A stretch of DNA of 63,815 bases, counting the filler. It is 6 parts of 6 records of this genome, joined end to end, with 100 filler letters (N's around TTAATTAATTAA, not from the genome) between each part and the next. Parts side by side here need not be neighbours in the genome. Positions count along the whole stretch, not along the records: positions 26,278 to 37,762 come from SRR20825010_1034; 5 more parts are not named here. One strand, 5' to 3'. The notes under the pieces are model-generated. The model saw only the letters and a program-made list of their open reading frames with translations. It made no database searches and was not told where the DNA came from. Positions 1 through 63,815 of this stretch are shown one piece after another. Each line of letters starts with the position of its first letter. The stretch's first letter is position 1. Position numbers and translations under genes: made by a program.

Positions 1-1
1 C

Positions 2-778
2 TACGCCAAGTGCATCGACCTGAGCCAGAAAAACGAGCCGGTGATCTGGGACGCCATCAAATTCGGCGCGGTCTTGGAAAACGTCATCATCGACGACAAC
101 CGTACCGCCGACTACGCCGATGTGTCTCTCACCCAGAACACCCGTGCCGCCTACCCGCTGGAAAACATCGACAAGAAAGTCGACGAAAACCGTGCCGGCG
201 AGCCCAAGCACATCATCTTCCTGACCTGCGACCTGACCGGCGTTCTGCCGCCCGTGTCCAAGCTGTCCAAGGAAGCGGCGGCGTACCACTTCCTGAGCGG
301 CTACACCGCCCTGGTCGGCTCCACCGAAATGGGTTCCGGCGGCGGCATCAAGAGCACCTTCTCCACCTGCTTTGGCGCTCCGTTCTTCCCCCGTCGTGCC
401 GGCGAGTACGCCGAGCTGCTGATCAAGCGCATGGAAGAGTTCGGCTCCACCGTTTACCTGGTGAATACCGGCTGGACCGGTGGCCCCTTCGGTGAAGGCG
501 AGCGTTTCAGCATTCCCACTACCCGTGGCGTGGTCAACGCGATCCTGTCCGGCGAACTGGACAATGCGGAAACCGAGCACCTGGACATCATCAACCTGGA
601 CGTGCCCAAAGCCGTTACCGGTGTGGACAGCAACCTGCTGCAGCCCAAGAAGACCTGGGCCAACCCGGAAAACTACGAAGCACGCGCCCGCGACCTGGCA
701 GAGCAGTTCCAGAAGAACTTCGCTGACAAGTACGCCGATGTGTCCGACGAGATCCGTGCAGCCGGCCCCAAGGCGTAA
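2..778 (+). CDS. pckA: Phosphoenolpyruvate carboxykinase (ATP), 5'-truncated
   Basis: Frame is open from base 2 ([19 protein letters not shown]). Motifs [35 protein letters not shown] and [10 protein letters not shown] are present. Confidence 0.97.
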
Positions 779-814
779 CGGACGCCGCAGGCTTTACGCT
801 GCAGGCAATACATG

Positions 815-845
815 GAAGGCGCCTTATAGGCGCCTTCTTTGTTTG
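815..845 (+). terminator. Rho-independent terminator after pckA
   Basis: 10-bp stem GAAGGCGCCT-tat-AGGCGCCTTC followed by TTTGTTT. Confidence 0.8.
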
Positions 846-991
846 TAAACGCGGAGATTCACCTCTCACGCAAAGGCGCCGCGGGGCAGACCGGAAGTGC
901 GACCCTGCCCCCAACAAGTCGTAATACCATGCGACAATTGGACATGACATGTCCAAAGGCTAGACTTGCCGTCTCAGATAAAGGACTTCCC

Positions 992-2284
992 ATGAGCAAA
1001 CCCAGAATTGTTGTTGTCGGCGGTGGTGCCGGTGGCCTGCCGCTAGTCACCAAACTCGGTGCCAAGCTCGGCAAATACGGCAATGCCGATATCACCCTGG
1101 TGGATTCATCCAACATCCACGTCTGGAAACCGCGCTTTCATGAAGTCGCCACCGGTGCCATTGATGCAGATCTGGATGCGGTGGATTACCGCGCCCACGC
1201 CCAGCTCAACCACTATCGATTCGAACCCGGCACCCTGACCCAGGTCGACACCACCGGGCAGACGCTGACCCTGGCCCCTCTACACGATGCCCATGGCAGC
1301 GAAGTGCTCCCGGAGCGCAAACTGGCTTACGATTATCTGGTGCTGGCCACCGGCAGCCAGAGCAACGATTTCGGTACCCCCGGCGTCCGTGACAATTGCC
1401 TGTTCATGGACAGCCGCGCCCAGGCGGAACGCTTTCGTGAGCGATTCCTCAATGCCTGCCTGCACGCCAACCATGAAAGTAAACCGGTCTCCGTGGCCAT
1501 CGTGGGCGGTGGCGCCACCGGGGTGGAGCTGGCAGCGGAGTTGCACCATGCCGTGAGCATGCTCAACTTTTATGGCCACGAGCATCTGGACCGCAAACAC
1601 CTGCAGGTGGATATCATTGAAGCGGCACCGCGTATCCTGCCGGTACTCAGCGAGCGGGTCTCCGCCACGGCCACCAAGCGTCTGGAAGGGCTGGGCGTGA
1701 AAGTGCGCACCGGCGTTATGGTGGCCGAAGCCACCCCCGAGGCACTAGTGCCCAAAGACGGCGACCCGATCAAGGCCGACCTTCTGGTCTGGGCCGCCGG
1801 GGTGAAATGCCCGGAATGGCTCAGCCAAATCAACGGCCTGACCACCAACCGCATCAACCAGGTGGAAGTGGAGCCGTCGCTTCAAGCCAAGGGTCAAAAG
1901 AACATTTTCATCATCGGAGATGCGGCCTTCCTGATCCCGGAAGGGGCAGAACGCCCCATCCCGCCACGGGCCCAGTCCGCCCAGCAGATGGCCCAGCACA
2001 CCGCCCGCAGCCTGCAACGGCTACTGATGAACCGCGATCCGAAACCCTTCGAATACAAGGACCACGGTTCACTGGTGTCGCTGTCCAACTACAGCTCGGT
2101 GGGCATGCTGATGGGTAACCTGAAAGGCGGCAACTTCTTTGTGGAAGGCTGGCTTGCCCGGATGATGTATATCAGTCTGTATCGCATGCACCAGGCCGCG
2201 CTATACGGCTGGCCGCGCACCATCATGTTGCTCATCGCCGGGCGCTTCAACAAACTGGTGCGCCCGCGGCTGAAGCTGCACTAA
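992..2284 (+). CDS. ndh: Type II NADH dehydrogenase (NAD(P)/FAD-dependent oxidoreductase)
   Basis: Two Rossmann motifs (VVVGGGAGG, AIVGGGATGVELAAE), plus WAAGV, PPRAQSAQQ and C-terminal RPRLKLH. Start moved to ATG 992, behind an AAGGA RBS. Confidence 0.9.
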   Translation: MSKPRIVVVGGGAGGLPLVTKLGAKLGKYGNADITLVDSSNIHVWKPRFHEVATGAIDADLDAVDYRAHAQLNHYRFEPGTLTQVDTTGQTLTLAPLHDAHGSEVLPERKLAYDYLVLATGSQSNDFGTPGVRDNCLFMDSRAQAERFRERFLNACLHANHESKPVSVAIVGGGATGVELAAELHHAVSMLNFYGHEHLDRKHLQVDIIEAAPRILPVLSERVSATATKRLEGLGVKVRTGVMVAEATPEALVPKDGDPIKADLLVWAAGVKCPEWLSQINGLTTNRINQVEVEPSLQAKGQKNIFIIGDAAFLIPEGAERPIPPRAQSAQQMAQHTARSLQRLLMNRDPKPFEYKDHGSLVSLSNYSSVGMLMGNLKGGNFFVEGWLARMMYISLYRMHQAALYGWPRTIMLLIAGRFNKLVRPRLKLH

Positions 2285-2316
2285 GGCGAGCAAGCCCTCA
2301 CCACATCCATCTTGCC

Positions 2317-2340
2317 CAGGGCGCCATTCGGCGCCCTGTT
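2317..2340 (+). terminator. Stem-loop after ndh
   Basis: CAGGGCGCC-attc-GGCGCCCTG followed by a weak T tract. Confidence 0.55.
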
Positions 2341-2409
2341 CGCTGTTTTGATGGTATCTTCACAACCCTCCTGCCAGTGTGATTCCGACGACACCACACA
2401 GGGGGAACC

Positions 2410-2823
2410 ATGCTCAACGCATTACCAAGCTCGCTACACCTCAGCCAATGGGCCACCACGCTGGCACTGGCAATCACACTTGCCGGCTGCTACAACACCA
2501 CCGAAGTCAGCCGTGAAGTCAGCGCCTCTGCGTACACCCTCTCCGAAGCAGAAACCAAGAAAGGCAACGTGGGCCTGGCCGCCTGGGGCGACCAGCTGGA
2601 ACCTGGCATGAAGGCCATTGCCGTATCCCGCGACCTGATCAAGGCAGGGCTCACCCACCAGACCGAAGTCCGCATTGAAGGCCTGCCCGGCACCTATCAG
2701 GTGCTCGACAAGATGAACAAACGCTGGACCGATCACATCGACATCCTGATGGAAGACCGGCAGACAGCACGGGAATGGGGCAGGCAACCAGTCACCATTC
2801 GCTGGGATGTGCCGGCGGAATAA
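2410..2823 (+). CDS. 3D-domain lipoprotein
   Basis: Lipobox LAGC. Motifs ASAYT, AIAVSRDL, VLDKM, HIDILM and AREWGRQ fit the 3D-domain pattern. Confidence 0.8.
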   Translation: MLNALPSSLHLSQWATTLALAITLAGCYNTTEVSREVSASAYTLSEAETKKGNVGLAAWGDQLEPGMKAIAVSRDLIKAGLTHQTEVRIEGLPGTYQVLDKMNKRWTDHIDILMEDRQTAREWGRQPVTIRWDVPAE

Positions 2824-2886
2824 GCCATCAGTATTCGCCACTCCCGGCGGCAGTCGCTACACTGCCAGCAGGACACTGACGCCGGG

Positions 2887-3804
2887 ATGACAATGAAAGA
2901 GATCGCGCTCTACTGGTTCGGCATTTTCAAAAACACGGTGCGCCTGTGGCTGGAAGGTAACGCCGTTAGCTATGCCGGCTCGCTGGCTTTCTTCACCCTG
3001 TTCTCTCTCGCCCCGGTGATTATTCTGGCGGTCAAAGTCATTTCCCTGGTGATGACCAGCGACGCCGCCATGGCGGAAATTCTCGGCCAGCTGGAAGCCA
3101 CCATCGGCCCGGAAGCGGCCAACGAGGTGCGCAACGCCATCGCCAATACCCAGGCACCGCGTCAGGGCCTGCTCGCCGGCATGCTCAGCCTGCTGGTCAT
3201 GATCATTGGCGCCACCACCGTATTTGCCCAGATGCAGCGCTCCATGAACGCCATCTGGGAAGTGATGCCGCGCCCCTCACGTAACACCATCGCGGCCCTG
3301 ATCAAAAGCCGGTTACTCTCGCTGACCGTGGTCATTTCGCTGGGGTTTGTGCTGCTGGTATCACTGCTACTGAACGTGGTGGTTCAGGCCGTTATCGTCT
3401 ATGCGGAAAGCTGGCTGCCCATTCACGGTGCCGTGGTGGTGGCTGTTGAGATGGGCGTCTCCCTGCTGGTGATCGGCCTGCTGTTTGGCACCATGTTCCG
3501 GGTGCTGCCTGATGTGGTGCTGAACTGGAAAGCCGTTATGCCCGCAGCACTGGTCACCGCGATCCTGTTTTCTGTCGGCCGCGCTCTGATCGGCCTGTAC
3601 CTGGCCCATACAGCCACGGCATCCACCTACGGCGCCGCCGGCTCCCTGGTGGTCTTGCTGATGTGGGTGTACTACTCGTCCATGATCCTGCTGTTCGGCG
3701 CCGCCTTTACCCGCGCTCACTGCGAAGCACGGGGCCTGAAAATTCTGGCCCGCAGCACCGCTATTCGCGTCAAGCGCCAACAGATCGATCTGCCCGCGCA
3801 GTAA
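2887..3804 (+). CDS. YihY/virulence factor BrkB family membrane protein
   Basis: AGSLAFFTLFSLAP, GATTVFAQMQRSMNAIW and YGAAGSLVVLLMWVYYSS. Confidence 0.92.
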   Translation: MTMKEIALYWFGIFKNTVRLWLEGNAVSYAGSLAFFTLFSLAPVIILAVKVISLVMTSDAAMAEILGQLEATIGPEAANEVRNAIANTQAPRQGLLAGMLSLLVMIIGATTVFAQMQRSMNAIWEVMPRPSRNTIAALIKSRLLSLTVVISLGFVLLVSLLLNVVVQAVIVYAESWLPIHGAVVVAVEMGVSLLVIGLLFGTMFRVLPDVVLNWKAVMPAALVTAILFSVGRALIGLYLAHTATASTYGAAGSLVVLLMWVYYSSMILLFGAAFTRAHCEARGLKILARSTAIRVKRQQIDLPAQ

Positions 3805-3822
3805 GCCATTCTTGGTTATCCA

Positions 3823-5184
3823 TTAGCCAATGTAGACCTCGCCTTCCGGATAACGCACCACCGGTTGGCGCGGACGGGTCAGCAGGAATGACAGCGTCAA
3901 CGGGCCGATCCGGCCCACGAACATGACCAGCATGATCACCCACTGCCCCGCTGACGACAGCTCACCGGTAATGCCCCGCGATAACCCCACGGTGCCAAAC
4001 GCGGAGACCACCTCAAAGGTGAGATCTTCAAAGCCCAACCGGGCATCGGTGACCGACAACGCCATCAGCGCCACAAACACCACCCCGCAGGCAATAAAGG
4101 TAATCGCCAGGGATTTGTACACCAGCGTTGAGGAAATCTGCCGACCAAAGATCACCGGCAACGGCCGGCCACGCAGGAAAGCGCGCGTGGCCAGCAGCAA
4201 CACCATAAAGGTGGTTACCTTGATGCCGCTACCGGTGGAATTGGTGCCCGCACCGATAAACATCAGCAGCAGATAAAACAGGCTGGTCGGCAGCGACAGA
4301 GCGCTCATGTCCACCACATTGAACCCGGCCGTACGCGGCGTCACCGCATGAAACCAGGACGCCGCCAATTTATCGCTGACGCTCATGCCACCCAGGGTGC
4401 CGGGGTTATTCCACTCCGCCAGCATGAAGAACAATAGCGTTGCCGCCAACAACACCCCGGTGCCCACCAGCATCAACTTGCTGTGCAGCGACAACCCGCG
4501 CCAGCGCCAACCTTTTTCGAAATCCGCCAGCACCGTAAAGCCCAGCCCGCCCACGATGATCATGGTGGTAATGATGAGCACAATGCCCCAGTGCCCACCC
4601 CAGCCGGACAGGCTGTCGGCACTGAGCGCAAAGCCCGCGTTATTGAATGCCGACACCGCATAGAACAGGCTGTGGAACGTGCCCTGCCCCCAACCCAGCG
4701 CGGGCACCCAGACACACATCAACAGCGCCATGCCCACCGCCTGCACCACCACAACCACTACCAGGATCCGGCGAATCAGCCAGGCGATATCACTGACCCG
4801 GCTGTAGTTCATGCAATCGCGGATCAACTGCTGCTCACCGATACCCAGCCGATGCCCAATGGCCAGCAAGGTGGCCGCCGCAAAGGTCATGATGCCAATG
4901 CCGCCGGCCTCGATCAGTAGCAGCAGCACCCACTGGCCGAACAAGGTGAACTGGCTGCCCACATCCACCACCGACAGGCCCGTCACCGTCACCGCAGAGG
5001 TCGCCGTGAACATGGCCTGTAACCAACTGATTGGCGAGTGGGTGGCGATGGGCAACTTGAGCAGCAACGCGCCCAATACGATTAAAAAGAAAAAACTGCC
5101 GGCCAGCGCCACTGGCGGAGACACCAGCGGCTTGTGGATATGGGGGCGGGGAACACCAAAACGGCGTGCGAACCAGGGCCTCAT
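3823..5184 (-). CDS. ktrB: Ktr/Trk potassium uptake membrane subunit
   Basis: FTATSAVTVTGL, SAFNNAGF, PRTAGF, STGSGIKVTT and SAFGTVGLS. Confidence 0.92.
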   Translation of the reverse strand: MRPWFARRFGVPRPHIHKPLVSPPVALAGSFFFLIVLGALLLKLPIATHSPISWLQAMFTATSAVTVTGLSVVDVGSQFTLFGQWVLLLLIEAGGIGIMTFAAATLLAIGHRLGIGEQQLIRDCMNYSRVSDIAWLIRRILVVVVVVQAVGMALLMCVWVPALGWGQGTFHSLFYAVSAFNNAGFALSADSLSGWGGHWGIVLIITTMIIVGGLGFTVLADFEKGWRWRGLSLHSKLMLVGTGVLLAATLLFFMLAEWNNPGTLGGMSVSDKLAASWFHAVTPRTAGFNVVDMSALSLPTSLFYLLLMFIGAGTNSTGSGIKVTTFMVLLLATRAFLRGRPLPVIFGRQISSTLVYKSLAITFIACGVVFVALMALSVTDARLGFEDLTFEVVSAFGTVGLSRGITGELSSAGQWVIMLVMFVGRIGPLTLSFLLTRPRQPVVRYPEGEVYIG

Positions 5185-5831
5185 TGCGCTTTGGAAAACC
5201 GCAGCAAGTCATGCAGCGTGCCCATCAGCACCAACTGGTCTTTCTCTTGCAATTCCAGCCCTTCGAACGGCGCTTGCCACACCTGGGTGCCGCGCTTGAC
5301 CAGCGCCAGGCGCAGCTCTTCATCCTTCAGCGGCAACTCGGATGCGGTCATCCCGGCAAACCGTTTGTCCACTTTCACCTCTACCACCAGCCAGTCATTG
5401 CCCAGGGAAATATAGTCGAGCATTTCCGGGTGCACGATGGTCTGGGCAACGCGGATGCCCATTTCGTGCTCCGGGTGAATAATCCGGTTGGCCCCCAATC
5501 GCGACAGAATCCGGTGATGCGGTTCACTGATCGCCTTGACCCACACCTGTTCCACCTCCGCACTTTTCAGCGCCAGGGTGGTCAGAATACTGGCTTCCAG
5601 ATTTTCACCAATGGCCACTACCACCGCATCAAAGGCAGGCAAATCCAGCTCGGCCACCACCTTGTCACTGGTGCCATCGGCAATCAGGGTTTGCGACAGT
5701 TTGTCAGCGTAATACTCCACCCGCTCACCATCGATATCCACGCCCATGACATCGTGCCCCAGGCGCGTCAATTCCTGCGCAATGGTGGAACCAAAACTGC
5801 CCAAACCGATCACAGCATACTGGTGCTTCAC
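5181..5831 (-). CDS. ktrA: Ktr/Trk potassium uptake RCK regulatory subunit
   Basis: VIGLGSFG, GANRIIHPEHEMG, and a 4-bp overlap with ktrB. Confidence 0.9.
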   Translation of the reverse strand: MKHQYAVIGLGSFGSTIAQELTRLGHDVMGVDIDGERVEYYADKLSQTLIADGTSDKVVAELDLPAFDAVVVAIGENLEASILTTLALKSAEVEQVWVKAISEPHHRILSRLGANRIIHPEHEMGIRVAQTIVHPEMLDYISLGNDWLVVEVKVDKRFAGMTASELPLKDEELRLALVKRGTQVWQAPFEGLELQEKDQLVLMGTLHDLLRFSKAQ

Positions 5832-6018
5832 AGGCCCTCCTTGCTTGAAGCAATGGCGATAGCAAAAGTCTGCGCCTTTTATTTGCCGCTGTCATCGCGG
5901 CACTCCGGGCAAACCTAAAGACAGTTTTTTTCCTGTTTTTTTGTTGTTATGTGCCGCACCCCGACAACAACAGCGTTATGCTCTGTGTCGCCTTATTCCG
6001 TTTGATGGTGGAGACCCC

Positions 6019-7224
6019 ATGCCCTCGATTCGCGCCGCCCTGTTTGCCAGTGCCACCCTGCTCGCCAGCCATGCCAGTTATGCGCTGGACAACGCAGAGT
6101 TTGAACAATGCATGGCCCAGTTACGGGCCCAGGCCGATGAGGCCGGCATCCCGGCCCAGGTGATCAGCCACAGCCTGAATACCGTCAAACTGAACGAGCG
6201 GGTGATCGAACTGGATCGCAGCCAGCCGGAATTCACCAGCAGCTTTTCTGATTACTACACCCGCCGGGTCAGCGAAACGCGCATCGAAACCGGCCGCAAA
6301 AAGTACCGCGAACAACAACCCCTGCTGCAGGCGCTCACCCGCGAATACGGCATCCCCGGCCATTACCTGGTTGCTTTCTGGGGACTGGAAACCAATTACG
6401 GCAGCTTCCTGGGCAGCATCCCGGTACTCGATGCTCTTAGCACCCTGGCGTGCGAAGGCCGTCGGGGCGATTACTTTTCCGGCGAGTTGATGAACGCTTT
6501 GCGCATCATTCAGTCCGGCGATGTGGAAGCCAGCCAGATGGAAGGTTCCTGGGCCGGCGCCATGGGCCAAACCCAATTTATGCCCGCCATCTTTCTCAAG
6601 TACGCGATCGATCACGATGGCGATGGCCGCCGCAATCTGTGGAAAAGCGAAGACGACGCTCTGGCCTCCGCGGCCAATTTCCTGCAGGGACTGGGCTGGC
6701 AGCGCGAACAGCGCTGGGGGAGGGAAGTAACGCTGCCTGACGATTTCGATTTCCAGCTAACCGGTTTCGCTCATCAGCGCAGCCTCAGCGACTGGGCCAA
6801 GCTGGGTGTGCGCATGCCCAATGGTCAGCCCCTGCCCCAGGCAGACATGGAAGCGGCACTGGTGGTCCCGTCCGGCCATAACGGCCCGGCCTTTCTCGCC
6901 TACCAGAATTTCCGCGTGATCATGGGCTGGAACCGATCCGAGTCCTACGCCATTGCGGTGGGCAGACTGGCCGACCGCATCGCCGGCGGCGGAGCGCTTC
7001 ACCAGGCACCCGTTCCTGCCCCCAGACTGAATCGCGAACAGGTCACCCGGCTTCAGCAAACGCTGAATGAACAGGGCCATGATGCGGGCGCGGAAGACGG
7101 CCTGCTCGGTCCCGGCACCCGTCAGGCCCTGGCCCGCTACCAACAGGCCAACGGCATGGTGGCGGACGGTTTCCCGGATCAGCAGGTACTAACCCGGCTT
7201 GGCGTACTCAACGAGACGGACTAA
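6019..7224 (+). CDS. Lytic murein transglycosylase (MltB/SLT_2) with C-terminal peptidoglycan-binding domain
   Basis: FWGLETNYG, GSWAGAMGQTQFMP, DHDGDGRRNLW and C-terminal DGLLGPGTRQALARYQ. Signal peptide runs from ATG 6019 (GGAG RBS). Confidence 0.93.
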   Translation: MPSIRAALFASATLLASHASYALDNAEFEQCMAQLRAQADEAGIPAQVISHSLNTVKLNERVIELDRSQPEFTSSFSDYYTRRVSETRIETGRKKYREQQPLLQALTREYGIPGHYLVAFWGLETNYGSFLGSIPVLDALSTLACEGRRGDYFSGELMNALRIIQSGDVEASQMEGSWAGAMGQTQFMPAIFLKYAIDHDGDGRRNLWKSEDDALASAANFLQGLGWQREQRWGREVTLPDDFDFQLTGFAHQRSLSDWAKLGVRMPNGQPLPQADMEAALVVPSGHNGPAFLAYQNFRVIMGWNRSESYAIAVGRLADRIAGGGALHQAPVPAPRLNREQVTRLQQTLNEQGHDAGAEDGLLGPGTRQALARYQQANGMVADGFPDQQVLTRLGVLNETD

Positions 7225-7312
7225 CGCCGACCGTTCAAGCCACGCGACTTCAGGTTTTATCTGTCACAGCCCCATGGCATGCTTTTGGACTCTATTCGAC
7301 CCGGAGCCTGCC

Positions 7313-8434
7313 ATGCGTTCTGCCATTACCGCCATTCTGTCCAGCCTTGTCCTCAGTGCCTGCGCGGACACCACCGCCACCCTGGAGCCACAAACCAACG
7401 ACAGCATCACCGCTACCGAAATCACCGATGGTCTGCATCATCCCTGGTCACTGGCGTTTGTCTCAAACAACGAATGGCTGATTACGGAGCGGCGTGGCAC
7501 CCTGCGGCGGGTTGTGGATGGTGAGCTGCAAGACGCCGCTGTGGGCGGCGTACCGGACGTCATGGCCTCTGGCCAGGGCGGCCTGTTTGATGTGCTACCC
7601 CATCCAGACTTCGCTAATAACCAGCGTTTATACCTGAGTTATGCCAAGCCTTGCAGTGACAAAGAGGCCACCACGGCTGTGGGATACGGCACCTATGAAG
7701 CCGGCACTCTGAGCAACTTCCAGACCATTTATACGGCGGAGAAATCCTGCACCAATACCGGCAAGCATTTTGGCGGCCGTATCCTGTTCGATAATGACGG
7801 CTACCTGTTTCTGACCATTGGTGACCGTGGGCAACGCGAACGCGCCCAGAATACGCAAGATCCTGCCGGCAGCGTACTGCGTCTGCACGACGATGGTCGC
7901 ATCCCGGAAGACAATCCGCTGGTGGGCCTGGCCGACCAGGCCACCGAGATCTGGAGCTGGGGCCACCGCAATCCCCAGGGCCTGGCCCTGCACCCGCAGA
8001 CCGGCAAACCCTGGTTGAACGAACACGGCCCCCGCGGGGGCGACGAGATCAATGCGGTAAAACCCGGCGTCAATTATGGCTGGCCGGTGATTACCTATGG
8101 CCGGGAGTATTACGGCCCCAGCATTGGCGACACCGAGAAAAAAGGCTATGCCCAGCCCCTGCTGCACTGGACCCCCTCCATCGCGCCCGCCGGCATGGCC
8201 TTCATTACCAGCGACCGTTACCCCGACTGGAAAGGCCGCACTGCAAACGGTGCACTCAAATTGCAGCATCTGAACATGGTGGCGTTTGACGGGCCGCAAC
8301 CCGTCAGCGAAACCCGGCTGCTGGGGAACCGCGAACAGCGCATCCGCGATGTGCGCCAGGGACCGGACGGCTATCTATACCTGCTCACCGACAGCAACAA
8401 CGGTCAGCTACTGAAGCTAAACCCGGCAAAATAA
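7313..8434 (+). CDS. PQQ-dependent sugar dehydrogenase (YliI/GSDH family) lipoprotein
   Basis: GLHHPWSLAF, GQGGLFDV, HFGGRI, GHRNPQGL, EHGPRGGDEIN and RIRDVRQGPDG. Lipobox LSAC. Confidence 0.92.
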   Translation: MRSAITAILSSLVLSACADTTATLEPQTNDSITATEITDGLHHPWSLAFVSNNEWLITERRGTLRRVVDGELQDAAVGGVPDVMASGQGGLFDVLPHPDFANNQRLYLSYAKPCSDKEATTAVGYGTYEAGTLSNFQTIYTAEKSCTNTGKHFGGRILFDNDGYLFLTIGDRGQRERAQNTQDPAGSVLRLHDDGRIPEDNPLVGLADQATEIWSWGHRNPQGLALHPQTGKPWLNEHGPRGGDEINAVKPGVNYGWPVITYGREYYGPSIGDTEKKGYAQPLLHWTPSIAPAGMAFITSDRYPDWKGRTANGALKLQHLNMVAFDGPQPVSETRLLGNREQRIRDVRQGPDGYLYLLTDSNNGQLLKLNPAK

Positions 8435-8514
8435 CGGTCCCTCGCTGGTCAGGCTACACTTTGGCTGCCCGAAGCTGGCTTGGGGCAGCCAGTGTCCGGC
8501 TGTTCTGCACCCCG

Positions 8515-11271
8515 CTAAAACGCCAGCGACGTCACCGCCTGAAAGCTGTGCTCGCTGGTGATGCGATCATCATCCGTGTAGGCATATTCAAACGCGAAGC
8601 GCAGAGGCGAACGGTGGAACAACAGCAACTCCAGATCCATGCCGACAATAGCCTGATTCAGCTCCAGCTGGGCAGCACCGAAATCGATATCATAGCGGCG
8701 ATAGCGCAGGTGCAGCGCCTCACGGCGCAGAGACAACGGCACCTTGAAGGAATACCACGGCAGGTTAATCACCTTTGACACGCTGGCCTCACCCGAAATC
8801 ACCTGCTCGGCATAGTAGCTATTATCCAGGGCAGGAATCACGATCCGCGACGGATCGTTGGCGATAAAATCCTGCGTTTCTTCCAACGCCACCCCTCGCC
8901 GCATTCCCTGATTCACCACAGCATCACTGCGCGAAAACTGGCCACGGGCCCCCAGGTACAGTTCGGCGGGCAGATCGGTCATCAGGCTCAGGGTGCCACC
9001 ATAGCTGGTGTCATCACGGTCACTCACCTGATAACCCGTAACCCCGGCATGTTTGTTGGGCAGGAAACTGTTACCAAAACGCGTGGTGCGGCTCAGGCTC
9101 CACTGCCCGGCCAGGGGCTCACGCTCATCCAGTTGATAGTCCTGATACCAGGTGCCGGCCAATTCACTGTACCAATAACCGGACTGCAGCAAAGGCAAAC
9201 GTAACTCGGCACTCAAGCCATGGTTACGTGTCTCCTGCGGGGGCGACTCCCGATCCAGCCGATCGTCCAGCACCCAATATTGTTTCACCCCACCGATGAG
9301 GAAAAACTGATTGTTGCTATACCCCAGCCCCGCCAGTTCGCTCAGGTCTTGATCGCGGTAACTGAACAGGGACACTTCGTTTTGCTCCAGCGGATCGCTG
9401 AATCGCACTTGCACGTTGTACAGCGTGTGCAAATCCGTTTCGTCTTCCGCCGAGTCATCCTCTTCCTCGGAAAGCAACGACAGTGACAGATCCGTACCGC
9501 TATAGCGCATGGCGCTCCAGGCATGATAAAGGCGATCCAGCGACAACGGCTGTGGCTCACTGTCCGTGGCCAGATTATCGGCCTGCCCGACAGGCGTATC
9601 CCACTGCAGCTCGCGCACATGGGGCTCGCCGGAACGGGGCTGTAACGGCTTCAGATAATAGCCGTAATGATCGGCCTGAATGGCTGTCGCCAGCACCCGT
9701 TCATCATCCAGCAACCGCGCGGCCACGATGTCATCTTCCGCCAGCACCCGGCTAACACCACCCCCGTTTTGCGTGCGGTAAAGGGAAGAGCCGTGCTCGC
9801 TGTTGGCCACGAACAACACACGCCCCTGGCTATCCACATCGGCCACCACGCCGTAGTACCCTGCATAACGGTACAGCGCCGTACGATTGCGATAGAGGAT
9901 GCGTTCCGACCCTTCCTGCACGAAGTAATAGAGGTCGTCGCCATGAACATTCACGGAGGAATTCACCTGACCGTAAAAGTCATCACCGACATACAGTTGC
10001 GGCTGGTCATAGGAACTGGCCACATCAAAATACACCGGCGTCCCGGATGACATGAACCCCTGAATGATCCGGCCGCGGGTATCCTCTTTCAGGTGAGCAC
10101 TTTCACTGTATAGCCCCTGATAGATTCGCCACGGCGTGCTGTAGGCACTCGCCATGGACCAGGTCTTGTCGTCGTGGCGAAACAGTTCGCCGCCGCGAAA
10201 AGTCGAACGCTGCTTGCCCAGTTCGCCAGTCTCTCGATCCAGCACCACATGGTACGGCGCCCGCACATCCTGTGGGCTCGCCAGAAAAAAGATCTCATTG
10301 TCATCACTGTTCAGTGCGGTGAAATATTTCGAGGTCACCAGCGGCTCACCCGCAGACATGGCCGCCCTGTCTGCCTGCTGCACTTCGTGCTTTGCCCAGT
10401 CGGCAAAGGTGGTGTCGAAATTGTTGCCGATGGCCGCTTGCAGCGGTGCATTGGTGACGAAGGGAAAATACCAGTACCGCGAACGCGCCTTGAAGTACCG
10501 GTTGGTGGCATCCAGCCCGTACCGATCGGCGAGGAAATACTGGTAATGGCTGCCCAGCACATAGCTGCTTTCACCATAGGGAAAATACAGCGTCTGGTTA
10601 TAGGCTCGCTCCGGGGCCAGGTAGCCTGCTTTTGCCTGGGCATGAACCAGCGCATCGAACCGGCCACTGTAGAGGCGCCCGCCATTACCATGGCGGGACT
10701 CATTGAGCACCGCATTGCCTTCCAGCATGAACGATGACTCGAACGCATTAGGAACAATCGCCGGAAAAAAGGGCGTCATCAGGGTGCCGTTACCCAGCAC
10801 CGAATGCAGCGCACTGGACACCCGGTTGTCTTTGGCGTTCAGCTGGTAGTTATGGGCTGTCTCGTGGAACAGCAAGGTGTCGAGCCAGGAGGTAGTAGAA
10901 AAGTAATCCACCGCAGACGCGCCACCCACGTAATTGATCTGGCGATTGAGGGGATACTGGGAAGAGAAGCCGTTGGCGATCTGGTTGTTATCGGAAATAA
11001 GTCCAACAAACAGCGGTGAATCCATCTGATAGCCAAAGCTGGCTTCATACTGCGGTTGCAGTTGTTGCTCCACGCCAGCGGCATGCTCAGCAAACCCCTG
11101 GTTTTTCTCGGTGAAAATCAGTTCGGTATTACGCACCGACGCCTTGTAGTAAGGCTGATCATGGGGCACCACCGTGGGGTTACGCTGTACCAGTGGTTCC
11201 GCCACAGCCCCTGCTGACAGGACCGCCCCGACAACCACCCCAACCAACCTCCACTCGCCCCGTTTGTTCAT
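8515..11271 (-). CDS. Large exported hypothetical protein: HEXXH metallopeptidase-like N-domain and probable C-terminal outer-membrane beta-barrel
   Basis: 918-aa ORF with signal peptide. FHETAH is followed by MLEGNAV. The C-terminal third has amphipathic strands and ends in F. Confidence 0.7.
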   Translation of the reverse strand: MNKRGEWRLVGVVVGAVLSAGAVAEPLVQRNPTVVPHDQPYYKASVRNTELIFTEKNQGFAEHAAGVEQQLQPQYEASFGYQMDSPLFVGLISDNNQIANGFSSQYPLNRQINYVGGASAVDYFSTTSWLDTLLFHETAHNYQLNAKDNRVSSALHSVLGNGTLMTPFFPAIVPNAFESSFMLEGNAVLNESRHGNGGRLYSGRFDALVHAQAKAGYLAPERAYNQTLYFPYGESSYVLGSHYQYFLADRYGLDATNRYFKARSRYWYFPFVTNAPLQAAIGNNFDTTFADWAKHEVQQADRAAMSAGEPLVTSKYFTALNSDDNEIFFLASPQDVRAPYHVVLDRETGELGKQRSTFRGGELFRHDDKTWSMASAYSTPWRIYQGLYSESAHLKEDTRGRIIQGFMSSGTPVYFDVASSYDQPQLYVGDDFYGQVNSSVNVHGDDLYYFVQEGSERILYRNRTALYRYAGYYGVVADVDSQGRVLFVANSEHGSSLYRTQNGGGVSRVLAEDDIVAARLLDDERVLATAIQADHYGYYLKPLQPRSGEPHVRELQWDTPVGQADNLATDSEPQPLSLDRLYHAWSAMRYSGTDLSLSLLSEEEDDSAEDETDLHTLYNVQVRFSDPLEQNEVSLFSYRDQDLSELAGLGYSNNQFFLIGGVKQYWVLDDRLDRESPPQETRNHGLSAELRLPLLQSGYWYSELAGTWYQDYQLDEREPLAGQWSLSRTTRFGNSFLPNKHAGVTGYQVSDRDDTSYGGTLSLMTDLPAELYLGARGQFSRSDAVVNQGMRRGVALEETQDFIANDPSRIVIPALDNSYYAEQVISGEASVSKVINLPWYSFKVPLSLRREALHLRYRRYDIDFGAAQLELNQAIVGMDLELLLFHRSPLRFAFEYAYTDDDRITSEHSFQAVTSLAF

Positions 11272-11556
11272 CGACGCTCTTCCCTGTTGTTATCGCACGC
11301 CTGGTTGTGATTCGACTTGCCATTGTGCCCGGCCTGTCGTCCTCTTCACCAGTACCCCAGTCACGCGCAAACAGATCCCCCATCGCCACCGCAGGGAAGC
11401 CCGATTACAGTCCGTCACAGAAGCCCCAGTTTCTTTCACGCTTGGGCACCAAGGTACCCACAGATTTGCACTGCCATCCCGCCTACGCTGATACACCTAT
11501 AAAAAAATGTCTCGCTCCGTGACGAGCCGCCACCATAACAACACAGGGACCGCACC

Positions 11557-13527
11557 ATGCCCGCTTCGTCTTCAGCGCGCCTGAATAGCCGCACTCTTAT
11601 CGTCATTCTCCTTGGCCTGGCACTGCAACTGACCGCCTGCGGCGGAGGTAGCGGCAGCGCCCCCACCGTTGCCAATGCACCCAACAGCCCCAACGCCAAC
11701 ACGGGCGGCGACAGCGATGACGATACCGGCAACGATGCTGGCGAGGAGGAAAACACACCGGTGAACCTGGCCTGGAGCGAGCCCTACCAGCGCGACGAGG
11801 AATACACCAACACGGTCAACCTGCCCCAGCAACTGATCACCATGCGCGACGGCATTCGTCTGGCCGCCACCGTCACTCTGCCAGCGGACGAAAACGGCAA
11901 TGCCATCGACGGCCCGTTCCCGGTGATCGCCACCTTTACCGGTTACAACCAGGCGCTTGGCGCCATCGGTGCTGCCGACCCGGCGCTGGTGAAAAGGGGT
12001 TACGCCTACATCATTGTGGATCTGCGCGGCACCGGGGCAGCGGAAGGCAGCTGGCAGGCGTTCAGCCAGATTGATCAGGATGATATCGGCGAGCTGCTGG
12101 AGTACATCAAGGTGCAGCCCTGGAGCAATGGCAGCATCGGCATGAACGGCGCCTCCTACATGGGCATCACCGGCCTGCTGGCCGGTGCCCAGGAAGACCC
12201 GGCGGTGAAAGCCATTTTTGCCATCGTGCCCATGGGTGATGCCTACCGGGATATCGTCTTCACTGGCGGGCAGATCAACGCCGGCTTTATTCCCCTGTGG
12301 GTCACCCTGGTCACCGGGCTGGGCATCATCCCCACCCCGGCCGGGCTGGATAACGGCGAACCGGGCTATTACCTGACCACCCTGCTGCAGCATCTGCAGG
12401 GCGCCCTCACCGAATTTCAGGTGCCCGTGGTGGCCGGGGCGTTGATTGGTGATGAAAACAAATACGACACCGAATTCTGGCGTATCCGCTCACCACTGGA
12501 GCAGATCGACAAGATCACTGCACCGACCTTTGTGGTAGGCGGGCTCAAGGATATTTTCCAGCGCGGCGAGCCACTGATTTATGAAGGCCTGAAAGACCAT
12601 ACCACCGCCAAGCTGCTGATCGGCCCCTGGGAACATCTGGATGGCTCCTCCGGGGCCGGCCTGCCCGCGGATGGGGTACCCGCCCTGGGCCCCATCCGGC
12701 TGGCCTGGTTTGACCAGTACCTGAAAGGCATGGACACCGGCGCCGGGGATTTCCCGCCGGTGACCCAGTACTACACTGGCGAAGAGCGTTTCGTCACCGC
12801 CGCCGACTGGCCACACCCGGACGCGCAAGCGGAAACCTTTTACCTTCATGGCCAACCCGGCGCGCCCTTGTTCGGCAGTATTTCGCACAGCGCACCGACC
12901 AGCAGCAAACAAACCAGTCTGCTGCAGACGCCAGTCAACGGTCTGTGCTCCGCCAGCGCCAGCCAGTGGACTGCCGGCGTGCTCGGTCTGATCTTGCCCC
13001 CCTGCTCGGCACAGGACAACGTGGTTAACCTGCTGGAAGCGGTGTACACCAGCGAACCGCTGGAAGAAGACATGGCCATCAACGGGCCGATCACCGGGCA
13101 GATCTGGGCGTCCACCACCGCGCTGGATACCAATGTCACCGTGCGCGTCAGCGTGGTCGGCGACAACGGCATTGCCCGGCCATTGACCCACGGCATTCAG
13201 ATGGCGTCCATGAGTGCCTTTGATGCCAGCAAATCGCGCTTCATGAACGGCAAACTGATCCAGCCCTGGCACCCATTCACTGCGGAATCCAAGCGCAGCA
13301 TCAGCCCGCTGACCGCCTTCCGAGCCGACGTGGAAGTGTTCCCCACCAGCGCCCTGATCAAGGCTGGGGAAAAGTTGCGCATCAGCGTGGGCACCAGCGA
13401 TCTGCCCCATGGCCTGAGCCCGATCCCGGATCTGCTCACCAGCCTGCTGGGCGCCATGACCATCTACAGCGCCCCGGCCATGCCATCGCGGGTGAACATT
13501 CCGCTGGTGCCAACCAGCGCCCTGTGA
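11557..13527 (+). CDS. CocE/NonD family hydrolase lipoprotein
   Basis: Lipobox LTAC. ITMRDGIRLAA, VDLRGTG, nucleophile motif GASYMG and LLIGPWEH. Confidence 0.92.
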   Translation: MPASSSARLNSRTLIVILLGLALQLTACGGGSGSAPTVANAPNSPNANTGGDSDDDTGNDAGEEENTPVNLAWSEPYQRDEEYTNTVNLPQQLITMRDGIRLAATVTLPADENGNAIDGPFPVIATFTGYNQALGAIGAADPALVKRGYAYIIVDLRGTGAAEGSWQAFSQIDQDDIGELLEYIKVQPWSNGSIGMNGASYMGITGLLAGAQEDPAVKAIFAIVPMGDAYRDIVFTGGQINAGFIPLWVTLVTGLGIIPTPAGLDNGEPGYYLTTLLQHLQGALTEFQVPVVAGALIGDENKYDTEFWRIRSPLEQIDKITAPTFVVGGLKDIFQRGEPLIYEGLKDHTTAKLLIGPWEHLDGSSGAGLPADGVPALGPIRLAWFDQYLKGMDTGAGDFPPVTQYYTGEERFVTAADWPHPDAQAETFYLHGQPGAPLFGSISHSAPTSSKQTSLLQTPVNGLCSASASQWTAGVLGLILPPCSAQDNVVNLLEAVYTSEPLEEDMAINGPITGQIWASTTALDTNVTVRVSVVGDNGIARPLTHGIQMASMSAFDASKSRFMNGKLIQPWHPFTAESKRSISPLTAFRADVEVFPTSALIKAGEKLRISVGTSDLPHGLSPIPDLLTSLLGAMTIYSAPAMPSRVNIPLVPTSAL

Positions 13528-13568
13528 CGCCATACCGCCTCTCCACCCTGCTCGGGCAAGAGGGGCGG

Positions 13569-13919
13569 CTATTCATGCTGCAGAATATTCAACAGACGAT
13601 CGAACGGATCACGCACATAGAAGCGTCGCACGCCCCAGGGCTCACTCACCGGCCCGTATTCCAGCGGCACCCCCGCTTGCTGCATTCTTCTCAGGGCCTC
13701 ATCCAGATCATCCACCTCGATGGACAGGTCCGGCACCGCTGCGCCTGAACCGCCCTCGGACCCGAAACCAAGCTGTACGCGCATGGTTTCCGCCGAGCCA
13801 TAGGCCTGGAACCAACCATGATCCATAAGCCGCTCGAGGCCGAGAATATCGCCATAAAAGGCGTCCGCCTTATGCCGTTCCGTCGTGGTCACATTGGCCA
13901 CGATTCGATTCACTTTCAT
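13569..13919 (-). CDS. VOC/glyoxalase family protein
   Basis: FYGDILGL, PDLSIEVDDLDE and EPWGVRRFYVRDPFDRLLNIL. Start at MKVNRIV behind a GGGAG RBS. Confidence 0.9.
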   Translation of the reverse strand: MKVNRIVANVTTTERHKADAFYGDILGLERLMDHGWFQAYGSAETMRVQLGFGSEGGSGAAVPDLSIEVDDLDEALRRMQQAGVPLEYGPVSEPWGVRRFYVRDPFDRLLNILQHE

Positions 13920-14053
13920 GCTGTCTCCCTGTGTTTTTATTCCCGCACCCGTCCCGAAGCCGCCTCCTTCCATGCTAGAATGAACTCTGTTCAAATTCGG
14001 CAGCCTTAGCCCACCTTTACACCCAGCCACGCTTTCATTTCCGGGAACCCTGT

Positions 14054-15268
14054 ATGCCCTCCGACTCCAGTCGCCTGCTTCGTTTGTCTCTTGCTCTCGC
14101 CCTGGGGGGGTTTGGCATTGGCAGTGGCGAGTTCGTCATTATGGGGTTAATGCAGCGCGTGGCCACCGATCTGCAAGTACCGGTTCCCGATGTGGGCTAT
14201 GCCATCAGCAGTTATGCGCTGGGGGTCGTGGTCGGTGCGCCGCTGATTTCCGCTCTGGCGGCCCGGGTGCCCCGGCGAGGATTGTTGATCGCCTTGATGC
14301 TGGTGTTTGCCGTGGGCAACATGGCCAGCGCCCTGGCCACAGATTTCTGGACCTTCGTAGGCCTGCGCTTTCTCGCCGGGCTGCCTCATGGCGCCTACTT
14401 TGGTGTCGCAGCCCTGGTGGCGGCCTCCGCCGTGCCGTATCACATGCGCGCCCGCGCCGTGGCCCGGGTAATGAGCGGGCTGACCATTGCCATCGTGGTC
14501 GGCGCGCCCCTGGCCACCTGGGCCGGCAATTTATTTGGCTGGGAAGTGGCCTTTATCGGCGTTGGCGTGATTGCCCTGTGCACCGCCCTGTTGATTCGCC
14601 TGTGGGTACCCGCCCAGGCACCGGACCCGAACGCCAGCCCGCGTCGCGAATTATCCGCGCTGGTCAAACAGCGGGTGCTGTTCACCCTGGGGGTCGCCAG
14701 CATCGGTTTCGGCGGCATGTTTTCGGTATTCAGCTATGTGATGCCCACCCTCACCGAGCAAGCCGGCATGGCGGAAAGCTGGGGCCCCATGGTGCTGATG
14801 ATCTTCGGCATCGGCACCATTATCGGTAACTTTGCCGGTGCCCGCGCCGCGGACGGCAACTTGCTGCGTGCCATACCGCGCATTCTGGTCTGGTGTGCGC
14901 TGATTCAGGCCGGCTTTTACTTTGCCGCCGACTGGCCCTTGCCCGCCATTCTCTTCGTGGGGCTGGTAGGCACCAGTATGGCGCTGGGGCCGGCATTGCA
15001 GACCCGACTGATGGATGTGGCCGAGGACGCCCAGACCATGGCCGCCTCCATGAATCACGCGGCCTTCAACCTGGCCAACGCGCTGGGCGCCTGGCTGGCC
15101 GGCGTCACCATCAAGATGGGCGCACAATGGTCCGCCACCGGCCTGGTAGGGGCGGCCCTGGCCATCGGCGGATTGCTGATTTTTCTGGCCGGTCGCGGCC
15201 TGGAAAAACGTCACGCAGAAACCGCCGGCCTGGCCCCGCTTAATAACGGAACAGATAGCCCACGTTAA
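14054..15268 (+). CDS. MFS transporter (DHA1/AraJ-like)
   Basis: GFGIGSGEFVIMG, YALGVVVGAP, RFLAGLPHGAYFG and HAAFNLANALGAWL; about 12 TM segments. Confidence 0.9.
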   Translation: MPSDSSRLLRLSLALALGGFGIGSGEFVIMGLMQRVATDLQVPVPDVGYAISSYALGVVVGAPLISALAARVPRRGLLIALMLVFAVGNMASALATDFWTFVGLRFLAGLPHGAYFGVAALVAASAVPYHMRARAVARVMSGLTIAIVVGAPLATWAGNLFGWEVAFIGVGVIALCTALLIRLWVPAQAPDPNASPRRELSALVKQRVLFTLGVASIGFGGMFSVFSYVMPTLTEQAGMAESWGPMVLMIFGIGTIIGNFAGARAADGNLLRAIPRILVWCALIQAGFYFAADWPLPAILFVGLVGTSMALGPALQTRLMDVAEDAQTMAASMNHAAFNLANALGAWLAGVTIKMGAQWSATGLVGAALAIGGLLIFLAGRGLEKRHAETAGLAPLNNGTDSPR

Positions 15269-15806
15269 CGGTGGTCAGATCATTGTCGTCGTCATCCAGC
15301 TGCAGCCATTCCACCGTCAGGGCATTGCGTTCGTTCAATTTGATCGACGCCCCCATGCCGTAGGAGGGATCACTGGCAACATCCTCTTCGCTATCGCCGC
15401 CGGCCACGGTGACGTCACGCTTCACCGAGGAGTGCCCAAGCAGCACATAGGGAGACAGCGGCAAACGGTAGCTCAGCCCCATTTTCAGATAGCCCCCCAC
15501 CAGCCATTGCGGGTCCACGCTGACCCGGGCCGTATCCAGCCCGCCTTCATCATCGCTGACGCCATAACCCAGCCGGGCCTCCAGCGCGAGCAGGGTATTG
15601 TACTGCCAGCCCCACACCGCCTGAACGCTGCGCGGTTGTGCATCATCGCCGGCAGAGATTTGCTGGTCGAGCAGGTTGTACTGCACGCCCACATAGCCGG
15701 GCAATAACGGATCATCATTGGCAGACACCGACCCACTGATCACACATGCCAAGACGGCTATTCCCGCTGCCAGCGAATAAGAATGCTTCCCCTGTTGTTT
15801 CATCAT
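15240..15806 (-). CDS. Outer-membrane beta-barrel (porin-family/OmpA-like transmembrane) protein
   Basis: Signal peptide, LALEARLGYG, SPYVLLG, SYGMGA and aromatic C-terminus VGYLFRY. Start at ATG 15806 behind GAGGGAG. Confidence 0.85.
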   Translation of the reverse strand: MMKQQGKHSYSLAAGIAVLACVISGSVSANDDPLLPGYVGVQYNLLDQQISAGDDAQPRSVQAVWGWQYNTLLALEARLGYGVSDDEGGLDTARVSVDPQWLVGGYLKMGLSYRLPLSPYVLLGHSSVKRDVTVAGGDSEEDVASDPSYGMGASIKLNERNALTVEWLQLDDDDNDLTTVNVGYLFRY

Positions 15807-15915
15807 CGCTCCCTCAATGCCGTCAATGGCCCGCCAGCAAATCATATTCCTTTCCGAGAATAACCGGCGACACTGTTTCCTCAACAAGAAAGTAACACCG
15901 GCAGGAAAAGAAACG

Positions 15916-15950
15916 AAAAAAGGGCCGCACAGGCGTGCGACCCAAAACCT
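15916..15950 (-). terminator. Rho-independent terminator (minus strand) upstream of the OMP gene
   Basis: Minus strand reads GAGGTTTT-GGGTCGCAC-gcct-GTGCGGCCC-TTTTTT. Confidence 0.8.
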
Positions 15951-16394
15951 CTTATGGCACACGGGCCACAACAGGCTATCGGCATTCACAACACAAACAT
16001 CAACCGGCTACAGTCAATTTGTGCGCGAATCAGCGAGTCAGGTCTGACAGGGAATAACATTCATCGTGGCGGCTGCCACGCTGCGAGGGTATTCATAAGG
16101 CTCTCTCCCAAGTCCATTTGGTGCTGGCCCTGCTGCATGATTGTTGTGTCGGCTTGCGGGTGCCATTCCCCTGTTCAACAGCAGCGCCTTGCTGAACAGG
16201 CTGACAACGACATCAATTCATTTTTTCGCAACAGAACCGGTCTTTTGATCGTTATAATTATCTGTCTGTGCTTGCTCGTTTTACCGTTACCCATGCCAGT
16301 AACTGCGTACTAGAATGCACCGACCCTTGCGCCGCAAACTTTGCGCCAGCGCACATTCCGGGCCACAGAATGTGGTTTTTTGTTACCGCTGGAT

Positions 16395-17714
16395 TTATCT
16401 CACACCGGCGGACAAGGGCTCGGGTTGCACAAACTTACCGGTTACCGGAAAACGTACCTCCACCAGCAGTCCACCATGGGGATGATTGGCCAGCTGAATA
16501 TCACCGTGGTGCATGTCCACAATCCGCTTCACGATGGCCAGCCCCAAACCACTGCCACTGAGAGTGCGCGCCTTTTCCCCCCGGGAAAACGGCTGCAGCA
16601 GCAACGGAATATCCTCTTCACGCACACCGCGACCGTGATCACGCACCGTCAACACGACCTTGTTTTCCGCAACTGCGGTGCGCACCTCCACCGGTGAGGC
16701 ACCGTACTTCAGGGCATTGCCCACCAGGTTGGCCAGCATCCGTTTTACCGTCAGCCGCTTGAGCATAAGCCGGGGCAGGTCTTCCAGCTCGAACCGTAAT
16801 TGCTCCGCCGGGTACTTGCCGGCCACCTCCTGAATCAGGTCATTGAGGTTTTCAAAGTCCGGCTGCTCATCCGCACCATCACGGATAAAGGAAATAAACT
16901 GATCGAGGATCGCATCCATATCCTCAATGTCTTCGATAATGCCTTTTGCCAGCTCCTCGTCCTGCATGAATTCCGCCGACAGGCGCAGACGTGTCAGCGG
17001 GGTTCGCAAATCATGGGACACCCCGGCCAGCAGCAACGCCCGATCCCGCTGGGCATGCTGCAAGTCACTGGTCATCCGGTTAAAGGCGGCATTCACTGCC
17101 TGAATTTCCTCCGGGCCGATGGTGGTATCCAGCACCGGCACCGCCTCTCCACGCCCCACTTTCAAGGCCACTTTGGCCAGCCGTCGCAACGGCAAGTTCA
17201 GCCCCCGGGCAATCAGCAAGCCACCGATGATAGCCAGCAAAGGCACTGTCACCCCCCAGCCCAACAACAGGTAGCGATCGTAATCCCGGAAGAACGCCAT
17301 GGGCACCCGCACCCATTGCTCACCAAACGACGGCGCGTTCACCCACAGAACCGGTTGGCGGTTATCTTCCAGGCGCACGGTCACAGGCTCTTCCAGCATG
17401 CCTTCCAGTTCTTCCTGAAAACGGCCCACCACCGGACGTGACAGCAGCATGGTGCCATCGTGAAGCTTTTCCGGAATCGCCACCGTAATGCCGGTGGCAT
17501 TACCCAGCCGGTCGGCCAGATCCGCATCCGCTGCCGCCCGCGAATCATCAAACGCCAGCTCCGCTTGCAGCACCGTCAAGCGGGCGTATTCACGGATACC
17601 GGGCAGGTAGGCATTACGGGCAAAGAACCACAGGGTCAGCGCCTGGCTGATCCCAATCACCAGCCCCACCACAATGGCGGAGCGGACAAAAGCAGTGCGG
17701 GGATAGAGTGTCAT
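16395..17714 (-). CDS. envZ: Sensor histidine kinase EnvZ/AmgS-like
   Basis: HAMP region, H-box [34 protein letters not shown] and [13 protein letters not shown]. Confidence 0.9.
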
Positions 17715-17727
17715 CAAGGCAGCTTAC

Positions 17728-17784
17728 ACGCTGCATGCCTCACGCAACACGCGCGTGGTGCGTGAAGCGTGGTGCATGCTGCGT
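17728..17784. repeat. Inverted array of degenerate heptamer repeats (A[CT]GCnnC) between ompR and envZ
   Basis: acgctgc atgcctc acgcaac acgc | gcgt ggtgcgt gaagcgt ggtgcat gctgcgt. Confidence 0.7.
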
Positions 17785-17787
17785 CTC

Positions 17788-18498
17788 TTAATCAGGCACA
17801 AACACATACCCCACACCCCAGACCGTCTGGATGTAGCGGGGTTTGGAGGGGTCGTCTTCGAGCAGGCGGCGCAGGCGTGATACCTGCACATCGATGGAGC
17901 GCTCCATGGCCGACCATTCACGGCCCCGGGCCAGGCTCATCAGCTTGTCACGGGTGAGCGGCTCGCGGGGGTTCTGCAGCAGTGCCTTGAGCACGGCAAA
18001 TTCGCCCGTGGTCAGGCTTTGCGGATCTCCGTCGCGGGTCAGGGTGCGGTTGGCCAGATCCAGAATCCAGGGGCCAAACGTCACCGACCCTTCTTCCTTA
18101 CTGGGCGCCCCGGGCAGCTCGCGCACATGGCGGCGCAGCACCGCGCGGATACGGGCATCCAGTTCCTTGGGGTTGAACGGCTTGGGCAGGTAGTCATCGG
18201 CGCCGGCATCCAGGCCTTCAATGCGCTCGGCATCATCGCCCTTGGCGGTGAGCATGATGATCGGCATAACGTTCTCGGCCTCACGCAGGCGACGGCAGAT
18301 CGACAGGCCATCTTCCCCCGGCAGCATCAGGTCCAGCACCATCAGGGAATACAGTTCGCGGGACAGGGCACGGTCCATCTGCTCGGCATCGCCCACCGCC
18401 TTTACGGTATAACCGGCTTCTTCCAGAAACCGTTGCAGCAGGCTACGCAGTCGCGCATCGTCATCCACGACCAGAATCTTGTCTAGTTGTTCGCTCAC
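17788..18498 (-). CDS. ompR: Response regulator OmpR/AmgR-like
   Basis: ILVVDDDARLRSLL, VLDLMLPGEDGLSICRRLR, KPFNPKEL, ERSIDVQVSRLR and YIQTVWGVGYVFVPD. Confidence 0.95.
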   Translation of the reverse strand: MSEQLDKILVVDDDARLRSLLQRFLEEAGYTVKAVGDAEQMDRALSRELYSLMVLDLMLPGEDGLSICRRLREAENVMPIIMLTAKGDDAERIEGLDAGADDYLPKPFNPKELDARIRAVLRRHVRELPGAPSKEEGSVTFGPWILDLANRTLTRDGDPQSLTTGEFAVLKALLQNPREPLTRDKLMSLARGREWSAMERSIDVQVSRLRRLLEDDPSKPRYIQTVWGVGYVFVPD

Positions 18499-18666
18499 AG
18501 CACCTCCGAAGGTTTACTGGTCCCTGATTTACGCGTTGTGGTCCGAACGTGCAAGAAAATGGCACGAAGAGATTGTATAAAAACATTGCCAACGTGGAAG
18601 ATAGGCACTGCTATAAGAACACGTTACAGTATCCGGCTGAGAATCATTATCAATAAAGGACTTCCC

Positions 18667-19998
18667 TTGCGAGACCGCCTGAAACAACTTCCCCCGGTTG
18701 CCCGCGTTATTCTGGGCACGGTGCTGGCGATCATCCTGCTTGCCACATTCAAACCGTCCGCGCCCACCCGAGATATCGTGGACAACCATGCCCGGGTGCG
18801 GTTCGTGCTGGCCGACCCACAAGCGCGCTCGCCGCAGATTCAACTGTTTGGCCGGGTACAATCCCCCCGGGCCGCGGGCCTGACCGCCGTGGTCACCGCC
18901 AACGTGGACAGCATCCCGGTGCGCGCTGGCAACCGGGTCACCGAAGGCCAATTACTGATCCAGCTGGACGACACCGAAGCCGCCCTGGCCCGCGACCGTG
19001 CCAAAGCCACCCGCGACGAAGCCGCCGCCCAGCTGGAGACCACCCGCCTGCGCTACCAGAGCGACAAGAAAAACCTGGCACTGGAAAAGAAGCTGGCCCA
19101 ACTATCCACCGATAATCTGGAGCGCATCCAGTCCCTGCGTGAACGCAAGCTGGTGGCCCAGACCCAGCTGGACGAAGCCGAGCAAGCCCAGGCCCGGGCC
19201 GATCTGTCTCTCAGCCAGCGCCAGCTCAGTGTCAGCGACTTTGCGAACGAACTGGCCCGTATGGAAGCCCGCCTGGCCAGCGCCGAGGCGCAGCTGGAAC
19301 AGGCAAAAATCGACCTGGCCCGCACTACCGTCAACGCGCCGTTCGACGGTACCGTGACCCAGGTGAGCGTAGCCCCCGGCGAGCGAGTACGCCCCGGCGA
19401 GCCGCTGATCGACCTGTTTGCCGACAGCGAACTGGAAGTGCGCGCCCAGATCCCCGACCGTTATCTGCCTGCCGTACGCCAAGGCTTGATCGCCGGCGAC
19501 CTGGCCGCCAGCACCCAGCTGGAAGGCCATACCCTGCCGCTGAAACTGAAGCGACTGGCCGGCGATGCCGCCGATGCCCGTGGCGGCATCGATGGTCTGT
19601 TCGCCTTTAGCGGTGACAGCGCCAAAGGGGCGCCCACGGCCGCACTGGGCCGCCCGCTGACCATCACCTTGACGCTGCCCGCCCAACCGCAATTGCTGGC
19701 GCTGCCAGCCACCGCCCTGCATGGTCTCAACCGGCTCTACCGCATCGACGCCGATGACCATTTGCAACGGGTGGATGCCCATATCGTCGGCGAAGCCATC
19801 GACGGTGACGAGTCTCTGCTACTGTTACGCGCCGACAGCCTGACCGGTGGCGAACGCATCATGACAACCCAATTGCCCCAGGCCATCGTCGGGCTGCCGG
19901 TGGATCCACAGCCCGTACCCGGCAGTAACGCCGACACCGAAAGCAACACCCCCATAGCGGACGCAGACGCGGATAGCCAGGGCGGTGACAGTGAGTGA
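18667..19998 (+). CDS. RND efflux periplasmic adaptor (MFP)
   Basis: Lipoyl halves (VRAGNRVTEGQLLIQLDD; APFDGTVTQVSVAPGERV) flank a coiled coil. Probable TTG start behind AAAGGA. Confidence 0.88.
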   Translation: MRDRLKQLPPVARVILGTVLAIILLATFKPSAPTRDIVDNHARVRFVLADPQARSPQIQLFGRVQSPRAAGLTAVVTANVDSIPVRAGNRVTEGQLLIQLDDTEAALARDRAKATRDEAAAQLETTRLRYQSDKKNLALEKKLAQLSTDNLERIQSLRERKLVAQTQLDEAEQAQARADLSLSQRQLSVSDFANELARMEARLASAEAQLEQAKIDLARTTVNAPFDGTVTQVSVAPGERVRPGEPLIDLFADSELEVRAQIPDRYLPAVRQGLIAGDLAASTQLEGHTLPLKLKRLAGDAADARGGIDGLFAFSGDSAKGAPTAALGRPLTITLTLPAQPQLLALPATALHGLNRLYRIDADDHLQRVDAHIVGEAIDGDESLLLLRADSLTGGERIMTTQLPQAIVGLPVDPQPVPGSNADTESNTPIADADADSQGGDSE

Positions 19999-22900
19999 GT
20001 CGCGGGGCCTGATCGCCAGCTTTACCGAGCACAAGGTTGCCTCCAACCTGCTGATGATCCTGATGATCATGCTCGGGGTACTGGGCCTGACTCGCTTGAA
20101 CACCCAGCTGTTCCCGGATTTTGACTTCGAATACGTCACCGTCACCATCCCCTGGCGCGGCGCCAGCCCTGAAGATGTGCAACGCTCCATCACCATTCCC
20201 GTGGAGCAGGCCCTGAAAACCCTGCCCAACACCCGCAAGCTGATTGCCCGCTCCCAGCAGGGCGCCAGCGCCATTTTTATTGAGCTGGAAGACGGCAGCG
20301 ATCTGGGCCTGGCCCTGGATGAAGTGCGCCAGCGCATCGACTCGATTCGCAACCTGCCCCAGGACGCCGAGCGGCCGGTGATTCAGAAAATCACCCGCTA
20401 TTCGCTGGTCACCTCGATTCTGGTATCCACAGAAAACGGCAGCCGGGGAGAGCTGCGCCCGCTGGTGCGGGAAATGGAGGATGAACTGCTGGCACTGGGG
20501 GTCGGCAAAGTGGAGTTCATAGGCCTGCCGGAAGAGGAAATGGCTATTCAGGTGCCCAGCAGCACCCTGCATGATCTGGGCATGACCCTGGGGCAGATCG
20601 GCGACAAGGTACGCAGCTTCAGCCAGGACACCCCCGCCGGCACCGTGGGCCGCGACGACGCTGCCAAGCAACTGCGGGCGCTGGGCCAACGCCGTGACGA
20701 AAAGGCCTTTGCCGAGCTCCCACTGATTACCACCGCCGACGGCCAACAGCTGAGTCTGGGCGATGTGGCCATCATCGAACGACGGGCACGGGATGACCAG
20801 GCCACCCTCACCTTCGAAGGCAAACCCGCCATCGAACTACAGGTGATGCGCGGCGAAGACGACGACATGCTCGACCTGGCCGACAAGGTTCGTACCTGGG
20901 GAGGCGAATACGCGCATTCGCTGCCCGATGGCGTCAAGATGACGTTCTATTTCGAGGCCTGGAAACACGTGCAGGAGCGCATTTCCACCCTGCTCTGGAA
21001 TGGCATTTCCGGCCTGGTGCTGGTGATCCTCACCCTCTATTTTTTCCTCAATGCGCGGGTCGCCTGGTGGGTCACCGTGGGGATTCCGGTGTCCTTCATG
21101 GCCACCCTCGGCATCCTCTGGGCGTTTGGCGGCACCATCAACATGATCAGCCTGTTCGGCCTGATTCTGGCCCTGGGGCTGATCGTCGATGACGCCATCG
21201 TGGTGGGCGAAGACACCCTCACCCACCTGCAACAGGGCGAATCTGCCCAGCGTGCAGCCCTGGGCGGGGCCCGGCGCATGTTCTGGCCCGTGGTGGCATC
21301 GTCCACCACTACCATCGCCGCCTTCCTGCCACTGGGAATGATGGGCGGCGCCATGGGCAAGATATCGTTCGATATTCCCTTCGTGATGATCTGCGTGATT
21401 CTCGCCTCACTATTGGAATGCTTCCTGGTGATGCCCGGGCATTTGCACCACAGCTTCCGCGGCATCGAGGTCAAGGCCAGCGGCCTGCGCGAACGCATCG
21501 ACATCGGCTTCAACCGCTTCCGGGATGAGCGCTTCCGGCCCCTGGTGGAATGGTCCGTTACCCACCGCAAGCTGGTCAGTGTATCCGCCGTCTGCGCCTT
21601 CGTTCTTGCCCTGTCGCTGGTATCCACCGGCTGGCTCAAGTTCACCTTCTTCCCGCCGGTAGATGGCGATCAACTGCGCGCCGTGGCGGAATTCTCCTCC
21701 GGCACCGACAAGCAACAGGTGGACGACTTCCTCGCCGAGCTGGAACGCACGCTGGAAGAGACCAACGAGGAACTGGGCGGGCATCTGGTCCATACCATTA
21801 TCAGCCACCACGGCGCCGCCGCCGGTTTCCCTAACATCGGCGGCCGCCAGGACAAGTTCGGTGACGAATACGGCACCCTGGTAGTCGAGGTCTACACCGG
21901 TTCGGACCGGGACATCTCCAACGACCAGTTGATTGATGCCTGGCGCGAAAGACTGGCCATGCCCGCGGGGCTGGATCAACTCACCATTTCCCAGGCCGAA
22001 GCCGGCCCCCCGGGCAAACCCATTGAGGTAAAACTCACTGGCAGCGACGCCGCTACCCTGAAAGCCGCCTCACTGGCGTTGCAGGAACGCCTTGAGCAGT
22101 TCACCGGCGTCAGCAACGTGGACGATGATCTTCCTTACGGCAAGGAACAGCTCACCTTCCAGCTCACCGCTCAGGGCCGCGCCCTGGGGCTAACCCTCAG
22201 CGACGTGGCCAGCCAGCTACGGGGCGCCTTCGACGGCAGCCTCGCGCAGCTCTACAACGAAGAAGACGAGGAAGTGGAAGTGCGGGTGATGCTGCCTGAC
22301 AGTGAGCGCCGGCGCTTCAGCGCCCTTGAGCGCCTGCCCATCATCACCAACCAGGGCGAAGCCATTCCGCTTCGCGACGTGGTCACCTTTGACGCTCGCA
22401 AGGGCGTGGACCTGCTGCGCCGGGTCGACGGCGAATTGGCCGCCACCGTGTACGCCGACCTGGATCCCGAACAGGGCAACGCCAACGAGATCATCGCCAC
22501 CCTTAACGAAGGCATCCTTCCGGAACTGAAAAGCCGCTACGGCATCGGCGTGGGCTACGAAGGCAAGTTGCAGGAGCAGGCTGAAAACCTGCGGGACCTG
22601 GCCACCGGCGCCCTGCTCGGGCTGGCAATTATCTACATCGTGTTGGCCTGGGTATTCAGCTCCTACTCCTGGCCCATAGCGATCATGACCGCCATTTTCT
22701 TCGGCCTCACCGGCGCGGTGATCGGGCATATTTTCACGGCACCGTTTGGCATCAAGTTCTCCATGTTCTCGGCCATGGGCCTGTTCGGCCTGTCCGGCAT
22801 TATCGTCAACGACTCCATCGTGTTGGTGAGTTTCTATCAACAGTTGGTCGCCGAAGGCATGGAGCGCTTCCAGGCCATCACTGAAGCCTGTGTACGGCGC

Positions 22901-23602
22901 CTGCGCGCGGTACTGTTGACCTCGATCACCACGGTCGCCGGTCTCACTCCAATCCTGTTCGAAAGCTCACTGCAGGCCCAGTTCCTCAAACCCATGGCCG
23001 TGAGCCTGGTGTTCGGCCTGCTGTTCGGCACCGGGCTGATCCTGCTGGTCGTGCCCGCCATGCTGATGCTGATCGAGGAACAGCGCGACCGCGTTCAGGG
23101 ACTCGGCCGCCACCTGGCGCCGCACAACTGGGGCACCCTGCTGCAACGGGCCTGGCGCTTTGACCCCAGCCACCACCGCCAGCAACCCGGCCCCCAGGGA
23201 CTGGGCGGCAACCTGTGGTGGGCCATGCTGCTGGGCCCCTTCCTGCTGCTGAACGTGTTCGGCAACCTGCCCCTGCTCAAGGCAGCCGCCAGCGAAAACG
23301 CCAGCCTGCTGCTGCTCGCCCCCACCGGGATACTCTGGCTGCTGATGTTGGGGTTGGGGCTGGCCTTTCTGTGGTGCCTGTTCCGTCGCCGGCAGCTGGC
23401 GCTGACATTGGCACCGCGCTGGCTGCTGCTAACCGGGATCGGCAGCCTTGCCATTGCTGCCCTGGCACCGCTGGCGGGCCATCACGGCGACCTGCTGGCC
23501 AACAGTTTCTGGGCACTGGCCCGGTGGACGCTGGTCACCACCCTGATTGTGTTGCCCATTCTGCTCTGGGGGCGGCGCAGCGCCCACACGCTCACCCGGT
23601 AA
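19985..23602 (+). CDS. RND efflux permease (AcrB/AcrD/AcrF family) with about 170-aa extra C-terminal membrane domain
   Basis: GASPEDV, NMISLFGLILALGLIVDDAIVVGE, RLRAVLLTSITTVAGLTP and QAQFLKPMAVSLVFGL; 1205 aa. Confidence 0.92.
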   Translation: MTVSESRGLIASFTEHKVASNLLMILMIMLGVLGLTRLNTQLFPDFDFEYVTVTIPWRGASPEDVQRSITIPVEQALKTLPNTRKLIARSQQGASAIFIELEDGSDLGLALDEVRQRIDSIRNLPQDAERPVIQKITRYSLVTSILVSTENGSRGELRPLVREMEDELLALGVGKVEFIGLPEEEMAIQVPSSTLHDLGMTLGQIGDKVRSFSQDTPAGTVGRDDAAKQLRALGQRRDEKAFAELPLITTADGQQLSLGDVAIIERRARDDQATLTFEGKPAIELQVMRGEDDDMLDLADKVRTWGGEYAHSLPDGVKMTFYFEAWKHVQERISTLLWNGISGLVLVILTLYFFLNARVAWWVTVGIPVSFMATLGILWAFGGTINMISLFGLILALGLIVDDAIVVGEDTLTHLQQGESAQRAALGGARRMFWPVVASSTTTIAAFLPLGMMGGAMGKISFDIPFVMICVILASLLECFLVMPGHLHHSFRGIEVKASGLRERIDIGFNRFRDERFRPLVEWSVTHRKLVSVSAVCAFVLALSLVSTGWLKFTFFPPVDGDQLRAVAEFSSGTDKQQVDDFLAELERTLEETNEELGGHLVHTIISHHGAAAGFPNIGGRQDKFGDEYGTLVVEVYTGSDRDISNDQLIDAWRERLAMPAGLDQLTISQAEAGPPGKPIEVKLTGSDAATLKAASLALQERLEQFTGVSNVDDDLPYGKEQLTFQLTAQGRALGLTLSDVASQLRGAFDGSLAQLYNEEDEEVEVRVMLPDSERRRFSALERLPIITNQGEAIPLRDVVTFDARKGVDLLRRVDGELAATVYADLDPEQGNANEIIATLNEGILPELKSRYGIGVGYEGKLQEQAENLRDLATGALLGLAIIYIVLAWVFSSYSWPIAIMTAIFFGLTGAVIGHIFTAPFGIKFSMFSAMGLFGLSGIIVNDSIVLVSFYQQLVAEGMERFQAITEACVRRLRAVLLTSITTVAGLTPILFESSLQAQFLKPMAVSLVFGLLFGTGLILLVVPAMLMLIEEQRDRVQGLGRHLAPHNWGTLLQRAWRFDPSHHRQQPGPQGLGGNLWWAMLLGPFLLLNVFGNLPLLKAAASENASLLLLAPTGILWLLMLGLGLAFLWCLFRRRQLALTLAPRWLLLTGIGSLAIAALAPLAGHHGDLLANSFWALARWTLVTTLIVLPILLWGRRSAHTLTR

Positions 23603-23739
23603 GCTGCCCCATTACGGCACCCATGTGCCACAATTCGACAGCTTACCTTTTAAGCCGTCGCTGGTATGATCCGCGATTGGATCGAGACACATATAAAAAT
23701 ACAGCCGTATGGGATCAATAGCGGCTTGAGGAGAGCAAC

Positions 23740-24102
23740 ATGGCCAAAATTCTTGTGGTGGACGATTCCCCGACCCAGCTGACCAATCTGGTAAAGATTG
23801 TCCAGGGTCAGGGCCATGATGTCGTCACTGCCACCAATGGTATGGAAGGGATAGAAAAAGCCAAACAGGAACAGCCCGACCTGATCCTGATGGATGTGGT
23901 CATGCCGGAACTGAACGGCTTCCAGGCCACCCGCAAGATCACCCGCGATCCTGCCACAGAAAGCATTCCGGTGATTCTGGTCACCACCAAGGACCAGGAA
24001 ACCGACAAAGTCTGGGGCGAACGCCAGGGCGCCTTCGGCTATGTGGTAAAACCGCCGGTGGAATCGGAACTGGTGGCCAAGATCAATGAAGCGCTGGGCT
24101 GA
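23740..24102 (+). CDS. pilH: Single-domain response regulator, PilH-like
   Basis: VDDSPT, MDVVMPELNGFQATR and IPVILVTTKDQETDKVWGERQGA are typical of PilH. Confidence 0.8.
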   Translation: MAKILVVDDSPTQLTNLVKIVQGQGHDVVTATNGMEGIEKAKQEQPDLILMDVVMPELNGFQATRKITRDPATESIPVILVTTKDQETDKVWGERQGAFGYVVKPPVESELVAKINEALG

Positions 24103-24188
24103 GTCGTCGTCCGCGGCCTGTCGCGCGCGGTAACCGAACGTCCATGACCTGCGCCACAGCCACAGCCGCTTTTACAAGTCAATCTATC

Positions 24189-24231
24189 AACGACCGGATT
24201 CATTCCCTATGATTCCGGTCGTTTTGTATTT
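24189..24231 (+). terminator. Terminator after pilH-like gene
   Basis: AACGACCGGA(T)TCAT...ATGA(T)TCCGGTCGTT followed by TTGTATTT. Confidence 0.7.
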
Positions 24232-24284
24232 GAAGAACGCTTGCACGCAACAGGCTTGCAGGCCGCACGCCGTCAGGACATATC

Positions 24285-26177
<1,893 letters not shown>

Positions 26178-26277
26178 NNNNNNNNNNNNNNNNNNNNNNN
26201 NNNNNNNNNNNNNNNNNNNNNTTAATTAATTAANNNNNNNNNNNNNNNNNNNNNNNNNNNNNNNNNNNNNNNNNNNN
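26178..26277. other. Artificial contig spacer
   Basis: N44-TTAATTAATTAA-N44; the linker puts stop codons in all six frames. Confidence 0.98.
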
Positions 26278-27113
26278 AACGCCCCCACCGCCAGCAAAGG
26301 CGTGGCCCCGAAGCGGCGGACCACGGGCACAGAGAAGGCAAAAAGCGTGATTTCAGTGACAATGCCGACGCCCCATAAAATGCCTATGGTCGTGTCGTCA
26401 TAGCCCTGTCGCTGCCAGTTGAGCGAACCGAAGGCATAATAAACCGCGTGGCTCGACTGGATAATGCTGGCTGTCGTAATTCCCAGCATAAAGACCGGCT
26501 GGCGCAAAAATCCCATCATGCCGCCGAACATGCCCTTGAAGGGATTACCACGAGCCGGCGCTTTGCGCCTGACCGGAATATCGGGTGCGAGCAGATAGGC
26601 CCCGACCAGATTGATAGCAATCGCTCCGATGAGACAGGTCGCAATGATGGCAGGCGTGTTGAAGCCCAAAAGCCAGCCTGTTCCAAAACTGCCGACAATG
26701 AAGGTGATGGAACACCACAGGCGCACGCGCCCGTAATGCACACCTTGCTCGCGGGCTGCCGCCAGCGCGATGGTTTCGATGAGCGGCGAGATAGACGGCC
26801 ACATAGCCATCAGCACAAGAGTAACAATGAAAATTTGCCAAAAGCCATCGAGAAAGGGCAACAGCCCGACAGCGGCAAGCGAGGCCCAGTTGAGCGCTAT
26901 GACAATGCGCCGCCTGTCCCCGATACGGTCTGCGATAACCGCAAAGATAGGCCCAGCCACAATGCGCAGGAACATGGTCGTCGCAATGACGATGGAAATT
27001 TCCTGCGGCCCCAGCCCCTTATATTTCAGCCAGACGGGAAAGAATGGCAATTGCACGCCGCCGAAAAGGCAGAGCGACGCATAAAAAAGCGAAAGGCGGA
27101 GCGAGAGCGACAT
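26278..27113 (-). CDS. MFS transporter (HcaT/MFS_1_like), 3'-truncated
   Basis: GVQLPFFPVWL, YGRVRLW, IQSSHAVYYAFGS and LWGVGIVTEI. Confidence 0.85.
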
Positions 27114-27189
27114 GAGGGCGGCTCAACAAGGTTGAACCTCACTCATACCGGAAGGCGGAAGATTGGCAAGTGGCACCCTTTCTGCCCGG

Positions 27190-27369
27190 TCAGTCTAGCT
27201 CCACCATTTCAAAATCGGCTTTTGAACTGCCACAATCAGGGCAGGCCCAATCATCGGGAATGTCTTCCCAATAAGTGCCCGCCTCAACCCCCTCGTCAGG
27301 CAGACCTTCGGCCTCGTCATAGACGAAACCGCAGATCTGGCATTGCCATGTCTTGAACGGACGGGCCAT
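27190..27369 (-). CDS. Rubredoxin (59 aa; not in the ORF track)
   Basis: Hand translation gives [59 protein letters not shown], with two CxxCG motifs. RBS GGGAGGT. Confidence 0.96.
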
Positions 27370-27396
27370 CCGGCACCTCCCTGCCTTTAGAAGCTC

Positions 27397-28665
27397 TTAT
27401 TTCATCTTATAACGGATCGGCACGGTCTTGGGACCACAGACGAAATTGGACAGCGAATTTTTAGGCTCGCCCGCCAATTCAACAAATTCCACACGACGGA
27501 AGATTTCTTCCCAGAAGAGACGCATTTCGAGCTTGGCCAGATGCTGACCGATGCAAACATGCGCGCCATAGCCGAAAGCAAGTTGCTTGTTGGGCTTACG
27601 GTCGATCTGGAATTCGAACGGCTTGTCGAACACATCCTCGTCGCGATTGCCGGACGGATAGCAAAGCATCATCCAGTCACCCTTGGCGATCTTCTGACCC
27701 GACACTTCCGCGTCAGCGGTCGCCGAACGCATGAAATGCTTGACCGGCGTGGCCCAGCGAATTGTCTCGTCAATAAAGGTCGGAATGAGCGAAGGGTCTT
27801 CCTTCAAGCGCTTGAAATCGCCGGGACGCTCCGCCACCGCCCAGAGACCGGACGATGTTGTGTTGGACGTTGTGTCATGACCGGCGGTTGCGGCGATGAT
27901 GTAATAAGACATGGCCGCAAAGTGATCGAGTGGCTGGCCGTTGATCTGGCCGTTAGCAATGACGGAAGACAGATCTTCGCGCGGATTGGCGCGGCGGTCT
28001 TCGGTCAATGCATTGAAATATTCAATGAAGTCACCAATCGTCGCCTGCATGGCGGCAAGACCTTCTTCAAAGGTTGCCTCCTTGCCGGAGCGATTGAGGT
28101 CCGGATCATTGCTGCCAAAGAGTTCCTGCGTCAGCTTCAACATGCGCGGCTCGTCGGCTTCCGGCACGCCCAGTGTTTCCATGATGACATGCAGCGGGAA
28201 ATAGAGCGCCACATCCTTGGCGAAGTCGCACTCCCCGCCCATATCGGCCATACGGTCGACAAAGACTTTGGCAATGTCCTTGATGCGGCCTTCGAGCTTC
28301 TTCAGGTTTTGCGGCAGAAACCAAGCCTGCGTCAGACGGCGGTAGGCCATGTGGTCGGGATTGTCCATCTGCACAAGCGAGCGCACCAGATGGGGAGAGC
28401 CCCCCATCATCTCGCGCACTTTCTTGTCCACTTCGATAGTGACCATGGTCGTCGGCTCATCACCATTATGAAAAAGCTCGTTCTGCTTTTCGACTTCCAG
28501 AATGTCGGCATGTTTGGTGATAGCCCAGAACGGCGCGATACCTTCTGGCTCGGCACGCGCCAGCGGCATTTCCTTGCGCAAAAACTTGAACGCTTCATCC
28601 ACCGGCTTTTCAGCCGCATAGGCTTTGGGGTCCACAATCGTATTGGCAATGTCCTGCGGAATCAT
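27397..28665 (-). CDS. Cytochrome P450 (CYP108-like)
   Basis: I-helix ATAGHDTT, ETIRWATPV and heme motif FGYGAHVCIG. Start MIPQDIA behind AGGGAGAGG. Confidence 0.93.
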   Translation of the reverse strand: MIPQDIANTIVDPKAYAAEKPVDEAFKFLRKEMPLARAEPEGIAPFWAITKHADILEVEKQNELFHNGDEPTTMVTIEVDKKVREMMGGSPHLVRSLVQMDNPDHMAYRRLTQAWFLPQNLKKLEGRIKDIAKVFVDRMADMGGECDFAKDVALYFPLHVIMETLGVPEADEPRMLKLTQELFGSNDPDLNRSGKEATFEEGLAAMQATIGDFIEYFNALTEDRRANPREDLSSVIANGQINGQPLDHFAAMSYYIIAATAGHDTTSNTTSSGLWAVAERPGDFKRLKEDPSLIPTFIDETIRWATPVKHFMRSATADAEVSGQKIAKGDWMMLCYPSGNRDEDVFDKPFEFQIDRKPNKQLAFGYGAHVCIGQHLAKLEMRLFWEEIFRRVEFVELAGEPKNSLSNFVCGPKTVPIRYKMK

Positions 28666-28768
28666 ATCGGGCCTCTCCCTGAGGTTTGCGCAGGTCATTT
28701 ATCTGCCGCGCTTGATTATCTCTGACCGTCATGTTGCTATACGTCCAACAACTAAGTAAACAGGAAAA

Positions 28769-29416
28769 ATGGCCAACCCAGTCGAAATCGACACCCTCTC
28801 CACCGATGCGCCCCATGTGCGGCGCACGCAGGCCGAGCGCCGTGCAGAATCCGACCGCAATCTGCTGCTGGCCGCCGCCGAACTTATTGCCGAGGAAGGT
28901 TTCAACGCCGCCACATTCGAAAAAGTAGGGGCCCGCGCAGGCTATAGCCGCGGATTAGCCAGCCAGCGGTTCGGCTCCAAGGACGGGCTGATCGAAGCAC
29001 TGATCGATTACCTGCACGAACGCTCGGAAGAACTGGTTTTTGCCGAAGGGCTGGACGGCGTGAAAGGTCTCGACGCGATCCTTGTCGCGGTGGACATCTA
29101 TATGCGCAACTTCGAGGCCGAGCAGGCGATCCGCTCCTATTTCGTGGCCATGGCCGGTGCCGTGGGCACGCTGTCGCCGCAACGCGCAGCCTTTGCCGCC
29201 TCGCATATGAAAGCCAAAGCACGCTTCGCCTTCCATATCCGCGAGGGGCAGGACAATGGCTCGATCTCGAGAGACATAGACGACGAAGCCGCCGCCCTGA
29301 TGATCGGCAGCCTCATTCTAGGCGTCAGCACACAATGGCTGATCGACCCTTCCACCGACCTTGCTCGTGTGCGCAAGACAACGCTGGATACATTGCGGCG
29401 GAGTCTGGCGGCTTAG
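28769..29416 (+). CDS. TetR/AcrR family transcriptional regulator, divergent from the P450
   Basis: RRTQAERRAES...AAAELIAEEGFNAATFEKVGARAGYSRGLASQRFGSKDGL. Confidence 0.92.
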   Translation: MANPVEIDTLSTDAPHVRRTQAERRAESDRNLLLAAAELIAEEGFNAATFEKVGARAGYSRGLASQRFGSKDGLIEALIDYLHERSEELVFAEGLDGVKGLDAILVAVDIYMRNFEAEQAIRSYFVAMAGAVGTLSPQRAAFAASHMKAKARFAFHIREGQDNGSISRDIDDEAAALMIGSLILGVSTQWLIDPSTDLARVRKTTLDTLRRSLAA

Positions 29417-29455
29417 GTCCCTTCATCTTTTCTTGGTAGAGCCAAGATGAGAAAA

Positions 29456-29962
29456 TCAACGGCGCAGACGATAAAGCGCGCACCAGTCGCCTTTGATCTC
29501 GCCCTCATATTCAAACTGAAAACCAAGCTTCTCCATCACGTGCCGCGAAGCACGATGCTCAGCGACTGCGAAAGCGATGATGTTAGTGAGTGCCAATGGC
29601 CCGAAAGCAATATCGACCAGTGATCTGGACACTTCGGTGGCAAGCCCCTGCCCCCAAAACACGCGATGGAACGTGTAACCAATCTCCACCTCGTCGACGC
29701 CCTTAATGGCGATGTGACGCAGAGCACAACGCCCTGCGAACATGCCATCTTTGGTCCGCAAAGCCCATGTACCGAAGCCATAGGTTTGCCAATGAGCAAT
29801 ATTGTCGTTGATATAGGCCCGCGTTGCCGTCTCGTCGCGCACACCACCTAGATATTTCGACACATCGGTGTCTTTGTGGAGGAGACACAGCTCATCGAGA
29901 TGGCTGAAATCGAGCGGGGTAGCAACGAGGCGCTCGGTGGTAAAGGTGGCGGGCATCAACAT
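29456..29962 (-). CDS. GNAT (RimJ/RimL-like) acetyltransferase
   Basis: TTERL, EIGYTFHRVFWGQGLATE and ASRHVMEKLGF. Confidence 0.88.
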   Translation of the reverse strand: MLMPATFTTERLVATPLDFSHLDELCLLHKDTDVSKYLGGVRDETATRAYINDNIAHWQTYGFGTWALRTKDGMFAGRCALRHIAIKGVDEVEIGYTFHRVFWGQGLATEVSRSLVDIAFGPLALTNIIAFAVAEHRASRHVMEKLGFQFEYEGEIKGDWCALYRLRR

Positions 29963-30088
29963 GAGTTCACACAATCAGAGGAATCACTTTGTCTCGGCTT
30001 GGGCCTGAGCATGCAACGCCTATACTGGTTGAAATAGATCTAGATGGCACGATCAAGTCGGGCCAAGACGAAATTGAGGACACAAAAA

Positions 30089-30460
30089 ATGAAACTCTGG
30101 CTTTCTATCGCCGCCTTTTCAGGCTTTCTGGCTGTCGCCGTCGGGGCCTTCGGAGCGCATGGACTGGCCAACCGCGCGACGCCTGAAGAGCTAAACGCCT
30201 TTGAAATCGGCGCGCGCTATCACATGTATCATGCGCTGGCGCTGTTTGCGGTGGCCTGGCTGGCGACACAGGGCGAAAGCACTTTGGTAACGACCGCCGG
30301 TTGGGCCTTTGTGCTGGGCACCGTATTTTTCTCAGGGTCACTCTACGTCCTTGGCGCCACAGGCAGCCGCTCGCTCGTGCTGGTCACCCCATTGGGCGGC
30401 GTCACCTTTATGATCGGCTGGATCTGCCTTTTTGCCCGCGCACTGAAAATGCCTGCCTAA
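30089..30460 (+). CDS. DUF423 membrane protein
   Basis: AVAVGAFGAHGL, YHMYHALAL, FFSGSLY and VTPLGG. Confidence 0.92.
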   Translation: MKLWLSIAAFSGFLAVAVGAFGAHGLANRATPEELNAFEIGARYHMYHALALFAVAWLATQGESTLVTTAGWAFVLGTVFFSGSLYVLGATGSRSLVLVTPLGGVTFMIGWICLFARALKMPA

Positions 30461-30551
30461 ACCCTTGTTTTTCGCTGGACCGAAGTCTATTTTTAGACAA
30501 CGGTATGGCGGAATTGGCCCTTTTGGGCGGCGCGAGAGGGAGAAACGACCG

Positions 30552-32054
30552 ATGGTCGAAAAGGTACTTGTTCTGGGTAGCGGCATTGCCGGACTTTCCA
30601 CAGCACTGGCATTGCATGGCAGCAACCGCGAACTTGTCATCATCGACAGAGACGCACCACCGCCGGACACATCAGCCGACGAGGCCTTTGAAGTCTGGGA
30701 GCGCCGCGGTGTCGGCCATGTGCGCCACAGTCATGCGTTTCTGGCCCGACTGCACAATATCATCCGCGACCAGCACCCTGCCCTGCTGAAAGAATTGCTG
30801 GATGCAGGCTGCCGTGAAATTCTGTTTACAGATCATCTCGCACCGGAAAAGCTGGTGGATTATGTCGCCCATCCCGGCGACCGCGACCTGACCATTCTGA
30901 CCAGCCGCCGCACAACACTCGAATTCATCATGCGCCGCTATGTGGCGGGCCTTGCCGGTGTGCGCTTTCTCAACAGCACACTGGTGCGCAGCCTCATCAC
31001 CGAGCCACAGGGTGTCGCTCGGAAAGTGCGCGGCGTCACGATCGAAAACGAGAGCGGCACACAGGAATTGCTCGGCGATATTATTGTCGATGCCGGTGGC
31101 AAGAACAGTCAGGCGCTGGAATGGCTACGCGAAGGCGGACTGCAGATCGACGAAACATCTGCGCCGTCCGGCATTGTCTATTTCACACGCCATTACAAAT
31201 TGCATGACGGCGTGAGCGAACCCGCACGCACCAAGACACCGGCAGCAGGCGATCTGGGCTATATAAAATATGGTGTGTTTCCCGCCGATAACGGCTGCTT
31301 CTCCATCACGCTTGCGGTGCCGGAAGTCGAAATGGAAATCCGTCGCGCCATCGTGAAACCCGAAATATTCGACGGCATCTGCCTCGAAATTCCCGGCATG
31401 GCCAAATGGGTCGCACCCGAAACATCGGAACCGAAAAGCAAAGTCTTCGGCATGGGCGAATTGCTGGCCCGCTGGCGTCACATGGTGAAGGACGGCGCCC
31501 CGCTGGCCCTGAACTTCTTCCCCATCGGCGACACGGTGATCCGCACCAACCCGCTTTATGGTCGCGGCTGCTCCTTTGCTGCCGTGCAAGCCCATATTCT
31601 GCGGGATGTTCTGAATGAGACAAAAGACCCTGTCGCCCGCGCCCTCGCCTTCCACGCCCGTGTGGAAAAAGACCTGCGCCCCTATTACGAAGACATGCTG
31701 AAACAGGATGCTTCGGCCATCAGACGCGCGGCCAATGCGCTGACGCCCGGCTACAAGCCCAGCCTCAAAGGCCGGTTACTCCAAAGCTTCATTGACGATG
31801 CAATGATGACGGCTATTCGCGGCGAGACGCGGCTGGCGCGCGAATTCATGCGCGCCTTCCACATGATCGACGAGCCAGGCCTCTGGCTGAAAAGCCCGCG
31901 CAACATTTTCACGGTTCTGCGCTACTGGCTGAAAAGCAAGAAGAGCAAAGCGGACCTCTACCCGCCCAAGCTTGGACCGGATCGCGAGGATATGCTGAAA
32001 ACACTCGGCCTCTCGGCACAGGCGGATGTAGATCGCCTGAAAGCAGCGGCATAA
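30552..32054 (+). CDS. FAD-dependent oxidoreductase/monooxygenase (LasC-like epoxidase family resemblance)
   Basis: VLGSGIAGL, RRGVGHVRHSH, IVDAGG and IGDTVIRTNPLYGRGCS. Confidence 0.8.
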   Translation: MVEKVLVLGSGIAGLSTALALHGSNRELVIIDRDAPPPDTSADEAFEVWERRGVGHVRHSHAFLARLHNIIRDQHPALLKELLDAGCREILFTDHLAPEKLVDYVAHPGDRDLTILTSRRTTLEFIMRRYVAGLAGVRFLNSTLVRSLITEPQGVARKVRGVTIENESGTQELLGDIIVDAGGKNSQALEWLREGGLQIDETSAPSGIVYFTRHYKLHDGVSEPARTKTPAAGDLGYIKYGVFPADNGCFSITLAVPEVEMEIRRAIVKPEIFDGICLEIPGMAKWVAPETSEPKSKVFGMGELLARWRHMVKDGAPLALNFFPIGDTVIRTNPLYGRGCSFAAVQAHILRDVLNETKDPVARALAFHARVEKDLRPYYEDMLKQDASAIRRAANALTPGYKPSLKGRLLQSFIDDAMMTAIRGETRLAREFMRAFHMIDEPGLWLKSPRNIFTVLRYWLKSKKSKADLYPPKLGPDREDMLKTLGLSAQADVDRLKAAA

Positions 32055-32126
32055 AATTTCACCATCCCCTTTCGGGGAAGGCAGATAAAATCAAAACAAG
32101 AAAACTCTTTAGGGGAACGCCGACAC

Positions 32127-33101
32127 ATGACCAATTTTCCAAAGCCGCATTTTGTGCAGACAAATGGCATCAAGATGGCCGTCTATGAACAGGGCGACAA
32201 AAACGCCATTCCGGTTGTCATGTGTCATGGCTTTCCCGAAATCGGCTATTCGTGGCGTCACCAGTTGCCGGCGCTTGCCGATGCGGGCTTTCGCGCAATT
32301 GCCCCCGACCAGCGCGGCTATGGCCGCACCGGCGGCCCCAAGGGCAAAGACGCTATTCCGCTTTATGACATGCAGCACCTGACCGACGATCTGGTCGGCA
32401 TGCTCGACGCGATGGAAATCGAGAAGGCAATCTTTGTCGGTCACGATTGGGGCGGCATGGTCTCCTGGCAGATGCCGCTGCGCCATCCCGATCGCGTTGC
32501 AGGCTGCATTGGTGTCAACACACCCTTCCTGCCCCGCTCGCCGATGGACCCCATCGCCGCCATGCGCATGATGTATGGCGAGGACATGTATATTGTCTAT
32601 TTCCAGCAATATGGTGTGGCCGAAGGCATGTTCGACGCCGACGTGCCGCGCGCCCTGCGCTTCTGGTATCGCAAGACAGAAACAACACTGAAGGATTTCG
32701 ATGCCCTGCCCGCCGAGGAAAAAAACCTCTCCTTCCTCAAGGGCTTTGCCGTTGACGAAAACCTCTGGCCCGGCAAGCCGCTGCTGACACCGGAAGAACT
32801 GGCCTATTACGTCGAATGCTTCGAGGAATCGGGCTTTGAAGGCGGCATCGGCTGGTATCGCAATTTCACACGCAACTGGGAAATGACCGAAGGTCAGGAA
32901 CAGAAGGTCAATGTGCCCTGCCTGATGATCTCGGCAGCAAACGACTTTGTGCTGCGCCCCGAAATGGCGGACGGCATGGAGCAATATTGCCCCGACCTTG
33001 AAAAGCACGTGATCCCCGATTGCGGTCACTGGACACAATCGGAAAAGCCAGCCGAACTCAATGCGCTGATGACAGACTGGCTGAAACGCCGTTTCGGCTG
33101 A
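32127..33101 (+). CDS. Alpha/beta-fold epoxide hydrolase
   Basis: CHGFPE, YSWRHQ, APDQRGYG, GHDWGG, WYRN and CGHWTQSEKP. Confidence 0.92.
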   Translation: MTNFPKPHFVQTNGIKMAVYEQGDKNAIPVVMCHGFPEIGYSWRHQLPALADAGFRAIAPDQRGYGRTGGPKGKDAIPLYDMQHLTDDLVGMLDAMEIEKAIFVGHDWGGMVSWQMPLRHPDRVAGCIGVNTPFLPRSPMDPIAAMRMMYGEDMYIVYFQQYGVAEGMFDADVPRALRFWYRKTETTLKDFDALPAEEKNLSFLKGFAVDENLWPGKPLLTPEELAYYVECFEESGFEGGIGWYRNFTRNWEMTEGQEQKVNVPCLMISAANDFVLRPEMADGMEQYCPDLEKHVIPDCGHWTQSEKPAELNALMTDWLKRRFG

Positions 33102-33128
33102 AATTTCGCTCTGCATGATTATGCGACT

Positions 33129-33169
33129 ACACTCCCCGCAAAAATAGTTGCGGGGAGTGTTTTCGTTTT
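33129..33169 (+). terminator. Terminator-like hairpin overlapping the GH1 RBS
   Basis: 13-bp stem ACACTCCCCGCAA/TTGCGGGGAGTGT followed by TTTCGTTTT. Confidence 0.7.
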
Positions 33170-34390
33170 ATGGCCGATATCAAAAAATTTCTCTGGGGTG
33201 CAGCAATCTCTGCGCATCAAAGCGAAGGCAACAATATCAATTCGGATATCTGGCTAGCCGAAAATGTAACGCCGACAATTTTCCGTGAACGCTCGGGCGA
33301 CGCCTGCGACAGCTATCACCTCTATGGGCAGGACATTGCCATCGGGGCCGATATCGGCCTCAACGCCTACCGCTTCGGCATTGAATGGTCACGCATCGAA
33401 CCTGAGCAAGGTCACTTCGCCAGCGCCGAACTCGACCATTATGCCCGTGTGCTGGACACTTGCCACGAAAGCGGCATAGCGCCCATGGTAACGCTTAGTC
33501 ACTGGTCAATGCCGAGATGGTTCTCAGCACTTGGCGGCTTTGAGACAGACGAAAGCGTGGACCACTTTGCGCGCTTCACCGAAAAAGTTACCGAACGCCT
33601 TGGCCCGCTCATGGCGGCGGCCACAACATTCAACGAAGCAAATATTCTGCGCGTCATGCGTAATTCGCCGGGCTTCAAAGGCATGGGCGGCAGTCGCATG
33701 ACGGGCATGATGGAAGCCTGCGCCAAGGCTTGCGGCTCGGAGCGTTTTTCCAGCGTGCTGTTCTCGCCGCTTGAAAATATCGAGAGCAATATGATCAAGG
33801 CACATCGCCGCGCCTTCGACATTATGAAAGCCGGTCCCGGCGACTATCCTGTCGGCATCACGCTCGCGCTGTCGGCTGTGCAAGGCCTGGGCGAGAACAA
33901 TCAGGCCGACAAGGTGTCAGCAGACATTTACGGACCGTGGCTCAACACAATGAGCCATGCCGATTTTGTTGGCGTGCAATGCTACACGCGCCTGCTGATC
34001 GGCCCCGATGGCCCGATCCACCCGCCCGAAGACGCCGAACGCACCACAATGGGATATGAATTCTATCCCGAAGCCATCGGCATCACCCTGCGCGATGCCG
34101 CAGCCCGCACCGGCAAACCCGTCTATGTGACCGAAAACGGCGTCGCCACCGATGATGACACGCGCCGCGTGGCCTATATCGACATTGCCACCCGCGAAGT
34201 GCTGAAAGCGCGGGCGGAAGGCGTAGACGTACGAGGCTATTTCCATTGGTCCCTACTCGACAATTTCGAGTGGTTTCTGGGTTACGGCCCCCGTTTCGGG
34301 CTGGTAGAGGTCGATCGGGAGACGTTCCACCGGCGCCCGAAGCCCAGCGCCTATCATCTGGGTGCGATTGCCAAAGCGGATTTGGGCTAG
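33170..34390 (+). CDS. Glycoside hydrolase family 1 (beta-glucosidase-like)
   Basis: FLWGAAISAHQSEG, TFNEAN (acid/base), VYVTENG (nucleophile) and WSLLDNFEW. Confidence 0.94.
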   Translation: MADIKKFLWGAAISAHQSEGNNINSDIWLAENVTPTIFRERSGDACDSYHLYGQDIAIGADIGLNAYRFGIEWSRIEPEQGHFASAELDHYARVLDTCHESGIAPMVTLSHWSMPRWFSALGGFETDESVDHFARFTEKVTERLGPLMAAATTFNEANILRVMRNSPGFKGMGGSRMTGMMEACAKACGSERFSSVLFSPLENIESNMIKAHRRAFDIMKAGPGDYPVGITLALSAVQGLGENNQADKVSADIYGPWLNTMSHADFVGVQCYTRLLIGPDGPIHPPEDAERTTMGYEFYPEAIGITLRDAAARTGKPVYVTENGVATDDDTRRVAYIDIATREVLKARAEGVDVRGYFHWSLLDNFEWFLGYGPRFGLVEVDRETFHRRPKPSAYHLGAIAKADLG

Positions 34391-34573
34391 AATTCAGCAA
34401 ATCTGAACAGCATCAAACGCTTACAAGCCTGTCAGCCGCCTTGTTGCGCGGGCACTCTTTGGTTATGATCCGCCGCCGGTTTGAACGCGGCGCAGCATGG
34501 GCTAAACCTTCAGCTCAAACCTCCCCCGTGGCCGCCACCGGCGACACCTGACATAAGGCAAGGAAAGACACGC

Positions 34574-35950
34574 ATGTCGCAAGTGCTTGAGCGTGAAGAT
34601 TTGGGCGCGGATGCGGCTGTGGCAGACACTGCCCCCGCACCTGTTCTGCGCGCGCCGCTCAGCGGCTCGCGGCTGGAAGCAGCTAAGGGCGACCGGCCAT
34701 TGCGCATTCTGCTGCCCAGCTATCGCTCGAACCCGACCACAGGCGGCCAGGGCGTCTATATGCGCCATATCGCCAAGGCGCTGGCTGATATGGGCCACGA
34801 GATCGACGTGATTTCCGGCCCGCCCTATCCCGTTCTCGATCCGCGTGTGAAGCTCATCAAGCTGCCCTCGCTCGACCTCTATGCCAACCCGCACCCCATC
34901 AAGGCACTGCGGCCCTGGATGTTTGCCACGCCCATCGACCTCTTTGAATGGTGGAGCCACAATACGGGCGGCTTCTCCGAGCCTTACACTTTCTGCGAGC
35001 GCATGGCGCGCTATGTGCGCGGCACGGTGGATGATTATGACATCTGCCACGACAACCAGACGCTTGGCTGGGGCCTGCTGAAACTGCGCGATATGGGCCT
35101 GCCCATTGTCGGCACGATCCATCACCCGATCACGATGGACCGCCGCATCGACATCCAGCACGCCAAGACCCTGAGCCTCAAACTGCTCAAGCGCCGCTGG
35201 TACACATTCCTCGACATGCAGATCAAAGTGGCCCGCCAGCTTGATCCGCTGATTGTCGTCTCCGAAAGCACACGCCGCGATGTAGTGCGCGAGTTTGGTG
35301 TGAAAGCCGAGCGCACCCGCCTTGTGCTGCACGGCATCGACCACATCCAGTTCCGCCCCATGCCGCATATCAAGCGTCGCGACGACCTCATTGTCGCCTG
35401 CGCCAGTGCCGACGTGCCGCTGAAAGGCCTGATCTATCTGATCCGCGCCTATGCCGAATTGCTCAAGACCTATCCCGATCTGAAACTCAAAGTCATAGGA
35501 CGTCTGCGCGAAGGCAACACAACCGACGAACTGCGCGCCTATGGCATCATGGACAAGGTGGAGTTTGTCGGCGGCATCACGGATGAGCAGATCACCGAGA
35601 TTTATGCCGAAGCGACCATCGCGGTCTCGCCCTCAGTCTATGAAGGTTTCGGCTTTCCCTGCGGTGAAGCCATGTCCTGCGGCACGCCCGTCATTGCCAC
35701 CACAGGCGGCTCGCTGCCCGAAGTTGTCGGCGATGCGGGGCTTGTCGTGCCCCACTCCAACCCGCCCGCACTCGCCAAGGCGATTGCCACTTTGCTCGAC
35801 GACAAGGAAATGCGCGACCGCCTCGGCCATGCAGGCCGCGAGCGCATTCTCTCGCAATTCAAATGGGAACGCGCGGCGCGCGAAGTCACAGAAATTTACA
35901 GGCAGACAATTCTAGATGCAGACCATCGACTTCAACATTCTCGGGCTTAA
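34574..35950 (+). CDS. GT4 glycosyltransferase resembling mycobacterial MMP mannosyltransferase ManT
   Basis: SYRSNPTTGGQGVY, LPSLDLY, HDNQTLG, HHPITMD, ASADVPLKG and PSVYEGFGFPCGEAMSCGTP. Confidence 0.85.
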   Translation: MSQVLEREDLGADAAVADTAPAPVLRAPLSGSRLEAAKGDRPLRILLPSYRSNPTTGGQGVYMRHIAKALADMGHEIDVISGPPYPVLDPRVKLIKLPSLDLYANPHPIKALRPWMFATPIDLFEWWSHNTGGFSEPYTFCERMARYVRGTVDDYDICHDNQTLGWGLLKLRDMGLPIVGTIHHPITMDRRIDIQHAKTLSLKLLKRRWYTFLDMQIKVARQLDPLIVVSESTRRDVVREFGVKAERTRLVLHGIDHIQFRPMPHIKRRDDLIVACASADVPLKGLIYLIRAYAELLKTYPDLKLKVIGRLREGNTTDELRAYGIMDKVEFVGGITDEQITEIYAEATIAVSPSVYEGFGFPCGEAMSCGTPVIATTGGSLPEVVGDAGLVVPHSNPPALAKAIATLLDDKEMRDRLGHAGRERILSQFKWERAAREVTEIYRQTILDADHRLQHSRA

Positions 35951-36632
35951 AGACGGCCAGCGCACGCTCGACCTCGGCTGCGGCCGTGGTCGTCACGTCC
36001 ATGCCATGTATTACGCGGCTCAGTGCCATGTGGTAGGCCTCGACCTCGGCTTCGAGGATGTGAAAAACACGCGCGCCGGTTTCGAGCAATGCCCCGACAT
36101 GGACCCGCAGACAAAGCGGTCATTCTCGCTAACCGTCGGCAATGCGCTGGAACTGCCCTTTCCCGATGCGACATTCGACAAGATCATCTGCTCGGAAGTG
36201 ATGGAACACATTCCCGACTACAAACAGGCGATTGCCGAATGCGAACGCATTCTGAAGCCCGGCGGCACGCTGGCCATTTCTGTGCCCCGATTCTTCCCCG
36301 AATGGGTCTGCTGGAAGCTGTCGGATGATTATCACAATGAGCCGGGCGGCCATGTGCGCATTTTCCGCGAAAGCCAGTTGAAGGATTCCGTCGAGGAAAA
36401 AGGCCTGACCTTCTTCCATCGCCATTGGGCACACGGGCTGCACTCGCCCTATTGGTGGCTCAAATGCGCATTCGGCGTGAAGCGCGAGGATGTGGGCATC
36501 GTCAATGCCTATAAGAAGTTTCTCGAATGGGACATTCTGGAAGGTCCGTGGCTGACACGCACACTGGAAAAAATCGCCGGACCTCTGATGGGTAAAAGTG
36601 TTGTCTTCTATTTCTTCAAGGGGACCGCATGA
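35916..36632 (+). CDS. Class I SAM-dependent methyltransferase resembling MMP 1-O-methyltransferase MeT1
   Basis: MQTIDF, LDLGCGRGRH, SEVMEHIPD, PEWVCWKLSDDYHNEPGGHVRI, AHGLHSPYWWLKCA and GKSVVFYF. Confidence 0.85.
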   Translation: MQTIDFNILGLKDGQRTLDLGCGRGRHVHAMYYAAQCHVVGLDLGFEDVKNTRAGFEQCPDMDPQTKRSFSLTVGNALELPFPDATFDKIICSEVMEHIPDYKQAIAECERILKPGGTLAISVPRFFPEWVCWKLSDDYHNEPGGHVRIFRESQLKDSVEEKGLTFFHRHWAHGLHSPYWWLKCAFGVKREDVGIVNAYKKFLEWDILEGPWLTRTLEKIAGPLMGKSVVFYFFKGTA

Positions 36633-37711
36633 CCCACCTCACCTATGGCGACAAGATCCCTGAAGACCATTTCGACGGTGCCAAAGATCGCATCCTCGAA
36701 TTGCAGCGCACCAACGGCGCGATCCCCTGGTATGATGGCGGCGTCATCGACCCGTGGAACCACACCGAAGCGGCGATGGGTCTGACCGTCATCGGCGAGA
36801 CAGAACATGCGCGCCGCGCCTTCCGCTATTTGCAGGATACGCAGCTTGATGATGGTTCATGGTGGGGCCAGCTCGGCTCGGCTGTCCCCTTTGACGATGA
36901 AGCCCATTACAGCGGTGGCGAAGAAGGTGCGGGCAAACCGATCCGTGACACGAATTTCGCCGCCTATATCGCCACAGGCGCATGGCATCACTATCTCATC
37001 ACGCGCGACCGCAAATGGCTGGCCGATATCTGGCCGAATGTGGAAGCCGCGATCAAATGGGTGGTGGACCATCAAAGCCCGCATGGCGATATTCGCTGGG
37101 CGGCGAACGATCCGCACACACCGGAAAATGACGCGCTAATCACCGGCTCGTCCTCGATCTATAAAAGCCTCGAATGCGCGATCCATATCGCACAGGAGCT
37201 CGGCCTCTCCTCACATGACTGGCACGGCGCCCGCTTCCGCCTAGGCGAAGCCTTGCGCGAGAAGCCGCACCGCTTTGACCGCACATGGGAATCCAAAGCG
37301 CGTTATTCGATGGACTGGTACTACCCTGTGCTGGCAGGCGTTATCACGGGCGAAGCTGCCCGCCGCCGTATCGCCTCCAAATGGGATATTTTCGTTGCCG
37401 ATGGCAAAGGCTGCCGCTGTGTGCTGGACCAGCCCTGGGTCACGATTGCCGAAAGCGCCGAACTCACCATGGCATTGCTCGTGGCCGGTCAGCGCCGCGA
37501 AGCCGAACAAATGCTTGCATGGCAGCATCAATGGCGCGACGACAAGGGCGCTTACTGGATGGGTTTCCAGTTTGAAGAAAACGTCGCATGGCCGTCGGAA
37601 AAACCCGCATGGACAGCCGCTGCCGTTATTCTTGCAACCGATGCCGTGACGGGCGCCACACCGGCTTCACGGTTATTTGCAGAGCGTACGCTGGCAGAAG
37701 CAGCGGAATAA
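36629..37711 (+). CDS. (alpha/alpha)-barrel protein (usually annotated prenyltransferase-like) resembling MMP hydrolase MmpH
   Basis: IPWYDGGVIDPWNHTEAAM, DTNFAAYIATGAWHH, ALITGSSSI, RYSMDWYYPVL, PWVTIAESAEL and EKPAWTAAAVILA. ATGA overlap with the methyltransferase. Confidence 0.8.
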   Translation: MTHLTYGDKIPEDHFDGAKDRILELQRTNGAIPWYDGGVIDPWNHTEAAMGLTVIGETEHARRAFRYLQDTQLDDGSWWGQLGSAVPFDDEAHYSGGEEGAGKPIRDTNFAAYIATGAWHHYLITRDRKWLADIWPNVEAAIKWVVDHQSPHGDIRWAANDPHTPENDALITGSSSIYKSLECAIHIAQELGLSSHDWHGARFRLGEALREKPHRFDRTWESKARYSMDWYYPVLAGVITGEAARRRIASKWDIFVADGKGCRCVLDQPWVTIAESAELTMALLVAGQRREAEQMLAWQHQWRDDKGAYWMGFQFEENVAWPSEKPAWTAAAVILATDAVTGATPASRLFAERTLAEAAE

Positions 37712-37734
37712 GCGGCCACTTCATATTCTTTGTC

Positions 37735-37762
37735 GTCATGGCCGGGCTTGACCCGGCCATCT
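37735..37762. repeat. Alphaproteobacterial REP-like palindrome at the contig break
   Basis: GTCATGGCCGGG-cttga-CCCGGCCATC. Confidence 0.75.
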
Positions 37763-37862
37763 NNNNNNNNNNNNNNNNNNNNNNNNNNNNNNNNNNNNNN
37801 NNNNNNTTAATTAATTAANNNNNNNNNNNNNNNNNNNNNNNNNNNNNNNNNNNNNNNNNNNN
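37763..37862. other. Artificial contig spacer
   Basis: N44-TTAATTAATTAA-N44. Confidence 0.98.
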
Positions 37863-38171
37863 CCACTTGCAGATACTCCTTGGGTGACGGGCAATGAAGA
37901 GCGCCTGATCAAAATAGTCTTGAAAGGCGTAATGGGTCCTATTACGGTAAAAGGAAAAGATTACCCTGGCCAAGTTCCTATGACTCCATTCGAAGGCATG
38001 CTTGATGATTCTCAAGTAGCAGCAGTACTGACTTTCGTCAGAAACTCTTTTGGAAATCAGGCTTCAGCCATTTCTCCAGATTTGGTGAAAAAGGTAAGAG
38101 AAGAAATAAAGGATCACACTGGTTTTTATCAGCCTGCAGATTTGCTAAAAGCACATCCGATGGAAAAGTAA
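37863..38171 (+). CDS. C-terminal cytochrome c-type domain of a larger protein, 5'-truncated
   Basis: PLADTPWVTGNEERLIKIVLKG...VPMTPF...VAAVLTFVRNSFGN. The CxxCH motif would lie upstream of the break. Confidence 0.75.
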   Translation, partial: PLADTPWVTGNEERLIKIVLKGVMGPITVKGKDYPGQVPMTPFEGMLDDSQVAAVLTFVRNSFGNQASAISPDLVKKVREEIKDHTGFYQPADLLKAHPMEK

Positions 38172-38198
38172 TCCTTCGATAGGTTTAAAAAGTAATTA

Positions 38199-38256
38199 AT
38201 ACCGGATGTATGAGGTGTAATTTGAAATTACACTTCAGCATTCGGTGTTTTTTTTT
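38199..38256 (+). terminator. Long terminator hairpin
   Basis: ACCGGATG..TGAGGTGTAATTT/AAATTACACTTCA.CATTCGGT followed by a T9 tract. Confidence 0.8.
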
Positions 38257-38501
38257 GATGTAGATAAATCAAACCTAAGGGCGTTTATAACTCATTTTTT
38301 AATTAAGGAGGTGCAGCAGAGGAACTGAAAATTGACTTTTGTTGCTCACGAAATATTAATCTGACAATAGGTGTGCACAGGTGTGTCTTGTAAATAATTC
38401 ACTTTCAGGACAGTAGCTTAATTGGATAATAATACCTTTTACAAAAGATAGATCGGGTCCAGCCTGTATCTATTTAGAAGTTCAACCCAAAATTTAACCA
38501 T

Positions 38502-41500
38502 ATGAAAAAGCACTTTACCCTGCTTACGTTTTTCATGCTGTTAACAGTTTTTGCCCTACAGGCACAAGACAAAGTGATTAGCGGAAAAATAGTTGACACG
38601 TCAGGTGAAACAATGCCTGGCGTTACCATAATCCAGAAGGGCACTGCCAATGGCACTGCCTCTGATATTGATGGGAAATATTCATTGTCAGTTCCTGATG
38701 GAGCTACACTTGTATTTTCATTTATCGGATATTCCTCCATTGAAAAGACTGTCGGTTCAGCTAGCGTTATAGATATAACAATGCAGATAGATGAATCAGA
38801 GCTTGATGAAGTCGTAGTAATAGGATACGGAAGCCAAAAGAAAAGTGATTTGACTGGAGCTGTTGGTTCTGCGTCAGGTGAAAAACTTCAAGAGCGACCA
38901 ACATCGTCTTTACCTCAAGCGCTTTCCGGTAAGATAGCCGGTGCAAACGTGTCTCAAAACTCAGGGAAACCAGGAGGGAAAACGCAGATCAGGATTAGAG
39001 GTAATACCTCTGTGAGTCTTGACAACAGTCCTCTTTATGTAGTAGATGGGGTGATCCTTGTTTCTACTTCATTGAGTGATAATTCCAGCCCCATTGATTA
39101 CATCAATTCGAATGACATTCAATCCGTAGAAGTTCTGAAAGATGCTTCTGCCACAGCAATTTATGGCTCAAGAGGTGCCAATGGTGTAGTATTGGTAACC
39201 ACCAAAAGAGGTAGTACCTCTGGAGTGAAAATAGGATACGATTCTTATTATGGTGTAGGGAAAATCGCCAAAAAAGTGGGCGTGCTTAATTCCGAGGAAT
39301 TTTTAATGATTGAAGATGTAGCCTATCAAAATGCCGAGAAATACGATGCTGTAGGATGGGCCAACGGGAAATATACAGATCCAGCGTTAAAAAGAACTAA
39401 TCCCTTACTATTTGATGCTAATGGGAATCCTCTATATGATACAGATTGGCAGGATGAAGTTACTCAATCCGCTTTTTCCCAAAATCATCAATTGTCTTTC
39501 ACTGGCGGAAGCGAGGCGGGTAGTTTTGGTGCCTTTTTAGGATATACAGGTGAAGAGGGGATTATGAAAGAATCCTCACTCGATCGTTATTCTGCAAGAT
39601 TTGTTTTTGATACCAGTTACAAAAAGTGGTTTAAAGTAGGAGGGAGTCTCGGCTATAATCAGCAGAATGAACGACTTATTCATGATTCTTGGGTAGGTAG
39701 AAATATGATCGAAGCTATTCCAATCATCCCGGTGAAGTATGATGATGGTTCATGGGCCAGTAATTTAGATTATCCTGGCATGGAAGGCGGACCAAATCCA
39801 GTGCAGGTGGGGCAAGAATATCTCAAATACTTAAAAACCAATACAGTTTTAGGTAATGTATTTGTCAATTTCACCTTAGCTGAGGGATTGGAAATGAGAT
39901 CCTCTGTAGGTGTGAATTACATTCACCAAAAGACACAGGAGTATGCAGGTAGATCTCTCAATTTCATTGGTACGCCTACGAATGGATATGCACAAATTTT
40001 CACCAATGAGTTCTTTTCTTGGCAATTTGAAAATTACTTGACTTATAATAAAACCTTCAACGACATCCATTCCTTTACTGGATTACTTGGGATTTCCTGG
40101 CAGCAGACAGATAGGTCTAATTATAATGTTCGCGTAAACAATTTCTCAGACGATTTTTTCAGTTTCAATAATTTGGCAGCTGGATCTGTGCCAGTGGCTC
40201 CGACCTCAAGTGCATCAGTAGAGGGCATTAATTCCTATTTCGGTAGGATTAATTACGGTCTGAAGGACAAATATTTAATGACAGTAACAGGGAGGATTGA
40301 TGGTTCTTCAAAATTCGGTGAAAACAACAGGTATGCATTTTTTCCTTCAGCTGCTTTAGCGTGGAGAGTTTCTGAAGAGGGTTTTCTTTCTGGCTCATCT
40401 CTAATATCAAACCTTAAGGTTAGGTCTAGTTATGGAGAAACAGGTAACTCAGGTATTCCAGCTTACGGTGCTTTAGCTGGATTAAGCAGTGCGTATTCTT
40501 ACGTGTACGGGGGCTCAGTAGTAAAAGGAATTGGCAAAGGTTCTCTGGCTAATCCTGAGCTTAAATGGGAAAGAACAAAGCAGATTGATGCTGGGTTTGA
40601 GCTTGGCTTTTTTAATCAAAGAATCTCCCTTGAGGCCGACGTTTATCTCAAAGAAACAACCGATATGTTGTTAAATGCTCCTGTGCCCCTGAGTAGTGGG
40701 TATGCCACTGTATTTAGAAATATTGGTAGCATGGAAAATAAGGGCATAGAGCTCTCACTTAATACTGTGAATATTGAGAATGATGATTTCTCTTGGGAAA
40801 CGACGTTTAATATCTCCATGAATAAAAATGAGGTAACTGCGCTATCAGGAGGTAGTGATATCTTTTCAGGGAATACAATTATCCGTGAAGGTGAACCGGT
40901 AGGATCATTTTGGGGATGGCAACATCTTGGTACTTGGGGCTCTGATGAAGCAGATGAGGCAGCCGTTTATAATTGGCTACCAGGCGACATTAAATTGAGA
41001 GATGTCAACGAGGATGGATCTATTAATGATGCTGATAAAGTCATCATCGGAAATGGAATGCCTAAAGGATATGGAAGTTTTATCAACTCTATAAACTACA
41101 AGAATTTCGAATTTTCATTGGATTTACAATTTACCTACGGTAATGATGTGATGTATCTGACAACACGTCCTCAGGAAAACCGCCAGGGAATTGCTAATAG
41201 CCTGAGTACCGTGCTGGATGCCTGGACACTGGATAATCAGGATACGGAAATTGCCCAGTGGAGACCTGTTTCGGCTGGATATGATAACAGGGATACAGAT
41301 CACATGATCCAAGATGGTTCATTCATCAGAGGAAGAAATATGCTGTTGGCTTATAATTTCTCATCTGATCTACTGGATAAAATACATCTACAAAGATTAC
41401 GTGTGTATACCTCTTTGCAGAATTTCTTTTTGATAACGAAATATCAAGGATATGACCCAGAGGCTCAGACTTCTAACACGCCGTTTGGACAGGGTGAAGT

Positions 41501-41561
41501 GAATTTTCAGCAATATCCAAGACCAAAAGTAATTATGGTCGGATTGAATGTTTCATTCTAA
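38502..41561 (+). CDS. susC: SusC/RagA TonB-dependent outer-membrane transporter
   Basis: LDEVVVIGYG, EVLKDASATAIYGSRGANGVVLVTTKRG, DGSSKFG, LKWERT and C-terminal YPRPKVIMVGLNVSF. Confidence 0.97.
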   Translation: MKKHFTLLTFFMLLTVFALQAQDKVISGKIVDTSGETMPGVTIIQKGTANGTASDIDGKYSLSVPDGATLVFSFIGYSSIEKTVGSASVIDITMQIDESELDEVVVIGYGSQKKSDLTGAVGSASGEKLQERPTSSLPQALSGKIAGANVSQNSGKPGGKTQIRIRGNTSVSLDNSPLYVVDGVILVSTSLSDNSSPIDYINSNDIQSVEVLKDASATAIYGSRGANGVVLVTTKRGSTSGVKIGYDSYYGVGKIAKKVGVLNSEEFLMIEDVAYQNAEKYDAVGWANGKYTDPALKRTNPLLFDANGNPLYDTDWQDEVTQSAFSQNHQLSFTGGSEAGSFGAFLGYTGEEGIMKESSLDRYSARFVFDTSYKKWFKVGGSLGYNQQNERLIHDSWVGRNMIEAIPIIPVKYDDGSWASNLDYPGMEGGPNPVQVGQEYLKYLKTNTVLGNVFVNFTLAEGLEMRSSVGVNYIHQKTQEYAGRSLNFIGTPTNGYAQIFTNEFFSWQFENYLTYNKTFNDIHSFTGLLGISWQQTDRSNYNVRVNNFSDDFFSFNNLAAGSVPVAPTSSASVEGINSYFGRINYGLKDKYLMTVTGRIDGSSKFGENNRYAFFPSAALAWRVSEEGFLSGSSLISNLKVRSSYGETGNSGIPAYGALAGLSSAYSYVYGGSVVKGIGKGSLANPELKWERTKQIDAGFELGFFNQRISLEADVYLKETTDMLLNAPVPLSSGYATVFRNIGSMENKGIELSLNTVNIENDDFSWETTFNISMNKNEVTALSGGSDIFSGNTIIREGEPVGSFWGWQHLGTWGSDEADEAAVYNWLPGDIKLRDVNEDGSINDADKVIIGNGMPKGYGSFINSINYKNFEFSLDLQFTYGNDVMYLTTRPQENRQGIANSLSTVLDAWTLDNQDTEIAQWRPVSAGYDNRDTDHMIQDGSFIRGRNMLLAYNFSSDLLDKIHLQRLRVYTSLQNFFLITKYQGYDPEAQTSNTPFGQGEVNFQQYPRPKVIMVGLNVSF

Positions 41562-41578
41562 TTTAAAATAAGACACAA

Positions 41579-43093
41579 ATGAAGACTCATATAAAAAATA
41601 AGCTACAAGCCATATTTACAGGAACCCTGTTGTTATTTAGCGCAAGTTGTTCTGATTTTCTGGGAGAAACAGATCCTTCAAATATCACAGCAGATAGCTA
41701 TTACCAGACCGCAGAACATGCTCAAGCCGCAATTACTGCCGTCTATTCTAATTTGAAGGATATCAGAGGTGGTTCGTATGGAGGAGGACCTTGGTTGATG
41801 GCTGAGTTTGCCACTGGGTTGGCTGATTCAGATTTAGGACAGGCTGACAATAGTAATATCATTAGGAATTTGAATAATAACTCCGACAACGCATATGGTT
41901 TAGCTCACTGGAGATCAAATTATGAAGGTATCGCTAATGCAAACTTAGCGATAGCTAAAATTCCAGGAATCCAGATGAATGAAGAGCTCAAGAAAAAATA
42001 TTTAGGAGAAGCTAAGTTTCTTAGAGCTCATTATTATTATCAATTGGTAAGACTGTTTGGAAAGGTTCCTTTAATCTTAGATCCTATAGATTTAGCATCT
42101 AAAGATCTTTATCCTACACAAGCATCAGAAGAGGAGGTTTATACACAGATTGTAAAGGATTTGATTGAGGCAGAGGGTGCGGGCTTACCAGCCAAGGATC
42201 CTGCCGGTAAAGTTACCTCGGGAGCTGTGAAAACACTTTTATCGAGCGTTTATCTGACCATGGCTGGATATCCTTTGCAAAAAGGCGCTACTCATTATAA
42301 ACTGGCTGCAGACAAAGCCAAGGAGGTTATTGACAATGCTGTAACATTTGGTTATAGTTTGTTTCCTAGCTATGATGATCTACATAATCCAGCAAAGAAA
42401 AATATAGGTGAGAATATATTTATGGTGCAATACAAAACCCTTACAGCACCATCGAATTGGCAGCCTCTCATAATACCATATAACATGAATATCTCTGCAT
42501 ATTCTGACCAGACTGGAGCTATTTATGCTAATCTTGACTTCATTAAATCCTATGAAACAGGTGATAAAAGAATAGAAGAAAAAGCGTTCTATTTTACAGA
42601 GTATACCTTGAAAACTGACAGATCCAAAAAAGTTAATTTGGGAGGATATTTTCTCTATAAGCATTTTGATATTCAGGCAAACCTTTTGTCTGCAAGTGCC
42701 GATCTCAACTGGTCGCTATATCGCTATGCAGAGCTGTTATTAATATATTCTGAGGCTTCAAATGAAGTTGCTGGCCCGACGGCTTTGGGCTATGAGGGGT
42801 TGAATGCGATTAGAAGCCGAGCTGGGTTGACAGCTCACACAGGACTTTCTCAAAATGAATTTAGAGAAGCTGTATGGAGAGAGAAGTGGCATGAGCTCAG
42901 TTACGAAGCTGTAACTTGGTTTGATATGGTTAGGGTTAGAAAAGGGTTCAATGTAAGCAATGGTACCTTTGATGATTTTGTAGGACATCAATTTGCCTAC
43001 GGCCCTACCTTGACTGCCAGGGAATTATTATTCCCAATCCCAACAAGCGAAGTAAGAAACAACACTAATCTCATCCAGAATCCTGGTTATTAA
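41579..43093 (+). CDS. susD: SusD/RagB lipoprotein
   Basis: Lipobox SASC. GEAKFLRAHYY, YRYAELLL, ELSYEAVTWFDMVR and LFPIP...QNPGY. Confidence 0.96.
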   Translation: MKTHIKNKLQAIFTGTLLLFSASCSDFLGETDPSNITADSYYQTAEHAQAAITAVYSNLKDIRGGSYGGGPWLMAEFATGLADSDLGQADNSNIIRNLNNNSDNAYGLAHWRSNYEGIANANLAIAKIPGIQMNEELKKKYLGEAKFLRAHYYYQLVRLFGKVPLILDPIDLASKDLYPTQASEEEVYTQIVKDLIEAEGAGLPAKDPAGKVTSGAVKTLLSSVYLTMAGYPLQKGATHYKLAADKAKEVIDNAVTFGYSLFPSYDDLHNPAKKNIGENIFMVQYKTLTAPSNWQPLIIPYNMNISAYSDQTGAIYANLDFIKSYETGDKRIEEKAFYFTEYTLKTDRSKKVNLGGYFLYKHFDIQANLLSASADLNWSLYRYAELLLIYSEASNEVAGPTALGYEGLNAIRSRAGLTAHTGLSQNEFREAVWREKWHELSYEAVTWFDMVRVRKGFNVSNGTFDDFVGHQFAYGPTLTARELLFPIPTSEVRNNTNLIQNPGY

Positions 43094-43179
43094 AAATCAT
43101 GTTCAATTTGCATCAACATAAGATTCTAATTCTTTATGTGAGAATATATAGTACAATATAGAATGGGTTTTATATTTTA

Positions 43180-43229
43180 AAGGGGAGTTGGATGCTGCAA
43201 ATGCAGTAGTACTCAACTTCCTTTTTTTT
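43180..43229 (+). terminator. Terminator/attenuating hairpin after susD
   Basis: AGGGGAGTTGGA..TGCTGCA/TGCAGTA..TCAACTTCC followed by T8. Confidence 0.65.
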
Positions 43230-43306
43230 ATTGGAAAGCAATGTAAAAGAGCAATTTTTATGAAATGAATCAACTTAGCAGAAAGTATTAATTTGTATCT
43301 AAAGTA

Positions 43307-44911
43307 ATGAAACATTCGTGGAATATAATTCTTCCCTTAGCAGCTGTGTTGGGTATACTATCCTCCAAACCAGCGAATTCTCAGATAAATTCAAAACCAA
43401 ATATCATCATCATTTACACTGATGATCAAGGGTATGGGGATGTAGGAGCATTAAATCCTGATGCGAAATTCCTTACTCCAAATATGGATAAAATAGCACA
43501 TGAGGGAGTAATATTCACTGATGGGCATAGCAGTGATGCAGTCTGTACCCCATCAAGATACTCCCTTCTCACCGGAAGGTATAGCTGGCGAACATCTCTA
43601 AAAAAAGGAGTGCTAGATGCAGATGGACCAAGTCTCATCGAGGAGGGAAGAATGACCATAGCTTCCTTGCTTCAGGAAAATGGCTATAACACCGCCATGA
43701 TAGGTAAGTGGCATTTGCAGATGGAATTTGCAGGGACATTGGGTAAAGACAGGGACTGGTCTGTTCCCTTTGAGGAAGGGCCAATAGCTCATGGTTTCGA
43801 TTATTTCTATGGAATACCTGCCTCGATGAACTATGGTATTTTAACTTACTTAGAAAATGATCGAGTGCTGGATCCTCCAATTTTGTGGACGAAGAAAAAG
43901 GATGTCACCGATCCAAGGTCCTTTCAGAATCATGTCAATCCAAATGATTACAGAATGACTCCTCCTTATATGGCTGAGGCTGGCGAAGGAGGCGGATGGG
44001 TAGAGGTTGCGCCATCTTTTAATGATGAGCTTGTGTTGGAAATCCTCACTTCTCATGCTGTCGATTACATAGATAAAGCGGCGATAGAGTCAAAGAATGG
44101 GAAACCGTTTTTTCTATACTTGCCGTTGACTAGTCCACATTTGCCACATAGCACACATCCAGATTTCCGAGGACTAAGTGAATGTGGTAACTACGGGGAT
44201 TTTATGCAGGAAACGGATTTTAGGGTGGGGCAAATACTAGATGCGCTGGATGCCAATGATATTGCCAACAATACGCTGGTGATTTTTTCCTCCGACAATG
44301 GAGCTGAAACCAATTATACCTACCACCAAAAAGTATATAATCACTACAGTAATCTAACCTTCAAAGGAGGGAAACGCGATATCTATGAAGGTGGTCATCG
44401 TGTTCCTTATCTGATGCGTTGGCCGGACAAAATCAAGCCAGGAAGCCAGGTTGATATTGCAGTTAGCCAGACAGATTACCTTGCTACTGTTGCAGCTATT
44501 GTAGGAGTGACGCTTCCAGATAATGCGGGGGAAGACAGTTACGATCTTTTACCCCTGATGCTGGGGAAAAGCACTGATACGGATGTCAGGGGTGCTGTCA
44601 TTCATCATTCCGTGACAGGTCACTTTGCTATTCGTGAGGGTAAATGGAAATTGAATATGCTTCGGGGTTCTGGTGGATCATTGCAGCCAGTGTTTGTGGA
44701 AGCCAAAGAAGGAGAGCCAATTTATGAACTCTATAACATGGAAGTTGATCCAGAGGAATCGAATAATTTATTTGACCAGTATCCTGAGTTAGTTAAACAA
44801 CTCACTGCCAAGATCACTGAAATCATTTCCAACGGACGTTCTACTCCGGGGGCTCCTCAGGATTTTGTTAAGTCGGACTGGCCTCAATTGACGTGGATGA
44901 AGGTGGAGTGA
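43307..44911 (+). CDS. S1 (Cys-type) sulfatase
   Basis: PNIIIIYTDDQGYGD, CTPSRYSLLTGR, GKWHL, FSSDNG and KRDIYEGGHRVP. Confidence 0.95.
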   Translation: MKHSWNIILPLAAVLGILSSKPANSQINSKPNIIIIYTDDQGYGDVGALNPDAKFLTPNMDKIAHEGVIFTDGHSSDAVCTPSRYSLLTGRYSWRTSLKKGVLDADGPSLIEEGRMTIASLLQENGYNTAMIGKWHLQMEFAGTLGKDRDWSVPFEEGPIAHGFDYFYGIPASMNYGILTYLENDRVLDPPILWTKKKDVTDPRSFQNHVNPNDYRMTPPYMAEAGEGGGWVEVAPSFNDELVLEILTSHAVDYIDKAAIESKNGKPFFLYLPLTSPHLPHSTHPDFRGLSECGNYGDFMQETDFRVGQILDALDANDIANNTLVIFSSDNGAETNYTYHQKVYNHYSNLTFKGGKRDIYEGGHRVPYLMRWPDKIKPGSQVDIAVSQTDYLATVAAIVGVTLPDNAGEDSYDLLPLMLGKSTDTDVRGAVIHHSVTGHFAIREGKWKLNMLRGSGGSLQPVFVEAKEGEPIYELYNMEVDPEESNNLFDQYPELVKQLTAKITEIISNGRSTPGAPQDFVKSDWPQLTWMKVE

Positions 44912-44945
44912 ATTTGAAGTAGTTAAATGAGTAAAAAACAAACAC

Positions 44946-46625
44946 ATGACAGTTCATAATAGGCTAATAAGCTCTTTATCTATTTTTGCGGTAACACTAT
45001 TGTCCAGTTCTGGAATTCTGCCCTTTGAGGCTAAACAAAAGTTGCCGGGACAAGATGATTTTAAGAAGATACTTGGGGCTTCAGCAGTCAATTCTGAGGA
45101 AGAGAAAGATTCTAAACCCAACATACTTTTTATCCTGGTTGATGATTTGGGCTATTCGGATTTGAGTTATACAGGAAGTGAATATTATGAAACCCCAAAC
45201 ATAGATAGGATAGCTCACGAAGGCACCGTCTTTACCAATGGCTATGCGGCTGCTCCTGTTTGTAGCCCATCACGTGCCAGTATCATGACTGGTAAAACTC
45301 CTGCCCGACATGATATTACTGTTCATATTGGTTCTCCCTCGGGTGTAGATTGGCGTACAAGAAACCGTTTCAGTAAACTTCTTCCTGCAGATTACACACA
45401 TAATTTGCCAGCAGAATACATCACCATGCCGGAAGCTTTGCGGGAGGTTGGTTACAAAACATTTTTTGCAGGAAAATGGCATTTGGGCGATGAGGGTTCC
45501 TGGCCAGAAGATCATGGGTTTGATATCAATATCGGTGGCTGGACTTCAGGAGGACCCAATGGAGGCTATTTTGATCCCTACAACAACCCGAATTTACCAA
45601 ATAGAACTCCTGGTGAAAACTTATCCCATAGGCTCGCATACGAAACGGTGAAGTTTATGCAGGAAAATAATCCTGCGAAAACGGGAAAACCTTTCTTCGC
45701 ATTCTTGTCATTTTATGCGGTTCATTCCGCCATTCAAACTAGTCAAGAAAAATGGAAAAAATACCGGGATAAAGCCGAGCAAATGGGCTTATCAGAAACG
45801 GGATACAGCATGGGTAAATACTTGCCAATCCGTCAAGTGCAGGACAATCCAATCTATGCTGGACTGGTAGAGCAAATGGATGAAGCAGTAGGAGAGGTGT
45901 TGAGAGCTTTGGATGAGTTGGGACTGGATGAAAATACAATCGTTGTATTTACCTCGGATAATGGTGGAGTTGCTGCTGGAGATAACTTCTCCACGAGCAA
46001 CAAGCCACTGCGTGCGGGCAAAGGATATCAGTATGAAGGTGGTATCAGAGAACCTTATTTCATTAAAATTCCAGGTCTTTCCCAGCCGGGGGAGCAAATC
46101 GATTTCCCAGTATCAGGTATGGATTTCTATCCTACACTACTGGATTTGGCTGGAGCAGAACTTCTGCCTAAGGAGCACAATGATGGTATTAGTCTTCTGC
46201 CTTTGATGAAGGGAGAGGCGCTGGCTGAGCGTCCACTTTTTTGGCATTTTCCTCATTATGGTAATCAGGGCGGAGAGCCGTCATCCATTATCCGAAGAGG
46301 AGATTGGAAACTTATTCACTATTACGAAGACGGGAGGAAAGAACTATATAACCTTGCCAAGGATATAAGTGAAACAACAGATTTGTCGGAAAAGCATCCT
46401 GAAAGAGTGCAAGAAATGGGGAAGGAATTGTTTGGTTACCTGACAAAAGTTGGTGCCAAATATCCAGTTCCTGATCCGGAATACAGCGAGGCAAAGGAGA
46501 AGGAATACCTTCATAAAGTTGAATTTGAAAATATGCCTGCTTTGGAAAAACAGCGGTTAGAAATGCTTTCAAATGAGTTTGATCCCGGTAACAAGTGGTG
46601 GGGAAGCATGGTGACCCGGGATTAA
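44946..46625 (+). CDS. S1 (Cys-type) sulfatase
   Basis: PNILFILVDDLG, CSPSRASIMTGK, GKWHLG, FTSDNGG and GKGYQYEGGIREP. Confidence 0.95.
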   Translation: MTVHNRLISSLSIFAVTLLSSSGILPFEAKQKLPGQDDFKKILGASAVNSEEEKDSKPNILFILVDDLGYSDLSYTGSEYYETPNIDRIAHEGTVFTNGYAAAPVCSPSRASIMTGKTPARHDITVHIGSPSGVDWRTRNRFSKLLPADYTHNLPAEYITMPEALREVGYKTFFAGKWHLGDEGSWPEDHGFDINIGGWTSGGPNGGYFDPYNNPNLPNRTPGENLSHRLAYETVKFMQENNPAKTGKPFFAFLSFYAVHSAIQTSQEKWKKYRDKAEQMGLSETGYSMGKYLPIRQVQDNPIYAGLVEQMDEAVGEVLRALDELGLDENTIVVFTSDNGGVAAGDNFSTSNKPLRAGKGYQYEGGIREPYFIKIPGLSQPGEQIDFPVSGMDFYPTLLDLAGAELLPKEHNDGISLLPLMKGEALAERPLFWHFPHYGNQGGEPSSIIRRGDWKLIHYYEDGRKELYNLAKDISETTDLSEKHPERVQEMGKELFGYLTKVGAKYPVPDPEYSEAKEKEYLHKVEFENMPALEKQRLEMLSNEFDPGNKWWGSMVTRD

Positions 46626-46750
46626 TTCTAAGTACTTTAAGACGTAAGGAAAATTAAAAACTAATTTGACTAAGAATGACTAGAAATGGAAATAGGGATT
46701 CGGGAATGTTAATGAGATCATTTGTCTCTGAAATACACTCAGGTTTTCTC

Positions 46751-48295
46751 ATGCAAACCAAACCTACCCACTTCAAAAAAGCAGGTTTAGTCTTCTGCCT
46801 ATTTATTTTCACGGCTTCTTTTACCTTCGCCCAGCAAGTATTAAAACCTGCTACAATTTTTTCAGATCATATGGTTTTGCAACGGGAACAGCCTGTTCCT
46901 GTTTGGGGAGTAGCCACGCCCAATGAAGAAATCACAGTCACATTTGCAGGGCAAGCCAAGAGTGTAATCGCAGATAAGGAAGGTAAATGGATGGTGAAGC
47001 TAGATCCTTTAACCGCTTCTACAGTTAGTAGGGAAATGCTTATTTCTGGGACGAGTAAGGTAGTCCTATCGGATATTTTGGTTGGTGAGGTATGGATTTG
47101 CTCTGGTCAGTCCAATATGCAATTTCCTGTAGCGGCTGTTCCAGAGGTGAAGGGATTGATTCCTTTTATGAAAAACATTAGAAGTTTTGAGGTGGGACGA
47201 ACTGTATCTCTTGAAGAAAGTGAAGACGTCATAGGGGAATGGAGTACAGAACACCCTTCAAGCGCTGTAGCTTTTGGCTTTGCTTATTTTCTAGAAGAGC
47301 TTTCGGATATCCCTGTGGGAATCATTCACAGTTCCTGGGGTAGTTCTTCTTTGGAGGCATGGATGCCGAGGGATATGGGATCTGAACTTCCCTATTTTAA
47401 AGAAATAATGGATGAATTTGATGGGGACAAAGCTACTCGGGAAAGGATCACTCAAATTCTGGCCAGCCCAACCAAGTGGTCAAATCAAGATGATATTTTC
47501 CTTAGGCGTCAGCCGAATATTCTTTACAATGCCATGATAAAGCCGCTTGCTCCTTTTGCCTCCAGAGGTTTGGTGTGGTATCAAGGTGAGCGAAATACAC
47601 GATACCTATCTGGAGTGCCTGAGGTGACGGAAGAAAACTGGTTTCATCGGGTGGCTGGAATGAAAGAGTATGGAAGCGTACTCAAAGAATGGATGCTGCG
47701 CTACAGAGAGGAGTGGCAAAATGATGAAATGAACTTGCTGGTGGTGATGCTTCCAGGCTATGGAAAAGGAACTGAGAAAAAACCAGATATTGATCCGGAA
47801 GATCCTACGGAGGAATCCTGGGCTTGGATGCGGGAGTCACAGTTACAGGTGTTGGACTTGCCTTATACTGCTGTTGCCAATACGGTTGACTTAGGCGATA
47901 AGACTAACATTCATCCTACGGATAAACTTCCTGTAGGGCAGCGGTTGGCCTTACTGGCAGCTGCAAATACATTAGGGGATGATAGGCTGGTTACGGGGCC
48001 AATGATGCTTGATGTGAAAGAAAAAGGAAGTGAATTAATCGTACACTTCAGCAATGCTAAGGGGCTAAAAACCTCTGACGGCAAAGCCCCATCTGGCTTT
48101 TGGCTTGCCGACGAAGCAGGTGACTGGAAGCGAGCGGAGGCCAGATTGGAAGGAGAAAGTATTGTATTAAGTTCAGAGGGAATTTCACAACCTAAGTACA
48201 TACGTTATGCATTTGCAGGCATGCCAAAGGTAAATCTGGTCAACGAATTAGAATTGCCTGCCTATCCATTCCGAACAGATTCCTTTGAACATTGA
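46751..48295 (+). CDS. Sialate O-acetylesterase family (SASA) carbohydrate esterase
   Basis: FSDHMVLQR, GEVWICSGQSNM, WYQGE, NIHPTDK and PAYPFRTD. Start uncertain (46676 or 46751). Confidence 0.9.
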   Translation: MQTKPTHFKKAGLVFCLFIFTASFTFAQQVLKPATIFSDHMVLQREQPVPVWGVATPNEEITVTFAGQAKSVIADKEGKWMVKLDPLTASTVSREMLISGTSKVVLSDILVGEVWICSGQSNMQFPVAAVPEVKGLIPFMKNIRSFEVGRTVSLEESEDVIGEWSTEHPSSAVAFGFAYFLEELSDIPVGIIHSSWGSSSLEAWMPRDMGSELPYFKEIMDEFDGDKATRERITQILASPTKWSNQDDIFLRRQPNILYNAMIKPLAPFASRGLVWYQGERNTRYLSGVPEVTEENWFHRVAGMKEYGSVLKEWMLRYREEWQNDEMNLLVVMLPGYGKGTEKKPDIDPEDPTEESWAWMRESQLQVLDLPYTAVANTVDLGDKTNIHPTDKLPVGQRLALLAAANTLGDDRLVTGPMMLDVKEKGSELIVHFSNAKGLKTSDGKAPSGFWLADEAGDWKRAEARLEGESIVLSSEGISQPKYIRYAFAGMPKVNLVNELELPAYPFRTDSFEH

Positions 48296-48424
48296 GGAGG
48301 ATGGTTCTAGGGTAGATTTTTTGTTTTCTGACATTTATTTTATCAGTACAGAGCAGGACAATTTGGAGTGTAAACTTGGTTTCATTTGGTTAGACACAAA
48401 TCATCTTACCTAAGCTTTGTAAAA

Positions 48425-49145
48425 TTGAAAAACTTTAGAATTACAGCCCCTTTGCTTTTCATCTCATGTCTAGCTTTTTCATGCAGTGAGAAATCAACAA
48501 CCGAGGACCAAACATCTATTGAAGGAAATGCAGAGGTGGTTCTATATGACGGCAGCTGGGAAGCCTTACAGCAAATGCCAATTCCCGCTTGGTTTGATGA
48601 TGGCAAAATAGGACTTTTCATTCACTGGGGACCATACAGTGCGATTGGTTATAGAAAAGAGGGACGTGGCTATGCCGAGCACGTGCCTAAATTATTATAC
48701 AGTGATTCCTTGCATTACTTTCCGTACATGGAAGAGCGTTGGGGAGCTAAACCTCCGGAATTTGGCTATAAAGACATCATTCCAGAATTCAAAGCTGAAA
48801 AATGGAACCCAGATGAGTGGGCAACGCTTTTTGCCGAGGTAGGGGTCAAATACATTGTGCTTACAGCTGAGCATCATGACGGATTTTCCAACTGGGATTC
48901 TGATATTAATCCCTGGAATTCCATGGATATGGGCCCCAAACGGGATTTAGTAGGTGAGCTGGGAGTAGCTGTGAGGAAGCAAGGATTGAAGTATGGGCCT
49001 TCTTATCACCGGGAGCGACACACAGGTTTTTTCACCAAGGAACAATTTACTGTGTATGGCGAACCTCAGGCTGCCATTGCTGAAGAGATTCGTAGGGTTC
49101 CAGAAGCGGCTTCTCTTTATGGTCCTTTTGAATACAGTAAGGAAT
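48425..49145 (+). CDS. GH29 alpha-L-fucosidase lipoprotein, 3'-truncated
   Basis: PAWFDDGKIGLFIHWGPYS, VLTAEHHDGF and GPKRDLVGEL. Lipobox AFSC; start (TTG) uncertain. Confidence 0.9.
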
Positions 49146-49245
49146 NNNNNNNNNNNNNNNNNNNNNNNNNNNNNNNNNNNNNNNNNNNNTTAATTAATTA
49201 ANNNNNNNNNNNNNNNNNNNNNNNNNNNNNNNNNNNNNNNNNNNN
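49146..49245. other. Artificial contig spacer
   Basis: N44-TTAATTAATTAA-N44. Confidence 0.98.
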
Positions 49246-49418
49246 GGCTCGATACCGGCCATTGCAGCATACCTCTGAGATTGAATTAGGTTACATATAT
49301 TCCTCTTGGTTACCAATGGGAACCCTTGACCCAAAAGCCTTGCCCCGGCCAAATTGCCCAAAGAAGGCTTGCGGGCATTGTTTGGCCAAATTTGCCCTGT
49401 TATGGATCGGCCCGATGA

Positions 49419-49433
49419 TTAACGAAACGGTAA
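49419..49433 (+). promoter_or_regulatory. CtrA-like box upstream of the dac gene
   Basis: TTAA-cgaaacg-GTAA, one mismatch from TTAA-N7-TTAA. Confidence 0.55.
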
Positions 49434-49437
49434 CGGA

Positions 49438-50580
49438 GTGAGCGCGGTGCAGTCTGTCCAGCGGTTGCTGTCCATTTGCGTCCTGGTTCTCGGCATCCTT
49501 GCTGCCACCCTGTCTTCAGCACTCGCGCTGCCGCAATTGCTCATAGATATGCGCACCAATGAGGTGCTGTACGAAAACGAGGCCGGCATTCCTTGGCATC
49601 CTGCCTCCCTGACCAAGCTGATGACAGCGCTTATCGCGTTCGAGGCCATCGAGACCGGACAGGCTTCGCTGTCCACGCCCGTCATAACCTCGGCAAACGC
49701 GCTTTCGGCGGCGCCCTCAAAGCTGGGCCTGCCCGAGGGGACCGCAATCACGCTCGAGGATGCGCTCTATATCCTGGTTGTAAAATCAGCCAATGACATC
49801 GCCGTCGCCATTGGCGAAACCATCGCTGGCAGCGAGCCAGCCTTCGTTGACATGATGAACGCCCGCGCAGCGATTATGGGGCTGACTGGCACCCATTTCG
49901 TCAATCCCCACGGCCTGCACGACCCAGCCCAGGTAACCACCGCGCGTGACATCGCCATGATCGCGCTGACCATCAGGGCGCGTTTCCCCCAGTATGATGC
50001 ACTGTTTTCCACCCGCACCGTGGCGCTCGGCGATTCACGGTCGCAGTCCAACAACGAGCTTCTGACCGGCTTTTCCGGCACCGATGGGATGAAGACCGGC
50101 TATGTCTGCGCGTCCGGGCTCAATATAGTGGCCACCGTAACCCGCGGCGGGCGGCAATTGATGGCCATAACCTTGGGGGCCAGTTCTTCACGCGAACGTG
50201 GCGAGATGACCGCCCAGATGCTGTTTTCGGGCTTTGCCGGTGGCTATCGCGGCACGGGCCGCACCGTTAACGCCGTCGTCAACCAGCCCGGTCTTTTGCC
50301 CGTCGACATGCGCACTGATATCTGCGGCACCAATGCTTCGCAGTACACCGAGGAACGTGCCGAGATTTTTTCTGCCGGCCTTGATGGCCAGATTTCCTAT
50401 CTCAACGACACCATAGTTCCGCCCACTCACACCATTGCAACGCTTGGCCGGCTGGCCGACGTGCCTCTGCCCCGCCCCCGACCGGGAATACCTGACATCG
50501 CAGCTGGAAGTCCTGCCAATCAGAACCTTTCGGCCGGCTTTGGCGATTCCTCGATCGTGTCACTGACGCCCAATCCCTGA
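49438..50580 (+). CDS. D-alanyl-D-alanine carboxypeptidase (peptidase S11)
   Basis: SxxK in WHPASLTKLMT, plus SAND, NPHGL and GMKTGY. Confidence 0.93.
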   Translation: MSAVQSVQRLLSICVLVLGILAATLSSALALPQLLIDMRTNEVLYENEAGIPWHPASLTKLMTALIAFEAIETGQASLSTPVITSANALSAAPSKLGLPEGTAITLEDALYILVVKSANDIAVAIGETIAGSEPAFVDMMNARAAIMGLTGTHFVNPHGLHDPAQVTTARDIAMIALTIRARFPQYDALFSTRTVALGDSRSQSNNELLTGFSGTDGMKTGYVCASGLNIVATVTRGGRQLMAITLGASSSRERGEMTAQMLFSGFAGGYRGTGRTVNAVVNQPGLLPVDMRTDICGTNASQYTEERAEIFSAGLDGQISYLNDTIVPPTHTIATLGRLADVPLPRPRPGIPDIAAGSPANQNLSAGFGDSSIVSLTPNP

Positions 50581-50584
50581 GGCT

Positions 50585-50830
50585 TCACCCCGCAATTGGG
50601 GACTTGATCACAGTAAACCGGACGGCTTTACCCTCGTCGCGCGTATCGAGTGCGTGTCCCTCCTGATGGCAATAGAGGGCGATATCGATCCGCGCGATGG
50701 GATCGGTCGCCAGCACCACAATCGTCTCGCCCGCTTTGGCGCGCGCCAGCGCCTTTTCGAGCTTGAGGACGGGCAGCGGACATTTGAGTCCACGCGCATC
50801 GACAACAGTATCGCCCATATCTTTATTCAC
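50585..50830 (-). CDS. tusA: Sulfur carrier TusA/SirA family
   Basis: VDARGLKCPLPVLK and VLATDP. Confidence 0.9.
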   Translation of the reverse strand: MNKDMGDTVVDARGLKCPLPVLKLEKALARAKAGETIVVLATDPIARIDIALYCHQEGHALDTRDEGKAVRFTVIKSPIAG

Positions 50831-50945
50831 CGAGAAACGAGTACACGGGCAAAGCGGCTACACCCCAAGAACCCGTCAATTACAAACGTCAATGTTTATT
50901 AAGGATTAATACTGTAAGGTATTTCCCTCTTGGGGGAGCATTGCG

Positions 50946-51617
50946 ATGACACAGGTGAAACGGGCCGACGCCCGCACGAGCCGGCCCCGGTTGGATGACC
51001 GCCTTCGGCTTATGACCAATATGCCGGGACGATACCACCTCGAAAAGTGGCCCAGCACAAATGATAAGAAATCCTATTTCGCTTGTCGCGTGCAACGGAT
51101 TTCACCAATGACCATGTCCGTTGCCGCCCCGATCGGCGGCGATGTGGGGGATTGGGTGACGGCCCATTTCGAGGAGTTCGGTGTGCTGCGCGGCCAGATC
51201 GCCCGCCCCATGGGCTTTGGCTTTACAATGTCGCTCGATATGACCGATGAGGAACGCGAGCGCCTCGCCTCGCACGTCCAATGGCTTGAGCAGCACAAGA
51301 ATTACGAGGTTTCCGAGAACCGCCGCTACCGGCGCGTCACGCCCAAGGACCCCCAGTCAACCATCATTCTGGCCGATGGAACGATGATCGATTGTTTCGT
51401 GATCGATATTTCGATGACCGGAGCCGCCATCTCTGCCGATCTCGGTGTCGAAATCGGTATGCCGATGGCGCTGGGTACCGTGGTCGGGCGCGTCGTGCGC
51501 ATGCTCGACCCCGGCTTTGCCATCGAATTTCTGACCCGCGTCGATTACGACAGTCTCGAGCACAAACTCATCTGTCCCCGCGCCGAACTGCGCAAGCGCC
51601 TGCTGGAAGAGGCTTAG
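50946..51617 (+). CDS. PilZ domain protein (tandem PilZ-like)
   Basis: ENRRYRR and IDISMTGA (RxxxR...DxSxxG-like). Confidence 0.85.
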   Translation: MTQVKRADARTSRPRLDDRLRLMTNMPGRYHLEKWPSTNDKKSYFACRVQRISPMTMSVAAPIGGDVGDWVTAHFEEFGVLRGQIARPMGFGFTMSLDMTDEERERLASHVQWLEQHKNYEVSENRRYRRVTPKDPQSTIILADGTMIDCFVIDISMTGAAISADLGVEIGMPMALGTVVGRVVRMLDPGFAIEFLTRVDYDSLEHKLICPRAELRKRLLEEA

Positions 51618-51620
51618 CCC

Positions 51621-52109
51621 CTACCGAGCCAACAGCATCACCCAATGCGCGCCGTAGGCCGAATTCGGCTCGTACACGGCAGCGAACCCGGCGCGCCGCG
51701 CATCGCCCTGCGCCAGAACATCGGCATCGGCTGGACTGTTGCGCCACCCCGAAAACGTCTCGGCAAAATTGGTATAGCCCGCAGAAAGCCGCATATTGGT
51801 TGTGCCTGCCGGACGAGTTGGCGGGTTACCCGTGCTCGCATATTGCGCTGCAACACTCTGAGCCTGCGCATCGAGTGCCGGATCGGCGCTCAGCGGCGCG
51901 GCCCCGCGCACCGCGCGGTACTGGTTGATGATCCCCAGCGCCGCCTGCCGATCCATCTGAGCGCCCGGCACATTGATCTGACTGACAAGGCCCGGCGCCA
52001 GCCCACCACCTGTCGAAGACGGCGCCCCTGAGCAGGCGGCAAGCCCGCCGACGCAGAAAAGGGCAAGCGCAATCGCGCTCAGTCGGGTAGGGGCGAGCTC
52101 AAGGGTCAT
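51621..52109 (-). CDS. CAP (SCP) domain lipoprotein
   Basis: Lipobox LAAC. INQYRAVRGAAPL, AGYTNFAETFSGWRNSP and WVMLLA. Confidence 0.85.
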   Translation of the reverse strand: MTLELAPTRLSAIALALFCVGGLAACSGAPSSTGGGLAPGLVSQINVPGAQMDRQAALGIINQYRAVRGAAPLSADPALDAQAQSVAAQYASTGNPPTRPAGTTNMRLSAGYTNFAETFSGWRNSPADADVLAQGDARRAGFAAVYEPNSAYGAHWVMLLAR

Positions 52110-52192
52110 AGGTTCGGCCTCTCGGGTCTGGTCCAATAAAATATCTTGACGCCCTAAAAGCGCAACAAAGCCGCGAAATTGCGGCGCTTCCC

Positions 52193-52255
52193 TTACCGCT
52201 TCGTTAACCGTGCTCTCTCCTGCCCGAACCAAAGTCCCTCCGCCACGTTAACCAT
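52193..52255. promoter_or_regulatory. CtrA-like box plus TTAACCAT half-site
   Basis: TTAC-cgcttcg-TTAA at 52193-52207 and TTAACCAT at 52248-52255. Confidence 0.55.
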
Positions 52256-52298
52256 GCGCTCGATTGCCTGTGGCAAATGTTAACGAAACATTGCCAAC

Positions 52299-52313
52299 TG
52301 GCACGGCGATTGC
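52299..52313 (+). promoter_or_regulatory. Sigma54 (-24/-12) promoter
   Basis: TGGCAC-ggcga-TTGC with exact consensus spacing. Confidence 0.75.
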
Positions 52314-52388
52314 GACTTCTGGGGGAGCAGGGCACTCGATGCGTGCCAGAACGGGACACATGTCCCACTTTGAAACGGAACCGCGCAA

Positions 52389-52646
52389 GTGGATACGAGC
52401 AAGCCAGAGAAACGGACGATTTCGGGACACCGCCTCCCGGTCAGCCTTTCCGTGCCGCGCGCCAGACCGTCCCTTGCCGGCTCGGCGCCGCAGGCGGCTT
52501 TTCTCGCCCAATTGATCGACTCCGCCCGCGCCAGTACACCGGCCTCGCCTTCACGCGAATCGCGCGCCAGCCAGTTCTATCGCGCCATCGAAACAAGCGA
52601 TCTCAAACGCTTACCCATGGGCTACCGCAAATCGGTTTCGGCCTGA
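52389..52646 (+). CDS. Small hypothetical protein
   Basis: 85-aa ORF downstream of the sigma54 site, containing an AAFLAQLI motif. Its stop abuts the convergent gene. Confidence 0.55.
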   Translation: MDTSKPEKRTISGHRLPVSLSVPRARPSLAGSAPQAAFLAQLIDSARASTPASPSRESRASQFYRAIETSDLKRLPMGYRKSVSA

Positions 52647-52647
52647 C

Positions 52648-53052
52648 CTATTCGGTCCCGCCAAACTGCACGTCCCGCGCTGCGGCACGGATGGAAACGG
52701 TAAATCCGGCGATCACGTCGATCAGCGCCATGACCATCAGGATGAAAAACACCGACGTCGCGGCGTAGCCCACCAGCAGAAATTCCACGAGACAGATCAC
52801 AAACACTGCAGTCGAAAGCATGTGATCGACCACCGAGGCATTGCCGAACCGTGTCGATTTGAGAATTTCGCCAAACAGCAGCACCAGCGAAACAAGCACG
52901 AAGACGTCCCCCACGCTCAACGCCCATACGCCGCCTGAGACCATGGAAATGGTCGCGAGCGGCGACATCCAGGCCGCACCGTCGGCAAAGCCGAACAGCG
53001 CCATCACATTGTAAACGATCAGGGGCAGTGCCAGGAGCGGCGGCATAAACAT
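52648..53052 (-). CDS. Conserved alphaproteobacterial 4-TM hypothetical membrane protein
   Basis: EILKST...DHMLS...VEFLLV..AATSVFF...DVIAGFTVSIRAAARD. Confidence 0.8.
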   Translation of the reverse strand: MFMPPLLALPLIVYNVMALFGFADGAAWMSPLATISMVSGGVWALSVGDVFVLVSLVLLFGEILKSTRFGNASVVDHMLSTAVFVICLVEFLLVGYAATSVFFILMVMALIDVIAGFTVSIRAAARDVQFGGTE

Positions 53053-53118
53053 CGATGGGTTCCGTCGGGCAGGTGGTCTCATGGGTGCGACCCTGCCTCA
53101 AAACCCCGATTTTGGCCA

Positions 53119-53146
53119 GAAAAAAGGCCGGTCACCGACCGGCCCT
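53119..53146 (-). terminator. Terminator after fumC
   Basis: Minus strand reads GGCCGGTC-ggt-GACCGGCC-TTTTTT. Confidence 0.8.
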
Positions 53147-53149
53147 ACG

Positions 53150-53600
53150 TTACTTCTTGATGGTGATCGGCCCGACCATCTGCTCGGGCCGCACCTCGGC
53201 GTCGAACTCGTCACCGCTCAAAAGCCCCAGCGCAATGGCTTCCTCGCGCAAGGTCGTGCCGTTCTTGTGCGCCGTTTTGGCGATCTTAGCCGCGTTGTCG
53301 TAACCAATCTTGCGATTGAGTGCGGTCACCAGCATCAACGAATTGTTCAAATGCTCGTTGATCTTCTTGCGGTCCGGCTCAATGCCGATGGCGCAATTGT
53401 CGTTGAACGATTTGGCCGCGTCGGCCAAAAGCCTCACTGACTGGATGAAGTTGAACGCGATGACCGGCTTATAGACATTGAGCTCGAAATTGCCCTGGCT
53501 CGCCGCAAACCCAATGGTGGCGTCATTGCCCATCACCTGCGCCACGACCATGGTCATGGCTTCAGACTGAGTCGGGTTGACCTTGCCCGGCATGATCGAG
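53150..53600 (-). CDS. fumC: Class II fumarate hydratase, 5'-truncated
   Basis: [24 protein letters not shown] and [23 protein letters not shown]. Confidence 0.96.
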
Positions 53601-53700
53601 NNNNNNNNNNNNNNNNNNNNNNNNNNNNNNNNNNNNNNNNNNNNTTAATTAATTAANNNNNNNNNNNNNNNNNNNNNNNNNNNNNNNNNNNNNNNNNNNN
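53601..53700. other. Artificial contig spacer
   Basis: N44-TTAATTAATTAA-N44. Confidence 0.98.
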
Positions 53701-54333
53701 GTTCCACGAAAACAGGAAGGTGATGATGCCAACTGCCGACAGGGCCGGTTTGGACAGGGGCAGGGCAATCTTGAAGTATACGCCAAACCGTGAAAGGCCA
53801 TCCATCCGTCCGGCTTCTTCAAGCTCTTTGGGCAGAGCCAGAAAATACTGGCGCATCAGGAAGGTTGCCATCACTCCTTGAGACCCAAAAAGCGGCAGCA
53901 GGATAAGCGGCATATGGCTATTCATCAGACCCAGCTCTTTCATCAGAAAGAAGTTGGGAATGATGGTAACCTCTTCGGGCATCATCAAAGCCGATATCAG
54001 GACCAGCAAGATGAAGGCACTGCCGCCAAAGCGCAGGCGTGCTAGTGCATATCCCGCCATTGACGAGATGAACAATGTCGCGATGGTGACAACAATCGCT
54101 ATATAGAGCGAATTGAAATACTGTCTGGCGAAAGGTTGATAGGCGAAAACCTCTGAAAAGTTTGACCAGTGCATCTTCGCCGGAACAAGCGACGATGATG
54201 CAAAGACATCGGTTTGTCCCTTAAGCGCGCCCGACAGCATCCACAAGAAGGGAAACACAAAAGGAATGGCAAGTGCGCAAAGGCCAACAATCCAGCATAT
54301 GCGTGTGATTTTCTGCTGCGTTCTGTAGTTCAT
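53701..54333 (-). CDS. Carbohydrate ABC transporter permease (MalG-like), 3'-truncated
   Basis: SMAGYALARL and EAA motif LPKELEEAGRMDG. Confidence 0.92.
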
Positions 54334-55229
54334 TTGCGGGAGGCCTTCAGTAACATCTGCAGGATCGTAAGCATCAGAATCAGAGCGAACAGGACAACAG
54401 CAAGGGCCGCGGCATATCCGGTATTGAAGAACTTGAAGCCTTGTTCGTAGATGTAAAAAGCCAGAACCATCGTGCCGTTCTGTGGGCCGCCACCGGTCAT
54501 CAGGTAAATGTGATCAAAGACCTTGAGCGACCCGACAACCGTAATCACCATGATGACAAGCGTGGTCGGAGCGAGGAGCGGCCAGGTGATGCGGCGGAAA
54601 ATTTCCCAGCCATTTGCGCCTTCAAGTCTTGCGGCTTCCTCGTAATCGCGGGGAATGGATTGAAGAGCCGCGATGTAGAGGATCATGTTCAGTCCCACGG
54701 TCTTGAGAACACGGGTGAAGATGATCGATACCATTGCCCAGTCAGGCTCATGCAGCCAGTTGGGGCCATCAATGCCAAAAATCGAAAGTCCCTGATTGAC
54801 CGCGCCACTTTCGTGCTGAAGCAGGAAAGTCCAGATAATGGCCCAAGCAACAGCTGATGTGATGACAGGCGCGAAAAAGACTGTTCGGGAAAATACCGCA
54901 CCTGGTCGCGATTTTGACAGGGCAAGTGCCAAACCCAGCGCCATGGCCATGTTGAGCGGAACCAGCCCGGCAGCAAAGACCAGAGAGTTCATCAGAACAT
55001 CCCAGAAGGTTTCATTGCGGGTTAATGCATCGACATAGTTTGCCATGCCGACAAACCGCGATTGCTGACTGAGCAGGTTCCATTCGGTCGTGCTGTAATA
55101 AAAAACGGCGATTAGCGGACCGACAAAGAATATCAGAAACCCCGTCAGGATCGGACTTACGAAAAGCCATCCGGTTATTGCCTCTCTGGTCTTGAGCGAG
55201 AGGGATGGCCCCTTTCGGACAGCGGACAT
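54330..55229 (-). CDS. Carbohydrate ABC transporter permease (MalF-like)
   Basis: FVGMANY, ALQSIPRDYEEAARLEGA and MTGGGP. Start MSAVRKG behind an AAGGAAG RBS. Confidence 0.92.
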   Translation of the reverse strand: MSAVRKGPSLSLKTREAITGWLFVSPILTGFLIFFVGPLIAVFYYSTTEWNLLSQQSRFVGMANYVDALTRNETFWDVLMNSLVFAAGLVPLNMAMALGLALALSKSRPGAVFSRTVFFAPVITSAVAWAIIWTFLLQHESGAVNQGLSIFGIDGPNWLHEPDWAMVSIIFTRVLKTVGLNMILYIAALQSIPRDYEEAARLEGANGWEIFRRITWPLLAPTTLVIMVITVVGSLKVFDHIYLMTGGGPQNGTMVLAFYIYEQGFKFFNTGYAAALAVVLFALILMLTILQMLLKASRK

Positions 55230-55263
55230 GTTCGCTTCCTTCGAAGGGAGGTTGGGTGGTTTT

Positions 55264-55300
55264 CCTGCCATCGCTGCGCAGTACTCGCAGCGATGGCAGG
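55264..55300. other. Intercistronic perfect 15-bp stem-loop
   Basis: CCTGCCATCGCTGCG-cagtact-CGCAGCGATGGCAGG between the SBP and the permease. Confidence 0.8.
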
Positions 55301-55331
55301 CTTCGGCAAAGATTTCGGGACACACCCGTCG

Positions 55332-56591
55332 TCAGAGAAGCGGCGAAATGCTGCTGCAGAGCTTTTTCAGGGTTGCAGCAACATCAGCATCCTTGGACCA
55401 AAGCGCGTCAAAGTTGGGCCGCGCTTCTGCTTCGATTTGCGGGAAACGCTGATGGCTTGGCAGCACCGATCCGTTTTCGATGCCCTGAGCAACAAACTTC
55501 ATCTGCTCGGGGGTGACTGCACCATTGCTGGTCAGGAAGCTTTCAGCTTCCAGAACCGATTTACGTGCTGGCGGGAAGAAGGCAGCCATTTTGGCAACGT
55601 TCTCCTTATTGGTCATATGGGCAAGGAATTCGGCGGCCAGTTCCTTGTGTTTGCCTTGTGCGAAGGCGACCACAGCGGCCTGCCCAACGGTTGCAGCATC
55701 GCCAGCCGGACCAGATGGGAGCGGAGCAAGGCCCCATTCAAAGGCTGCCTCAGATAGTTTGGAAACACGCGAAATCTGGGTCATGGTCAACGCTGCATTT
55801 CCCGAGAAGAAATCACCCTGTTCACCGGGCGGGACCGTAGAGCCATCTGTGTAAACCATGTCATGGAATAGCTGTACGGCTTGGGCCGCAAGAGAGCTGT
55901 CAAGTTTACAGCTATCACCTTCCCAGGCCGAACCGCCATATGCGCGAATGATCGGGACAAGGGTATGCCAGACACGGCTTCCATATCCTTGGCCGTCAAA
56001 GGTTTCAAAGCCCCAGATGCCCGAAGATGCATCACGTAGATCCTTGGCATCGGCTCTGAGTTGTTCCCAGGTCCACGTACCGTCCTTTACTCGCTGGTCG
56101 GGTGTTTCGAGGCCTGCTGCATCATAGAGCGATTTGTTGAAATAGATCAGAAACGGCGAGGTCGAAAAGGGAATGCCATAAGTCGCATCGCTTGTTTCCC
56201 AAAGTCCCATGGCTGGCAGGGAAAAGTCAGCGTAATCATAACCATCTGTCGACTTGAGCGTTTCGGCTACGTCGGCAAGGGCACCCGCTTCAACAAAGGC
56301 AGGTGCGGAATTTTCCAGAAGCCACCCAAGATCAGGAGGATTGCCACCTGCCATTTGCAGGGTGATTTTCTGAACATAATCACCAAACGGGATCGTATCG
56401 AAACGCACGGTTACATCCGGATGTGTGGCGGTGAAACTATCGGCAATTTCACCAAGCATCTTGAGGTGGGCCTCGCTTCCGGTCCAAACCGTAAACCTCA
56501 GTTCTTCAGCTATGGCTGTGTTGGCAACAAATCCGAGCGACGCCGATATTGCTGCTGAGAAAATTAAGCGCTTAATCACAAAGTCAGACAT
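55332..56591 (-). CDS. Sugar ABC transporter substrate-binding protein
   Basis: Signal peptide, AGGNPPDL, YGIPF, YFNKSLYDAAGLETP and WTWEQL. Confidence 0.92.
   Translation of the reverse strand: MSDFVIKRLIFSAAISASLGFVANTAIAEELRFTVWTGSEAHLKMLGEIADSFTATHPDVTVRFDTIPFGDYVQKITLQMAGGNPPDLGWLLENSAPAFVEAGALADVAETLKSTDGYDYADFSLPAMGLWETSDATYGIPFSTSPFLIYFNKSLYDAAGLETPDQRVKDGTWTWEQLRADAKDLRDASSGIWGFETFDGQGYGSRVWHTLVPIIRAYGGSAWEGDSCKLDSSLAAQAVQLFHDMVYTDGSTVPPGEQGDFFSGNAALTMTQISRVSKLSEAAFEWGLAPLPSGPAGDAATVGQAAVVAFAQGKHKELAAEFLAHMTNKENVAKMAAFFPPARKSVLEAESFLTSNGAVTPEQMKFVAQGIENGSVLPSHQRFPQIEAEARPNFDALWSKDADVAATLKKLCSSISPLL
56563..56576. promoter_or_regulatory. Putative LacI operator inside the 5' end of the SBP gene
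   Basis: Perfect palindrome ATTAAGCGCTTAAT, matching the arms at 57680-57723. Confidence 0.65.
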
Positions 56592-56620
56592 ATCCTACTT
56601 CCTCCCGATTATCGTTGGAT

Positions 56621-57661
56621 TTAGATTTTTGTAAGCGTAGTGCCTGGGACGAGGCCACATGGAAGTGTGGCTTTGATAGCGGCGTTATTCGGATTGCCGA
56701 TCCGCGAAATAAGGTTGCGAACGGCCAGTTCACCCATTTCTTCACGCGGAACCGAAATACGCGTCCAGCGTTCGACATCGGCTGATCGATTCAGAGGTGC
56801 AGCAAGTGCAACAATGGAAATGGTTTCCGGAATGCTTCCATGCTGCGCGACGACCTGCTGTTCCAGTGCCACGGCATGTTTGAATGTTTCGGTCAAAACG
56901 ACTGTGTTGCCGCCATCAAGACATGAGCGAAGCCATTCGGAATTGATTTCTTCTGCAGCCAAACGTTCGACGGAAAGCTTCAAGCCGCTACCCTGTTTCT
57001 TCAGAAAACCAGCTTCGCGGTCCGCATTCTGTTCACGAACCTTGGTCGCACCAACAAATTTAAGCGTGCGATGGCCATATTCAGCGCAGAGGTCCACTAC
57101 GTCGGAAACCGCTGCTGTGTAATCAGCAGCAACCCAGTCCAGATCCGCGTCCTTGGTATCGCGGCGTCCGATAGTGACGAATGGGAAACCCGTATCATGG
57201 AGCCGTTTGAGTTCGCTTTTATCCGGTTCCTCCCCCAGCAGGATTGCGCCGTCCGCAATACCCATTCTGTTGGCCCCGTTGGGGAAAATGCTGCGTGGGC
57301 CCTGCTCGAATGAGGATGAGGTAAACAGCAGTAGGTCTTGCCCAAGCTGCATTGCACCGCGTTCGATACCAAGCAGGAACGGATAGAAGAAGTTCTCGCT
57401 GTCAGACGGAAAAATTGCTTCATAGGTGAAAACACCAACGATGTTGCGTTTTCCACCTGCAAGGGACTGAGCCACGACGTTTGGCGCGTAGCCTAGCGCT
57501 TCCATAGCATCACGAACGCGCTTTTCCGCATCCTTGCCAACACGGATTGTTTTGCCGGGTTTCGAAGAGATTACAGCAGACACGACAGCCGTAGATACGC
57601 CGGCCATAGCGGCAACGTCGCTTTGCGTAGCGCGTTTGATACGACTATGCCTTGTGGTCAC
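56621..57661 (-). CDS. LacI family transcriptional regulator
   Basis: ATQSDVAAMAGVSTAVVSAVI, LGYAPNVVAQSL and PFVTIGR. Confidence 0.92.
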   Translation of the reverse strand: MTTRHSRIKRATQSDVAAMAGVSTAVVSAVISSKPGKTIRVGKDAEKRVRDAMEALGYAPNVVAQSLAGGKRNIVGVFTYEAIFPSDSENFFYPFLLGIERGAMQLGQDLLLFTSSSFEQGPRSIFPNGANRMGIADGAILLGEEPDKSELKRLHDTGFPFVTIGRRDTKDADLDWVAADYTAAVSDVVDLCAEYGHRTLKFVGATKVREQNADREAGFLKKQGSGLKLSVERLAAEEINSEWLRSCLDGGNTVVLTETFKHAVALEQQVVAQHGSIPETISIVALAAPLNRSADVERWTRISVPREEMGELAVRNLISRIGNPNNAAIKATLPCGLVPGTTLTKI

Positions 57662-57679
57662 GAAGCTTTCTCCAGGCTG

Positions 57680-57723
57680 GCTTGATTATACGCTTAATTT
57701 AATGATTAAGCGTATAATCAAGC
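57680..57723. promoter_or_regulatory. Double LacI-type operator forming a perfect 19-bp inverted repeat
   Basis: GCTTGATTATACGCTTAAT-ttaatg-ATTAAGCGTATAATCAAGC. Confidence 0.75.
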
Positions 57724-57864
57724 GGGAAGGCTCTGTCAATGCCGTAACTAACTTCAAGTTTCGAGTTGGAGTCTGGTTCTCTGAAGGTGCTATAGCGTTT
57801 TACAATCGCCGATCTCTTTTCATTCTGAACTCGATACTCCGGCAACGTGTTTTGAGAATAGGCA

Positions 57865-58764
57865 TCAGGGTGACAATTCCCCCAGCGCATGTGCCAATTG
57901 CATTGCAAATCTGGCGGATGCGACGGGCAGGGTACGTCCACGCATCTGGCCGAGAATAAGACTGCCCGCTGGCAGATCTCGTTCCGAGATCGGACGGTTG
58001 ATCAGGATGCCATTTTCTTCCGTTCGAAGGCCGATCGGAATTTGGAACCCGATCACATTCTCATGCATTACATAGTGCCGGATCAGTTCGAAGCTTTCGG
58101 TTTCAATAACAGGCGACATCTGTCGGGAATTACGGCGGGCGGCAAAATCCAGCAAGTGGCGGACACCAAACCGGTGGGTCGGTGCGACATGGGGAATGTT
58201 CAGGCAATCGCGCAAACGAATTTCCGGTTTGGTTGCCAGGGGATGATCAGAGCGCATCACCACGTTAACCGTTTGCGGGATCGTGTGGATGACTTCAAAA
58301 TCGACAAGGTATACGGGCTCAAACACCAGAGCCAGATCGCTTGAATAACTTGCCAGTTCCTGTTCGGCTTGCGCCCGATCACGGATATTGACGCTGAATG
58401 TTACACCGGGGTGATCCTTGCGGTATTCGGCGATCTGCCGGGGCAGGAAATAGGGCAAAAGAGCCTGAGAGCAGGCAATCGAGATATGGCCGCGCCGTTC
58501 CCCGGAAAGGTCGGCGACCTGCCCGTGCACGCGTTCCAGATCGGATGCCATTGCCCGATAATGGTGCAAAAGGAGTTCGCCTGCCGGATTAAGTCGCACC
58601 CCGCTGGGCAGTCTTTCAAACAGTTCTGTCCCAAATTCATCCTCGAACCCGTTAATCCGCCGGTTCAAGGCCGAAGCTGTGAGGTTCATATCTTCGGCAG
58701 CCTTGCGCATTGATCCTGCGCGGGCAACGGCCTCAATCAATCGGAAGGTTTGCAGATGCCGCAT
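57865..58764 (-). CDS. LysR family transcriptional regulator
   Basis: RAGSMRKAAEDMNLTASALNRRI...LFERLPSGVRLNPAGE. Start reassigned to MRHLQTF. Confidence 0.92.
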   Translation of the reverse strand: MRHLQTFRLIEAVARAGSMRKAAEDMNLTASALNRRINGFEDEFGTELFERLPSGVRLNPAGELLLHHYRAMASDLERVHGQVADLSGERRGHISIACSQALLPYFLPRQIAEYRKDHPGVTFSVNIRDRAQAEQELASYSSDLALVFEPVYLVDFEVIHTIPQTVNVVMRSDHPLATKPEIRLRDCLNIPHVAPTHRFGVRHLLDFAARRNSRQMSPVIETESFELIRHYVMHENVIGFQIPIGLRTEENGILINRPISERDLPAGSLILGQMRGRTLPVASARFAMQLAHALGELSP

Positions 58765-58903
58765 GGGTTGCATTTTCCTGATGATGCAAATGGTGGTGCA
58801 TTTTTTGCAACGGATTGGTGAAATCATAGCAATTTTCGCGAACGCGAAAAACTGCAAACTATCAGGATTACATCCAATCATGCTGCTCATGGGGGTTTTG
58901 GCG

Positions 58904-59775
58904 ATGGTTACGAGACGCAATTTTCTAAAAGCCGGTGCTGTAATTGCAGGCACATTGCCGTTCGCGCGTTCATTGTCCGCATTGGCGGCAGGAAGCGACA
59001 CGCTGGTTGCCGTGTCCGCCCAGACGGTCAATAGTCTTGATCTGCATCGCACCGGGACCAACCGTGCCAGTTACCAGATTGCGGTGAACTGCTATGATCG
59101 TCTGGTGTCTTTTGGGTCGAAGCCTGCCGAAGGCGGTGGTCTTTCCTATGATTATTCCACCATTGTGCCGGAGCTGGCTGAAAGCTGGACCTTCTCCGAC
59201 GATGGCATGAAGATCACCTTCAAGCTGAAATCCGATGCGGTTTTCACCGATGGCAGCAAGGTAACGGCAGCAGACGTCAAATGGTCGTTTGATCGTGCGG
59301 TCAGTGTCGGCGGATTCCCGACAGTTCAGATGAAAGCCGGTGGCTTTGTTCGCCCCGATCAATTCGAGGCTGTTGATGACGAGACCTTTGTCGTTACCCT
59401 TGATCAGGCATCCAAGCTTGCACTTCCCGATCTGGCAGTGCCAGTGCCCTTCATCATCAATTCGAAGGTGGCCAAGGAACATGCAACCACGGATGATCCG
59501 TGGGCAATGGAATATCTACATACCAACACCGTTGGTTCGGGTGCCTATACCGTTACCCGTTGGGATGCCGGTCAGCAGGTCGTCTTCGAGCGTAATGACA
59601 AATGGGTTGGCGGGCCGGTCCCGCCGGTGCGTCGTGTGATCATGCGCGAAGTTCCGTCTGCGGCCACCAGCCGCGCGCTGATCGAACGGGGTGACGTTCA
59701 GGTTGCCTTTGATATTCCGGACAAGGATGCCGCAGAACTGGCCGGTAAAGTCACGGTGCATTCAACCCCGATTGA
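58904..59775 (+). CDS. ABC transporter substrate-binding protein (family 5, Dpp/Opp-like), Tat signal, 3'-truncated
   Basis: TRRNFLK, PELAESW, FTDGSKVTAADVKWSFDR and GSGAY. Confidence 0.9.
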
Positions 59776-59875
59776 NNNNNNNNNNNNNNNNNNNNNNNNN
59801 NNNNNNNNNNNNNNNNNNNTTAATTAATTAANNNNNNNNNNNNNNNNNNNNNNNNNNNNNNNNNNNNNNNNNNNN
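59776..59875. other. Artificial contig spacer
   Basis: N44-TTAATTAATTAA-N44. Confidence 0.98.
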
Positions 59876-61113
59876 TTGCCGATGGCGCAGTTGTTGCCGA
59901 TGTCGGACGAGATGATCGCATCCTTGGGAAGGGCAGACTGAATGGCGCGCCAGGCCTGGCGCGGCGACATCAGATCGGCGTCGCGCTTGCGCGATTCCTC
60001 GTTCCAGACCGTGCCCGGATCGTCTTCCTCGTGGTCGAGCGACGACAGTTCCTGGGCCCAGCGGGACTTGGTCAGGGAGACAAGGTTGCGGCGGTCCTGG
60101 CGGCCCGCATCGCCGGCGTCATCGGAGAGTTGCGCCAGGATGGTGCGCGCCACCTTGGTGGCATCGCCCTCGATGCCGACGGTGACCTTCTTGGTCAGGC
60201 CGATGCGGTCGGCGTTGATGTCGACCTGGATGACGTCGGCATTCTTCGGCCAGTAATCGATGCCGTAGCCGGGCAGGGTCGAAAACGGGTTGAGGCGGGT
60301 GCCGAGCGCCAGCACGACATCGGCCCTGGCGATCAGTTCCATTGCCGCCTTCGAGCCATTGTAACCGAGCGGCCCGGCAAACAGCGGATGATTGCCCGGA
60401 AACGCATCATTGTGCTGGTAGCCGACACAGACCGGCGCATCCAGCCGTTCGGCAAGTGCCTTCGAGGCCTCGATCGCGCCGCCGAGAACGACGCCGGCGC
60501 CATTGAGGATCACCGGGAACCTGGCTTCGCTCAGAAGCTTCGCGGCGCGGTCGATCGCCTGCTCGCCGCCTGCGGGCCGTTCGAATTCGACGATCGCCGG
60601 CAGTTCGATATCGATGACCTGGGTCCAGAAATCGCGCGGAATGTTGATCTGCGCCGGGCCGCAGGCGCGCTTGGCCTTCAGGATCACGCGGTTCAGCACC
60701 TCGGCGATGCGCGACGCGTCGCGCACTTCTTCCTGATAGGCGACCATATCCTTGAACAGCGCCATCTGCTCGACTTCCTGGAAACCGCCCTGCCCGATGG
60801 TTTTGTTGGCGGCCTGCGGGGTCACCACCAGTAGCGGCGTGTGGTTCCAGTAGGCGGTCTTGACCGGGGTTACGAGCGAGGTGATGCCCGGCCCGTTCTG
60901 GGCGACGACCATCGACATCCGGCCGGTGGCGCGGCTGTAGCCGTCGGCCATCATACCGGCATTGCATTCATGGGCGCAGTCCCAGAATTCTATACCCGCC
61001 TCAGGGAAAAGGTCGGAAATCGGCATCATCGCCGAACCGATGATCCCGAAGGCATGTTCGATGCCATGCATCTGAAGGACTTTGACGAAAGCCTCTTCGG
61101 TGGTCATTTTCAT
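59876..61113 (-). CDS. xsc: Sulfoacetaldehyde acetyltransferase, 3'-truncated
   Basis: MKMTTEEAFVKVLQMHGIEHAFGIIGSA, AQNGPGIT, AYWNHTP, GPLGYNGSKAAM and SSDIGNNCAIG. Confidence 0.95.
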
Positions 61114-61145
61114 GGGGGGTCTCCTCTACGATTTTATGTTCGCTG

Positions 61146-62762
61146 TCACGCGGTCCGCCGGTTGTCCTCAAGCACGAGATCGCTGCATTTCTCGCCGATC
61201 ATGATGGCCGGGGCATTGGTGTTGCCCGAGACGATTTCCGGCATGATCGAACAATCGGCAACGCGAAGCCCGGCAATGCCGCGCACCCGCAGCCGCTCGT
61301 CGACAACCGCGCGCTCGTCCTGCCCCATGCGGCATGTGCCGGTCGGATGGTAGATCGAGGCGGAATGGTTGCGCGCCCAGTCCAGCGTAGCCTCGTAATC
61401 GTCCATGGCAAGCTCGGAAGAAGGCCTGAACTCCTCGGCGATCTTCGATTTGAGCGGGGCGTGACGCGCGATTTTCCGGGCGATCTTCACGCCTTCGACG
61501 ATTGTGCGCCGATCGGCCTCGGTCGACAGATAGTTCGGAAAGATCTTCGGATAGGTCCGTGGATCCGGGCCGTTGAGCACGATCTCGCCCCGGCTTTCGG
61601 GCCGCAACTGACAGACCGACATGGTGAAGGCGGAAAACGGATGCACGCCCTCGCCCGGATTGTCTGCGGACCATGGCTGGACATGGAACTGGATATCCGG
61701 CGTTTCCACATGGTCGCCGCTGCGCATGAAGCCGGTGGCAAGGCTTGCCGCCATCGCCATGGGGCCGGCGCGGAACATCGCGTATTTCAGCGCGATCCGC
61801 GCCTGATTGAACAGCGAGCGGACCTCGTCATTCAGCGTCGGTTCGTTGCATTTGAACACCAGGCGGGCCTGAAGATGATCCTGCAGGTTGCGCCCGACAT
61901 CCGGCGCATGACGGACGACCTCGATGCCGTTTTCCTTGAGCTTCGCGCCGTCGCCGATGCCGGACAGCATCAGCAGTTGCGGCGAGTTGATCGTGCCGGT
62001 GGACAGGATCACCTCGCGCCGGCAGGTCACCAATGCGTCCCGGTTGCCGTTCGCCAGATAGCTCACGCCGGTCGCCCGGCCGTTCTCGATCTCGACCTTC
62101 TTCACCAGCGCGCCGGTGACGATCTTCAGGTTGGGGCGTTTCTTGACCGGATTGAGGAAGGCGACGGCGGCGCTGCAGCGCCTGCCCTTGCGGGCGGTGA
62201 GCTGAAAATAGCCGACGCCCTCCTGGGTCTCGCCGTTGTAATCCGGATTGAAGGGGTAACCCGCCTCATTGGCGGCCGCCACCCAGGCATCGCAGATCGG
62301 GCGTTGCAGCCGCATGTTCGAGACCGACAGTTCGCCCTCGGTGCCATGAAACTGGTCGGCTCCGCGCTCCTGGTTCTCCGAGCGCTTGAACAGCGGCAGC
62401 ACGTCTTCCCAACTCCAGCCGCGATTGCCCATCTGCGCCCAGCGGTCATAGTCCTGACTCTGGCCGCGCACATAAAGCAGGCCGTTGAGCGAGGATGAGC
62501 CGCCGAGCACCTTGCCGCGCGGCCAGTCGAGCGAACGGCCGTTAAGTCCGGGATCGGGCTCGGTCTTGTAGCACCAGTCGACCGTCGGATTGTGCATCAT
62601 CTTGAAATAGCCGACGGGGATGTGGATCCAGGGATTGCGATCGGCAGGGCCCGCCTCCAGCAGCACGACGCTGACATCGGGGTCGGCGCTCAGCCTGTTG
62701 GCGATGACGCAGCCGGCGGAACCCGCGCCGACGATCACATAATCTGCTTCCAGCCGCTCCAT
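61146..62762 (-). CDS. iseJ: GMC oxidoreductase, probable isethionate dehydrogenase
   Basis: IVGAGSAG, WPRGKVLGGSSSLNG, GRNLQDH, YHPTGTC and GNTNAP. It lies directly upstream of xsc and divergent from a TRAP SBP. Confidence 0.8.
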   Translation of the reverse strand: MERLEADYVIVGAGSAGCVIANRLSADPDVSVVLLEAGPADRNPWIHIPVGYFKMMHNPTVDWCYKTEPDPGLNGRSLDWPRGKVLGGSSSLNGLLYVRGQSQDYDRWAQMGNRGWSWEDVLPLFKRSENQERGADQFHGTEGELSVSNMRLQRPICDAWVAAANEAGYPFNPDYNGETQEGVGYFQLTARKGRRCSAAVAFLNPVKKRPNLKIVTGALVKKVEIENGRATGVSYLANGNRDALVTCRREVILSTGTINSPQLLMLSGIGDGAKLKENGIEVVRHAPDVGRNLQDHLQARLVFKCNEPTLNDEVRSLFNQARIALKYAMFRAGPMAMAASLATGFMRSGDHVETPDIQFHVQPWSADNPGEGVHPFSAFTMSVCQLRPESRGEIVLNGPDPRTYPKIFPNYLSTEADRRTIVEGVKIARKIARHAPLKSKIAEEFRPSSELAMDDYEATLDWARNHSASIYHPTGTCRMGQDERAVVDERLRVRGIAGLRVADCSIMPEIVSGNTNAPAIMIGEKCSDLVLEDNRRTA

Positions 62763-62879
62763 CAGCCCCCCTCAAGCCCTGAATTTGCCGCCGAAGCGAC
62801 GAAAGTATCTTGCAAGGGCATTCGATATATGATTGATTTCGATACCGCAAGTCTCATTTTTTCATAGGGAGGGAAGAAA

Positions 62880-63815
62880 ATGACGACACTGGACGAGAAA
62901 CTGCGTGGCATATCGCGCCGCGATCTTTTCAAATTATCGGGACGTTTCGGGTTGAGCTCGACGCTGCTTGCAGCAAGCTCGATGGCGGGTGTCGTCACCC
63001 TGCCAAGCCTGGCGAAAGCCGTTGAATCCACATATGAAAAGCGTTTCGGCAATGAGCCGAAATACACGCTGAAATACGGAGCGTCCGGCTTCAACGCACA
63101 GAACACGCTGATCGAACGCGTCGGTTGCCTTGAGTTCGCCCGCGATCTCGAGGAGCGCACCAACGGTCTCGTCCGCGTCGAGTTCATCGGCGACAACCAG
63201 ATCTGCGGCCAGCTCAACTGCGTCGAGAAGACCCAGCTCGGCATTGTCGATATCTACACCGCTTCGACCCAGAACTCGGCTGGCGGCGCACCCTATCTGA
63301 ACGTGCTCGACTACGCCTATATGTTCCCGGGCCGTGCCTCGCAGTATCACTTCTTCTACAGCCCCGAATCCCAGCGTATCCTGCGCGATCCGCTGGAAAA
63401 GCGTCATGGCCTGAAATTCCTGTTCACCCATTGCGAACTGCGCGGCATCCAGCTCGGGCTGAAATATTCCGACAAGCCGACGATCACCAGGCTCGAGGAA
63501 CTGTTCGGCACCAAAAACCGCGTGACCGGCACCCAGCTCGGTCGCATCGCTATGCAGCTTCTGAACCTCAACCCGGTTCCGATCGCCTGGGAGGAAACGC
63601 TGGACGGCCTGAAGCAGGGCCTGATCGACGGCGCGGAAACCTGGGCCTCGGCCGTGGCCTACGCCAACATGGCGCCGGTGGTCTCGCAGTCGGTTGACCT
63701 GAAATTCTTCTGCGGCACCGAGCATACCTCGATGAACGCCAAGGTTTTCGACAGCTTCGAGGCGGAAGTTCAGGACGCCGTGATGGAATCGTCCTATCTG
63801 ACGCAGGTGCAGATC
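62880..63815 (+). CDS. iseK: TRAP transporter substrate-binding protein (DctP), IseK-like, Tat signal, runs off the window end (not in the ORF track)
   Basis: Hand translation gives MTTLDEKLRGISRRDLFKLSGRFG...FARDLEERTNGLVRVEF...PIAWEETLDGLKQGLIDGAE. RBS GGGAGGG. Confidence 0.85.
   Translation, partial: MTTLDEKLRGISRRDLFKLSGRFGLSSTLLAASSMAGVVTLPSLAKAVESTYEKRFGNEPKYTLKYGASGFNAQNTLIERVGCLEFARDLEERTNGLVRVEFIGDNQICGQLNCVEKTQLGIVDIYTASTQNSAGGAPYLNVLDYAYMFPGRASQYHFFYSPESQRILRDPLEKRHGLKFLFTHCELRGIQLGLKYSDKPTITRLEELFGTKNRVTGTQLGRIAMQLLNLNPVPIAWEETLDGLKQGLIDGAETWASAVAYANMAPVVSQSVDLKFFCGTEHTSMNAKVFDSFEAEVQDAVMESSYLTQVQI

Follow-up and report, generated by a model that had tools for sequence, protein, structure and literature searches.

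Does a Gram-negative bacterium encode the mycobacterial machinery for methylmannose polysaccharide (MMP), and what would such a polymer do there? The question is raised by a locus in the window, a stretch of 63,815 nucleotides made of six contigs with N linkers between them; the locus lies on the contig at positions 26278-37762. A sequence-only reading had assigned three genes of this contig to a mycobacterial-type manT-meT1-mmpH operon in an alphaproteobacterium. The host is indeed an alphaproteobacterium, of Parvibaculaceae type. As judged by homology, the source is a Parvibaculum-like bacterium in which three of the four mycobacterial methylmannose-polymer genes have close counterparts, and the middle one differs in identity from that first proposed.

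The three genes and the contig end

Table 1. Features of the locus, in positions of the window.
Feature	Position	Strand	Evidence
GH1 glycosidase	33170..34390	+	PF00232; 5' of manT
manT orthologue, predicted GT4 alpha-(1->4)-mannosyltransferase, 458 aa	34574..35950	+	PDB 7QSG, E 9.8e-102
pmeT3 orthologue, putative 3-O-methyltransferase, 238 aa	35916..36632	+	44% identity to Mycobacterium L058:5184-5939, E 1e-68
mmpH orthologue, predicted (alpha/alpha)6-barrel endomannosidase, 360 aa	36629..37711	+	PDB 7QSJ, E 5.1e-83
Short palindromic multicopy repeat	37727..37761		Multiple matches across G003 and G002; contig end

The three ORFs overlap by 35 bp and then by an ATGA, as had been described, and they encode the GT4 protein, the SAM methyltransferase (class I) and the (alpha/alpha)-barrel protein that the sequence-only reading had recognised; every motif quoted there is present in the translations. 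AAGGA is found 9 nt 5' of the manT ATG. The genes are genuine and under purifying selection, with dN/dS of 0.05-0.10 for manT (against five relatives), 0.07-0.10 for pmeT3 and 0.05-0.16 for mmpH. The GH1 glycosidase was rejected as a member of the system: it is missing at 19/19 Parvibaculaceae loci tested, most of which keep the flanking genes, and it thus lies outside the conserved block. A promoter scan was uninformative (one site vs 2.3 expected), and a repeat scan of the contig returned only chance-like pairs.

The assignment of the first gene to ManT was borne out by its best PDB match, 7QSG, and by its catalytic residues. The runner-up PDB match has an E-value of 2e-26, and the best PDB matches of ManT and MmpH lead by at least 75 orders of magnitude. 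Glucan-forming GT4 structures lie far below ManT (GlgM, 6TVP, E 1.5e-17). The alignment-mapped residues G15, H142, K240, D293, E313 and E321 are all retained in the window protein, and G15, H142, K240, E313 and E321 are invariant in 102/102 aligned homologues. Asp293, the proposed guanine contact, is variable in other Gram-negative groups.

The middle gene had been called meT1, and this call had to be abandoned. MeT1 was defined by the Methyltransf_24 family together with homology to PDB 6G7D/6G80/6H40. MeT1 is ruled out for the middle gene by three results: no match to PF13578 (Methyltransf_24), no MeT1 structure (6G7D) among its 30 PDB matches, and an E-value of only 0.11 against Mycobacterium MeT1. 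The genuine MeT1 of L058 matches 6G7D with an E-value of 4e-105. The Mycobacterium gene listed in Table 1 is instead the one at the pMeT3 position, between manT and mmpH. The motifs GGHVRI and AHGLHSPYWWLKCA, earlier ascribed to MeT1, both belong to pMeT3; in the homology comparison with ManT, MeT1 and MmpH, the first and last assignments held and the second failed. A structural model of pMeT3 (pLDDT 92) has RebM and AtmM as its top Foldseek matches (TM ~0.65, 18-20% identity), a distant likeness to these sugar O-methyltransferases at the level of the fold. RebM and AtmM act on indolocarbazole glycosides.

The third gene kept its assignment to MmpH. Its match to 7QSJ spans residues 20-351, and the pocket and catalytic residues D47, W49, N101, F102, T163, M215, Y219, E262, E265 and W315 are retained in the window protein, D50 being the exception. 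D47, W49, M215, Y219, E262, E265 and W315 are invariant in 115/115 aligned homologues. The position of Asp50 holds Asn in the window protein, in 19/19 Parvibaculaceae and in 28/30 other alphaproteobacterial sequences, and Asp in 59/59 SAR86, Desulfobacterota and actinobacterial sequences. In M. hassiacum MmpH, the Asp50->Ala variant was shown to lose most of the activity, and Asp50 is needed for full activity (PMC9883506). The structure paper left the identity of the catalytic acid open; Asp47 is indicated by the naturally occurring D50N variant.

Where is the fourth gene? No meT1 was found on the window contig, which ends in the repeat 51 nt 3' of mmpH; contigs from four runs all terminate at 37760-37762. 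The palindromic multicopy repeat is the likely cause of an assembly break before meT1. In related loci, meT1 lies convergent and 3' of mmpH (18/19 Parvibaculaceae, 27/31 other alphaproteobacterial and 7/7 SAR86 loci). Two runs with the window contig, X1 and X2, contain a contig of like depth that matches the meT1 of L010 at ~83-84%; the depths of window contig and meT1 contig are 9.76 vs 9.77/8.96 and 8.32 vs 6.7-7.3, the pair is unbridged, and no contig in the runs joins the repeat to meT1. In the source organism of this contig, meT1 probably sits immediately beyond the break.

Distribution and the link with fatty-acid breakdown

The synteny and genome survey showed the block to extend well beyond a single alphaproteobacterium. 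It is near-core in the order Parvibaculales, with mmpH in 69/73 and meT1 in 70/73 genomes, and scattered elsewhere over several phyla (23/301 other Alphaproteobacteria, 7/300 genomes of a class inferred to be Gammaproteobacteria, 19/151 Desulfobacterota). At 105/106 loci having upstream room, mmpH is accompanied by manT and pmeT3. In the accessible part of the MmpH study, proteobacterial homologues were mentioned by its authors in the peer-review file only (PMC9883506). The idea that an MMP-like polymer may be made outside Actinobacteria is strengthened because relatives keep the full four-gene block and because its presence follows the expansion of beta-oxidation genes.

With a probability of about 0.6, manT, pmeT3 and mmpH form part of a four-gene cluster ordered as in mycobacteria and make and recycle a cytoplasmic polysaccharide of the 3-O-methylmannose type, to which long-chain acyl-CoA would bind. 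By analogy with M. hassiacum, ManT would add alpha-(1->4)-mannose from GDP-mannose onto a short primer, as has been shown for the mycobacterial enzyme, and pMeT3, putative in mycobacteria as well, would methylate O3 of the new units. MmpH would cut mature chains into primers, and MeT1, presumably encoded beyond the contig break, would cap the new reducing ends; both activities have been shown in mycobacteria. The polymer could then buffer acyl-CoA and fatty acids in catabolism, during beta-oxidation. That the block makes an MMP-like polymer is quite probable, while the buffer role, suggested by genome co-occurrence, falls slightly short of even odds. GDP-mannose pyrophosphorylase (TIGR01479 above cut-off) was present in 5/5 Parvibaculaceae genomes tested, which is weak evidence for so common a family.

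Carriers of the block are rich in acyl-CoA dehydrogenases. Matches per Mb, carriers vs non-carriers, were 9.7 vs 1.7 in Alphaproteobacteria (23 vs 56 genomes), 6.6 vs 1.4 in Desulfobacterota (19 vs 61) and 7.1 vs 0.67 in G001's class, taken to be Gammaproteobacteria (7 vs 61), an excess of 5-10x in all three groups, within which related genomes are not independent. A GT4 control was flat (2.5 vs 2.5), and the excess persisted when Parvibaculales were left out (9.4 vs 1.7 matches per Mb) and when genomes were matched for size (9.7 vs 3.1). High numbers of acyl-CoA dehydrogenases without mmpH were also seen, namely in G109, G398 and G001 (the nearest genome, in which neither the window contig nor mmpH was found). 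The correlation may mark lifestyle rather than function. A host living on alkyl chains is likely. According to the accessible part of the description of P. lavamentivorans, C8-C16 alkanes and alkanoates support its growth, and none of the tested sugars was used (PMC3368416), which argues for an endogenous glycan as the substrate.

Could an MMP-like polymer serve instead in adaptation to membrane or cold stress, or in some other hydrophobic-ligand role, with shared lifestyle or ancestry behind the link to beta-oxidation? In vivo, a mycobacterial strain mutated in mmpH differed only in its generation time, which was 18% longer at 15 C (PMC9883506). In the portion of PMC2674218 available, acyl-CoA binding by methylated polysaccharides is an in vitro result, and in mycobacterial mutants short of the polymers the profiles of fatty acids and mycolates were normal. 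Judging by record titles, many carriers are marine, and the block is missing from many lipid-rich genomes. Such a role is nevertheless unlikely, as the association was seen in three separately sampled groups and withstood both Parvibaculales removal and size matching, the GT4 control was flat, and the carriers include Syntrophus and Smithella, from anaerobic settings.

The buffering of acyl-CoA during beta-oxidation would address a puzzle about polymethylated polysaccharides, namely in vitro acyl-CoA binding vs little effect in mutants. The occurrence of the cluster in alkane- and fatty-acid-degrading Gram-negatives, where it tracks beta-oxidation expansion in three groups, provides a specific hypothesis, that acyl-CoA is buffered in catabolism, together with organisms suited to testing it. 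Still more tentatively, methylmannose polysaccharide may be an old cross-phylum acyl-CoA chaperone of fatty-acid and alkane users (Parvibaculales, PS1, SAR86, Syntrophales and Actinobacteria), with beta-oxidation buffering as its main role and with lineage variants: a D50N hydrolase in Alphaproteobacteria, and an acetylated, radical-SAM-modified polymer in Desulfobacterota. If so, abundant marine and anaerobic-digester bacteria would contain an unrecognised intracellular glycan. Since the block recurs in unrelated Gram-negatives rich in fatty-acid-breakdown genes, the distribution of the polymer is probably much wider than has been believed.

Known polysaccharide systems and other possible products

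The MMP cluster of mycobacteria, meT1-mmpH-pmeT3-manT (M. hassiacum; M. smegmatis MSMEG_6481-6484; PDB 7QSG, 7QSJ, 6G7D; PMC9883506), shares four families and their order with the block, as well as the ManT and MmpH catalytic residues and, with relatives, the convergent downstream meT1. Identities of the window proteins to two Mycobacterium loci are 44%, 44-45% and 46%, below the cluster cut-off of the MmpH paper (>50% identity and 70% coverage to mycobacterial proteins; PMC9883506); M. hassiacum was compared via HMMER alignments only. Mycobacterial and Parvibaculaceae MeT1 are 52-56% identical. The block differs in its Gram-negative host, in its separate, old family branch, in the Asn at MmpH Asp50 and in a meT1 off the contig, and it is tied to an expansion of fatty-acid breakdown genes rather than to FAS-I and mycolate synthesis.

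Two other polymers bear comparison. According to the legend of Fig. 1 in PMC9883506, Streptomyces griseus, which lies outside the mycobacteria and whose ManT is 53% identical, makes a related acetylated MMP (AMMP), and homologues near such a distance can thus keep their chemistry. This system is actinobacterial and acetylated, whereas no acetyltransferase adjoins the Parvibaculaceae block; the Desulfobacterota block has one. The mycobacterial 6-O-methylglucose lipopolysaccharide (MGLP) is likewise a cytoplasmic polymethylated polysaccharide and a proposed acyl-CoA binder, but involves other enzymes and another sugar. Gram-negative hosts are probably free of overlap with MGLP, and for the putative 3-O-methylation step, pMeT3 from Proteobacteria may prove easier to study.

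A related glycan of different chemistry (in sugar, linkage, length or decoration), such as a methylated glucan or a mannan with acetyl or additional methyl groups, is rather improbable. Room for it is left by identities of just 44-46% to the Mycobacterium orthologues, by D50N in MmpH and the variable D293 of ManT, by the hexapeptide acetyltransferase inserted at the block (16/19) and the B12 radical-SAM gene (15/19) of Desulfobacterota loci, and by galU before manT in L126. It is countered by the retention of the remaining mapped catalytic and pocket residues in both window enzymes, D293 included, by the low standing of glucan-forming GT4 structures, and by the co-travel of four enzymes.

A surface glycan built or trimmed by these enzymes, for instance an O-antigen of 3-O-methylmannan or a decoration on LPS, is very improbable. 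There is a precedent in the O-polysaccharide of the alphaproteobacterium Oligotropha carboxidovorans, an alpha-(1->2) 3-O-methylmannose polymer (cited in the accessible text of PMC9883506), and in some SAR86 and related loci (L021, L127, L128) the block has genes for lipid A, Kdo and heptose next to it. The Parvibaculaceae block, however, has no adjoining LPS genes, and no Wzx flippase, Wzy polymerase, Wzm/Wzt or WaaL ligase was found among 124 neighbour proteins scanned. Hydropathy gave no signal or transmembrane stretch in the block proteins, and the enzymes look cytoplasmic; the 1-O-methyl cap from MeT1 would also block attachment at the reducing end. One MsbA-like ABC gene lies within the block at L127.

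A recent or decaying actinobacterial acquisition, or a binning artefact without function, might be suspected from the mixture of contigs of several organisms in the window, but is largely refuted by the low dN/dS, the neighbour-like GC3, the synteny with Parvibaculum, the near-core distribution in Parvibaculales, the trees, which reject recent transfer from Actinobacteria (AU test against Parvibaculaceae and Actinobacteria as a single clade, p 2e-5), and a lone match among 72,556 plasmid records, to an 11.9 Mb actinobacterial replicon.

The barrel protein goes by prenyltransferase or squalene cyclase in the Atlas and in source names, a candidate set aside on a PDB cyclase match of E 1e-4 over 29 residues vs E 5e-83 for MmpH. 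The CAZy family of MmpH, which we take to be GH178, belongs to clan GH-L. Thousands of homologues labelled prenyltransferase or hypothetical could be renamed.

Gene content of the block

The MMP (3-O-methylmannose polysaccharide) system itself is already known. According to PMC9883506, its four mycobacterial genes are meT1, mmpH, pmeT3 and manT; ManT elongates oligomannosides from GDP-mannose, MmpH cleaves MMP to primers, MeT1 caps free ends, and cells that lose mmpH no longer have MMP. The sequence-only reading had identified three overlapping genes of the window as manT, meT1 and mmpH. The overlaps (35 bp between the first two ORFs, ATGA between the last two) and both outer assignments stand. 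The best PDB match of the glycosyltransferase was 7QSG (E 9.8e-102; runner-up among 72 matches, E 2e-26), a generically titled entry taken as ManT because the residue numbers named in PMC9883506 (G15, H142, K240, L291, D293, E313 and E321) all fit its sequence under a single offset. For the third protein, the match is MmpH (PDB 7QSJ, E 5.1e-83).

Features of the contig carrying the block and of the contig that follows
Feature	Position	Strand	Type
Contig carrying the block (GC 57.6%)	26278-37762		contig
GNAT gene	29456-29974		gene
GH1 glycosidase	33170-34390		gene
ManT-type glycosyltransferase	34574-35950	+	ORF
Methyltransferase (pmeT3)	35916-36632	+	ORF
mmpH-type	36629-37711	+	ORF
DPWN of mmpH (Asn at the Asp50 position)	36749-36760		codons
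Bacteroidetes-like SusC/SusD-sulfatase locus	38502-49145		locus

The middle gene was rejected as meT1. Neither a PDB search nor comparison with Mycobacterium MeT1 matched it to MeT1. Its apparent orthologue in each of two Mycobacterium loci shares 44-45% identity with it and sits between manT and mmpH, and MeT1 is encoded there by the convergent gene behind mmpH (PDB 6G7D, E 4e-105). Judged by these comparisons, the window gene set is manT-pmeT3-mmpH. Foldseek ranked RebM and AtmM (TM about 0.65) highest among its matches to the predicted pMeT3 structure (pLDDT 92, 33 sequences). The AtmM entry, 6UV6, is titled a sugar O-methyltransferase, RebM is another such enzyme, and the likeness gives a weak hint at sugar O-methylation. 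Two proteins 82% identical to pMeT3 (P0019, P0026) bear the source name Aerococcus, probably through mislabelling or contaminant sequence. By hydropathy, none of the proteins shows a clear signal or transmembrane segment (the highest value, 1.76, is in ManT), and dN/dS against five relatives was 0.05-0.16 for all three genes.

Among homologues with at least 75% coverage, G15, H142, K240, E313 and E321 are invariant in 102 ManT sequences, and D293 is present in the window and 17/17 Parvibaculaceae and variable in other groups. In 115 MmpH homologues, D47, W49, M215, Y219, E262, E265 and W315 are invariant and N101 is His in six. The authors of PMC9883506 could not decide between D47 and D50 as the catalytic acid. 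Asn takes the place of D50 in the window and in 19/19 Parvibaculaceae, as it does in 28/30 of the other Alphaproteobacteria and at 3/6 loci from the class of G001 (the genome nearest to another contig of the window). This natural Asn in most alphaproteobacterial orthologues, with D47 kept in 115/115, favours D47 as catalytic acid; the substitution could instead reflect altered activity. The usual automatic names of MmpH homologues are prenyltransferase, phenyltransferase and hypothetical, and no specific Pfam or NCBIfam model was found for them.

Host, meT1 and distribution

The host of the block is Parvibaculaceae-like: the closest named loci for MmpH are Parvibaculum and Rhodobiaceae records (79-87%), the flanking genes are syntenic with Parvibaculaceae loci, and the window sequences fall within the Parvibaculaceae clade. 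The GH1 glycosidase is an insertion upstream of manT in this lineage only, and the GNAT gene varies in presence among relatives. The window's six contigs, joined by N linkers (at 26178, 37763, 49146, 53601 and 59776), stem from clearly different organisms (GC 41-62%), and adjacency across linkers, as with the SusC/SusD-sulfatase locus, is meaningless.

A search of the whole window for meT1 found it absent. From the last stop codon it is 51 nt to the end of the contig, which falls within a palindromic repeat present in many copies in two related genomes; contigs from all four runs likewise terminate there. meT1 lies convergent downstream of mmpH in 18/19 Parvibaculaceae loci (<400 bp away in 11 of these) and in 12/12 genome stretches examined. 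Runs X1 and X2 come from one sample, perhaps the window's source, so they do not count as independent. Both contain the window contig (99%) together with a contig of similar depth that matches the meT1 of the Parvibaculaceae locus L010 and the gene behind it (about 83-84%). No contig in the runs spans the repeat to meT1, so the link to the window block is one we infer. Between mmpH and meT1, Parvibaculaceae have a hot spot for insertions (L001, L003, L010, L087, L088), with a transposase-like ORF at L001:1377-2480 and unrelated 1-2 kb inserts and palindromic repeats elsewhere. Genome G002, with two mmpH matches, may be a mixed bin.

The homologous clusters anticipated in other proteobacterial genomes do occur. 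Of the 64 parts into which the genome collection is divided, 11 were scanned; they yielded 598 relatives, the best 80 of which include Parvibaculum, Tepidicaulis, Rhodobiaceae, Rhodospirillales, SAR86, Syntrophus, Smithella, Streptomyces and Mycobacterium. mmpH is joined by manT and pmeT3 in 105/106 loci with upstream room. With a single query each (E 1e-30, a miss meaning not found with that query; centre genomes G007 and G375 positive by construction), mmpH was found in 69/73 and meT1 in 70/73 Parvibaculales genomes, and mmpH in 23/301 Alphaproteobacteria, 19/151 Desulfobacterota and 7/300 genomes of the class of G001, read as Gammaproteobacteria because one match shares neighbours with SAR86 loci.

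The concatenated tree, built on 35 loci, places Actinobacteria and Desulfobacterota in two clades that are sisters and most alphaproteobacterial sequences in another; a further tree was built on 71 loci. AU tests (LG+G4, quick, unrooted, groups defined after viewing the 71-locus tree) reject a single clade uniting Actinobacteria with Parvibaculaceae (p 2e-5) or with all Alphaproteobacteria (p 0.01). These trees exclude a recent transfer from mycobacteria; older transfers may have gone in either direction. In Desulfobacterota, a hexapeptide O-acetyltransferase accompanies the block in 16/19 loci (L030, L031, L034, L037, L042, L045 and others) and a B12-binding radical-SAM gene in 15/19, mostly between mmpH and meT1 (e.g. 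L037:7051-9393); both are candidates for producing an acetylated or further modified polymer.

The survey in PMC9883506 covered 162 actinobacterial genomes, and the word "proteobacteria" is absent from its main text; the authors' reply to a reviewer mentions, and sets aside, 40-51% MmpH homologues in some Proteobacteria. Titles and abstract beginnings in a literature library with few subscription papers revealed no whole cluster, polymer or beta-oxidation link outside Actinobacteria. What is new is a testable hypothesis on the function of a known system in a further host.

Putative polymer and its proposed role

Gene identity, order, residues, selection, distribution and co-occurrence were shown in this analysis. 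The mycobacterial cycle of ManT, MmpH and MeT1 probably also runs in the window organism, with pMeT3 as the putative 3-O-methylation step; GDP-mannose synthesis genes are present in 5/5 relatives. The product would bind long-chain acyl-CoA, as polymers of this type do in vitro (PMC2674218), and could thereby buffer beta-oxidation intermediates. Against such buffering, fatty acids were reported unchanged in polymer-poor mutants (PMC2674218), and a mycobacterial mmpH mutant was only slower at 15 C (PMC9883506).

Lifestyle was compared by acyl-CoA dehydrogenase (PF00441) matches per Mb, at most 41 per genome and not equal to copy numbers. Among Alphaproteobacteria, the median was 9.7 in all 23 carriers and 1.7 in 56 of 278 non-carriers, the first by number (p 3e-10; G093, of 0.5 Mb, and one unpublished genome left out), and at least 5 matches per Mb occurred in 22/23 versus 11/56. 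The difference persisted without Parvibaculales (9.4 vs 1.7) and within genomes of 2.5-5.5 Mb (9.7 vs 3.1). Values were 6.6 in 19 carriers and 1.4 in 61/132 non-carriers of Desulfobacterota (p 1e-8), and 7.1 in 7 carriers and 0.67 in 61/293 non-carriers of the class of G001 (p 5e-5; one unpublished genome and G376 left out). These p values overstate the significance because related genomes are not independent. The single control family, PF00534, gave 2.5 in both alphaproteobacterial groups (p 0.86). PF00441-rich genomes without the block occur (G109, G001, G398). Parvibaculum lavamentivorans, with 40 predicted acyl-CoA dehydrogenases, can use C8-C16 alkanes and alkanoates for growth and none of the tested sugars (PMC3368416); the block is known from Parvibaculum records, not by name from that strain.

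It is unlikely that the block serves a surface glycan instead. LPS-core genes flank some SAR86-type loci, one of which has an MsbA-like gene inside, but flippase, polymerase, Wzm/Wzt and ligase were found in 0/124 neighbour proteins scanned (22 + 102 of 173 cluster representatives). Lipid A/Kdo/heptose genes surround the block in some SAR86-type and related loci (e.g. L021:680-3954 and 7716-11062). At L127:7758-9800 an MsbA-like ABC gene lies between manT and pmeT3, and at L126:8933-9826 galU is immediately upstream of the block.
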